Source: Lingula anatina (taxonomy: Eukaryota > Animalia > Brachiopoda). Taken from it: a stretch of 64,000 bases of DNA. The translations under genes and the position numbers were made by a program. The stretch's first letter is position 1; the number at the start of each line of letters is the position of its first letter. Location: NCBI GenBank assembly GCA_051362555.1, contig CM120649.1, positions 12,400,001 to 12,464,000 on the forward strand, written 5' to 3'. Shown one piece after another: positions 1 through 64,000 of the stretch. Below the pieces are notes generated by a model. That model was not told where the DNA came from and did no database searches. It saw only the letters and a program-made list of their open reading frames with translations.

Positions 1-279
1 ATCAAAATTTGAATTAATGTGACATTTACTGTAAGGCTAGACAAAAAGAAGAATAAAACAGTGCAAGCATGTATAAAAATCTGAGATTTGATACTGACAT
101 TTTAATGCAACTGAAAATTAATATAGAATATAATAAAATTTTATAATATAATATTCAACTGATTTTAACTCGCTGTCAACTGAAGACACTTTCACAAAAT
201 CTAAACGTTTTCTTATATTCCAAAACATTCTGGTGCCACTTACAAACCAAACTAAGTATTGAACATGATTTTTAAAAAA

Positions 280-1936
280 TTAAGTGTGTATTTCTTCATA
301 TACTGACGATGCTTCAAAGTCTGACATGTCATCTTCTACTCGTCTCCTTTTGACGGCGGTGGAATGCATAGGTGGCTCCCCTAGTGGCCCAGGTGTGGCA
401 GGCTCTTTGCTCAGCCACGCGTCATTTGTGCTGGCATCTCCACCTTGATATATTGAAATTTTCAGAAAATAATATATTGAATAATATTGACACACATTTT
501 GCACATACTTTATGAGCAAAGATTACTTTATTATTTATCTTCTCTTTCCTTTGTAAATTCTTCGTTTGTATCATTTTTAAAAATTTTACTGTAATGTATC
601 TACAAGGATTTATACATTAGCAGAGAACTAATAAAAATAACTTTCCTTTCTTTAATTGTAAATGTTAAAGCAAAACTTTTTTAGTTAAGTTTACTGCACA
701 TCTATACCACATACCATCCATACCGACAACTTTGCGTTTACGTCCACCTTTGGGTCGACCAATGGTATTCGCCCTGCCAGTGACAGAGGTTTTCTCTTCC
801 GCGTCCTGAATGAGACTGTTTCTGTACATGAGGAGAGGCTGCCAGTCCTCACTTCTGTTAGCCATCATTCCTTGTTTTAGATGTTTGTCCAGGAAGTTCA
901 CCCTGTGCAAAGAAATTCGATGTGACACTGAACATTCTAAAGGTAAAACACTACATAAAAAGCTAGAAGAAAAGTACTAAACAGTGGCAGTGATGGATTT
1001 TTTTTTTTTTTGTGGAGAGCATTTTTTACTCTTAAACTTCAAATAGTTTAAGCTAAAATAATATCCAAGTTAATCTGTTATTCATTTAAAATCATTTTTT
1101 CAAGTGTACCAATAAATACAATAACTTGTCTGAATCTGTTCAATTCATTCTTGAATTTCCTTTAAAAAAGTTACTTTCATTAAAATTTTAATGAATAACA
1201 AAAAAACAACATACAAACATAAATGACCTAAACACAGATATTCCCTGATGTATAGGTCCAGGTAGGAAATCTAAATTGAAAATATAATCAATATAAAAAA
1301 ATCTTACACAGCTTTCTTGTCCTGCCTCATCAGCTTGCTGGTGAACTCGCAGAGGATTTCCAGGAATCCCAGGTTGGGTGGGGCTCCTTTGGGGTCATTG
1401 GGGTTCTCTAGGGGGGTCAAACTAAAGATGATGCCTTCCCTGGATAAATAGACAAAGCAGCTGCTTTTAACATCTGTTTGGTTTTCCAGAGTTAATTTTT
1501 TCAGAGAACATACTATGGCAAAATGAGGGTAAAATGTTACATTTCCCAATTATCCAACACACCAAACTTTCCCAAAACTTCTAATAAATAAATTGCACTG
1601 GTGTTGGGTTTAGATTTCTGCATTACAATGTGCATTTGATTCACAAGGCCATGCAGAAATGTAATCCAATATAAGGTTAAACTTAAGTTTCTTAGACCAA
1701 CTAGATTAACTCTTGTATATGATAAGAGAGCATTATTGCTATATTTTATGTGTTGTCATGAGATCAGCCACACTGCTTGCAAGGGTGTGTGTATGTTAAC
1801 TTCAAGAACAAATAAGAGGTCAAAATTTTCACTGTCACAATGTTCACAACAAAAAAAATCTTTTTTTTTTTCATCTGACAAAAAGTTCATTGTGGATCCA
1901 AAAAAAGTGTTACATCTAATGGTTTTCAATGGAAAA

Positions 1937-1979
<43 letters not shown>

Positions 1980-4900
1980 AACTTACGTGTGCATGGCAGC
2001 CACTGCATCTCTGTTCTTCACTTGGTCTAGACCAAACGACAGATTAAATCTGCGGGCAAGTTCCTGAAATAAATCAGACATTACACTTACAAAATTAGTA
2101 AATTCAAACTTACAATTTATATAGAAGTTTACAAATAAAGAAAGTACATGTGAAAATGTTTTTACTGATTTTCAACACATTTGTACCTAAATATATTATT
2201 TAACTATTATTATCACCAACTTTATGGTAAATAACTTATGGGACATAATATTATGGGACTTTTTTACCTTTAAGAAAGATCATGAATTAAAGGTATAGAC
2301 ATTCAATCTCTACAAATTTTTTAATTTTTTACCTTCTTTTATACAAAGGACAAAAGTCTTAGCCATGAGGACCTTGTACTTACCTTAATGTTATGGAAAC
2401 TGTCAGAAGTCCTATCTACAGGCCCCTGTGCCTGAAGCTCCTTGAAGAGTTGGGTTAAACTACAGTCTTAGCCATGAGGACCTTGTACTCACCTTAATGT
2501 TATGAAAACTGTCAGATGTCCTATCTACAGGCCCCTGTGCCTGAAGCTCCTTGAAGAGTTGGGTTAAACTACAGTCTTAGCCATGAGGACCTTGTACTCA
2601 CCTTAATGTTATGAAAACTGTCAGATGTCCTATCTACAGGCCCCTGTGCCTGAAGCTCCTTGAAGAGCTGAGTTAAACTACAGGCCAGTGTCTTAGCCGT
2701 GAGAACTTTGTTGATCTCTCTGGCTTTACCCAACGTTGTCTTGATGATGTCGCCGTAGTCGTTGTAAAACTGAAAAATGGTGCGGAAGTTTAATGAAAAT
2801 AAAAGAAACTTATCCCTTGGCATATTATTCAGGTAAAACATTCAGTATACAAGGAGGTGACAAACCTGGTCATGTTTTTACTTTAGATATATCTCAAAAT
2901 GCTTACAATCCTTAGACATATATCAAAATATATCAACCCAAACTGACAAAAACAGAATAAATAAATCTAATACATTCAGTATTAATTATTAATTAAAAAA
3001 AACTTTTTTAGCATTAAGTAAAAAATTCTATGTGCCAGTACTGGCACAATTACCTTCATGTAATGTTTGAACATGTCAGCTGCCATTTTGATTCCTACGA
3101 CGTTGTACACCACCAATTTGCAGAATGAGGCCAGGAGGTTTCTGCGAGTGTGCAGCTCTTCAATCTTGACATTTTCATCTGCCTCTTCTGAAAACACAAA
3201 ATTTCCCAATTTAATCATCTCTCTTTAACAAGGCAGCAAAGCTGTCAAATGTACAGACAAAAAGCAGGAAATAACTATGCACAAAATAGGCTACTGTCAA
3301 TTCTGATGCAAAAGTACATTATGTTAAACTGCAAATTCAACATCAAATTTTAATTATGCTCAACAGGTAATACCAATGTAAGTAAAATGTGTAACAAGCA
3401 TGAGGCTTCAGGCCCATGGGAGTTCAAGTTCACACTTTGAAAATGTATAACTTTCAGAAAAAGAAGCCAATTAGACTACTTTTCCAACCCAGGCTGCATT
3501 TTAGTCCTGCATTTCTTTTTTGAACATTTGGCAATCATAAGTAACATGGTTTTCCCATAATGGTCATCATGGCAGCAGCACCCATAATTGTTTTCTTCTA
3601 TTCTGATGCAATATTACATATTGGTTAACAGCATAATGACCGTCAATTTCTAATAATAAAATATACGTATCATGGATTTTCAGAAAATGTGACTAGCATG
3701 GGTCTTCAAGCATGTAGAACTTCAAAGTCACACCTTGAAAATGCCAATATGTGAAATATGCTGAAAAGTGAAAAAAAGCATGACTTCTACAATAATGGCC
3801 CGATCATGCTGATTTTCGAACTTGACCTGCGTTTTATGAATATTCATCAGCTCTGTAAATATAAAGCCCAAAAGTAAAACTGCATTCCACTTATCGTGTT
3901 TACAATGAAAGTGCAAGGCGCTGGTGACGGCGGTGACGGCGAAGACAGACGCAGGTGATGGCAATATGTACAGACACATTTTTGACACATCTGTACATAT
4001 TTACTGTACTGTTTGAGAACAGTAAGTGACATGGTTTTTCTTAAATGGTCATCATGGGAGCAGTGCCCAAAATAGGTTTTTTTCAAATTTTGATGCAATA
4101 TTACATAATGTTTAACAGCATAATGACCATCAATTTTTAATAATAAAATATTAGTATCATGGATATTCAGAAAATGTGACTAGCAAAGGTCTTCAGGCCC
4201 ATGGAACTTCAAAGTCACAACTTGAAAATGCCAAAATGTAAACAAGACAGCACTTTTCTGAAATGTTTTTTTTTCCCATTTTTAACAATTTTTAACATAA
4301 AACAAAATTAACAGTTTACTGCCATTTTTATATGATCAACTAAGAAAATTGATGAGATGGGAAAAATATCAATAAAGCAGTGTTAAATGTCCAATTTCTT
4401 CCATTCTGAGATTCTGAACATAGTGAATGATTGAATCTGACAAACTGCAATGATATGAGTTTATTTCCATTTTTGAAAATTTATTACACAATACACGATA
4501 ACAAGTTTACCATCATTTTTACAAAAACAACTAACAATGTTGTAAAGATGCAGGAAATGTCAAACAAAAACTTTTACTTATCTTATTAGTTTAATAATGA
4601 GACTGTTAACATGCCTAAGAATTGAATCTGAGGAAATGTGAAAAATATGTTGAAAAGTGAAAAAACAGCATAACTTCTACAATAATGACCCGAACATGCT
4701 GATTTTCGAACTTGACCTGCGTTTTATGAATATTCACCAGCTCTGTAAATATAAAGCCAAAAAGTAAAACTGCCCTCCACTTATCGTGTTTACAAGGAAA
4801 GTGCACGGCATCGGCATCGGCATCGGCATCGGCATCGGCATCGGCGACGACAGACGCAGGTGATGGCAATATGTACAGACACATCTGTGTCTGTACATAA

Positions 4901-7587
4901 AAAACTACACAAATTGAAAAGTTAACATGTCCTACATAGTGTTACCGATTCAGAAACACAAATTCAACCAATTCAAAATCATTCTAAAACTTTTTAAGCA
5001 GCATTTTATGTACTATGATCTCCCCTCAAAGTTTTCAGTCCTCCCCACTTTTTTTCACCTGACTAAAAGTTCATAGTGGGCCAAAAATAATGTTCCACCT
5101 GAGAGTTTCAATCAAAAAAGAAATAAAAAAATTTTTAATTAACTGAAAATTTTCAATTAATTGCAAAATTTTTAAAACTCACCGTCTTCATCCTCAACAA
5201 ACACCTTATCAGAGAGGTATCCACTGAGCTGTGCCTGCAGGTTTCTGTCAGGCTCGTAGACCAGTGGTTTCATGACAGGGTTGGTGCCCAGCTGACGACT
5301 TAGGATCAGGAGGAGGTCACAGATGGTAATATAGCTCTGAAATTATTTATTTTCTTTTTATTTAACAATTCTAGGAGTACAGCATATTTTTCAATATATT
5401 TTTGTGACCAGTTTAAATGGTGACATAACTCTGAAAGTTTCATTTATTTTCTCTTGAAAGTCAGTAAAATTATGTGTTAAAATTATTGTTAAAGCAGGTA
5501 TTATTTAACCAGTAGCAAATCCGAGCTTATTTTATATAAAATACCTCAAAAGCGAGGGAAAATTAATTGAATGACACTTTTTGCATAAAAACCTTACCTC
5601 CTCATTGACCTTTTCTTGCTGATGGTACATCAGGTCATGCAGCAACTTCATGAAATCACTGACACGTTTCTTCAACTGCTTCATGGCATCCTGAAAGGGG
5701 TTGACACATTTTCAGCAAGAAAATTACTAGCAGTTAAGCAAGCTTTTTAAATTTCAAATTTCATTCACATAAATGAGCAAAGATAAATTCCTAGGGTAAC
5801 CCCATTTTTCCGAAACATAACATGCACTTCTTTTGTGTATTAAATCTAGTTTATATTTTATTTAATTACAAATTTTTAAATTTTATTTTAATTAAAAAAA
5901 ACAGCTTTTATACAACATTTATTTGAAAGTTATGAGTACAGACATTACACTTACTTTGTCTGGGTTGTTTTCATCTAATTTCTGCAGACTCCACATCAGG
6001 CACACAGAACAACTGGAGATTGCTTTACAGACAATCTAGAAGAAAACACAAACATTGATCTTTAAATTCTCATATCAATTGCTGTATTAAATCTGATAAA
6101 GAAGAGAACACCACTGCTGATATATAAAAACACAACAATTTCTCTGAACCCAACTTTTTTTTTTTCATTTCTGCATTAGGTAGAATGATGAATGAAAATG
6201 AAAAGCTGTTTCTATAGGCCATTGCAAAATCCTCAAAAAGTTTTTTCACAACGTTATCTTGCTGTATTTTTTGTAGTAATCTTTCATTTTTGGAGGTCAG
6301 ATTCAACAACAACAAAAAAAGTCATTTTCTTCATCAAGACTCCGTGAATATCAGCTATGTAATTGTATAATTCCATAACAACAGTAGGTATAAAATCATA
6401 GCACTTACTTCTGCGGGAATATTAGGGTTGTCGTTTCCAGCCTTCACAATCTGGAACAGCAAGTCCCACAGGTTCCATCCCGTCATGTCATGGCAGCTGA
6501 TGATGTAAAGGAAAAAAATAATTCATTAAAAATAAATAAATAAATCTAAAGTTTATCCTCATTAAAGATATCCATATATCTGAATCCCAGTATGCTCAGT
6601 TTATAGGTATTACTTGAATGTTTATCTCTGACATGCTAATCCATAACATGTTTATCTCCAATATGCTAAACTTCTGTAAACTAAATGTAACAGATTTTCA
6701 TCATTAGCCTCTGAATCATTGTCAAGTCATTGCACTTTATGATAACAATTAAATCCTACAACTTCAAGCATTAGTACACAGCATTTGCTTCACAACCACC
6801 TTACAATGAAAGTATGGAATACTATGTCCCATCACAAATTCTTTGTATCATCATCTATGATATTCACCTGTAGAAAGCATAGATTCTCTTCAAACCTGCA
6901 GCCAAGGAATATTCTTCATCTTCATCTGGTTCATCACCCTGCAAGAGAAACAGTACATATTTCCGAATAATATCACAGATTCTGGAATTTTCTTTACAAA
7001 GGCTTCACTTACAAGCTTTGCATCTTTTTGAAATAAAAGTTAAATAATAATAATACAAAGCAGATAATTTAAATGAATCAGATAAAGAATTTTAAAATTT
7101 CAAATGCCATTTCAAATATAATGTTTTTTTAAAACAGCATTGCGTGCGTGTGTGCTTGCGTGTGTGTGTGATTCAATTATTTGTACCACCAAAAGACAAA
7201 CTTAAAAATCGTTTTGATGTTGCATTTAACTTTATATTTCTACCTGTTGAAAGTAATCTTGATGAGCTCCCTTGAATTTCTCCACCAGAGCGTCTAGCAG
7301 GGTGCTCCTGGCTACGTCACACTTCCCGGCTATGGCAAACTCTTCACTGCAGAAACACTCCAAAATCTTAGAGCAGTTCTCCAGAACTTCAGAGTCTGTG
7401 TGGCGGTCGATGATTTCACGGATGTGGTTCAACAACAGGTCCAGACACTGCAGATAAAGAGTATGATTTGATAATAATACGTATTAAAATATGCTTAGAG
7501 GAATTCCTCTGAACTTCAAGGAAACTGTAGATTTTTGCAATGTCACATATATGGTTAAATAAAGGCAAATTTTATTGTTCATTGGAC

Positions 7588-7635
<48 letters not shown>

Positions 7636-10600
7636 TTCTCCGAAATTTTAGCAATCTTTACTCTATTATCAACTTCACAGTAAAGACCATCCGAAACCAT
7701 AAAAAGGTGAAGACTTATAAACCTATTTCAAGCTATTAATTTCCAATTTTTATTGCCTCCATGGCATTCCCCATTTCCAAACTAGTAGATGAAATTTCTC
7801 TTTAATTACCTTCTCCTGCCTGCTAGTAGTGTAGATCTCCAGGTCAAAGTGGAGAGGAATCTGGAGCAGGTTGGCCAGCTTCTCTGCATCAGCACCGTAC
7901 TGTGGGAGAAAGAAATTCATTTTGAATAATTTAAACAGAGCTGAAAGTGGGCCTTTTAAAAAAATTTGGAAAATGAAAGTGCTAAAGGCAAGCAGCTTTA
8001 CATGGGGATTCTGGCAGACATTATTATAAAATAAAATGTAAAATATATCTGAACAAAAAGTTAATCTTAAAATTTGTAATATCTCATGCTACCTTTCACT
8101 TCAATCAATATAACTTCAACATAGTTAGGATAATGCACATCTGCTTTTATTTCATTATATTCATTCTTTTTTTCTCCATAAAAACATAATTTGGAATGTT
8201 CTTTTACTAGGTACTCCATAAGAAATGAGATCGAGAGAGAGAATGAGAGAGGGAGGGATGAAAACAAATCACTTGGCTGCCATACCTTGGCTAACAGCTG
8301 TGGTAGAAACACAATGAAGTGTTCTGTCAGTTTGGTTCTATCCTCAAGAATCTGTTTGTTCTCTTTAGTGGACAGCTGGAAACAAAATACCATCAAATGA
8401 AATACTACAAATCTGACTTTATAAACAGGTTTATTAACATTGGCAAGCTACAATGACATTTGTGTAAATGCCAAGAAAATTAGTCAGTTTACATTGAAGA
8501 TTGCACGGAAAATGTACTACAGTACATTTACAAACTAAACGACAGAAAAGTAGGTCAAGTTTACAACCAGAAATTTGAAGAAAGCGAAGTGTAGAAGCTC
8601 TATTTTTATAAAATCTATTTACTTGATATAAATTATTTTTAATTATTTAGTTAGATATAATAAATAATTGTTGACTGAACGATAAATTTGATTTATCCCT
8701 TCGCATGTGGACTGGGCTACTTGTACTCTTTGTATAAAAAATTAGTAACAAAACATTACATGCACTACAGGGAAAGTAAAGGCATATGGGCGGCCAAAAG
8801 GGCAAAAATTCATGTCGTCGATTCAGTTATGTTTCGTCGATTCACTGCCTTCCCATCGATTCAGTTTCAAGTTTAAACGATCCTGTCATAAATTCAACAT
8901 CTACTTTCGTCAATTCAATTGTCAAACATTTCTCATCTATCGACGACATGATTTTTTGCCCTTTTGGCCGCCCATAAAGGCACCTACAAGTCATCAGATT
9001 CATGTGTTTACATTTTGTCCTTTCACACTGAAAGGACAGAAAAACTTTGTTGTTTAACTGTTTAATACACAATTGTATTACTTTAAATGATTTGAATGCA
9101 TTTGTTATATCCAATGTTATGCTCTAAAAGAAGTGCATAAATTAGGCACTAACTAGGTACAAATATTGATCCGACGATCAATTCAATTCAAAGCCATTAA
9201 AAACTGAAACAACACTACCCCTTAGAATTTTTGATTACATACTCATTAAAAAAATATTGCTATTTTGGCTTTTTAAGTTAAAAAAACTTTTTCGCTATGG
9301 CTTAATATATAAGAGACCATTAAAGAAAAACGATGACAAGTGCAACCTACCACCATTCCTTTCCTGTAAATATTTCACCATTTTGAACATTTCACACAAA
9401 AATACAACATCTAGGATCTAAACCGATAACCCACTTTTACACATTGAGAGAGGCATCAGATATCTTACAACGGGTAGTCTAATAGTTTTTCTGTAACCCT
9501 TTCTGTTTACCTTTTTGTTAGGTCCTCTGCCCACAGGTGATTCCCCAGTGGCAGCCTGGCGTACGCAGCACACCATTATTTCTATGAGACAACTCTCCTG
9601 ACGATCATCCAGAGCTGGAAGACAGAACAGACTTAGTGTCTGATTTCTATCAGTATCTGATTCCCTTAATGTGTATTAATTTTGTTTTTAGACATTTCTA
9701 ATTTTTCTGTAACTTTGAGAGTACTGGAACATCTTTCACTGTTCATAAATATCCTAGTGCCTAAATATCCTAGTATCTCCTCACCTCTCCCTCAAATCCT
9801 ATGCCCCCCCCCCCCCCCCCCCCCCCGAGTACATATTATAATATTATAATAATCTAAATATATCATACTCCCTCACCTTCCTCTCCTCTAATCTCCCCCC
9901 CCCCCCCAAATACACATAATACTATTTATTTATTAAAATATTTCTCATACTCCCTCACCTTCCTCCTCTCTCCTCTAATCTCTCTCTCCTCCCCCCATCT
10001 CACCCCGCAGAATACACATAATAATATTTATTTATTAAAATATTTCTCATACTCCCTCACCTTCCTCCCCTCTCCCTGGTTCCTCCAGTAACAGGTCAGT
10101 CATACACTCCCAGTCCTTCATCATCTGATTGACCTCCCACAGGCTGTCTACAAGGTAGGCACCATGTTCATGGAGCTGAAATTTAAATAAATTAATAGAT
10201 AATTCCACAACAGGTTGTCCAGAAGATATGTGCCATAGATTATATATGCTACAAGAAATCGCCCACAACACACACATACATTCATACTCATATAAAAAGA
10301 CATACGTAAACACATAAAACATGAACTAAATCTGATTTGGTGAAAAGTGGCCGAACATAACTTTTTTCCTTGGCCACATTAAAATGCAGTAAACGCATGG
10401 TTCAAAATGACAAAAGCTGCTCTTTACCTCACTCTCGATAAAAAACTGCACCAAATCTCGGATCAGTGGGGTATTTTCACTCCTCTTTTTCCCTCTCTTT
10501 GTCTTCAAACTCTTTGTTGCGTCGTCATCGCGCTGGAAGAGCTTCGCATTCAGGAACTCCCCCGCTGCCTGTGCCACAGCACGATGAGAGGAATACACCA

Positions 10601-13600
10601 GCTCGTACACATTCTCGCAGTCTTTGTCTGACAAAACTGACTCATGTGCTCTGAAAAACAAGTTAATAAAAAATTATTTTATGCATGCCATAAATAATTT
10701 ATCTCCTGCCTCTGCAGATTTAAATATTTAATAATAAAGTTTAGGCTTATGTAAATGATTTCAGAAATAAGAAAGACTAAGAATATATCAACTTCACCAT
10801 ATACAGTAAAACTTACTTTAAAATACTGATGACTAGCCTGACTGCTCCCACTGCCACATCATACTCCTTGTCCAAGGTCATTTCAACAATACGATCCTGC
10901 AGGGGAAACATATGGGTTGTGTTTCAAAAAGGAACCACACAAAAAGGCACCAATAATTCTCATTATCCATATGATATTTTGGGTTTTAAAAATGTTTGAT
11001 GACACCATTATTTTGTGTAAACTTTTGCATCATGTGCTGCAAAGCTTCCCCTCCTCCTCTCATTAATTTGTTAGCCATCACAGATTCCATTAATTTCTTT
11101 AATTGAATCACCAGAATCCTCCCCCCTTACCACCCTTCCAGTCCCCTCCCAATGTTTCACTTCAACACAAGTTCCCTTACCTTGAACCTATTGGTGAACA
11201 GCTCCATCTTGTGGGCAAAGGTGTTGGTCTCATACAGAGGCTGCAGTGTCTTAAAACAGTCCGATCGCACTTGACCAACCTGAATATGAAAACATAACAT
11301 TACTGACATATTTGAACGAATGACATTTTATTTTTAATATCATTCTAAAACCACAAAGGGTGCAACCTCAAACAAAATATCAATGTGTTAGTGTTATCTA
11401 TCTGAAATAATTGTATTGTTGCAACAACAGCACCTTATCATAGAGCGTCCAGCCGACATATTTCAGGTAACTGTCGTCCAGGAACATGTTGGGATATTTC
11501 CTCATCCAGACTCCGATCTCCTGCATGCAGATTGTTCTGATCTCTGGCTGAGTGTCTCTGGAATATGGATATAAAACAGGAATGAAAAATAAACACAAAT
11601 AACGTGTATTCCAAATTTCTATTCGTTATCTGTTTATACATACATAAATATCTGTTTTGTATTTTTACCCCTGCGACCAACAGCGATAAAAAGTCTTCAT
11701 CTCTGTTGGTTTCTGATTGTTACTGGACTATACAAACAGTTATTTACAAATTCGGATAAAATTTTCAGGATAGACAGTTATTCAGGGAGGAAAGAAGCTG
11801 TAACAATTTCACCTGAATCCAGGTCTCACAATATTTTCAAAATGATTTTTTTTACCTTTTCCTTGTCAAAAAATCTTTCCTCCTTGAGTGTCTAGTATTA
11901 ATTAATATTGTAAAAACTGCTACTTCTCACCTGTATCTGTGTACAAACACTCCCTTGAATATATAGGTCAGCATGTTTCTGATCTCTTCCTGATTCTCTT
12001 CAAGCTGGAATAAACACAGTACATCATTTAAGTTTGATCTGTTCAAAATGCAACTTTCTCATTCTGATTTCTCTGATTCCAAGCTAAAAACAATGAAATA
12101 CCTCATAAAGTTACATTTCTTTAAATCTCAACTAGCGTTCTATAAAGAATTCAACTTGAATTTCTAAAATGAAGAAATAAAATAAAATGAAATATTTTCA
12201 TAAAGAAAAAACTTTGACGTAATTAATTCTTCTTCCAACCTTTTGGAAAAACAGGATATGTAACAAACCGCAAACCATGTCTTACCTCTGTTCTCTTGCT
12301 CATCAAGACTTGCAGCCTCTCTGCTGACTGCTTCTGTTTGTTCTTCTGTCGCTCTGTCTCATACTGTTTCTGTGCGTTGTCGAGATTGATGCTGAGGTTG
12401 AGAGCAACATCCACCAGCGCAGTCATGAGTTTCATAGCTGAAATGTAAAATTATATTGTCAAATTATTTACTGGCCTCTCAATGTCTTAGTCCCTCAATG
12501 GCTGTAAGTCAGACTGTAGGCATTTTAGAAATGTGAAGTTCTTTAGTCAGTAGCTTGGGAAACTGATATTAACTTATAGTTTACCAGCCAATTTTTTTTC
12601 TTTGTCCATTCAAATTAAATAGCTAATAAAACTTTTGGTGGTTTTGATACTAAGTTACTTTGAAAACCTTAATTAGAAAAGAGCATAAAAAGTGTGAAAA
12701 GGAAATGTTTTCCAACTGATTTCTTTTTTATCTGCATTAAAAGAATAAGCTCTGAACCTATTCAAGTCTGCTTTCACTATAATTGTATATAATGTAATAT
12801 CTATTATTTATATAATTGTTATTCTATCAATGTTTTATAATGTTGTAAAAGCAATGCATATATATATATATATATATGAAGTATGGCCTTAGACTTGTTA
12901 ACCTTGTGTTAGTCCCCCCAAATAACTCATTATTCAATATTATGAAAAAAAAATATAATCTCAAAAATAAAATAAAATATATCCCTACTCACATGCCAAG
13001 GTGCTGGTATGTCTAAATGCTCTGACCTGAGAGTCAGTGAGGCCAGTGAGGAGAGAGATGAGGTTGTCCATCATGTACTGGTCATATATGATGCTGTACT
13101 GGCATTGTCTGACCAGTACCTGGACAAACTCACAGAAATTGGTCTTAAACTTCTTCCACTGCTGGCCAGTCATGATTAAGGGATAGTCCCCACTTTCCTG
13201 AGTTATGAAATATTTATTTAGCGGTGCCACTATGAAACATCATTATCAAATACAATGCAAATATGAAGGGAGAGTCCCCACTTTCCTGAGGAATAAAATA
13301 TTTATCCTTTACCAATATGAAACAACGGGTATTAACGCTAATTATACTAAAAAAATCTCCCTAGTATCAAAATAATAAATAACTACACAATAAATAGATA
13401 AGCTAATTTACTTATACTAAAGAAAGAAAGAAATTAACATATTATTTCTTTTTGCCAAATCATCATCTAATTGGGAAAATTGTAAAAAGATTTTTCAAAA
13501 TGCTTCTTGGCAAAAACTAAAAAGACAGTCTGTCAAACAATAAGATATATAAATGAATAATTAGTCTGAAATAATAATAATTACCTCATCAAATTCCTCC

Positions 13601-15117
13601 GTCATTTTACGAATGATCTCAGCATGTTCCATGGTCTCATACATCTGTTGTGATATCTTGCCACGGCAACCAGAACACTGGATAAAGAACTGGATCAACT
13701 GGAGCAATGCCTGGTCACGCTCCTGTTTGTATGACTCTATCCAGTCATCAACTATACTCTGTAAAATATGTATTCATTGAAAATATGACTAAATTATTTA
13801 TATTTTGGATGAGAGTATTTTTCACAGCAACTATTGTTTGTAGGATTAACTACTTATCTTCCATGCTCTATAAAATATTTTTTTAACCATTGAAAATATG
13901 TCTAAACATTTTCATTTTAGACAAGAACTTTCTCAATTGCTTGGAGGGATTATTTGGAGGAATTGTGAAAGCCATCTAGTATAATCAACAACAATTTTTT
14001 TTCCTTTACAAGTCTATGAGTTTCTTGTTTCTAGTTCTTGAGTAACTCATGTAACAGTATATAACAGAAATTGAGAACAGGTTAATAAACCAAAATGGCA
14101 CTTTATGGCGCTTTTCTCAATGGTTTTCTTGAGGGCATACATTGGTGATTACGGCATAAGTTAAAAAATTTCCTGGAACATTTTTCATCGAGCTAAATTA
14201 AGTGCATCGTATGCCTTAAGTGTGTACCTCACAAGAGAATAAAAGACTCACCTGGAGTGCAACCTTCCCAGTCTTCACGATCTCAAACAACGAGCCCTCA
14301 GTGTCTTCTCTCTCCTCCTTCTTCCTGCCTTTCCCTCCTCCAGCTCCGCCCCCTCTCTTAGGCCTCTTGATACCCTGGTGAGAGAGAGAGAGAAAGAAAC
14401 AAGTTCAAATTCCCATATCAATATGAGATTCTGATATATCATGGAAGCAGATACAAATAAAATTCTGAAATGAATCTGGCTTGCACTGGGTATGAAACTT
14501 GGAGAAACTGTATCTTTACCTTCAGTTATATTCATTCACCTTTTCTAACTAATTATAAAACACAAAAATTTAGGTATTTGCTGTTTGTCATAATGGACGT
14601 GATATAATTATAAGTGCAACTGTTAAGGTGCTACAAAATCAGAGCCCCCCCCCCCCCCAATATGACTCTAATTTCATAAATAATACTTCAGTGTTTTTTC
14701 AATGCATCAAATAAATAACAATACACATCCCCTTCACATGGGAAAAGGGACTTTTATAATAGCTGGACAACTTACAATGGCAGAGTGAGCTTCCTTCCCT
14801 CCTCCTCTCTTCCTTCCAGAAGCCGCTGCCTTGGATGGTTCAAAGTCTGAGTCCTCATCATTCTCTGGTCTGAGTAAAATAAATTTTCATCATAAGAAAA
14901 TGTGCTTTCAGATAAAAATCATTGAAAAAACAGAGGTAAATACACTGCATTCATCTTAATTAACTTAGAATAACGTTTAGATCAAAAGTTTGCATCAGTA
15001 GCTTCTTTAAATATTTGGCAAAACAAACAAGTTTATAAAATAAATCACGTTATTAAAAGTAATATCAGTGACTTACACAGACACCTCAGAGGTGGGTTCC
15101 AACTCACTGGAAGCCAT
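280..15117 (-). CDS. STAG1: Cohesin subunit SA (stromalin/STAG1/2-like), 27 coding exons visible; 3' end either stops at 280 or continues off the window
   Basis: GT-AG exons assembled in frame, approx.: 15077-15117 (ATG; [13 protein letters not shown]), 14776-14869, 14252-14374 ([14 protein letters not shown]), 13585-13758 ([12 protein letters not shown]), 12993-13197 ([14 protein letters not shown]), 12286-12437, 11931-12004 (GVFVHRYR), 11434-11557 ([17 protein letters not shown]), 11181-11279, 10817-10896, 10428-10650, 10061-10175 ([12 protein letters not shown]), 9511-9614, 8287-8376, 7810-7899, 7244-7447, 6868-6938, 6409-6496, 5955-6035, 5598-5690, 5183-5336, 3054-3187 ([18 protein letters not shown]), 2602-2769 ([10 protein letters not shown]), 1987-2063, 1308-1439, 715-902, 280/304-444. 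These motifs are typical of STAG/SCD domains. The symbol is a family label, not a tested orthology. Confidence 0.95.
2354..2710 (-). repeat. ~109-bp tandem triplication of a STAG exon 3' end including its splice donor
   Basis: Three near-identical units ending ...CATAACATTAAG|GTRAGT, with donors at 2601, 2492 and 2383. Confidence 0.9.
3227..4904 (+). mobile_element. Non-autonomous Helentron/HINE-like element (composite) in a STAG intron
   Basis: Starts AACAAGGCAGCAAAGCTGTCAAATGTACAGACA. Ends with a (GGCATC)n/GACG microsatellite, a hairpin ATGTACAGACACATCTGTGTCTGTACAT that repeats the 5' sub-terminal motif, and an A-run. Extensively similar to 43838-45696. Confidence 0.7.
8785..8976. mobile_element. 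MITE with 38-bp terminal inverted repeats
   Basis: TATGGGCGGCCAAAAGGGCAAAAATTCATGTCGTCGAT ... ATCGACGACATGATTTTTTGCCCTTTTGGCCGCCCATA. Confidence 0.8.
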
Positions 15118-15760
15118 CTGAAAGGAATATAATTTTATCTTCAGAATTGTGACATGTTTCAAACCTGCACTCTATGTTTTGCTCTGTACAACTGATTTAC
15201 TTTTCATTCATTTAAAATATGATATTATATATTACCCTTCCCCCCCCAAAAAAAAAAAAAATAATAATAATAATAATAAATAATACATGGACAATTCTTA
15301 TCCTTGAAACAGATCAGGCAACAGAAACCAAAAAATAGTATCTGCGTTGGTCATACTGATTTCTTACCACATTCAACAACTGAGATCAGAATATTCTATG
15401 TATATCAGCTATCTTTACATATCATGCATTGCATGTCTAGTGTGTAAAGGCTATAGCCAAAGGGGGGGGGGGTCAAATGCAATCAAAATTTACAGCAGAT
15501 CCTGCTGCATGAGTCGATCAAACATTGCACAAGGTAATATTCAGAAGCAATCATTACGATATAATCGAAAAATAGGAGGCCCTCAGGAAAGTTTAAATGG
15601 TTAGATACTCCGTCTATTTCAGCATCTCTTCGTGCAGTAGCCGGCTACACAAAGAAAGGTTCGTTCTCCAAAACCTCCCTTCTGATTGTCTTTGTGCTTG
15701 GCGTGTTACAAAATTATTGTCTGTAGATTTTATTGTTTACAATTGTGATTCTTAACTTAC

Positions 15761-15934
15761 CTTTCTTTTTGTCTTATCTTCGACTTTCTCTCACCCAGTT
15801 CCGTACACAAAAATATACGGCGGGAAAGCGGGTCAGGTCAAGGACGCCTGCCTCGTTTTGAGATTGGTCACATGCCTAAACGCGGCGACTTCAAAGTTGA
15901 AAAGCTGTCAGAAATCGCTAAACGACGAAATCAG
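15761..15934. promoter_or_regulatory. Bidirectional promoter plus non-coding first exons of STAG (minus) and CDC20 (plus)
   Basis: Minus-strand donor AG|GTAAGT at 15761/15760 and plus-strand donor CAG|GTAAAT at 15934/15935. The CpG-rich interval between them holds an E2F-like TTTCCCGCC (minus, 15819-15827), an inverted CCAAT (15863-15867) and a CHR-like TTTGAA (minus, 15890-15895). Confidence 0.7.
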
Positions 15935-16459
15935 GTAAATTTTTTCACCTTTTGATAATTCCGACCAGTTAAAATTGTACTGATGTATACATAGTTATCT
16001 GTAAGATGCAGCAGTTGCTCTCGATCGTCTCTCAACGATAGATTTAAACATGATCAGCTAAGATAACAAAATATGAAGCACAGAAATTTAAAGGGACAAG
16101 TCCCCCTCCCTACTCCATAACCCCTATATCTCCCTCTCATGACTGTGTACGTTTTTTTATCAATAAATACAAATAAATTGAAAAGTGGTGTGGCTACTTG
16201 AGATGGATACAACCTGGTCACTATTCTTTATAAATATGTCGCCACTAATAAAATGGAATATATTAAGTAATATTTTCTGAGTAATCATTCAGGGAGATAA
16301 TGCTATGCAAAACTACCGGAGTATGAACTTGATTACTACATTACATAGCACAGTTGACATTAAACTAGGGAATTATATGTATACTATATAATAATGTGAA
16401 AACGGGCTGATACATATTATTTGAATTTTTTCTAGATAAAACAAAGGAAGAGTGACATC

Positions 16460-19134
16460 ATGGCGCACTTTAACTTTGAGAACAACCTGAGTGAGCTGAC
16501 CAAGCTTGACGCACCAATGCAGAGGGGTCCGTTGATGAGATGGCAGAGGAAGGCCCTCAGTCTGGATGACCAGGCCGGGGCAGGGGGGAGCAGTGACAGA
16601 CATCTATCTCTGCCTGAAGGTGGGTTAATTTTAATACTTTTTAATACCCAACCCCCCCAGCCATGTAGAGTCAGTATTTTGGGGGAAGCGAGTATATGTA
16701 ACTCTTAAGCAATGTTCCTCTTTTATTTTTCACACTTTTTAAATTTTTTTAGCAGGAATAGCTGGGGGACTGTCTCCAAGACGTACTAGAATAGGCTCCT
16801 CGAGGACCCCAAGCAAAGGCTCCAAGACTCCACTAACCTGCAGGACACCAAACAGAACTCCTGGGAAAACACCTGGGAATTCCAAGAAAGTTTCTGGGAA
16901 AACACCAAATAAGAAAACCCCCTTGACCCCTCACAGTGACAGGTTTGCTGACTTTTTCCTGATTTTTGCCAAATATGTTTATATTTTATTTATATAAATT
17001 ATGACATTTAAATAACAATGATCAATAAGTCCAGCTTATCCCTTGTGTTAAATTAATACATCAGGTTCAACCCCCCCACCTTCTTTCCATCAGTTCAATC
17101 TTGAACATAATAAGAGATTATGTTCAAGGTTCAATTTATACCCACTGGGTTTATGACCTCAACACATTCTCCACTTTCCTTTCCCCATATATTCCCAGTG
17201 TTTATTTGACTTCTACAGGTTCATTCACCCCTTCTCCCCATAAATTGACTTAATCCCCAGAAAGGCTTTCCCCAGAGAGCCATCCAGTTGTCATTTGGAC
17301 AGCAATTTGCCACAATAGACTTCCTATATTTCTAAATACAGCTGGATGACTTACAAAATTATTGGGTTGGTTGGTTGGGTTTGCTTGTGTTGGACTCCCT
17401 GGGAAGGGATGAAAAAATTAAAGATTCGCATTTTGGACTCCCTGTAACCCAAATCCTGGGGAAACCCCTGATCCCCAGTGTTTATTCATCTTCCACAGGT
17501 TCATCCCCAGCCGGTCCACCACAGACCAAGACCTGGGCCACTACCTGATGATGAACAATGAGAATGAGAACCCCCTGGCAGGGGGAAAGGTGGACTACCA
17601 GCAGAGAGTGACAGAGAACATCTGTAAGGGGCAGCAAGACCCCCAGAACGCCAAGATTTTGTCATTTAGACAGAAGGCACCACAGGCAAAAGAAGGTATG
17701 AAGACAGTGTTTTTATAGTTATATGTGCATGAATGCATGCACTCACACGGTATGTGCATGCTCATACATATGTGCATGCTCACACACACACATGCACGCA
17801 CACACGCATGCGCACAAACACACACACACGCGCACAGTTTAGTATAATATAGCATGTAAAGCACATGCGGTGGTCACAGGCACATATATACCATGTGAGC
17901 ATATGCCATAGTCACAGACAAGCATGTAATCATGCATTCTTGCAGGCAGGCATATATGCAAACTGGGACCACATAAACGTATTTTCTTAGTTGATTTTAG
18001 TCATATAAAAATTTTTTTCACCAAGTCCATCTCAGTAATCTCAGTGTACCATTCCAGGTTATCTGAACAACCTGAAGGTCCTGTACAGCTCTGGTAAGTG
18101 CTCGGCCCCTAAGGCTCTATCTACCAGACAGATCCCTCAACAGCCTGACAGAATCCTGGATGCACCTGAGCTACTGGATGATTACTGTAAGTTACAGAAT
18201 GATGCCGCTCGCTCAGAGTTTCAGTGAGCCTAGGGTGCTTGAATTCTTCTACACAGCATAGGCCGTATTCAGAACAACAGACTAACTAATCCACGGTTCA
18301 AATATGGCAGGCCCACTTGAATACTTCCCCACAGTACTTCCCCAGTGTCTATTATTGGATAAGATGGCAAGCTTTTTAGTCGGTCACCATATTTAGCCTG
18401 CAGACTTGTTAGTCCTCTGTTCTGAAAGAAGCAATATTATCTGTCACCCTTAGTTTCAGGGCTCTGATGTTAACTTTCCCAAACCAGTTTAGTCCCTGTT
18501 ACTTTGGGTTTCTGAGTACTGATGCTAACCCTCCCCTACCCATTATGCTCTTATTTTCAGCTGATCTGTTTCCAAAACTTTTCAAGATAGTAGACCTTTG
18601 AGGAATCAGAAAAAAAAAACAAAAAAAACTGGGCTGGTGTTTATAAAAGTTTGAGCTTTTTTACTAGCCTGGATTATCTTACATAGGGCAATTGCCTTGA
18701 GCTAGTGCCTAACAGTGCAGACTGTATTGCTCTTCTTCGTTCTTCTCTTGAGCAGTTAAAGTACGTTGCTTTCCTTTTTCCCATTCCATTCGTCTGTATG
18801 GTACATTTGCCATATTCCTTTAATTTCCACAGATCTGAACCTCCTGGACTGGGCCAAATCTGAAAAATTCACAAATTTTCCTGTTGAAAATATAGAGTCA
18901 TTACTGTAATTTGTATTATTTCCACAGACTTGAACCTCCTGGACTGGTCCAGTCACAACCACCTGGCTCTGGCACTAGGGGGCAGTGTGTACCTGTGGAA
19001 CGCTGGCAACAGCACCGTCACTCTGCTCTGCGAGCTGGAGAGTGAGGAGGAGTATATCTCGTGTGTCTCCTGGATCAAGGAGGGCAATATCCTGGCTGTT
19101 GGAAACAGTACGGGGGCAGTGCAAGTATGTTTCA

Positions 19135-19211
<77 letters not shown>

Positions 19212-21723
19212 TTGCTTTATGAGGTAGAATCAGTCTCTTTGATTAAGGGATAATGTATGACTCAGGCTCGCCTTTTTCAAGGGTGAAAATTGTGAATGCT
19301 CAGATACTGTATTTTATTTTTAATTCATAAATTCTTAATATATGAACATTCTTGTTGAGTGGTAGCAACAAAAAACAGATAAACTGGTTACCATGTTAAT
19401 TCTGTTCTTAACAGTTAAAAGCTACATCGAAATATGTTTTATTATTTTTTTGGTTTCAGTTGTGGGATGTCAGTCAGCAGAAGTTGATGAGAACCATGGG
19501 TGGACATGCTGCCAGGGTGGGTTCTCTGGCCTGGAACTCTTATATATTGTCAAGGTGAGTTCATGGGTGGACACGCTGCCAGGGTGGGTTCTCTGGCCTG
19601 GAACTCTTATATATTGTCAGGGTGAGTTGAAGACAGTGGGATTTAGGTAGCTTTTATCTGAGTATTTTATATTATTATTATTATTATTGTTATAATTAAT
19701 ATCATTATTTTTTATTGATTTATATTTTGTTGATAATGAATCTGGTGCTTTTAACTACAATAATGTCTGCATAGTGGAGCATCGAGATGGCACCTGCACC
19801 TTGCACTCAAGGGTGTGGGCTCCAACCTGGGTGTGGTTCACCCACCCTGCCAAAAAACCCCAAACAACATATATTATTATAAAAAAGTAAAAGCTTTGTG
19901 TTTTCAGTGGCTGTAGATCTGGCTCCATTCACCACCATGACGTGCGTGTGGCGGACCACCAGGTGGGTACCCTGACCAGCCATACCCAGGAGGTGTGTGG
20001 CCTGCAGTGGGCGCCAGATGGGAGGTACCTGGCCAGTGGTGGGAATGATAACCTGCTCAATGTGTGGGAGGGCATGGCAGAGACACCTGTCCATTCCTTT
20101 ACACATCATATGGCTGCTGTCAAGGTGAGGCCAGCAGAGGATTATTGTAATTACCCTGAAGTTTTGAATTTGAATACCACACACTTGATGTTGATCATAA
20201 CTAAAAACTGCCTAAATGAATGAAATATTAACTGGTTCATTAAACCTGTAAATAGCCAAACTGAAAAATATTTATAGTGTTACCTCTGTGGGCAAGTTGA
20301 GATGAGATCTTGACAGATCTGTTAACAATATTTTTCAAAAATTAAGTAAGGATCAAACACAATGAATAGTTTCCAGTATATCTCCAGACTGGCAAAAATT
20401 TTATTTGAATGTCAGATTTCTTAGGGGCCATTTCAGGCTTAACAAACAAAATAATTATTTATTTTAACTTAGTCGAAATTTTCCCATTTAAGGCAGTGGC
20501 CTGGTGTCCATGGCAACCGTCAGTACTGGCCAGTGGAGGGGGCACGGCTGACCGCCACATCCGTCTCTGGAACGTCCTGACGGGAGCCTGCCTGCACAGT
20601 GTGGACACCAACTCCCAGGTGAGGATCTGATGGCGCATTCACACCCAAGTTGTGACCACCTAACTCGGTGCCCACTGTTTTAGCAGAACTGTTAGATCGC
20701 ATTCACAATGAGTTGAGCCATGGCTTTACAAATCCTGGAACTAAATATGGCGGACGTACATGAAAGAAAAACCACCTAATCTTTTAATAGTCTCTCCACC
20801 TCTCACACGCCTCCCCATGCGATGTCCCTGCAGGGGTACAGTCATTAAATCTCGGCTCCATTGGGACGACATATGGGGAGGCGTGTGAGAGGCAGAGAGA
20901 CTATTAAAAGATTAGGCGGTTTTTCTTTCATGTACATCCGCCATATTTAGTTCCAGGATTTGTAAAGCCATGGCTCAACTCGTTGTGAATGCGATCATAG
21001 ATTACATTGTTTAAACTGTAGGTATATAGACATATATGGTACTCTTTACTAGAGACCAACAGGGTGTTGAGGAACATGAAGATCTTGTGCACAAATCCTC
21101 ACAGAATAGGAATATGAGTGCAGTTTAAGCGAATAGCCAGTGAAATTTCTTTGAATACAAAATAAATTTCTATGTGGCCCTGGTAGAGGGTACATGTAGC
21201 CTGCTGGTATGTGACTTAATCTGTTATACAGCAGTGGTTGGTTCATGTAGTGCAATGAGATGAGAATGGATTTCTTTGGGTATGATTGTAATAACATGGT
21301 CCAGTGACATGTAACTTAATAAGTAAACAGCCAGAAAATATGAACTTCAAAGTAATATTAGATTGTCCAATCCATCATCCCTTATTTTATTTTAATAAAT
21401 GTGTATGACTAATATTTTAACAGTAATTATCTGTGTTCTCATTGTTCAGGTTTGCTCCATACTCTGGTCCAGCAGTTACAAGGAGTTGATCTCTGGGCAC
21501 GGCTTCTCACAGAACCAGCTCATCATATGGAAGTACCCTGCCATGGGGAGAGTTGCTGAACTCACAGGTAAGATACACCCTGGGTGCCTCAGCATTGATA
21601 GTTGGTCTACTCTGCCTGTGTTAGTTGCTCAATCTCCTTGAGTTTCAGGGTCCTGGCAGGGAAGAATTTCATGAGGTTGCTTTCTCAAATATATTTTTTC
21701 TTAGAAAAGCAATGTCAATAGTA

Positions 21724-21762
<39 letters not shown>

Positions 21763-22050
21763 GTTGTAAACAGAAAGTGCTGAGAGTAAGCAATTTCTGC
21801 ATTTTTTTTGTCAGTCTTATTTATTTATTTATTATGTTAATTATAATTCTAACTATTTCCCACAGGTCACACTGCCCGAGTTCTTGGCCTTGCCATGTCA
21901 CCAGATGGCAGCACGGTGGCTAGTGCAGCTGCTGACGAGACCATACGACTGTGGCGCTGTTTTGAAATCGACAAGCAGAGAAAGTCGTCTAGTTCTAAAT
22001 CGTTCAAAGAGCCAGTCACCAAGAGTGCCCTGCAGAGGGGCATCAGATAA
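16460..22050 (+). CDS. CDC20: Cell division cycle protein 20 (fizzy), APC/C co-activator, 10 coding exons
   Basis: Exons approx. 16460-16619 (LMRWQRK), 16753/16756-16942 (TP-rich CDK sites), 17499-17695 (C-box DR|FIPSR, KILSF motif), 18058-18187 ([12 protein letters not shown]), 18928-19124 (YLNLLDWS), 19461-19554, 19908-20124 ([18 protein letters not shown]), 20493-20618 ([12 protein letters not shown]), 21450-21567, 21866-22050 (DETIRLW ... GIR*, IR tail). Confidence 0.96.
19136..19208. repeat. (TA)n microsatellite; others: (TAAA)n 1936-1980, (ATA)n 7588-7633, (CA)n 52119-52189
   Basis: Direct reading. Confidence 0.95.
20695..20996. mobile_element. Hairpin MITE with ~125-bp inverted arms in a CDC20 intron
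   Basis: GATCGCATTCACAATGAGTTGAGCCATGG... mirrored by ...CCATGGCTCAACTCGTTGTGAATGCGATC. Confidence 0.85.
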
Positions 22051-23511
22051 AGAATGGATGCCAATACACCTCAGTAACTATAGATTTATCATTTATGATG
22101 CCATAAACAGTAGAATAATATACTCCTGTGAAAATAATTTATAATAATTTATGCTTAGAAGCCCCATATAGCATTGACAATCCTGACTAAAACAGTTGTG
22201 AACATCCTCATGAAGGTATTTGCTTTCTGCCTGCTTTGTGTCTTTGTTGATTCAGATGTAGGTGTATACAGTACATGCCAGTGCGTCCTCACATTTATAT
22301 GTGGTTACCTTCTAGGGATGCATTAAGGATTTTGAATTTCGTGACTTTGCAAAGAGAAAAAATATATCTTAGAAATGCCATTTATTTATATAGGAGTAAT
22401 TATCATCTTAAACAATATGATCAAATGCAAAATCCAGGTTTGTGTCTAAATGACCTTAAGTCTTAAAATGCTCTGCACAGAACATTTGACCAGTGACTTG
22501 ACTGTAAATCATTAATATAAATTTAATAGAAATGAATGGAAAGACAAACGGCATTCTAATGAGAGAGTATTTTTTTGTCATTTTTATGTTTTAATTGCTA
22601 TCATCATGTAATCATATTTGATATGCATAAGTAAATAAAGTTATTTTTGTTAAAATTTGGGTATTGCGTCATACAAAATGTATATGTAGGTATTTGTATG
22701 GCAGACAGGCCCAGCAATCTGAGACAGCGTGTCTGAAAGCAGTTAGACTTGGGATGACATGTGGAGGGATTCGGGGAGTGATGTACAGCCAAAGTAAAGA
22801 TGGACCTTTATAAATATATTCCATATAATTATGAGATACTGAGAACAAAGTTAGAAAGTGTGTGTCTATCTGCGTGTGTGTGTGAGAGAGAGAGAGACAG
22901 GTATGGCCCCCTATTAGTTGGGGGTGCACTTGCAACTTTCCTTGCATCATCAACAACACTGTCTAGAGTTGTCTGTGTTTGCATGCATGCCCTTCTTCAA
23001 TTTACTTTTTATTTTCAAATTCAGTAAATTGGGTAACAAATCTGAGATAACAAACTGAATCTTTGTCTAAAACTTGTTATTTCTGTACTATATAATAGTA
23101 GATTTTTTCTTCAGACTGTTCTTGTCATCTTGCAGAAGAAAGATAGTTTGGTATCCACAAGATCTGGCTGATTTTTTTTTTTTTTTTTTTTGTATTAGAA
23201 AAGGGGAATATGTTGTGCAACCAAACTGGAGTCACTTTTTGCAAAACTTTACAATCAAAAAGTTTAAAGAAATAAAATTCCTTGTTTATTTATTCTGGGA
23301 TAAAACTGAATTTATTTTTCAATTGGAATGGTCATGCAAACAAGGATTTTCAAATATTAACTGTTATCCATTCTTACTTCAATATTTATTATCATTAACT
23401 GTGACTATATTTTACTTTCTTTGTCAAACCTGAAGGAAATCTTGGTTAAAACCAACTGTATGTCATAGAGTGTTAACATTACTGCATGATTTATTAACAT
23501 AGGGGTTGACA

Positions 23512-25469
23512 TCACTCCTGCAGGGTTTCCTTGTCAAATAAGTACTCTCCAAGCCCTGGTCCTACACGCTTCGAATTGGTGATGTGGTCGCATATCGTCT
23601 TGATGAACGCCACCTCGTGGTGAAGGAATTCTGTTTCAATCCAGTTCTTCATCTGCAAAAGTTAATGCGCGTGATATGAGTGTCGTTGCAATTAATTGCA
23701 ATAAAACAAAGATTTGAAACTAAATAGATATCTGCAAAAACAAAAATAGGCGGACGAACTCCCTACAATTGGGAGGATAGTATCGTCAATTGACTATTTA
23801 TGCACATTTGGTCAAAGAAAAAAAAAGGTAAAATCCCAAACGCGATCACCGTTTTCTACAAATAACCATAAATACATATCCGATTTTCTTTTCAAAGAGA
23901 AATCGCAAAAAGCTGTACTTCGGCATCCTCAAATTTGGTCGCCGTTTTATGTGCGTCTAACCAGCTTTGGTTGAGGATCCTTTCGAGCCCCAGAGCGGCC
24001 TCCATAGCATTCAATCCATTACTGAGTTTAAAATCTGGTGCCTGCAAAATAATGAAAATAATTTTATGACAAAAATTGATAAAATGTGCAATTTAAATTG
24101 CGCTGCAACAGCAACGTTTCAGTGTTTCAAGAATATAAAATGGCTGAGAAATGCTACTTCCCACTAATTTTTAAAACTCGGAGAGTTAACCGCCTGCTTC
24201 CTTTTATTAACAGATTAACAAATACAAATAAACGCTCTGCTGTTTTGGTAGTTCATCTACTCATTTTCGAGTTCTACAAACAATATACGTCCGCGACTCC
24301 TCACAGTTTCCAAGATCGTTTGCGAGAAATCTGAAGTTCAGGACGAAATTTAAATAGCTAGTTGATCTCTATGATTTTCTTAAGTCCATCTCTTACCCTA
24401 GATATGACTATAATAATAAGATAAGATAATATGAACAAACTGACTATAATAATAAGATAAGATAATATGAACAAACTGGTCATGAGAAAGGATGGCAGAT
24501 ATTATTAGGAAAATTACCAAAAGCCAGTGATAATAAAATAACCGTCTATTTATCTAAAGACATATCTGTGAATATCTTGTGAAAAATCAATCTGCAGCCC
24601 TGGTAGAGGGTATGAGAGAGGTGCCTTTTTACTAGAAGACGCGCATTCGTACCTTAATGTCCTTCAGCACTATCCGCCCTCCGCGAGTGTTCTGGTAATG
24701 TGAGAGCTTACCAGCTTGGTTCCTCTTCTCGTCTGACGCTTCTTTGAAAAATTTGAAGAATCCCTTCAGTTCGTCATCAAAATGCCACGCCTAGTAAAAT
24801 GAAAAAAAGCGCACATTTTATAAGAAATATCTTTGCAAAAAAGTTCCCCGAGGTCTTCGTTACTCTACGTTTTAGTCCGTTTATTCCAAAAAGGCGCAAT
24901 GACTACGAACAAACAGACTGTGGTATCTCTGGAGTGGACAGGGAGGGGGGGGGGGGGTTTGAACTTGGTCGTTTCTTTTATTCATTTATTCCCTTTAAAT
25001 AGAATTTGTTTAAGAAATATCGTTCGTTTGGAAACCCGTCTAATAATCAGCGTGTGTCAAATAATTACTTTAAACATTAGCCTCACGAGGGAAGCCCATG
25101 TAGAGAAAACAATCTTATATAACAGCTTTCACAAGGAAGACAAACGCATTTGTGGCGTCATACACCCCATTTCCATAGATTAGATCGACCTACTTTAGAT
25201 CGACCTAACTCCCTGGGGGTTCACGCTAAATAGCTGTCAGCCGGGCGGACACGACAGTTAATTACCCCCTTACAGCTTGTAGTAGGCGGGACGGACATTT
25301 AAGTCGGATTATCTGAAAGTAATCTAGTGAGACTCCCCGCGGGGATAGATCGATCTAAAATCTATGGGAATAGAGCCATATATTAATCTCTTGTTGCATT
25401 GAGCACCCAGCGCTCTGTGGAAGGATCAGTGCAGGTCAAAGTGCCCCACCAAACTGTTTTTCCGCTTGA

Positions 25470-25511
<42 letters not shown>

Positions 25512-27615
25512 TCAAGCGGAAAAACATATATTATATATTATATAATTATTTTAATATCTATGAAATGGATTGGTGCAAGTAAGAATGCCCCACCAAACTG
25601 TTTTTCCGCTTGACTGATATACATATATAATTATTTTGATATCTATGAAATGGATCGGTGCAGGTCACAGTGCCCCACCAAACTGCTTTCCCGCTTTCTG
25701 ATATATATAATTATTTTCATATGTATGAAATGGATCGGTGCAAGTAAGAATGCCCCACCAAACTGTTTTTCCGCTTGACTGATAGATATATATAATTATT
25801 TTGATATCTATGAAGTGGATCAGTGCAGGTCAGAGTGACCCACCCAACTACATTCCCGCTTGTCTGATATATGTTATTATTTTGATATCTATGAAGCTTA
25901 TATAATAGCTTTCACAAGGAAGGCAAAGGTATTTGTGACGCCAAATATTACCTCTTGTCGCAATGAGCGCATAGCACTTTGTGAAAGGGATCAACGCACG
26001 TGAGAGTGACCCATCAAGCTATTTTCCCTCTTTGTTTAGAATTTGTTTAAGAAATGTCGTTCGTTTGGAAAACCCTCTAATAATCAGCGTGTGCCAAATA
26101 ATTACTTTAAACATTAGCCTCACGATGGAAGCCCATGTAGAGAAAACAACCTTATATAACAGCTTTCACAAGGAAGACAAACGCATTTGTGGCGTCATAT
26201 ATTAATCTCTTGTTGCATTGAGCACCCAGCGCTCTGTGAAAGGATCGGTGCAGGTCAAAGTGCCCCACCAAACTGTTTTTCCGCTTGACTGATATATATA
26301 ATTATTTTCATATCTATGAAATGGATCGGTGCAAGTAAGAATGCCCCACCAAACTGTTTTTCCGCTTGACTGATAGATATATATAATTATTTTGATATCT
26401 ATGAAATAGATCAGTGCAGGTCAGAGTGACCCACCCAACTGCTTTCCCGCTTGTCTGATATATGTTATTATTTTGATATCTATGAAGCTTATATAATAGC
26501 TTTCACAAGGAAGGCAAACGTATTTGTGACGCCAAATATTACCTCTTGTCGCAATGAGCGCATAGCACTTTTTGAAACGGATCAACGCACGTGAGAGTGA
26601 CCCATCAAGCTATTTTCCCTCTTGACTACTGTTGCCTTCGATGGATGAAGCGTCAGTATTCTTGCTCTGTATTCTACCTAAGCCGGTGCATGTACAAATC
26701 AGCATTATCACTGCCGCAAAGTGAAAGCTTATGGAGGCAAATTTTATTTTAATTTGAAAATACACAACTTCTGTGCATCCCACAAGACTTTTGTTTGTTT
26801 GATATAAATGTATTTTACTGGTACCAAGACCAGTGGATTTTCCCCGAGTCTGGTAACTAACGGTTTTCACTAAATACCTTTACCCCATGTTATGCTGAGG
26901 ACTTCTCCATCAAGGTCTGAGCTATATGCAATTATACAGATTATAGACTAATCCCTGCTGTAGCAGAAGGTGCAGTAGGGGGTGTACACAAACATAAGCT
27001 GAATAGTGGTGTATATACTGCATATAAAAGCGTATATATTCAGCTGTATATATATATATATAATTTGTAAACCCTGAGATTCTGATTACAGACATGTAAG
27101 CCTCTTGAGCTGATAGCAATTTCGCGTGAACCCCAGGGAGTTAGGTCGATCCAGATGAATCGATCTAAATCAGTGGGAATGCAGTCTAAGGTTTCATGTG
27201 TAAATAGAAGCCGTATATTTTGATAGGCACTGGGCAGTGTAGCCTCGAATGCCATTTGTATGTTCTGGTAATATTGAATACCTCCTACCAGTAGGAGCAA
27301 TAACTTTCTGAGCTCACTTTGGAATATTTTTTAATTTCAGTCAAAAAAAAAAAAAATAAAATTGCGAAGAGCTGTATTAAATCTCAACAGACCAAGTGCA
27401 TAACTCACGGTCCAAACATTTTTAGACAAAGGAAAACACTACAAGCATTTGGGGAAATCTTCATGTGTTAATTAGCGATTTTAGCGACTTTGCAAAATCT
27501 TGCATACTCCACTTACCAAGGACTGGTAGGCGTAACTGGCATGAAGGCAGGCGTTGATCAACTTGTTGACGCAGGCTTCGCTTTCCTCGTGGTAGTTCTG
27601 GCGACACAGCGACAT
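23512..27615 (-). CDS. Ferritin paralog A (166 aa, cytosolic type, ferroxidase centre degenerate)
   Basis: Four phase-0 exons: 27517-27615 [33 protein letters not shown]; 24653-24790 [46 protein letters not shown]; 23919-24041 [41 protein letters not shown]; 23512-23652 [49 protein letters not shown] intact, no signal peptide, AATAAA at 23490-23495 (minus). Confidence 0.92.
25000..26625. repeat. ~75-bp minisatellite plus local segmental duplication in ferritin A intron 1
   Basis: Unit GATCGGTGCAGGTCAAAGTGCCCCACCAAACTGTTTTTCCGCTTGACTGATATAT... at 25425-25900 and 26243-26490. The segment 25000-26030 is repeated at 26038-26625. Confidence 0.9.
25163..25377. mobile_element. MITE with ATA target-site duplication; relatives at ~27110-27187 and ~40762-40975
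   Basis: TIR CCCCATTTCCATAGATT.AGATCGA / TCGATCTAAAATCTATGGGAAT. The empty site is visible in the duplicated segment at 26191-26210. Confidence 0.75.
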
Positions 27616-27734
27616 AGTGATTATAGCACGGAATAGAACCAATTAAGTTTCTACTGCTAGTAAATTAGCAAATCAAGAAATCGGTATTCAGCTGGATAGT
27701 GTACAGGAAACAATTAGTATGTGATGGAGCTGGT

Positions 27735-27762
27735 GTCCGTCTGCTCACTGGCGCTGCAAGAC
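27735..27762 (-). promoter_or_regulatory. Degenerate iron-responsive element (IRE) in ferritin A 5'UTR
   Basis: GTCTTGC AGCGC CAGTGA GCAGA CGGAC: CAGUGN loop, UGC/C bulge and lower stem are present, but only 2 of 5 upper-stem pairs form. TATA-like AT block about 30 nt upstream. Confidence 0.65.
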
Positions 27763-28782
27763 GCACAACTACGGTCCCCTCGTTGAGCAGATAAATATAA
27801 AGGTGCTAGGAGTTCCCGTAGTTCACTCGGACGTCCAGCCGAGCACGTGTTTTGCTGGCCTATTTACCAGACCGTGACCCCGGTCACTGCTGTACTGACC
27901 TCAATGATCCGAATGGCCAGTTTTTTCTTTTTTTGTTTTTTTTTATTACTATGGTGACGCGGTCATGGTTGAACGCGAGAGAAAAATTTGAGATTAGAAA
28001 CACATCTGACATATTAAATAACCTGGTAGAATATTTTATTTTATATAATTTCATTCGTTAATTGTTTTACATATATTCATTTACCTATTTCTAAATTTAT
28101 ATCGATTGTTTTGTCTGTTTTTTAGAAACTTTTTGCAAGTAAAGGAAGAATGGAAACAATGAAAAAAAAAGAAAGAAAGAAAGAAAACCTAACAAGCCAC
28201 GCAAGATTAGATCATTCAATTATACGCAGTACATGCTGATTTTCTATAGATACAGAAAATTATCACTACCAGAAAAAAACTCGTCCAGGTTATGCAACAA
28301 TTGACGTATGACCTAATTATCGTAAAGTACTAGACATACGAGAGTGCACGGTAATACACTAGCTGCCTTTTGTTAGAATTTTGATAATATATACTGGTAA
28401 TAATGTGGTATATGAGAATTTAATTTTTTTGTTTTTCCATGCAACGACGTACGGCAGTGTTATACAAATCATCTTCACCCTTAAATTCAAATCTAAATCA
28501 CGGAAGAGAAGCCAACGTATTTTAGGAACGAAAGTCTCTCCAAACTAAAAAAATTTAGAAAACAAATGTCTACCCATTTAAAGCTGACAGAGAAGTGAGG
28601 CCTATTAACGATTCTAAAACGGTGGAAATTATTCGGCCTAATTATTGTCATTAGCCTCTTTTGATATATCTTTCCCTTCAAAAACGATTATCACACCTGA
28701 TCATGAGATAGTTTCGGTAATTTAGTGCAAGCCAGTCCCAGGTCCTTGGAAGCGTTATGTAACCTGCGGTGGCCCACAAGTG

Positions 28783-29212
28783 CACTCCAAATTCCAAACG
28801 ACTCTCCCAATTCTAAACCTCACTCCGAATATTTAAACTTCACTCTCAATTCTTAAACCTCACTCCGAATATTTAAACTTCACTCTCAATTCTTAAACCT
28901 CACTCCGAATATTTAAACTTCACTCTCAATTCTTAAACCTCACTCCGAATTCGTAAACCCCACTCCGAAATCGCATACCTCACTCCGAATTCGCAAACCT
29001 CACTCCGAATTCGTAAACCTCACTCCGAATTGAAAAAGCTCACTCCGAATTCGCAAACCTCACTCCGAATTCGCAAACCTCACTCCGAATTCGTAAACCT
29101 CACTCCGAATTCGTAAACCTCACTCCGAATTGAAAAAGCTCACTCCGAATTCGCAAACCTCACTTCGAATTCGTAAACCTCACTCCGAATTCAAAAAGCT
29201 CACTCCCAATTC
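28783..29212. repeat. 20-bp minisatellite (CACTCCGAATTCGTAAACCT), about 21 units
   Basis: Direct head-to-tail repeats with no unique spacers; the left part forms a 40-bp dimer pattern. Confidence 0.95.
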
Positions 29213-29950
29213 CACTGATAATAACTCATCAGACTAACGTTAATCTTAGCTCCGATGCACATTTTAAGTACTTTCATAAGTTGTTTAATTGTGAAACATT
29301 GTTTAATGATAACAACTTAATTAGTTGCAAACACTTTGCTTTGTGTAATAAATTATTTGATGTATTTCTGCCTAATCGTTCTGTAGCAAAGAAAGTTTTA
29401 AATTCTAAAAAGATTAAAATGAAATTCAATCTCGATATCATCTAAAATACATAGTTTACAGGTTCTTAATTTTTGTGTCTGTTTACCTTCCAGTTTCTGC
29501 AGCTAGATTATGTGATGAAAGTCTTAAATTGGCGATTAATTCCTTACATTTCTGTGAAATTGGCTTATCTGAATAGAATTGCACTGCAAAATTATCAACA
29601 AGATGTTGGTACAGTAGGCCTTTACTCCTTGTGGATATTTCTCCAGTCAATGTTTGTCTAAAATTATCTTTCAATCTTTACTCTCTCAAGGACGGTATAA
29701 AATTATCTAACATATTTTCGAGAAAAATTTAAAGACAAGCCAAGTGTTTCCAGTTCATTCTGTATTCAAATTACCCAATCAAAAGTTTTTGTTAGTGTAT
29801 GGACTGAGTGCTGACTCTTCAAAATTCGAGAAATGGATTTTACGTGACTAGAATCCTTTAATCCTTTATAAGTTGAGGCAGCGAGACCCCAGCTTCAAGC
29901 ATGCACTCAGATGTAGGCTAAAGATAGAGAACCCTGGGAGATCGTCCAAG

Positions 29951-30140
29951 GGCGCATTCAGAACACGTTGATCCGTGGACTAACGGATCCGCGGGTCAAA
30001 TATGGCAGACCCACTTGAAACCTTGTCGCATAATCCTCTAATAGATACCGAATAGATTCTCCGCGGGGATAACGTGGTAAGTTTTCAAGTGGGTCGGACA
30101 TATTTGATCCGAGGATATGTTAGTCCGCGGGTCTACAAGT
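29951..30140. mobile_element. Hairpin MITE family (GGCGCATTCAGA termini); other copies ~18261-18432 and ~63803-63965; related termini at 39798-40020
   Basis: Shared CAAATATGGCAG.CCCACTTGAA core, inverted at the other end. Confidence 0.7.
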
Positions 30141-31309
30141 CATCCTAAAAATCGGTAACCAACCACGGTTACGTAAGGAAATGCCGTCCCGTTTGTTTGA
30201 GCTGACTGAATTATAAAAAATTGCAAAATAAATAAATAAATAAACAAATAAATAAATATCAAGCCTCTTCAAACTAAGCCTTAAGGAATTGCAACCTAAA
30301 TCGAAAACATATATATGAAAATTAAAATAATAACTATTTAAAACAACCAATAACCTCAATCATACTACAGTGTACTTCTTTTAACAAAAAAAAAAAAAAA
30401 AAAAAAAAAGGCTTTGTCTATATAAGCCAATGGCGAAAGCATCAAACAATAGAATTTTTCAGGGTGAATGAATTCAACCTTTATTTGGCCCGGGTTTGCT
30501 AAAGAGAGCTGAACGTTATCTAACTGTGATTCGTAAACAATAGCATTAAGAACTGTGAAATCAATTCAAAGTCACGAACGCGCAATTAATGGTCTGTAAA
30601 GTGACCGATCGAAGAGGTGTTTATGTTGATCTCAAACCAAGCGAATTTTGCATAATTTATTTTATTTATTTATTTATTTATTTATTTATTATTATTATTA
30701 TTAAGGGCCTCCCTTTTTTCAAGTGATGAATAAGGGACGTTAGATGCATTTTCACCATGTTCGTAAATGGAAAAAAATGTCTTTTTTTAACTTTCAGTGA
30801 ATTCCTTTACACACTGAAATGTTAATCTTTTTTAAAACTGATAACAGTTATGCGTTCAAACGAAGTATTTCAATTAAATATCGACTTAGCCACTGAAAAG
30901 AAATTCAAAACGCCAATGAGGTTTTAAAAGCTTTAATGAACGGAACACTTAATCAATGGAGAGATTTAATAGGGTACAATGATCATTATACCGTGACGCG
31001 GATCAGTGTTTTTAAGTATATTTCGTCAGTTCGTATTGGCCTAATCGGGATCTTCCACAAGACGCTCTCAAACCTACAGATTGCCTGAAAACTACTTGGA
31101 CCGGCAATTAAAATCAAATCCTTGGGAGAAAATGTGACGTCAAGATTGTCAATTTCGTTGCAAGATCTGGCTAAATCACTCACTTGATTTTTAGCGTAAG
31201 CTTTACTTTTCAGTTCGCATTTATGATCAACTCATTCACATTAAGATCGCAGTAAGAAATGCGTTCAGCCGTCGTCTGCTTCTGTGAATGGTCGGTTCGG
31301 GGTCTTCAT

Positions 31310-34300
31310 TTAATCTTGCAGGGTCTCCTTGTCAAACATGTACTCTCCAAGACCTGGTCCATTGCGCTTCAGATTGGTGATGTGATCGCAGATTTTCTTG
31401 ATGAATTCCACTTCATGGTGAAGGAATTCGGTCTCGATCCAGTTGGTCATCTGAAAAGGATAACATATAAATGATCAATTCAAAGCATAAGAGGCGCAAT
31501 ATAGGCGACAAAAAATCCATAATAACGACTTCTGTTTGCTTCTCGATAACCTTTTCCAAATGTTAAACTTAATATTTTTTCATTTTAAAAAGCGCGAGCA
31601 AAGAAGTGTCATAAATTAGCCATTAAGACACGTATCTGTGAATATCTAGTAAAAATCAATCTGTGACCCCGGCAGAGGGTAACAATGAATACCGTGGAGC
31701 AGAATTGTGAGGAAACTTTACCTCTGGATCCACGTGGCTCTGTGCGATCTTGTGCAGGTCCAGCCAGGCCTGGTTAACGTTCTTCTCCAAGGCCAGGACA
31801 GCCTTCATGGCGTTGGCGCCATCACCCCACTCGTCAAGGTCGGGTTTCTGTGAAATGAGAAAAATGATGATAATAAAGGGAATGAGTAAATAAACGGAAA
31901 TATATATTATCCACTAGTTATTTCCCATAAGTGTTGTTCTTCTTTCTCTCATAGAACCTGGAAATGTCAAAGATTTTAAGAGCAACTGTAGTTTATCATT
32001 CAAAATTTACAGAAAATGTTTTAAGAAACAAAAGAAAACAGAAGGAAGAAAAGAAGATACCAAATGCTTTCAAACTGTGTTTTCAAGATTTTAAGAACGA
32101 AGAACCAAAAATCGCATAACATCATGAAAAATTAAAAATCTGCGTGCAGAGTACCTTAATGTCTTGCAGCACTACCCGTCCCCCGCGCTGATTCTGGAAC
32201 TTCATGAGCTTGCAGGCGTGCTCCCTTTTCTCCCCAGACGCCTCCTTGAAGAACTCGTGGAATCCTTTCAGAGCCACGTCGTCGCGGTCGAAGTGCCATG
32301 CCTGACGACGGAAAGAAAATGAATATGAGTTCATGTTAAAAGGGACGAAGGCGAATAAACTTTTCAAAAGTTGCTTAGACCATCTGCATTGTGTTTTGGT
32401 GAAGACAAATTAATGCTTACTTAAATTACAAAATTCAAGATAATATAATTCAGAAATAACGAAAAAAGACAAAACTGGATTTTTTGTTTAAAAAAATCTA
32501 GGTAAGTCTCAGAATACAATACCGTATTGCTAACACCAACAAATATTCAGTTTCGTATTACTGTATATCCACCTTCCACTAATTAAAATAAAATAGAATC
32601 AATAGTAAAAAGGAAATTGGAAAAAAAAAACTTTTCAAGACACTCTTTGACCGTTCCCACTTTTCACTTTTTTCCCAGGCCTCGGCTTGTCACATGACGT
32701 TTATATAAAGACCTTCCTGTCTTTGACACAGCACTTGTTTTGGACACCCCGCGTTGTTGATCAGGTGTCACAGGAAAGAGAACATGATTCATTCAGATAA
32801 CGCAATCTTTGACCGTATCCTTTTTACTAAGTACACAGTTATGTAAACGGTAATGAGTGGCGATTTACTGATGCCATCGAAAATTTGCCCTCTGCCCTCT
32901 GTACCTGATTGCCTGCCATCAACTACACATATCTGATTTATTTTTCTTTTAAATTTCCAGGTTTCTCGTTCTTGTTGCACGTTTCTTTCTTTCGTGGGCG
33001 GGTGATTATGGTTAAAGGGGGTCTTTCCGATATGAGGGAAAATAAAACATATCCCAAACTTTTTCTTATATATGAAGGTCACGATCTAAACCAAAATTCG
33101 CCTTTGAGGTAGACGGCAATCAAAATAATTAATTATTTCACATTCGAGTCTGTATTGGAGAACGTCCTCTCCCCAAAAAAGAGAAGACGACTACCGCAAG
33201 GTTTTAGCCAATCAGAGTGCGTTGCCTAAAATAGCACTCGTACACTAGGAGAAACAAATATGGCGCGGTGGAGTTCGAAGTAAGTCGTTTACAGATGCAC
33301 GTTAGTTAAAACTCTCTCCCTTCATTGTTCGTGAACAGGTTTGTGCACTTAAACATTTAAAGAATTCATTTAACTTCTCGTCGGTTAAAATAGTCCAAAA
33401 ATCAACGAATGGCTTGAAAATATTTACGACGGAGTGTAGCCTTTTATGTCAACAGTGCTTGATGCCGTAATTCTCAATGCCGATTCACCGAATGAGTGAC
33501 TTGTATCAGGAAATATACCGGTGACATGATTAGAGACAGTGATATTTTTCGGGTCAACTGAACCAGCCCTTTTCGGTTGGATATTTATGAACGACTGTTA
33601 CTTTTTTTGTTGTTTGCTATGCTTTCTGAGCCGCAATTTTGACATCGCGATTTGCACGCACAGCGTAGCACGGACTACAAATGCGTTCCAGACGATTTTG
33701 ATACTTACTGGCAGTAGTGGTGAGCATCGTGCAGATGTCAAAATCGTCAATAGGAGTGCCTGAATTTTGTGCTACGCACACACGTATCTTATCTTGCTTT
33801 TCTAGTCGATCTGTTTTTATACTTTTCAGATCGAGAGTAGGCCTATTGTTGATGAGGCAAGCAGTCAGAGCAGTCCAGAACTAGAGGGTAAAGAGCTCCC
33901 TGAGGTAAAGAGTTTTCTGTTATTTTTAAATAATACAGGCCTTTTAGTTAATCTGGCATATTCCTTAGTTTTGATAGTAATGTGTAGGACCCACCTTACC
34001 CTCACCTATATTCACATGTAATAATCCACACATACAAAAAACTTATAGTTTAGGGATAACAATTGATACGCTTGAGTGCAGGACAATGATTAATTGAAGT
34101 GAAACCCATTTTGAACAGTTCACAATATTATTACTAGCATGCAATTAAATCAGTGCCAATTATTATTATTATTAGTTTTATTATTATTTTACAGCATACT
34201 ATCTTGTGATGTCAGCCTCATTAGAAAAAAAGCCCTGTATAAAGGTTTAGTAGAGTTGGCAGTGATACATAGCACTTCTAGGTCCAGTAGTACAAGGCTT

Positions 34301-35988
34301 GGAAGAGGTGTGAGATCAGGAGGATTGACTCAAGAACATGAAAGGAGAATTCAGTTACTCACAGAAGAGGTATAAAACTCATTAAATCTTTATTGAAAAG
34401 ATAAATTCTAAGTTTCTCACAATACACAAACACCATTCATATTCCTTCTTATTTTCAAAGTAAATTTATTCGATAAAATTTGGTGGTGTGAAATCCAGTC
34501 CTTATGGTTGTTTTAGTGTTCATACATTTTCAAATATTTTATTTTTGAAGTAAGCTATTGTACATATCAAAACAGAAATGACAGATATAAAAGTGAATAT
34601 ATTTTTTTCATTATCAGAGCATACATGATGGTGTTGCCAAGAAAATGATGGTGTTGCCAAGGAAAGTGCTGAATACATTGTGACAAGTGTGATGGAAATC
34701 CTGGCCTTGCACTGGATATAAAGATGCTTTTGCTAGAGAATTTACCAAGCAATGACTCAGCATCAGTGGAGATGGGACTGGCCCATCTCCCACTCACTGT
34801 AATGTCCCCTACATTTTGACTGCCGTTGAATTTGCTGGATTACTTCACTTTGAAGAAAATCACAGAATAACTATTACCATGAGTATCAGTTTACTGACCA
34901 AACATTCATAAGACCTGTAATATGCAAGTCACTGAGTAGAAAGATTCTTTTCATTCTACTGTAATTTGTGCAACCATTCAGTGAACATAAAAAATAAAGG
35001 CATAGAAAAACAAGGTGCTTTCATTTATCCCTTTCTCATATCAAAAGTAAAATGCAACTCTGTACACAATCTGTTCATAAAATCAATCATTTTAAAAGTT
35101 AATGTCATACAAGGAAATAATGTATGTCTGGATGGATTTATAAAAGAAAAGTTCATGTGAGGTAATCATCATTTTGATAAAAAAAATTCTTATATACATA
35201 TAAGGACCACGGTGCCTTGAGTCTCTTGGTTCTATCTGCACCATGGCTGCTTAGAAATGTGTACTTGTAATTCCCATGTCAAATTCCTGGTTTGTAAGAC
35301 TGGAATGTACCTTTATTTGAGCTAATTGTTTATGTAACAGCTTGAGGTCTTACTGTCATCCATGATTTTGAGTGCTTGCTTTGCTGCTTAGTATACCTAA
35401 AAACAAAACATTGACTATTGGAAAGACTTCAATGCATTTTTTTGTGAAATTAATAGCACCCACTATCTGTAATGTCTACGCCAGACATAAGAGCACTGAA
35501 TAGAGCATGGTTATCAAAATTATTTGTTTCAAAATCCAATTTATTATATAATGTTCCCCACATTAAGTACTGATATCCTGTGCTTGTCACAATTCTAGGA
35601 CTAGCTGCCATGGCAGTGTTAAACTTTATAATAAAATGGCATTGTTCCAAGTACTAACATGCATTAGATTGATATTGATGGCAAGGTGTACTGAACATGG
35701 TAAAATAAACAGCTATTGTGTGTTTGGATTCTGGGTGTCAGGTACTTACTTTGGCTCTGGCTCTATGTTGGCCTTGAACCTGATGTAGGGGTAGATGTTA
35801 CCACATGCATATTACCTGGATAAAAAATATATATACCAGTGTATTATCCTTATTCTCCAGAGATTCCCCATGAAGTCAACTTTAAAAACATAAACAGAGA
35901 ATAAACATTTACTACCATCAGATGCTGCAATTAATGTGCTCGCTTTAAATCTTTTAATTTAAATTAAATTCGAATAAGGTAAATAGTG

Positions 35989-36021
<33 letters not shown>

Positions 36022-37970
36022 GGACTTGAGTATATAACGACGTTAAGTAAGCCGACAAAAACCAGTCTTTAATAGAAGACTATTTAGCTCAATCCTTGTT
36101 TGTACTGACTGCTCTAAAGAATAATAAACTTTTCTGCGTACAGCAGGGATAACAGGGGCGGATCCAGAGATATAGGTCTATTCTGACAGTCTTCCGAGTA
36201 ATGTTGATCCATCCTCCATTTTTGACCGCCTTTCGACAGAAATATTACATATACCCGCCAATGAAAACTTGAAAATCTAACCGTCTTCCGGAAGAACCAG
36301 AAGACGCCCTAAATCCGCCTCCTGAATATGTTCTCAATGAAAGAGTCGGACGTGATAAGAGATCGAAATAACCTACCCGTATCCGGCAGAATTTTGTCAG
36401 TTTCTCGCTTGTCAGTTTTATTTCCTACTTCTGCTTTGTCTACCTCACCGGCCTGCCAATGAAAATAACATCCTCTGCTTCTGCATTTCCCGTTTTATTT
36501 CCTTTTTCATTGTCCCGTAGAGTTATTCTTCTCTCTTTCAACTCACGTGTACTCGGACTACCCTCCATCTTGGTTTGCAGTGACATCCGGGTCTTCTCCA
36601 GAGCGTAGTAAACAGTAGTATTCAGTCATATGCAAATTGAGGCAAGTCCCAGAATTCCATGCGTAGGGGAGTAATGGCGAGAAGTTTAGACGAAAAAAAA
36701 ATGCTGCGCTTTTTTTTCTTTAAGTGATCTTAAAAACCTATACCTCGACCTTTATTTTCTCAACGGTTTCGTGTGAGACATGCTTTGGGGTTCAGGATCA
36801 AATAGGCAAAGTTTCAGAGAAAGGCCTATTTAAGCGTCTACAGCGGAAAGACATCCTTTAATGGTTTATGACGCTTTTTAATATTTTTTATGTCCAATGT
36901 TTGGATTTAAAAATTGCCTCCGCTGCCTTTAATCCACTCTATGCTTTGACTTGCCTTTTTCTTCTTATCTCCTCTTTAAATAAGATACGCTGTCATATTT
37001 CCGTCGCTTTTCAGATAACGCACAATACGACCATGGGGTTACATGATATTTCGCATGAGTCATTAATTCTGGGTCTTGAAACTTAGTCAAGGCCAGAAAA
37101 AATCAACTACGCACAAAACAGTGAAACTGAGAGTCGAAAAGCTCGCTGCTATATAGGGGGCCGGGGCTGGAGGTTATAATACGTATACATGGCGTCGAAG
37201 TGTTTTTATATTCTCTTCGATGTCATCATCCTGTAATAACATTTTCTTTGGAATTTTTGGAGATTCCACTACTATTTTAAGATGTGTCAAAATATTTTGT
37301 CTGGATTGGTATTCAAACTCAGTGATAACTGCGCGCGCCAAGTTTTCGCCTTCTTACTTTGCCATTCAACAGTTTGCCATTTTTCTACTGCACATCTTAT
37401 TTTCCTTTACCTTTATTATTTAACAACAAAGGCTATCCAACCCTAATAATCCTGCAATAGCTGACGGGACCAGGATTTGCTAAGGAACACAAAAATAATT
37501 ATTGGAGAGCGAAGCAGGTCAAATGATATTAGAGGCGAGAATAATATTACGGCAATATGTAGGACATAGGAACAGAAAATTGAGCAAACATTGAGCAAAC
37601 AAAATGGAGGGAATCGAAGAGGTATATATAACATTATTGAGGTACAATCAGTTGCAACTTACACCTCAGCGTAGTCATTTAAAGGAAACCATTTGAGTCT
37701 GTTTCTTACCTAAGCTTGATGATAAAAGAAAATACGGTTGGTAGAAAACCTGCAGAAATTCATTTTAAAGATGTGCACGACCAAAAAACAAAAGGCCAGA
37801 CCAACATTTAATACCACTTTTAACTGACAATCTAATTAGCAGACGCTGTTGTTAATCGTACTCACCAAGGAATGGTAGACGTAACTGGCATAGTAATTCA
37901 GATTAATCTGCTTGTTGACGCCTGCCTCGCTTTCTGAATGATAGTTCTGGCGGGGAAGAGACAATGCCAT
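31310..37970 (-). CDS. Ferritin paralog B (172 aa, cytosolic type, L-chain-like substitutions)
   Basis: Exons: 37866-37970 [35 protein letters not shown]; 32155-32301 [49 protein letters not shown]; 31722-31847 [42 protein letters not shown]; 31310-31450 [46 protein letters not shown]. Canonical animal ferritin intron positions. Confidence 0.94.
33016..36857. mobile_element. Decayed Kolobok-type DNA transposon in ferritin B intron 1
   Basis: TTAA|AGGGGGTCTTTCCG at 33012-33029 and CGGAAAGACATCCT|TTAA at 36844-36861 form a 14-bp imperfect TIR with TTAA duplication. Inside are two inward-facing promoter/exon remnants (ATGGCG...GAA|GTAAG near 33260-33280 plus; ATGGAGGGT near 36568 minus) and degraded coding fragments. 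Family assignment rests on AGG termini plus TTAA TSD. Confidence 0.7.
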
Positions 37971-38074
37971 GGTGCCGTCGATGGAGAACGCTCTTCACGA
38001 TGCTAAGACAAAATATTGCTTTAAAAAATCACTGATTGATTTTCAAGATTTTTGGAGGGAAAACAGTCGCTCAA

Positions 38075-38100
38075 TCCGTACGTACACTGACGTCCCAAGA
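38075..38100 (-). promoter_or_regulatory. Variant IRE in ferritin B 5'UTR
   Basis: TCTTGG GACGT CAGTGT ACGTA CGGA: loop, 4-bp upper stem and lower stem are present, but the bulged C is replaced by G and the fifth pair is G.A. Confidence 0.7.
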
Positions 38101-38154
38101 GTTGAGTCGACTAAAGTTGCTAGCTAGTATGTCGCACGCTAGCCCCGACGCTGC

Positions 38155-38211
38155 TTTTATAGTCACCGTGACCTCATCGCCACGTGACATTATGTCACTA
38201 AATGACTGTGC
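38155..38211 (-). promoter_or_regulatory. TATA box and upstream motifs of ferritin B
   Basis: TATAAAA (minus) at 38155-38161, about 55 nt upstream of the IRE. GTGACATTATGTCAC palindrome near 38184-38198 and an ARE-like TGACnnnGC at 38203-38211. Confidence 0.5.
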
Positions 38212-41200
38212 ATTTTTAACGTTCCTTGGGTCAGAAACAAGCCAAATAAAAAAGTAACGTGCCCAAAATATCCATAAATTATTTACGTCCCTAATTACCA
38301 TCAAAACAACAACAAAATAAAGCCAACAGCTGGTTGAGTAATTACGCGCAACATATCGTTCTTTATCACGAGTTGCACTCTATTGCTCTTTGCCCATCTG
38401 GGTTTAGTTGAGTCAAACAAAACTGTTTACATACCCTTGGTAGAATAATTGGGTTAATTCCGTTGCAGATCTCAAGGGCACCGTTAACAGCAAAAGAACG
38501 AATTTATTTTCATAAAAAAAAGGAATTTTGTTTTTGATTCGTTTTAAATGTCTTAGATAATACGTCTTGTTGTAAGGTTTAAAAATAAACTTTATCAGCG
38601 GTTGAAATGCATCGAAACTCAAATACGCGCGCAGGAACAGTCCTCCACTATGACCATAGATTGCATTTGGTCTGACTGAAATTAAAAAAAAAAAATCCAA
38701 CCAGGCCGTGAATTTAGATATTATACTGAACCGGGAATGCAAAAAAATAAATAATAATAATAATAATATAAAAAGGGAAAGTACACGGGGCTTTTTCGAT
38801 ATAATTTTTTTTTAATTCTAGGTCTTCCAGTTTATTTCTGAAAAAGTTATATTGTTCGTTTCATCTCAAGCCTGATGTTTTGAGTGAATAATTGTACGAA
38901 CGATGTTAAGCAACTTAAAAGCAAACGAAATAAATAAAAAAAATATGAAAATAATTTACAAGAAAAGTCATTTTCACAAAGTAATGTTAGCTTTATTGAC
39001 ACAATTCATTTGTTTTTTCTTTAATTCAATAACTTGTAATTAAAAAAAGGTTAATTTTTTTTTCATTATCAAATAAATCTTTTGCACTGGTATTTATTTT
39101 AAACAGTGAGTACAACACATGGACGTCTCTTGGATCTGGACATCCTATAATCATTTCATTACCATTTCTTTCGAATATTTTAAAATAAAAATAGTTTCAT
39201 TACTTGTGGTCTTTTTTAACCAAGAACAACATGCAATCAATCTGGAATACAACAGTAATATGAATAGTAACTACTGTTTAAATAATGCAAAACTGAGAAA
39301 TAACTAATCCTGCTCTTACAAAATATAAAGCTTTTTAGAGAATATCTTTTAATATAACTTATCGAAGTAAGAGAAATACAAATCCTTTCAAAAAGTTTTT
39401 CTTTCCATGAGTTCTTCTAAAAAATCGGCCTTCTTAGAAAATTTTCGTAAATCTGCCCTTAATTTGATTAGCAATGCAAAATATATACAGTCATTTCTTA
39501 ATCGTACAATTGTGGTCAGGAAAATAAAACCTATCCATTTATTTGCACCCCCCCCCCTTAACTCAAAAGTAGCCCTACACAATCTAACTAATGACAATAA
39601 ACAAAATATAAACTATAAATATAAACTATAAAGAAGAGAATGATGTCCAAATCATGTTAAGTCGGTATCTTTGCAGTTTGTTAGACACGTAGCCATTGTA
39701 AAATTCACCGGCAGTTTTTACAGAATAAGATCTTTTCGGTTTAAAATGACTCCTCTCCTTATCTTTCACCTCTGCAATATTCCATAAGATATCAAAGGGG
39801 TACATTCAGATTCACACATCTTACTAGCTGGGTGGGTCCAACTGTGCAGGAGATTTTCGCTTTAAGTGCAATCAGTGGAATCAACTTAAACTGCACTTGA
39901 TACTCAATTACCTTCTAGCTGCTCAAGGAGGCATGTCAGGCAATAAAGCTTATACCACTGATTGAACTTTAGCAAGTTGGACTGATCCAGCTAGTATGAT
40001 GTGTGAATCTGAATGCGGTCAAACACAGCCTTTCTTCAGTTCACTTAGGTATAACCCTTATAAAATACGGATTTCATCTGCACGCAACATGGTATAATAA
40101 CATAATATCAGCTAGAGGTGACATTTTGCACACTTCCACGCAAAACAACTGGCAAGATCTCAGATTTTTCATTATACAGTCCACTTTTACCAGTATTATT
40201 ATATAGGCTCTCTGTTTGTCTTGGAGCCAATATGATTCGTTATTGCAGATAATCGTCTCCCATGAAGTGGAAAAAATACCTTTTTAGATGATGGTTTCCA
40301 TTCCTATTTGTGGAAGGACTTGCTATGTTCATACCAAAAACAAAACTTGTGGTCCCTTAGACTAGGATGGCTCAAAATGATCTCAGGTTCCCATTTTTAT
40401 ATCTTACAATTTTCAATCAAACACAGAAGCCAATGATACAGACAACTGCTCAAACAACCTTTGCAGAACTTCGTCTCAAAGTTCAAAGTGGACATACTGC
40501 CACCAGTGTTTGATACTGTATCTCACCACTAGGTAAATAATAATTCAAACATTTTCACACCTTGGCTAAAAATACAGTGTCTTATCTTGGGTATTTTCGT
40601 CCGCTTGATCATGAGTCTTCCTCGAGTAAAATCATGAGCATATGGATACTTCAGGTAAAAATGAATATGCAGCCAATCTAACGACTAGCACCATCAATCA
40701 GATTATGAGCATATGGATACTTGAGGAAAAAAATGAACATGCAGATGCAGTCAATGTGAAGACCCCATTCCCGCAGATTTTAGATTGATCTATCCCTGTG
40801 GGGAGTCTCACTAGATTACTGTCAGCTTAGCCGGCTTAAATGTCTGTCCTGTCTACTAAAAGCTACAAGGGTGTTATTAACTACCGTGCGCGCTCAGCTG
40901 ACTGCAATTTAGCGTGAACCCTCAGGAAGTTAGATCGATCTTGATGGATCGATCTAAATCTAAGGGAATGCAGTCTTGGACTAGCTTCATTACTAAATTT
41001 GTACAATGAGTAAAAAAACTTTTCCACATGTTACTACAACACCAGTAGAAGAAAAAGAAAAAAAAATTAATTTGGGAAAAGTAAATAAAAGCAGTAATGC
41101 CTTCCATCAATACTCAGATTCAGAATTCAGATTTTCCCTACATCTCTTCAAAGTTTTCAACTAGGTTATTCCAAGAGGATCTGAATGGCATCTAATTTTT

Positions 41201-41602
41201 TTTAAATTTAAATAAGGGAACACCCCTCACTTTAATAACCTCCTCCTGTGCTAGCTGAATTTTTGTCATAGCAAGATTGTGAAATAATTCATTCAAACCC
41301 AAATCATTTTTTGCAGCAAAAAACAATTTTCCTATGCCCAAGACTGAAAATAACATCCTTGGACAAAAGATAACAGCATCAGTCCTCTAACTGCTTTGAA
41401 CACAACTCTCAGATCTATTATATATATATACAGGTACGAGTATGCTTTGAGTACAACAAAGATATTTTACTGAAGGTGGAATAAAAATATGTCATAGTGG
41501 TGGTCATTTCTTCCTTCTGTGGGCTGAAATGATGACTCCGGTCAGTAGAAAGAGACTTCTTCTCCTTAAGTTTCTGACCCGTCTGGTAACTATTGGAACA
41601 GC

Positions 41603-44600
41603 CTAGTATCCCTGAGGGGAAAAAAATGAAAACAAAATAAGAATTCTATAAAGAATTTTTTCTGAAGGCACACGATCAGCTTTAGACTTCTTTATGTCAA
41701 AAAAATTAATTTTCCTGGAAATTTCCACTCTTTGTAATTAAATTTACGAACAAAGTGTACCACATACAAAACCATGTTTTTGAGTTCTGAGTTTCTAGCT
41801 GTTTACTGACTTGTAATAAAGAAAGAATCTGGTGAATCTCAGTTAGAAAAAAATTAAAACTATACACCTAGAAAACAAGGGCCGGTTTCATCAAGGCTGG
41901 ATAGGCTATCCTGTGGATAACACTATCTATGGTATAAATCTCTTATTCTCTGGATAGTTATCCTCTGTGTAAATTTGTGTTTCATAAAAGCTGGATAAAG
42001 AGCATGATAGTAATACAATGGATAAAAATTTATCCAATACCATATTTGGAAAAAGACATTCCCATAATGCAGTTGGTTGCTATAAACATTATAAAAGCCA
42101 TGATAGTTGCTAACAAAAAGTGGTCTATACCATATTTGGAAAATAAATAACCCATAATAAACAATATTCTAAGTATATTTCAAGATGGTACATTCATTAA
42201 AATAATGGGGAAAATATCTACAGGATATTTTAGTGTCAGTGTCGATAACACATCACATTGCATTAGTTGTGCCTCATGCAATGTTTACACAGATTACACA
42301 GTTGAAGGGCAAGGTCGTGACATACTTTCTAACAAAATGGCTGATTTGGCACATTTGGCAGATTCTGTCAATAGCAGTGTAGACATTTTTCGTCGATTTA
42401 AAAGGTGTTTTAGTAAAATAAAGATAATTGGTCTCTCAGGGAGATTGCATGGATTTTGTTCGTAGCAGGCGCGATGTCAACTTTGATAAAGTCTGTTATG
42501 TAATCTATTGATTCAGCATCACTTAAATCATCAAAAGCAAACATACATCTTCTAAAATTCTCTTTCTAATCATTCTACGCCTGTGAAATCTCATAGGATT
42601 TACTTCCAAAGCAAACAGGTTCGCCATTTTTGATGATTTAACAGCATGATAGCAGATTTATCCCACCTATTTCGAGCGGACAACTTTATCCTCTGGATAA
42701 GCTGATTTATCCTCTGGATAACGCTATCCACTGTTGATGAAACGCACTATCCTCTGGACAGCTCTATCCAGAGGATAGCGGCCATTTTTAGCCATAGGAT
42801 AGCGCTATCCAGCCTTGATGAAACCGGGCCCAGGTTTATAAATTGTAGTTTTCACTTTGGCTTAGGGTGATAAAAGTGAAAACAGCTAAAACTTCCAGGA
42901 AAATTATCATTTTTTTCTTTTTAGCTCCATTAAGGTGTAACATATAAATATTAGGCCTTAAATTTAACTTAGACTTGAAAATATCTGGGTTTTTAGACCT
43001 AATCTTTATGGAAGATACTGCTGTAAAATAGCAGTACTTACTGTCCAAAGGTGTAAGTCAGGTCTGGCTGGCAAGAAGGTATTTTACAAAATTTTCACCC
43101 CCTTCCCCTATATTTCTCTTTTTGTTTTATCAAAATTTTACAGGGTAATCCACAAATAAACTGTTTTCATTGAGTAGGCATAATTAACTGAAAATTTTGC
43201 TGAAAGTACATGGCTTAAACAAAAGAAAAAAATAATAATACAATAATGTTATGAGCATAAAACTGAAAATCTTTTTAGAAATGACAATCTGAGGAATTCA
43301 TTAAAACTTTTGAGTTTATTTCTAATATGATTTACGTTCAAACAAATAAAAATATTAAAAATGCAGTATCCATATAACAAACACTGCACATAATAAATAC
43401 TTACATAACCACCTTGTTGGCCGTAGCCACCACCTCCACCGTACGAGTCTCCGTATCCCCCACTGCGTCCACCACCATAATTGTCACGTCCGCCACCATA
43501 GTTGTCACGTCCGCCACCATAGCCACCGCCTCCGTAGCTACCACCTCCGTAACCTCCACCTCCTCCGTAGTCATCACGATCACGTCCATAACCACTGCGT
43601 CCCCCTCCGTAACCGCCTCCCCCGCGTCCATAACCACCCCCGTAGCCTCCTCTTCCTCTGCCACTAATAACAAGATGTATGATTAAATAAAACATTTTTC
43701 CACTCATTGTTTTGGTGAGCACGACATGGTACTAGTAACAGTTTTTAAGAGAAATTGAAAGAAAAAAAAATCTCCTTTGAGGAAATTAATCAACCAGTGA
43801 GGTGAAAACATCTACATCTAGTCAGAACCGGAACAAAAACAAGGCAGCAAAGCTGTCAAATGTACAGACAAAGAACAGAAAATAAAGATGCAAATAAGTG
43901 AAAAATTAAATTTTCACAAAAAACTGTTAAATTGCCAGAAAAATTTACCAAACAGACTGCGTTGCCTATTGAAGCTGTATGTTAGACCCATGTTTCTTTC
44001 CTGTAAGTTTGAGAACAGTAAGTGACATGATTTCCCTTAAATGGTCATCATAGGAGCAGTGCCCAAAATAGGGGTTTCTTCAAATTTTGATGCAACATTA
44101 CATAATGTTTAACAGCATAATGACAATCAAATGTTATTAATAAAATATTAGTAACATGGACATTCAGAAAATGTGACAAGCAAAAGTCTTCAAGATCATG
44201 GAACTTTAAAGTCACACCTTGAAAATGCCAATATGTGAAAAATTAAATTTTCACAAAAAACTGTTTAACTGCCAAAAAAAAAAATAAATAAATAAATAAA
44301 TAAAAATACCAAACAGACTGCATTGCCTACTGAAGCTGTATTTTAGTCCCATGTTTCTTTCCTGTAAGTTTGAGAACAGTAAGTGACATGATTTTCCTTA
44401 AATGGTCATCATGGAAGCAGTGCCCAAAATAGGGGTTTCTTCAAATTTTGATGCAATATTACATAATGTTTAACAGCTTAATGACCATCAATTTTTAATT
44501 ATAAAATATTTGTTTCACAGATATTCAGAAAATGTGACTAGCAAAGGTCTTCAGGCCCATGGAACTTCAAAGTCACGCCTTGAAAATGCCAAAATGTAAA

Positions 44601-47444
44601 CAAGACAGCACTGTTCTGAAATGGGTTTATTTCCATTTTTAACACTTTTTTAACATAAAACAAAATAAACATTTTCCTGCCATTTTATATGACCAACTAA
44701 GAAAATTGATGAGATGGGAAAAGTATCAATAGAACAATGTTAAATGTCCAATTTCCTCCATTCTGAGATTCTGAACATAGTGGATGATTGAATCTGACAA
44801 ACTGCAATGATATGAGTTTATTTCCATTTTTGACACTTTATTACACAATACATGATAACAAGTTTACCATGTTTTTTACATAATCAACTAACAATGTTGT
44901 AAAGATGCAGGAAATATCAAACAAACACTTTTAGGCATCTTATTAGTTAAATAATGAGACTGTTAACATGCCTAATAATTGAATCTGAGGAAATGTGAAA
45001 AACAGTATAACTTCTAAAATAATGGCCCGATTATGCTGATTTTCAAACTCAACCTGCGTTTTAGTAAGATTGACCACTCCTGTGAGTATAATTACAATTG
45101 GCCAATCCGTTTTTCTTATATTGTGTTATCAGTGTTGTATTTAGATTGAAAATAGTGAAAAAACAGCATAAATTCCCTAAAAATGGCCCAATCATGCTGA
45201 TTTTCGAACTTGACCTGCGTATTATGAATATTCATCAGTTCTGTAAGTTTCAAGTCAAAAGGTAAAATAGTTTTCCACTTATCGTGTTATCGGTGCTGCA
45301 TATATGCTGAAAAAAGTGAAAAAACAGCATAAATTCCCTAAAAGTGACCCGATCATGCTGATTTTCGAACTTGACCTGCGTATTATGAATTTTCATCAGT
45401 TCTGTAAGTTTCAAGTCAAAAGGTAAAATGGTTTTCCACTTATCATGTTATCGGTACTGCATATATGCTGAAAAAAGTGAAAAAACAGCATAAATTCCCT
45501 AAAAGTGACCCGATCATGCTGATTTTCGAACTTGACCTGCGTATCATGAATATTCATCAGTTCTATAAGTTTCAAGTCAAAAGGTAAAATGGTTTTCCAC
45601 TTATCGTGTTATCGGTAAAAGTGCACGGCGACGACGGCGACGACAGACGCAGATGATGGCTATATGTACAGACACATCTGTGTCTGTACATAAAAATTTA
45701 CCAAGCATATTGTCATCTAATGTAAACTGCACTGAGAGACAGGTGGATTGTTGAATATAAGAACCAGTTTTTTTTTTACAGTCAATTTACTAGTAAGTAC
45801 ACAGGGGCATATGAAGGGCGTTTTCTGGATCTTCCTGAAAACTGACAGAATTTTTTAAGTTAACATTGACAGAGGCATCTAATTTTTTTTCTGTCAGAAG
45901 ACAGTCAAAAATGGAGCATGGATCAACAAAGATAATTTGGAAGACTGTCAAAAAATAACTCTAGATCCGCCCCTGGTGCAGAAATAGATGTGAAAAGTTG
46001 TGTAGAATTATATAAACTTCTTACCCTCTGTAGCCACCGCCACCCTCACCACGGTCCCTCCTTTGTTGTGCTTGGGACACCTTTATTGTTCTGCCTTCAA
46101 ATACCTAGAAAAATATCCAAGCTCTTTATACATAAACATGGTTCTCCCTTGTATTAGCAACAAAAATATCAAAAGTCTGAATATTAACAGAAGAAACAAA
46201 AACTGCCAAACTTATTTCAATCACATGCCTATGGACAATATGAGGGTAAAATGTCAAACTGTTGGCTGTTACAGTTTATAATCAGGTTAAAAAAACTTAA
46301 CTCTTAAAACTGGTCTTAAATTTTTGAAACATTTGCAAAGTGCTTCTTAAAAAAAAAAGTAGTCTAATACTTCTTTTTATTTACTATTGAGGATTCATCT
46401 TGAGATCACTTTTCAGACTAAAAAAGTTATTTTGTGAATCAGGCTCCAGTATCATCAAGTGGACTATAATTTTGGACTTAAAATATCCTATTTCTTGATA
46501 TGGTGACAAAGTTATCTTCAATATCGTCTTACCTGTCCATCCATGTCGTCAATAGCTCTCTGGCAAGATTCTGGACTTGCAAATTCAATGAAGCCAAATC
46601 CTTTTGACTTGTCTGTGTCTCTGTCACGAACCACAGCAACTAGAATGAATGGTACAATGACTTAGAACCAGTCTTCAGTCAAACAATGAGTGTAAGAACT
46701 TGTGTAGCAAAAATTACATTTTCCTGGAAATTACAACTATTACCTCACCATGATATAATATATTGAAAACCATAAAAACAGTGTTTTTACTTTTTTTTTT
46801 TTACTTTTTCCATTGCTCATGTAATAGAGATAAAAACTAGTGAATATCATGTCTGAAATTAGAAAATAAGAAGTCTTTAATTTAAAGATTGTGTTTTGTA
46901 AATTTTGCAGTGGTTCTAGTATACCTAAGTCAGTGATAAAGGGATATAATTTTCCCAGACTTTCAGTTTTTTTTTTTTTGTAACATCAAAACTGTAATAT
47001 ACTGTATGCTTTACTCTATATTTCTAATCACAGATTTGTGAAGTACAGCTACACAAGTGATGATAAAGCAAATAATCTTTAAGTGGAACTTGAATGCAAA
47101 AATAATGGCATTCTGCATAAATATCTGAAAAATGTCCCCAAGTCATTTTTTAATGCCTAAATATCCAGTAAAGCTACACATCTTTCCCAAATGAGACCGT
47201 AAATATACATTAATCAGGCCTCAATTAGAATTAAGTTTGTTTGAAGCATACCTTAATTGGATTTCTTGAGGAAAATAACATTTGGTGGAAAAATCCCACA
47301 TAGAAAAACATGCATGCCTATCCCTGGTCAAACCATGCAATACCTACCTGATGATATCGCTCCATATTTTTTGAACTTCTCTTCCAAACTGCTCTCTGTC
47401 GAGTCAAAATTCAAGCTACCCACATAGATCTTGGAAGCCTCCAT
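41603..47444 (-). CDS. CIRBP/RBM3-like glycine-rich RNA-binding protein, copy 1
   Basis: Exons: 47348-47444 MEASKIYVGSLNFDSTESSLEEKFKKYGAISS; 46533-46639 (107 nt, RNP1 KGFGFIEF); 46025-46104 VFEGRTIKVSQA; 43405-43664 RGG/YGG low-complexity tail; 41603-41611 GY*. Non-coding exon 1 ends at 48565. Confidence 0.9.
41879..42830. mobile_element. Internally deleted PIF/Harbinger element in the last intron of CIRBP copy 1
   Basis: TIR GGGCCGGTTTCATCAAGGCTGGATAG..GCTATCC at both ends, with subterminal TATCC/GGATA repeats. A minus-strand remnant (MANLFALE...FDDLSDAE...IDYITDFIKVDIAPATNKIHAISLRDQL) resembles a HARBI1-type transposase N-terminus. Confidence 0.75.
43838..45696 (+). mobile_element. Second copy of the Helentron/HINE-like element, in a CIRBP copy 1 intron
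   Basis: Same 5' end and 3' hairpin as 3227-4904. Internal tandem duplications (~350 bp at 43900-44600; ~170-bp units at 45150-45620). Confidence 0.7.
45802..45975. mobile_element. Short TIR element (CAGGGGC... termini); inverted relative at 36153-36324 nested in the Kolobok-type element
   Basis: CAGGGGCGGATC(C/T)AG terminus and the internal GATCCAT.CTCCATTTTTGAC are shared between the two loci. Confidence 0.6.
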
Positions 47445-48648
47445 CGTGGGCTTTTCTATTTCAAATAAAACAGAGAAAAATTAAAATGAAATTTAAAAAC
47501 AAAGTATTATGATTACACATGTATGAGCACTGCCTGGAGTTTGAAATATTTCACTACACTGGTGGAAATTAAAGATGTTGTTTGAATTGCACTTAGCATA
47601 TTTCTTTTAAAGGTGATGCTTTTAATGGGGATTGTGCACAACATCACAAGTGCCTCATATATATAGACCTGACTGACTCTGGTATAAATAGCCCGTGTCA
47701 AAAAATAACATGCAAGCTGATGAGAATGGGTAAATTAGAAATCTCCAATATTTCATGCCATAGTCAGCATCACTTCATTCATTAATCACAGAAAGGGATT
47801 TTTTATACATATATCATACCCTGACATATACCTAGCTGTTCAAATGAATATTTCTGTTATTTTGAAAAGGGGAAATTTCCAATTAAAAAATACACAATTG
47901 TCTTCTCTGCTCCACAATAGTGTATGAACTGTGCATTTTAATCATTTATGGAGTTCACCCAATCTAAGCACCAATTGGCACATGTGCAACCATCCAATAA
48001 ATATTTATCCTACTTACCATCTTTTTATATCCAACAGCAGTATACTGTAGCTTTTTAGTTTTCTGATATTTACTATAGAGAAAAGTTAATAGCGAGGACT
48101 TAATTTATTTTATTTGGGACGGGAAAGCCAGTACATGATTATTTGAAAATCTGTGCCAAACATACACTCTTACTAATACAAATAATAAAGGAATATAAAA
48201 ATGATCAGTTTTGTTGTCCAAACAGTCCTTTGTCTGTAAAACGTAAGCATGCATGTGTTCTTTCTCGCACCATTCACTGTCATTTTTTTCAGTGCTGCTT
48301 TCAATCAACATTTTGGAAATCAAGCTTCACTAAGCATTTATCTTCATTGAAATGTGTTATTTCTGTAAATGTGAATGGCCATTTTGTGAAAGAACTTTCA
48401 CCCCCGGGACACACGCCGTCGAGACAAAACGCCGGCTTTCTTTAAAACAATACAAGTAAAAACCACTATTGAGCTACCACGGCTAACTAACCAGAATGAG
48501 ACCCGAGTATCAGACCTTACAGTGAATTATTAATTTTATGTTTTTGTCCTTGAAAAGTACTTACATTATCTTAAAAGAATCAACAAAGCACAACAAAGCG
48601 ATCCAAACACACATGGACCGCACACACGCAAAAGTAACAGTTGGTTTA

Positions 48649-48660
48649 GGTAGATGGCGC
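48649..48660. promoter_or_regulatory. Conserved promoter motif GGTAGATGGCGC (copy 1)
   Basis: Identical 12-mer 80-95 nt upstream of the exon-1 donor in copies 1, 2 and 3. Confidence 0.7.
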
Positions 48661-50481
48661 GCTGAAGCTACGCTACGCAACTCTAGAGGTCGGGGTTGAA
48701 CAGCGGGATCCAAGAGAAGCCAATACAAAGGTGCACATACTACACTTTAAACAAGTCATTAAACGAGCTCACTTACATGTAACGCGTGAAATAAATTACC
48801 TTGTATAAGCCGCAATCAAATAAGAGTGTTATAATCATAAGTGCCATTTATTAAAACGCAAGCTATCACAGATCATTTCAAGCCAAGCAGGATCTTTCTC
48901 AAAAGGACAAGTCAAACAAGTTAATGGTTGTACTTAAAATTTTTTTTTTCAAAATTGTCACTTTAAAAGTTCTTGCAGTAAAGATTTATCAAACTTTGTA
49001 TTTAAACTATGAGAAAACAATGAAATGTGTCCATTCGAACATAATAATTACATCTAAAACTACAGACAGTGAATGTACCATTTTGATACAGAGTGCATTG
49101 CACTAAATCATCTCACAATCAAAATGGCACAATTCATATTTCAGTCAACTTCAAGACGTGATGACATGAAATTATTTTGTTGACAAATTAATTAACTGTT
49201 GATTATTTTGTTGACAAATTAATTAACTGTCTCTCAATTCCACTTCATGAAATACACTCATAATATAGATAATCAACAAACTTGAAAGCATTAAAATTAT
49301 CATCATCCATTTATTTATAAAAAGAAGTTCCACAAATACATTTTATGTTGCCACGGTCTCATCTTTGTGAAAAAGGAAAAAAATACCTTTGCAAGTATGG
49401 AAAATATAGCCTCTAGATTAGTGAAATCTTTAATTTTAACTTTTGTTAACTTATAAATGTTGTAGTGTTCAATAAGAATGTTACTGAAAGCTGTGAAATT
49501 CAACACAACTGACAACATGTACAACAAGCCAAAAATAAATAAAACTTCTTCTCAAGGGAGGTCTATGCACAAGGTCTCTCTATACATTCAATGTTAAATT
49601 CTCAAAATAATGGTCCTTTTAAAACTGTTCTTTATCTGCTCTCCAGTTTGTCACATTTACAAGTCACTATGTACAAAACACTATCAATGCCAGCAAAGTG
49701 GAGAAAAACCAGCTGCTGGACTCGAATACACTTTGATCTTTCAGCAACAAAATTTTTGCGCACTGTCACTAGCACTACCTTATACATAATAAAAGGTCAG
49801 TCTTTTAACAATTTAAAGTTGAAGTAGGTGAATCAGAAACTGACTAGTCTGTTAGTTGTGTTCAATAATAATTTTTTTTTCTTTTAAAATGAGTAATAAT
49901 AGACTTGTATAATCAGACTAGATGCATTGCAGGAAGTCGAGGTGTCCTATGGCACGCTTTACATCCAAAATGTGCCTCTAAATGCCGACCTAGGTCTTAA
50001 GTTGCTGCAGTTGGTATATCGCCCACTGTGGTGAAAATACTATCTTCTTGTTGACAACACCTTTAACCGAGGAGTCTGACTAAAACTGTAAAATAGAATT
50101 TTTAATTTTTTTAGTGAACGAGGAGAAAAGAAAATCACAATACATTCCTGTACAAAAAAGTAAACAAACATATCAACAATTGATTTAAAAAATCAAACAT
50201 ACAAGCCACATGAGTGGAAAATAACCTGAAAATAACCTGAAAAACACATAAACATAATGCTGTAGCTAGAACTTATCTTTTCACCCTGTTGCAAAGAAAA
50301 TGGCCTTATAAAGACAAACAAGTAAATAAATTCACGCCCTAACCAAAAGACCTGTACAATGATGTCTGTGTTCCATATTTAGTAAGCCATCAAGTCCGAG
50401 ACACAGTTAATCAAAATTTGTCTGCATTTCCTTTCAGTAACAAGTCGCACTCGTACAAGTAAAGCTTTGTATACTTACAAT

Positions 50482-51889
50482 TTAAAAACCTCCGCTATAT
50501 CCGCCACTACGTCCGCCTCCATATCCACTGTCATTGTAACCACTGTCACCATATCCACCGCCTCCATAGCCACCGCCTCCACTTCCGTAGCCACCACCAC
50601 CACTTCCGTAGCTGCCACCACCGCTTCCATAACTGCCGCCACCCCTTCCATAGCCGCCACTACCATAGCCACTGCCTCCGTAGTTGCCTCCGCCAAATCC
50701 GCCGCCATCACGTCTCCCTCCATAACCACCTCCTCTCCCACCGCGGAAGCCACCGCCTCTGCCCCTGAAATTATGAAAATACTAATCACATTTCTGTTGT
50801 CAACAAAAAATGTAAACACAGTGACTTGACTATCAAAGCATCCAGTGTAACTATGTAGTCCTTATATGATAATGATACTTCAGAATAAAAAGAACCACCA
50901 AGTGACATATGAAAGTGAGTTTTCTACCAGCACTCACTAATTTAAAAACAAAAATGCTCTTACATCTGGCTTGCTGAGAAGTGCTCAACCAGAGCACTGA
51001 TAATAAATTGCTGGGATAAAGTCTATTCTCAGCGAGCCCAGATGTGCAACCACAATCATTAGTATTAGAAGTAGACTATCTCAACAATGAATAGGATAAA
51101 TTTTATGTTGTAATCTGAAACAAGGATGAAATGACAAACCACCTACCCTCGGTATCCTCCTCCCTCTTTGTTTTGTGCCGGGTTGACCTTTAGCGTTCTT
51201 CCTTCAAAATTCTTAAAAAAGAAGAAAACGAGTAACTAAGTTATTATATATATATATATATATATATATAAAACGCTAATACATTCAATTTTTATGTTTC
51301 TTTGACTTGTGGCCCTGGTGGACTGTGTCCACCTCTTCAACCTGCCTTTATGTATGTATTTTGTACTTTAAAAATGTGGTCCATCAATGTTATACATTTT
51401 GATCAGTGTTGTTACAAGTGGTCAAGCTTGTCCTCTTACCTGACCATCCATTCCTGAAATGGCTTTCTGACAGTCCTCCTGGTTTTCAAACTCAACAAAG
51501 GCGTATCCCCTCGAACGGCCAGTCTCTCGGTCGGTGATCACCTTGGCTGAAATCAAATATGCAAATCACCGAGAATTTAACAGGTTGTTTTCAATTCAAT
51601 CAATAAATAGCAAACTCCTTTCTTTAATCTGTATGCAGCATTTGATAAGCACACTCACAAAGTAAATAAATAAGACTCAATAACAAAACTTATACCAAAA
51701 TAACCAAAAAGTGCTGAACTCTGACACATTCTTTTCCTTATAAGGTTTTCTTTCAACATTAGAGCAAACAATGGGATAATAAATATTACCAGATCTGACA
51801 CAGCCATAGTTTGAGAACTCTTCCTCTAATCTTCTGTCGTCTACATCGTAGCTCAAATTTCCAACATAGACCTTGCTTGAATCTACCAT
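50482..51889 (-). CDS. CIRBP/RBM3-like glycine-rich RNA-binding protein, copy 2
   Basis: Exons: 51790-51889 MVDSSKVYVGNLSY; 51440-51546 (107 nt, DRETGRSRGYAFVEF); 51147-51211 NFEGRTLKVNPA; 50482-50764 G/Y/S-rich tail ending GF*. A 3'UTR intron starts 3 nt after the stop. Non-coding exon 1 ends at 53691. Confidence 0.9.
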
Positions 51890-52115
51890 TTTAACGGTAG
51901 ATGTCAGAAATGGCTGAAAATAACAAAAAACGTCTGTTGAGTTTTTTATGGGTTAAATGCATGTTTTAAGACCTAATAAAAACCTTCATTTCTCAGGTGT
52001 TTTTGCACTTTTCATAATTATCCTCAAATTCTCAATGATAACCTTATTCATTTTTCCCCAATTATTCTGTGAAATTTGACATTATTTTCTACTAGAGTCA
52101 AGGTTTCCAGTCAGT

Positions 52116-52191
<76 letters not shown>

Positions 52192-53770
52192 TGTCTTTGC
52201 AAAACTGAAGATCCTATTAACTGATGAAAGTATGGTAATTATTCCATCTTTTCAAAGGTGGCAAAATGTAAATTTTACAGACCCTGTATTTTTCGGTCAT
52301 AATTTCTTAATCTTTGTGAATTCCTACTGAATTCAAATTCAAACTCTGGTTTTCAAACTCAACAAAGGCCTATCCCCTCGAACAGCCAGTCTCTCGGTAG
52401 CAATAAATTAAAAAAGCTGGCTGCTCTTTAGTTCTACTCTATGCAGGAAAAGCACCACAAATACTGTACAGAAATACACTTTTTTTTTTCAATCATAAAA
52501 TGATGTTTCTGAAAGTTTGATAATTTTTGTCCACTGAAAAGATTGAGTAATTACTGTATATAGATCAGGATTGTCAACAGTGTGTCATTATTCTGCTGAT
52601 ATTGTAATCTGACCATTTAATTTTTTTTCTCTTTTTTTAACTTGGGGGGGGGGGGGGGGGGCAGCATTTATTTTTGATTTGCCTGTAACACTTGGTAGTT
52701 AAATAGAACTGTTTACTATATACTGTATGTACTATGCTATGTATTTGTGTACTATATGTCAAGCTGCATATCGCTATGCACATGAATATGAACAATAAAA
52801 TACTGCCTGGTGCATTGTCTCAGGCCCTTCATCATGGCTTGTCTTATTTATTCAGTGCCTGCTTCCTAAATTTGAAACAGTTTGTTGCCATCAAAAACCA
52901 GAAAAATATCTGATGGATGGCAAGAAATTGATTAACAATCTTATTTAGAAAACTAGTGAAACAAACTAGTGTCCCACTCTCATTCTCTTGTTGCAAATTT
53001 TTCCTTAAAACAGTAATTTTCAAAGAGTGTATATGTTTATCATAAATTTATTTACTGAAATAGTCACAAAACAGTCATTGGACCATTTGAGAAACTGCAG
53101 TTTTTTCCGTACACCCTAATTTTAGTGAGTAAATAAAGTACTGATATCATACACAAGATGTAATTTACTATCATTAAGCTGGGCAAACAAACTGTGAATT
53201 AAAACACCCATAATCATTAACTTCTATCTTCTATATACGTATATCAAATCAATCAATGAATAAAATTTTAGCTAAAGTTTTAGTTCCACACTCCTCTAAA
53301 CACGATCCTTTCCAATCCCAGACAACGGTCCCCCCAGACAAAGAAGAATTTGGGCGCTAAATATGGAGTCAATAAAATTAAGTTATACTTCTCATTTGGT
53401 AAATCCATATAAACGATATATAAGAACAAACTATCCATACTTGTTAAAAGAAACCCAAAGTTTCCGGAAAGTGGAATAAAATAAAGGGATATGTCTGAAG
53501 TTTTACTAAATTTTGGTCCCCATTGTTGAACGTAGGGCTTAGCCGAAGACGGCAGAAAATTTGTCGGCATCATTTCAAAACGGTCTAAATGCGTGCTTTA
53601 TCCTACATGTGAAAGCAAAATATATGAAAACTTAAACTTTGTAATCGACTTAAACTTATTTTCTATAGAATATGCAATATATTTACTTACAATTTCTGTT
53701 TTGAAACGACAAAGAGCGTTTACCGGTACGATCACCACATGGGCAGCATGCACAAGAGAATGATGCCAAC

Positions 53771-53782
53771 GGTAGATGGCGC
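53771..53782. promoter_or_regulatory. Conserved promoter motif GGTAGATGGCGC (copy 2)
   Basis: Identical 12-mer; a related AGGTGGCGC lies about 30 nt further upstream. Confidence 0.7.
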
Positions 53783-55746
53783 GACATGAGAAAATCGGCA
53801 CGAAAGGTGGCGCTGAGAGTCAAGATAAAATCGCTAAAGTAGTAAACTGACAACTTGTCAATAAAAAACAAATACATAAGTGCAATAAAGGCGCTGAGAA
53901 ATAGACATAACACTGATTATTTTTTAATATAAAATATGCTTTAAAGAGGCAAATTAACTTTACTAGAAAGTTGATCATCGCAAGTTTAGAATATTCTCAC
54001 ATCAGTTTCAGTCAGGAATTAAATTTTTTGCTAGTCGAAGCACACAGTACCCCTTTCATCAAAATAATGAAAAATTAATAGAAAGGCCCATTTTAAAGAA
54101 CGTGCTTAACATCAGTTTCAATCTTATTTGTACTGAGTTTGGGTTTTTAATACTTCAAGATTCAGATATCAGTTACTAGACCCTGCCCAGTTTGAGGTCC
54201 TTTTCATGGTAATTCAAATATTCTTTTCACGAAGTGTCACCTTTACTGAAATCACCATGTCTTTACTTCCACCGAAATCCCTATCATTTTAAAATCAAAC
54301 AAAAAGTAAAATTGATTTTCAAACAATTATTGCATAAAAAAATGAAGAACAGCATAAAGCTCCCAAATGTTTATTTCAATAAAAGAAAGATTACAATTAC
54401 ACCAAGTTTGTTGACTTGATTATGGAAATGACTCTCAAAACACTGACATACCAAAGAAGGCAAGAGACAATGACTTTGCTACCCTTTCTTTATAAACACT
54501 TATCACACATGAAAAATGAATGTACCAATATCAACTAAAGACTGCAAAATAATCATAATAATACTAAAACAATCCTTAAATATAAAACTTGGAAGTATAA
54601 TACAACTACCAAAAGAGTGAACAGCTTACTTTTCATTGTGATACAGATATTATACACACTTTCAAAGAACCATTCTTTGTGACTTGTTATACATTCATAT
54701 ACAAAACTATACACTCATTGTCTCGCATCTTATAGATTTTTATTATACTTTGCATTCAAGCTACAGTTATGTACAAAATATAAATGTCAGAACATCAGTC
54801 CAACTGCTGGAGTTATCCAAGTAACTTGCTTGATACAAAGCAACTTTAAAATAATGGACAACCCTCAGTGATCTATGAATGTACAAAAACTGATAAACAA
54901 AATAAAAGGACCACATGAAGTCGAGTCAACATTTCAATACTTCAGTCCACAGGCAAGTTCATTTCACATACTTTTTTTTTGTCTTGGGAGTCAATTTCAT
55001 ATGTTATTGTTCAAAGGACTGCACTTACAATTTCAACTGTGTAAAACCAAAGCATTTTTCCATAGCAATGCTCACGAGCAACACTTTTATCTGCAGGTAA
55101 AAAGGCATGGAATGCATGTAACCATTCACTCGGATAGAGTGGTCTTGAGGATGCCAAAATAAATTTGGGGTGGGGGGGGTGGGGGTGGTGCTGAATCAGT
55201 TCCTTTGAGATATACAGAAGTCTAAAAAAGTCACCAATGTTGTTAAGCAATCCATTCCCACTCTATGAAGGAGATATAAAACACGTTTTCAGCACTAGAT
55301 TTCTGATGGACTCCTCTGGCTGAACCAAGTCAAGAGTTTCACCAAAGAAATGCAAAAGAACACAGTTTCCCCCCTGTAGATACTAACCCAAGTATAGGTC
55401 TTCCATGCTGATAGAGGACTTGGGCGAATAAAAACTTTTAAAGGTGCAAAACTTCACAAAAGCACTCTGCAATCTGTGACGGCAAATGGTGGCGTGAGTA
55501 ACTCTTTGACACTTGTGAAAATGAGTCTGCATTTGGACGACGAAGACTGTGAACAGCACTTAGAGATGGCACCCCTCTGTCTCATCTCATAGTTAAACAA
55601 TGCTGTCTAAGAAAGTTGAAGGAAAAATACTCTTGGAAACTAAATTGTTCATGTATGACACCTGCAGTAAAGGTGCATAACTCAGTGTAAAGAGATGTTC
55701 TTTTTTACTCCTCTATTCTTCTTACACTGGAAATCACTGAACTGAG

Positions 55747-58700
55747 CTAGTACTGAAATGATACAAAAGTAAATCAAATTATAAACATATTCACATGGTT
55801 AAATGGTGACGGAGGCATAACTGAATGGGGACTAAGACATGATTAAATGGTGTAAATGACTGAACGTCTTTTAGTACAGGACCACCTTGAGAGGCATGAT
55901 TGAATGAAGACTAAGACATGATTAAATGGTGTTTATGACTTAATATCTTTAAAGTTCAGGACCACCTTGAGTTAATGTGGCAAAGGAAACCAAAGGGCCT
56001 CATGGAAACACTATATACTTTTTATTATCATTATTTCTGAAACCATAATTCAAAGAATGCCGTATGACAAGCACTTACAGGTTTGTTCCGACTGGATCCA
56101 CCATATCTCTGAAAGTGAAGAGAATCAAAAATGTACACAAAATAACACAAGGTAAAATTGGATGTTTATATGTTGCTTTGTAGAAACAGCTTCAATGCCA
56201 CTGACAGTTAATCATAAATCATTTTTCTTTTATAATACATACAGCTCCTCAAATAAATAATTAATCAATTATCATTCAAAAGAGTAATGATACAATGGTA
56301 AATGATCAATTACCTGGAAATCAAAACAACTAAATCAAACAGACAGGAAATCATTTACTATATACTTACATCTCTGCCATAGCCCCCGCCCCCACTGCCA
56401 TATCCGCCTCCACTGTATCCTCCACCACCGCCGCCACTGTATCCGCCACCACTTCGTCCACCATAGCCACCGCCACCACTCCTGTCGCCATAGCCACCAC
56501 CCCTGTCGTTGTAGCTGCCTCTGTCGCCATAGCCTCTGTCATAACCACCCCCACCATAGCTGCCACCACCACGACCTCTGTATCCTCCGCCACCGCCTCC
56601 ACGAAATCTGAAGAATACAAGTGTGATAAAAATGTGTGAAGAAAAAAACCAATTTGTCAGACTCGACTGGTGCTTGACATTTTTCCTTCTTTTGTTTTAT
56701 CAGGAATGGGTCACTGTCAATATTTAAAAATACAAAATTAAGAAATTAAATAAATTAAATACAGTTTTATAAGCAATCCTTAAAACACCAAATCAGAATA
56801 TCAGAAATACTCCATAACTTATTTGATTTTATTTACTCTTTATCACTGCTATTCTTACAATGTTCAATCTAATGTTTGCTATCTTCAGAAAACTTACCTT
56901 CCACCGCTGCGGCCACCACCGCGGCGATCCCCGCTCGATTTCACGGCATAGGCAACTTTGATCTGTCTGCCATCCAGGGTCTTAAAAAAAAGTTTTTACA
57001 TCAAAAATTGCATGACTGTTTGATACCAATGTATCCCAGTTACTTTAAACTTAAACACACCCAGAAGGGTCTTCAATTTATACTTCTTACTCCAGCTACT
57101 TTGCACTTTCATTATAAATTAATTGGAGTTTACAATATAAACACGTAATGCAAATCTAGTTGAGATGATTTCTATAATAATGATATATCTGTTATCATCT
57201 TCATACTAAAAGCTTGGCTTAATGCACCAAAGGATAATGTGTCTCTCCATCATATCCTTTAAATATAAAGAAATTCCGCAAAGTTGCAGCATTGAAGCCT
57301 TTTTATGGCTGAATGATTGGTTAATTTTTTTTTTGGCATGTGGACTTAACTCAAGTTGTGTAAGAAAATTGTAAAAGTAATTTACATGCGTCACAGAAAT
57401 GTACACAGCTTCACTTTTAGGCATCTTAAAATATATACATCAATACTGACAGCTTAATTTTCACTAACATTTGGATTAAATACAGTTAGCATTCTGGGCT
57501 TAAAAGTGTGGTTCGTATTATACTCACGGCTCCATCCATAGCCTTAATGGCCTCTGCACAGTCAGCAGGGTCGGCATACGTGACAAACCCATAGCCTCTG
57601 GACTTCTGGAATTCTCTGTCCCTGATCACCAAAACTGAAAGCAGAAATGGAAAAAATAAACATGGGCTCAGATAGTAACCGCACTGAGGGTTAAGATCAA
57701 CTTTGAAAGTAATGTGGAAGATTGGGGGTTTATGCATTTCGCTTGGGTCTTGCATTTTCTTTTTGCTACCCCCCCCCCCCCTCCCAATTTTTTTTCTTTC
57801 TTTTTTGCTAACTTACTTCATTAAAAAAAAAAAAAGGCATAACCCAAGCTTAATTATATCCCCACACCCATAACTTTCAAAGTTTTACACGTCGATGAAA
57901 GAACAAAACTGAAAATTTTCACATTTCTAAGGAAACCTGCACATGAAGTCTTTGGGAGGCCAAAATACAATGAGATCCTGTCACTTCTGCAGTGGGCAAC
58001 TGTGGCATTCTGAACTACTCACCCAAGAAAAATAACCCAGCATCATTGCACAGATAAATCAACTGTGCACCTACTCAAAACAAAGGTCTCTACATCTCTT
58101 TGTGTTGTGTGTAGGGTTGAAACAGTATAAAATGGACCCAGGGATCCTCTCGACCTCTGTACATGAAAAGCTTAGTAATGAACAAAAGAACAATACCACA
58201 GGCAGATGATTCTGATGTATTTGTTTTCTACATGTCCTCCTAGATGACATCTGGGGATTAGATGGAAGCTGCTTTTTTTAATACACAAGAAAGTTTGCGA
58301 CTGAATTCCTTTAAGAAAAAAGTGGTACTCTATTCACTGGCATACTTAGGCAAAAGGAACAGTAATGCCATCCAGTACACGCGTGATCTGCCTTCCTTGC
58401 ATGTGGTGGCATGGTGGTATGTTGTAATGCTCATGTAGATTCCATAAAATAAAGATGCCCACAGATAAGCGGAGGCGTATGGATATGTTTTGAAGGTTAT
58501 GACTGGGAAACAATACCAAAATGCACATGGAGATCCATTGTCACAGTCCAATGTCAATCCTATATCAGGTCAAAGAAGACAATTGCATTTTTTCCTCTTT
58601 CTATAAATATGCAAGAGGTAAAATCATAAGATGATATTTTGGATAAAAAATCTTCAATATGTAATCGAGAATGACATGCAACAGGCTCCCTCGTGAAGAT

Positions 58701-59429
58701 ATAAATAAAGTCAACATGAATCAAGGCATTTTTCGTGGTTAGAAAACAAAACTGCTATGAGAATAATTCATGCAAACGGCCAATGCCATGTATCCTATAA
58801 GCACAAGTTGGGATCCAGAGACATTTTTTTTTCCTTTTTGGCAAACACATGATTTCTCACTTCCTGTGTAAAATTTCATCGTTTTCCAGTAAATGATTGA
58901 ACTGCACAGTGAAACATGTTCCTTGCTGATTTTGGAGACATTATTCGGAGAGAAATAAGAGGAAATTAAGTCTCTGTCTGATCGCAACCTTTATGATCTC
59001 ATGGACACCTGTAGCTATGGAGTAAGTGCTTGAATTTTTTTCAAAATATTTCAGCAAAATATGGAATGAACAAATACTCAGATTCAATTCAGAGACCTAC
59101 TTTCAAACACCAAAGAAAGCAAACTTTGGGGGTCTGTACAAAATGTTCGAAGAACAGTAAGAATTTGGATAAAATCATGACTTTTCTTTCTTTTTTTTAA
59201 GAGAGAGAGACAAAACAGAGTCATCAAACTTGCTTCAATCCTTTGAAATTCTATTGAAAAATGGAGCAATTTTTGCTTTTTCTAATAATATCTGTAGTAG
59301 ATCTATACACCGCCATAGAATACCTTCAGCCACTCTTCCATAAAGTTTAAATTGCTCTTCAAGGGAGTTCTCGTCTGTATTATAGCTGAGACTCCCCACG
59401 TAGATCTTTCCGTCTTGGGACGAATCCAT
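55747..59429 (-). CDS. CIRBP/RBM3-like glycine-rich RNA-binding protein, copy 3
   Basis: Exons: 59324-59429 MDSSQDGKIYVGSLSY; 57528-57634 (107 nt, RGYGFVTY); 56898-56980 TLDGRQIKVAYA; 56370-56607 RGG/YGDR tail; micro-exon 56079-56108 RYGGSSRNKP; 55747-55752 Y*. Non-coding exon 1 ends at 60287. Confidence 0.9.
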
Positions 59430-60379
59430 TTTCCCCAGTAAGAGGCGATGTACTGTAGTGCAGTATCTATCAGTCCAAGAGAAATCTGGTGTTCAGAATC
59501 AAGAGAAGTCGGCAATTAAAAAGCATGGTTCATCATCATCATAATCAATATTTGTTCATTTTCAATTCTGAGACACCAGAGCTATAGGACTGGGGGGGGG
59601 GGGGGGGGGGGGATACAAACCTTGTCGATCCAATGGAAAAGACCCTTTTTTTTCCTGTCAAAGATAATGGGCACTACATTGGCATTTACATCTGAGAGAA
59701 TTCACTTTTCAAACATTCATGGTCTGGACTGAATTTTTTCCCAATATTTCGGGATATCTGTTTCAGGGATATTTCATAATTTTCACATTTTCCCACTCCC
59801 CAAATTTGTAATTAGGACTGTATTCATCATCCAATTGTGTCTAAGAAAAATTTATTGTATCCAGACCTTGTGGTTTTATCCAGCACAAATATCAGAATCT
59901 CCAGTCTCTAGATTAAAATGAATTGCCAACTGTCTGCACGTGGATAGGGCCATTATTGTCTCGGTCTAAATACGCTGTTGCTTTTGTTCGCTGATAGCAA
60001 CTCCTTTTACATAATCATCCCCTGTCTTCCCTATAACCAAAAACTTTTGCAAGAGAAAGAGCACAAATGATTTCAATTCTCTCCGAGTTTGCATTCAGTG
60101 CACGTTTTCAAATACAAGTGCGGCCATTTTGTTAATTTTCAGGAGCATCCGCCCTGCAAATTTCATTTCACTTTTTCAGTAAGTCAGCTGTCGCGACGTG
60201 CGCTAAACATAAACAAGTGCCCTTCATTAAACAGTTTTTGATCTGTCAAAAATAAGATCCCTCTAAAACTTGAGATTCATACTTACAAAAATTAAAACAG
60301 AGACAAAGATTTCGGACCTTGTGCCTCGCCTTTGTCTTGCCGCAAGCTTTCTCGCACGTACGCCAACGGAGCATACGTC

Positions 60380-60391
60380 GGTAGATGGCGC
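60380..60391. promoter_or_regulatory. Conserved promoter motif GGTAGATGGCGC (copy 3)
   Basis: Identical 12-mer upstream of the exon-1 donor at 60287. Confidence 0.7.
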
Positions 60392-61045
60392 TTAATTAAT
60401 TTCGGATAAAAAATAGGGGGAGCCCGTGTAGCTTGAAATGCAAGACAAGCTAAAAACCAGTGAGGAATGTTGCTTCAGCAGCTTTCAGTTACTGGTTTTT
60501 AGCTTGGTATTTGTTATACACGTGTACGTTTCTTTTTTCTTTTTGGAAAATAAATCAAATCTTGTTGGGGATTTGGAGAACAGAGGGCACATGTTTCAAA
60601 GAATTTCAAGTCATGAACAAATTCAAGCAGCATGTTAGACCAAACCCAAGAAATGAAAATAAGTTCACTTTATTTAAACCAGTTGAAAATAATATCAATT
60701 CTGCTTCTTTGGAAGTTAGACAAACAGTATACCAGTACATGGACAAATAACAATTATCATAAACTACAAATCATAAAAGATACACAAAGTTTATCCTCAT
60801 TTCTAGTTTGTTTTTATAATTAATAAAAATGCTTTCTAATTTGAACTATTAATGGAGTGTATTAGTACCTTATCATCAAAATAACAAATAATTACAATAA
60901 TACAGAAAAATAATAAGAAAATATAGACTTTGAAATGTCACATGTTCCTCACATAAGTTATAATGTACCTTTTTTAGCACCCGTCACTTGAAAGTCATTA
61001 AGCAAATTCACTTGAAGAAAACAGTTCACAAGAATCCTTCAAACT

Positions 61046-61076
<31 letters not shown>

Positions 61077-62760
61077 GCAAATTGCACCACATACAATATG
61101 ACTACTGTACACTATTTCCAGAGGTTTTTCCATCAAGCTCCATTGCATGACATTTTCAAACTAATTGTATTCACTCACTGTCCCATTTTCAAATTTATTG
61201 ATACCTAGAGAAAATTGTTACTTTTTTCCCATCCACACACATTGCACTGAAGTAACTGATAGACCTTAAGAGCTGTTACTTTCGTCTATCAATCAGTTGT
61301 GTTGATAAAACAATTAAACTGTTAAGCTGCTGACAATTAAATAAACTGAGAAATAAGTTACAATTATACTGGTATATTAATATAAATTAAGCTATTAAAC
61401 TTGGTCAACAAATGTAATACCATGACTAAATGAATAACACTCTTTGTTCCCCAAAAATGCACTGTTCATATATGTTACCGTGTTGTGATTAAGTTTACAA
61501 AAGTTTTGCAAAACTGACAATACCGAAAAAATGCACATTTATCAAATTGCGTAACATCTTCAACGTTAAAGGGAGTAAAAAAAAAAAAAGCATTTCAGTA
61601 AAACTTGACAAGGCTGTTTGAACAAAAGAAATGAAAACTTTTCATATTAAATTTTATGAGACAGATAGTAACAAAGAGACAAACATGTTTATTTCAGGAT
61701 TTACTTGTCATCATGAACCCCACTGCACATCGCTTAAAACTCACATTTCAATTTAAGTTAAGCTTATTTTTCATTACTCTGCAAATACATAAACAAGTAA
61801 ATAAATACAAATTAATTAAAAATAACTGACTATATACAAAGCAGATGACTTTCTTATAAAATTGCATTATTTTCACTGAATGTGGAGGAATGTGAACATT
61901 TTTCTTAACTCCTTTCCTACAACTCTTCCTAACAACTAGGGATAAGAGTAAAAAATGCTTAAATTCAAAGTGTGTCTTAATCAAATGTTATGAAAATACA
62001 TGTTCAGGTCTTTTAACAACGTGCGCATGACATATTTAAAACTAAGATTCGGTCCTTTGACTTAAAAAAAAAAAAAAAAAAGATTTACAAAAATAATTTT
62101 GGTCTTTTTTCAGACATGCCAAATGAAAGCATCTTCTGGAAAAAAAAATGTTGCACAAAGAGATTATCTAAGGAAAATCTATCTGTCTGGGAAAATACAA
62201 ATGGCTTACCGAAAAAAAAGTAAAAAAGAAATTCGGATCTTGATCAAAAATGTTATCCATATCATATCAAGGAAAAAGTTATAATGTTGCAAGATGTGCT
62301 GCAAGACGTTGATTCAGTGACATTATACATACATGACATGGAACAACAACATCCAAACTAACTGGTGCTGTATTGCTTTTATCCCAACTTGTCTAAAACT
62401 TTATCTAAATCTAAATTCAACAAGGTCACAGTCAAGATCCACTGGAATCTTGCCACCTTTTTTTCCCCCCGTTAAATTAAAATCTTATTTCCAATCTGAA
62501 TCAAAGCACTGGCAAATTGCCACAAATGTATGATACATTTTTTCTATTACTGGCTAAAGTTAAACAAGCTTAATGAACCAATGTTTGGTCTAAAAAAATT
62601 TAACTAAGAACAGAGAGAGAGAGAAAATAAAAGAGAGAGAGAGAGAGAAAGAGAGAGCAAAATATCTGTGTTAACTGTCATAAATCTATACTACAACAGT
62701 TGGTGATATATAGTCTCTGGGTAGATATATGTTCTGTCGACCCTGTCACTGGTATCTTGG

Positions 62761-63367
62761 CTAATACTAAAATGAAAAAAAAAAAAAAGAAAGAAAAAGC
62801 AATAGGTCAAAGTTGGTCATGTAAATTTTGAAGTCCCCGGATGGATGGAAGAATCACAACACAAGTTACTAATTTTATAAAACTTACAAAAGTAAAAACA
62901 TCTTGGCAGAAGATAAGCATACCAACAATTTGAGTAGTTTTAGATCTCATTACTTGTCCTTCCTTAATTATTGTACTTCTGGACTTCAGTTAAACTAACA
63001 TTTTTAAATCCTAACATAAATCTGAACAAGTTCAAACATAAAAATAATCATGCTATATATTTCCCATCAGTTTATATATATATATATGCCCAGCCAACTA
63101 CAATTTAAAAGTAAAACATATCCACTTCAACTACAAAAATATTTTATTAAATTTGATAATTAAAAGCTTCAAGTAATTACCTGATAGCCCTGCTGCTGCC
63201 CATATCCACCCCCACCATAGGCATTTCCATATCCACCTTGTCCTCCATATCCGCCTTGTCCACCTCCATATCCGCCATAACCACCACTGCTGTATCCTCT
63301 ATCTCCACCTCCGTAGCCTCCATATCCGCCGCGGTTATAGCCACCACCGTAACCACCACCTCTTCCA
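62761..63367 (-). CDS. CIRBP/RBM3-like protein, copy 4 (3' part only; RRM exons lie beyond the window)
   Basis: Exon 63181-63367 GRGGGYGGGYNRGGYGG...YGQQQGYQ with the same phase-2 acceptor as copies 1-3, then terminal exon TAT TAG at 62761-62766. Long AT-rich 3'UTR to AATAAA near 60670. Confidence 0.8.
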
Positions 63368-64000
63368 CTGAAATTTGTAATTATATCAGTAGTATGTCAG
63401 ATAAACAAAAATGTTAAAATTGTGAAATCTGTTGAAAGAACCCAACATTATTTAAATCTCACTTAAGAGAGTAAATTTATAAATTTGCCAAGGGAATAAA
63501 ATTTTAGAAAAAATCTCAAAATTTAACAGCACACAAATACACCTGAAAAAATCATGCTCAACCAATATGATGTCATTTCGTTTATTCTAACCCAAAGACA
63601 TGCTGAAACTGTTCATCCTACTGGCCAAGACAAAAAAAAAAAAAAAAAAAAAAATGTTCAAAGATCAGTACAAAATCATGCCCAGTCAGTCGACAAGGCC
63701 AGAAATACATGTAAAAGCCAGCATTGTGAATTCACAGTAAAGAACCATGATGAAAAGTCAATATGGCAAATTATTGTAAGAAATTTTCCACATTCACAAT
63801 AAAAGTTGATCCACAGATCAAATATGGCTGAAAGTTTACAGCCTAATCCCGGCGGTGAATCTCTTGAGTGTCTATTAAGGGATTATGCAGAAAGCTTTCA
63901 AGTGGGATGGCCATATTTGACCCGCGGATCTGTTAGGCCATGGATTAACTTGTTCTGAATGTGCCTCAAGTCCAACTTTATTTCCAGCTGTTTCTTAAAG

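What the first reader, a model, noticed from the sequence alone, without database searches (positions are those of the whole stretch)
23512..37970. Two tandem invertebrate ferritins that appear to have converged on vertebrate L-chain chemistry
Seen in sequence (human H-chain numbering): E27 is N (B) or C (A); E62 is K in both; H65 is kept in B and is Q in A; E107 is kept; Y137 is F; Q141 is E; A144 is F; E147 is K (B) or T (A); position 57 is E in both. B also has E53/E61/E64, and A has D60/E61. Established: H-type ferroxidase ligands are E27, E62, H65, E107 and Q141. Mammalian L-chain lacks E27 and has K62 (salt bridge to E107), F137, E141, L144 and K147, plus cavity-facing nucleation glutamates at 57/60/61/64. 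Mollusc cytosolic (soma) ferritins are normally H-type. Inference: this is an independently evolved, ferroxidase-null, nucleation-type subunit family that would co-assemble with an H-type subunit encoded elsewhere. It would be most relevant in an iron-biomineralising mollusc such as a chiton or limpet, but the species cannot be read from the sequence.
Basis: partly seen in the sequence, partly recalled or inferred. Interest (0 to 1): 0.88.

Follow-up and report, generated by a model that had tools for sequence, protein, structure and literature searches.

The report
Catalytically crippled brachiopod ferritin pair
The lamp shell Lingula has two neighbouring, expressed genes for iron-cage proteins that lost the iron-oxidising site independently of the vertebrate light chain; one likely serves as an inert partner subunit, and a single peptide of the other was reported from the shell.

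Summary
Both genes are real, intact four-exon ferritins, and every residue call is correct. The animal is the brachiopod Lingula anatina, not a mollusc. RefSeq fuses the pair into one 259-aa model. Both lack E27, E62 and Q141. Trees reject a common origin with vertebrate L chains (AU p 0.035; 0.0009 without trait columns), so the K62/E141 match is convergent. dN/dS between the paralogues is about 0.12. An intact H-type gene exists elsewhere; B is co-expressed with it (about 1:3 and 1:10 in 2 of 3 RNA runs), while A is spliced in the third. 'Nucleation-type' is not supported: of the five L-chain nucleation glutamates B keeps 3, A keeps 2 and Lingula's own H-type keeps 4. Both also carry D131N and E140H, and decayed iron-responsive elements. 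A published shell proteome lists one A-specific peptide as its only ferritin. Ferroxidase-degenerate invertebrate ferritins are already described, and PDB 9X0L (TsFerB) has the same L-like residues. Verdict: a new variant of a known kind, likely a non-catalytic partner subunit (B) and a more derived, possibly shell-recruited copy (A).

The parts
38155..38161 (-). TATA box of gene B (predicted)
   Evidence: TATAAAA match upstream of the IRE relic
38075..38100 (-). Decayed iron-responsive element in the 5' UTR of B: CAGUGN loop kept, bulge C replaced by G, 4 of 5 upper-stem pairs
   Evidence: 21 of 26 bases equal to the EMSA-tested ark-clam ferritin IRE printed in PMC8947174 (counted by hand); no Rfam IRE hit at E<=10
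37866..37970 (-). Gene B exon 1 (ATG; N27)
   Evidence: identical in protein to RefSeq XP_023933523.1 residues 1-35
32155..32301 (-). Gene B exon 2 (E53, E57, G60, E61, K62, E64, H65)
   Evidence: Pfam Ferritin E 5e-11
31722..31847 (-). Gene B exon 3 (E107)
   Evidence: its 3' end is read joined to exon-4 sequence in 1225 reads of run X16
31310..31450 (-). Gene B exon 4 (N131, E134, F137, H140, E141, F144, K147; stop). Left out of the RefSeq model
   Evidence: B-specific letters in RNA reads of X16 and X19 cross-laid on A exon 4
27792..27799 (-). TATA-like box of gene A (predicted)
27736..27761 (-). Decayed iron-responsive element in the 5' UTR of A: bulge C and loop kept, 2 of 5 upper-stem pairs
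   Evidence: 20 of 26 bases equal to the ark-clam IRE (counted by hand); no Rfam hit
27517..27615 (-). Gene A exon 1 (ATG; C27). Left out of the RefSeq model
   Evidence: own TATA-like box and IRE relic; its splicing to exon 2 was not observed
24653..24790 (-). Gene A exon 2 (3-residue AB-loop deletion; E57, D60, E61, K62, N64, Q65)
   Evidence: 39 junction reads to exon 3 in X13; deletion shared with P0002
23919..24041 (-). Gene A exon 3 (divergent BC loop, E107); 23946-23978 encodes the peptide reported from the shell matrix
   Evidence: 25 junction reads to exon 4 in X13
23512..23652 (-). Gene A exon 4 (N131, F137, H140, E141, F144, T147; stop)

Best explanation
Two intact, expressed Lingula ferritin genes lack three of the five ferroxidase ligands, arose independently of vertebrate L chains, and likely encode non-catalytic cage subunits. 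Inferred history: the IRE-bearing H-type soma ferritin gene was copied whole; the copy lost E27, gained K62 (a likely plug pairing with the kept E107) and E141, lost D131 and E140 on the iron-entry path, let its IRE decay, and was duplicated again in tandem. Inferred function: B, abundant alongside the H-type mRNA, likely co-assembles with H subunits as a stabilising, diluting subunit that lowers oxidation and three-fold-channel entry per cage. It would work like an L chain in being inert, but probably not as a better nucleator. A has diverged further, is expressed in a different sample, and was likely recruited to a shell or mantle role. Shown: gene structure, residues, splicing of B3-B4, A2-A3 and A3-A4, co-expression of B with H, purifying selection between A and B, separate origin. 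Inferred: loss of activity, co-assembly, escape from IRP control, shell function.
For: Residues. Own H-type with all five ligands: P0037. RNA: B-specific letter at 23614 in 1934 of 1936 reads (X16), 583 of 587 (X19), 1 of 29 (X13); H-type letter at 23591 in 5376, 6153 and 953 reads; A junctions 39 and 25 reads in X13, 2 in X19, 0 in X16. dN 0.23, dS 2.0. Trees: A+B+P0002 100/98; vertebrate L nested in a vertebrate clade 100/99; AU p 0.035 and 0.0009 with 14 trait columns dropped, where B's closest row is Lingula H at 78%. P0002 folds as a ferritin (pLDDT 91.6; TM 0.96-0.97). D131N abolishes rapid Fe2+ uptake in human H ferritin (PMC13088775 abstract). IRE relics. Shell peptide: PMC13425148 Data S19/S20. 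Sponge HdF2 (E27Q, E62K) was found by MS in native complexes with the major form (PMC8395497 passage).
Against: No activity, assembly or localisation data. Bulk RNA co-expression does not show the same cells; tissues are coded and unknown. Ratios come from cross-laid reads at 80% likeness and are rough. The shell evidence is one peptide and one MS/MS spectrum (PEP 0.0011), and most proteins in that list rest on one peptide; H-type and B peptides could have been missed. dS near 2 is close to saturation. B still has E53, E57, E61, E64, E136 and E143, which could form a different nucleation patch. The sister group of the clade is unresolved: Lingula H is not its sister in the best trees, though that grouping is not rejected (p 0.27). 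The backbone of the trees is largely open.
Confidence: 0.5

Rival explanations
1. One reading: true L-chain analogues whose cavity carboxylates speed ferrihydrite nucleation in H/L-type heteropolymers.
For: K62 plus E141 together occur in only 5 of 101 fully covered representatives, 4 of them vertebrate-L-like. B has E57, E61 and E64 and is co-expressed with H.
Against: L nucleation uses E60, E61, E64 assisted by E57 and E140 (PMC12746419): B has 3 of 5, A 2 of 5, P0002 3 of 5, Lingula H 4 of 5. D131 and E140 are kept in mammalian L rows and lost here. K62 and E141 are each one base change from E and Q codons, and K62 recurs in 14 of 101 representatives.
Confidence: 0.25
2. Both proteins form their own cages with a function outside iron storage, for example a structural, chaperone-like or Ca/phosphate-handling role in the shell system (compare artemin; recalled).
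For: A's peptide is the only ferritin listed among 97 shell proteins; the H-type model is not listed. IREs are decayed and D131/E140 are lost. TsFerB is deposited as a 24-chain entry of its own.
Against: B tracks H in 2 of 3 RNA runs. One peptide only. The 2015 Lingula paper has no ferritin in its main text; its supplement has one 'ferritin' row, an expression-table entry.
Confidence: 0.18
3. One gene giving a 259-aa 1.5-unit ferritin (B exons 1-3 joined to A exons 2-4), as RefSeq models it.
For: XP_023933523.1. In X13, A exons 2-4 are read while B exon 4 is nearly absent, and the exon upstream of A2 was not seen.
Against: B3 is read joined to B4 in 1225 reads. A1 has its own TATA-like box, IRE relic, ATG and donor. 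P0002 is a single-unit A-type protein. The same 1.5-unit pattern appears in models of the Lingula H-type, oyster, sponge, coral, mite and shark ferritins, which points to a recurrent annotation artefact.
Confidence: 0.04
4. Decaying duplicates with no function.
For: Catalytic ligands and IREs are lost; A has a long branch (0.37-0.41), two deletions and low expression.
Against: Open frames, canonical introns, dN/dS about 0.12, high B expression, an A peptide in MS data, and a relative from another source with the same substitutions (P0002).
Confidence: 0.03

Closest known systems
Vertebrate ferritin light chain (FTL)
   Same: No E27, K62, E107 kept, E141, F137, hydrophobic 144, K147 (B), E57/E61; expressed alongside an H chain (B).
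   Different: Separate origin (AU tests). E60 (B) or E64 (A) lost; D131N and E140H; H65 kept in B (G in mammalian L rows); IRE decayed, whereas mammalian L mRNA keeps one (recalled).
TsFerB (PDB 9X0L; partner entry TsFerA 9X0K is H-type)
   Same: From the printed alignments: E27 lost, E53, E57, K62, W132, E136, F137, E141, E143, K147; best PDB match to B exon 4.
   Different: Keeps D131 and E140; has N60, K61, W65, L144. Organism and paper not found (not among the rows shown). It was not in my trees, so orthology with B is open.
'Atypical' signal-peptide-less invertebrate ferritins (PMC8395497), e.g. sponge HdF2
   Same: E27 and E62 (to K) lost, no working IRE, paralogue beside a conventional ferritin; 18% of non-insect invertebrate ferritins in that survey.
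   Different: HdF2 is a minor form and lacks E61/H65; the Lingula pair adds E141, and B is abundant. The main text does not mention Lingula; its supplement could not be read.
Lophotrochozoan soma (H/M-type) ferritin, incl. Lingula XP_023933434.1
   Same: 73% (B) and 57% (A) identity; same fold and four-exon layout; no signal peptide.
   Different: It keeps E27, E62, H65, E107, Q141, D131, E140 and E60/E61/E64.
Insect light-chain homologue (Fer2LCH) and Artemia artemin (both recalled)
   Same: Independent loss of the ferroxidase centre in an invertebrate ferritin.
   Different: Secreted H/L cage in insects, chaperone in Artemia; neither was compared here.

Membership tests
Animal ferritin (PF00210) | Ferritin domain and five-helix fold | tested here: met
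   Pfam hits on B exons 2-3 and A exon 2; model of relative P0002 pLDDT 91.6, Z 26, rmsd about 1 A to ferritins
Animal ferritin (PF00210) | Assembly into a 24-mer cage | not testable with these tools
   needs protein; A has AB- and BC-loop deletions
H/M-type soma ferritin | Ferroxidase ligands E27, E62, H65, E107, Q141 | tested here: not met
   B keeps H65 and E107; A keeps E107 only
H/M-type soma ferritin | Intact 5' IRE | tested here: not met
   relics only; no Rfam hit
Vertebrate L chain | Member of the vertebrate L clade | tested here: not met
   p-AU 0.035; p-AU 0.0009
Vertebrate L chain | Ferroxidase site replaced: no E27, K62, E107 kept, E141 | tested here: met
   the K62-E107 salt bridge itself is recalled and was not measured
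Vertebrate L chain | Nucleation set E57, E60, E61, E64, E140 | tested here: not met
   B 3 of 5, A 2 of 5
Vertebrate L chain | Three-fold channel D131 and E134 kept | tested here: not met
   N131, E134 in A, B and P0002; D131 in the L rows that cover it
Vertebrate L chain | Co-assembly with an H chain | not testable with these tools
   only mRNA co-expression of B with H in 2 of 3 RNA runs
Atypical invertebrate ferritin (PMC8395497) | No signal peptide and no IRE | tested here: met
   N-termini align with soma ferritin from residue 1-3; IRE decayed
Atypical invertebrate ferritin (PMC8395497) | Under 49% identity to human H, or more than 5 replacements in three functional domains | tested here: inconclusive
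   P0002 is 52-53% to human H; replacements at 27, 62, 131, 141 and 60 or 64 are present, but the authors' residue list is in a figure and supplement I could not see

The most novel reading that the evidence does not exclude
A brachiopod re-invented the H/L division of labour and then took it further: paralogue A, freed from ferroxidase activity and iron-responsive control, became a shell-matrix cage protein of the calcium-phosphate shell, and B belongs with TsFerB to an unrecognised, old lophotrochozoan light-chain family.
Probability: 0.2. Interest if true: 0.8.

Novelty: new variant of a known kind. Interest (0 to 1): 0.52.

Why it matters
It gives a natural, independent replicate of L-chain evolution. 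The K62/E141 plug recurs but the nucleation glutamates do not, which makes it testable whether L chains are selected for nucleation or simply for being stable and inert. It also changes how a published result reads: the 'soma ferritin' counted in the Lingula shell toolkit is not the iron-oxidising ferritin but a ferroxidase-degenerate paralogue hidden in a fused gene model.

Tried and rejected
No whole genome is held, so other Lingula ferritins were seen only through protein searches. The single-sequence fold of P0002 failed (pLDDT 44.7); the alignment-based fold worked. A and B were not folded as full-length proteins. No RNA holder was listed by index; raw-read runs were laid instead. Reads were laid only on 21500-25400, so A1-A2, B1-B2 and any B3-A2 joint remain unobserved; 509 loose ends were not shown. 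Rfam gave no IRE. The chance estimate is post hoc, since the pattern came from the two sites. TsFerB's organism was not found. Searches listed no paper on ferroxidase-null Lingula ferritins; the library lacks most subscription papers. No earlier scan findings. No complex prediction was run, because ferritin dimers would pass by likeness to solved cages. Seven ORFs in B intron 1 gave no Pfam hit. Rejected: mollusc/radula setting; F137, E57 and K147 as L-diagnostic; pseudogene; fused gene. The tree dropped 20 of the 54 rows (near-duplicates and long branches) and added 10 vertebrate rows; both trees used LG+G4 without the mixture model.

Full report
Observation. Six-frame translation and exon mapping show two ferritin genes on the minus strand, B upstream of A, each with four exons and three phase-0 GT-AG introns; B encodes 172 aa and A 166 aa without stops. 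The finding's coordinates are B's ATG and A's stop. tblastn shows no other ferritin exon in the window. All residue calls hold. Neighbours are a STAG cohesin gene, CDC20 and glycine-rich RRM genes.

Organism and annotation. The best hit to B exon 4 is XP_023933523.1 of Lingula anatina. Its first 126 residues equal B exons 1-3 and the rest is 98% identical to A exons 2-4. The window is therefore Lingula anatina or a very close form, a brachiopod with a phosphate shell, and RefSeq fuses the two genes. The same 1.5-unit pattern occurs in models of the Lingula H-type (XP_023933434.1) and of oyster, sponge, coral, mite and shark ferritins. The H-type keeps all five ferroxidase ligands.

Which residues matter. 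Among 143 other ferritins of at least 160 aa retrieved, E141 occurs in 0, K62 in 1 (R in 2) and loss of E27 in 3. F137 occurs in 54, E57 in 27 and K147 in 11, and E61 and E64 are near-universal (142, 138). Among 148 new 50%-cluster representatives, 101 cover all five ligand sites: 49 keep all five, 14 have K62, 6 have E141 and 5 have both. Four of those five are vertebrate-L-like by sequence or tree and one is an unnamed, divergent protein with a signal-like N-terminus. So K62 plus E141 is the real L-like signal. The L nucleation set is E60, E61, E64 with E57 and E140 assisting (PMC12746419, passage). B holds 3 of 5, A 2 of 5 and Lingula H 4 of 5. Both paralogues also have N131 and H140. D131N abolished rapid Fe2+ uptake in human H ferritin (PMC13088775, abstract and introduction), and D131 was present in 142 of 143 comparison rows.

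Origin. A, B and an unnamed relative P0002 (76% to B, 68% to A, sharing A's three-residue deletion and N27/K62/N131/E141/F144) form a clade (100/98). Vertebrate L rows nest in a vertebrate clade (100/99). Forcing the two together is rejected (p-AU 0.035; 0.0009 with 14 trait columns removed). With those columns removed, B's closest row is Lingula H (78%). A sister relation to Lingula H is neither recovered nor rejected (p 0.27); the recovered sister is a pair of unnamed K27/R62 ferritins, which may reflect shared losses. The species behind P0002 is unknown. dN/dS between A and B is 0.12 with dS near 2. An alignment-based model of P0002 is a normal ferritin subunit.

Expression. Three raw RNA runs and one contig set were laid on 21500-25400 at 80% likeness. 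A is spliced at the predicted introns in X13 (39 and 25 junction reads, depth 15-41, like CDC20 there), has 2 junction reads in X19 and none in X16. B reads cross-map on A exon 4: nine of the ten positions I checked carry the B letter and the tenth is a synonymous variant of B. Their loose end is the end of B exon 3 (1225 reads in X16). At 23614 the B letter is in 1934 of 1936 reads (X16), 583 of 587 (X19) and 1 of 29 (X13). H-type reads, identified by loose ends that translate to XP_023933434.1 sequence, number 5376, 6153 and 953 at 23591. B:H is thus roughly 1:3, 1:10 and under 1:900; capture differs between the two, so these are rough. Tissues are not known, and the exon upstream of A2 lay outside the stretch.

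Regulation. Rfam finds no IRE, but both 5' regions hold a related 26-base element just below a TATA-like box. Against the ark-clam ferritin IRE that was shown to bind IRP1 (PMC8947174, passages), B matches 21 of 26 and A 20 of 26 bases by hand count. B lost the bulged C and one stem pair; A keeps only 2 of 5 upper-stem pairs. This marks A1 as a true first exon and suggests escape from iron-dependent translation control (inference).

Protein evidence. The 2026 Lingula shell proteome (PMC13425148; passages, extraction methods and supplement rows) lists XP_023933523.1 as the only ferritin among 97 shell proteins, from bleached shells. The single unique peptide (PEP 0.0011, one spectrum) lies in A exon 3 and is absent from B and H. 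All 16 'ferritin' places of that supplement were shown and none is the Lingula H-type model. The passages seen treat it as an ordinary ferritin domain. The 2015 genome paper has no 'ferritin' in its main text and one row in its supplement. In Terebratalia a ferritin is broadly expressed, including the mantle margin (PMC9484238, passages).

Prior knowledge. PMC8395497 (passages and section 2.3; supplement unreadable, and it may list Lingula) defines 'atypical' invertebrate ferritins lacking ligands and IREs, including sponge HdF2 with E27Q and E62K, found in native complexes with the major form. PDB 9X0L 'TsFerB' has lost E27 and has K62, F137, E141, L144 and K147, next to an H-type TsFerA. Chiton ferritin work concerns IRE isoforms of an H-type gene (PMC7850002, passages). 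Invertebrate ferritins usually carry both ferroxidase and nucleation residues (PMC8961696, passage). My ten literature searches listed no description of this pair.

Verdict. It works like an L chain in being, by prediction, catalytically inert beside an H chain. It is not a member of the L family, and the nucleation claim fails on residues. Most likely B is an inert, stabilising partner subunit and A a derived copy with a possible shell role (0.5). Rivals: true nucleation subunit 0.25, independent non-storage cages 0.18, fused gene 0.04, decay 0.03. New variant of a known kind; interest 0.52.

Noticed in passing
RefSeq XP_023933523.1 and XP_023933434.1; P0151-P0158: Ferritin loci in Lingula, oyster, sponge, coral, mite and sharks carry 260-290-aa models made of exons 1-3 plus exons 2-4, a recurrent mis-annotation of tandem or duplicated ferritin genes.
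   Followed up: partly
window 43250-63400, minus strand: A tandem cluster of about four glycine-rich RRM genes (CIRBP/RBM3-like by recall); RRM_1 hits on three exons.
   Followed up: partly
window 283-13800 (minus) and 16436-22050 (plus): STAG/SA cohesin subunit and CDC20, head to head; CDC20 is read only in run X13, the same run that expresses gene A.
   Followed up: partly
window 23000-39000: CpG observed/expected is 0.65-1.33 across the ferritin pair against 0.25-0.5 in the flanks, with a sharp dip to 0.11-0.15 at 34001-36000 inside B intron 1; seven ORFs there have no Pfam hit.
   Followed up: partly
window 25170-25370 and 24530-24600: A short dispersed element with inverted ends inside A intron 1 and at the start of A intron 2 collects thousands of RNA reads on both strands with many variants; likely a MITE-like repeat present in many transcripts.
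   Followed up: no
window 26233-26486 and 28804-29212: Minisatellites: an 81-85-base unit in A intron 1 and a 20-base unit in 20 copies between B and A.
   Followed up: no
P0154, P0156, P0219: Shark proteins named 'heavy subunit-like' carry K62 and E141 and group with tetrapod L chains (99/94).
   Followed up: partly
P0003, P0039, P0096, P0137, P0251, P0255, P0302: Other invertebrate-type ferritins with separate ligand losses (K or R at 62, K or G at 27, Y at 141), including a jellyfish protein; P0003 nests with Phascolosoma-like H-types.
   Followed up: partly
P0068, P0075, P0079, P0132: Animal-type soma ferritins filed under Escherichia coli, Piridium and Gracilaria; likely host or epibiont contamination.
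   Followed up: no
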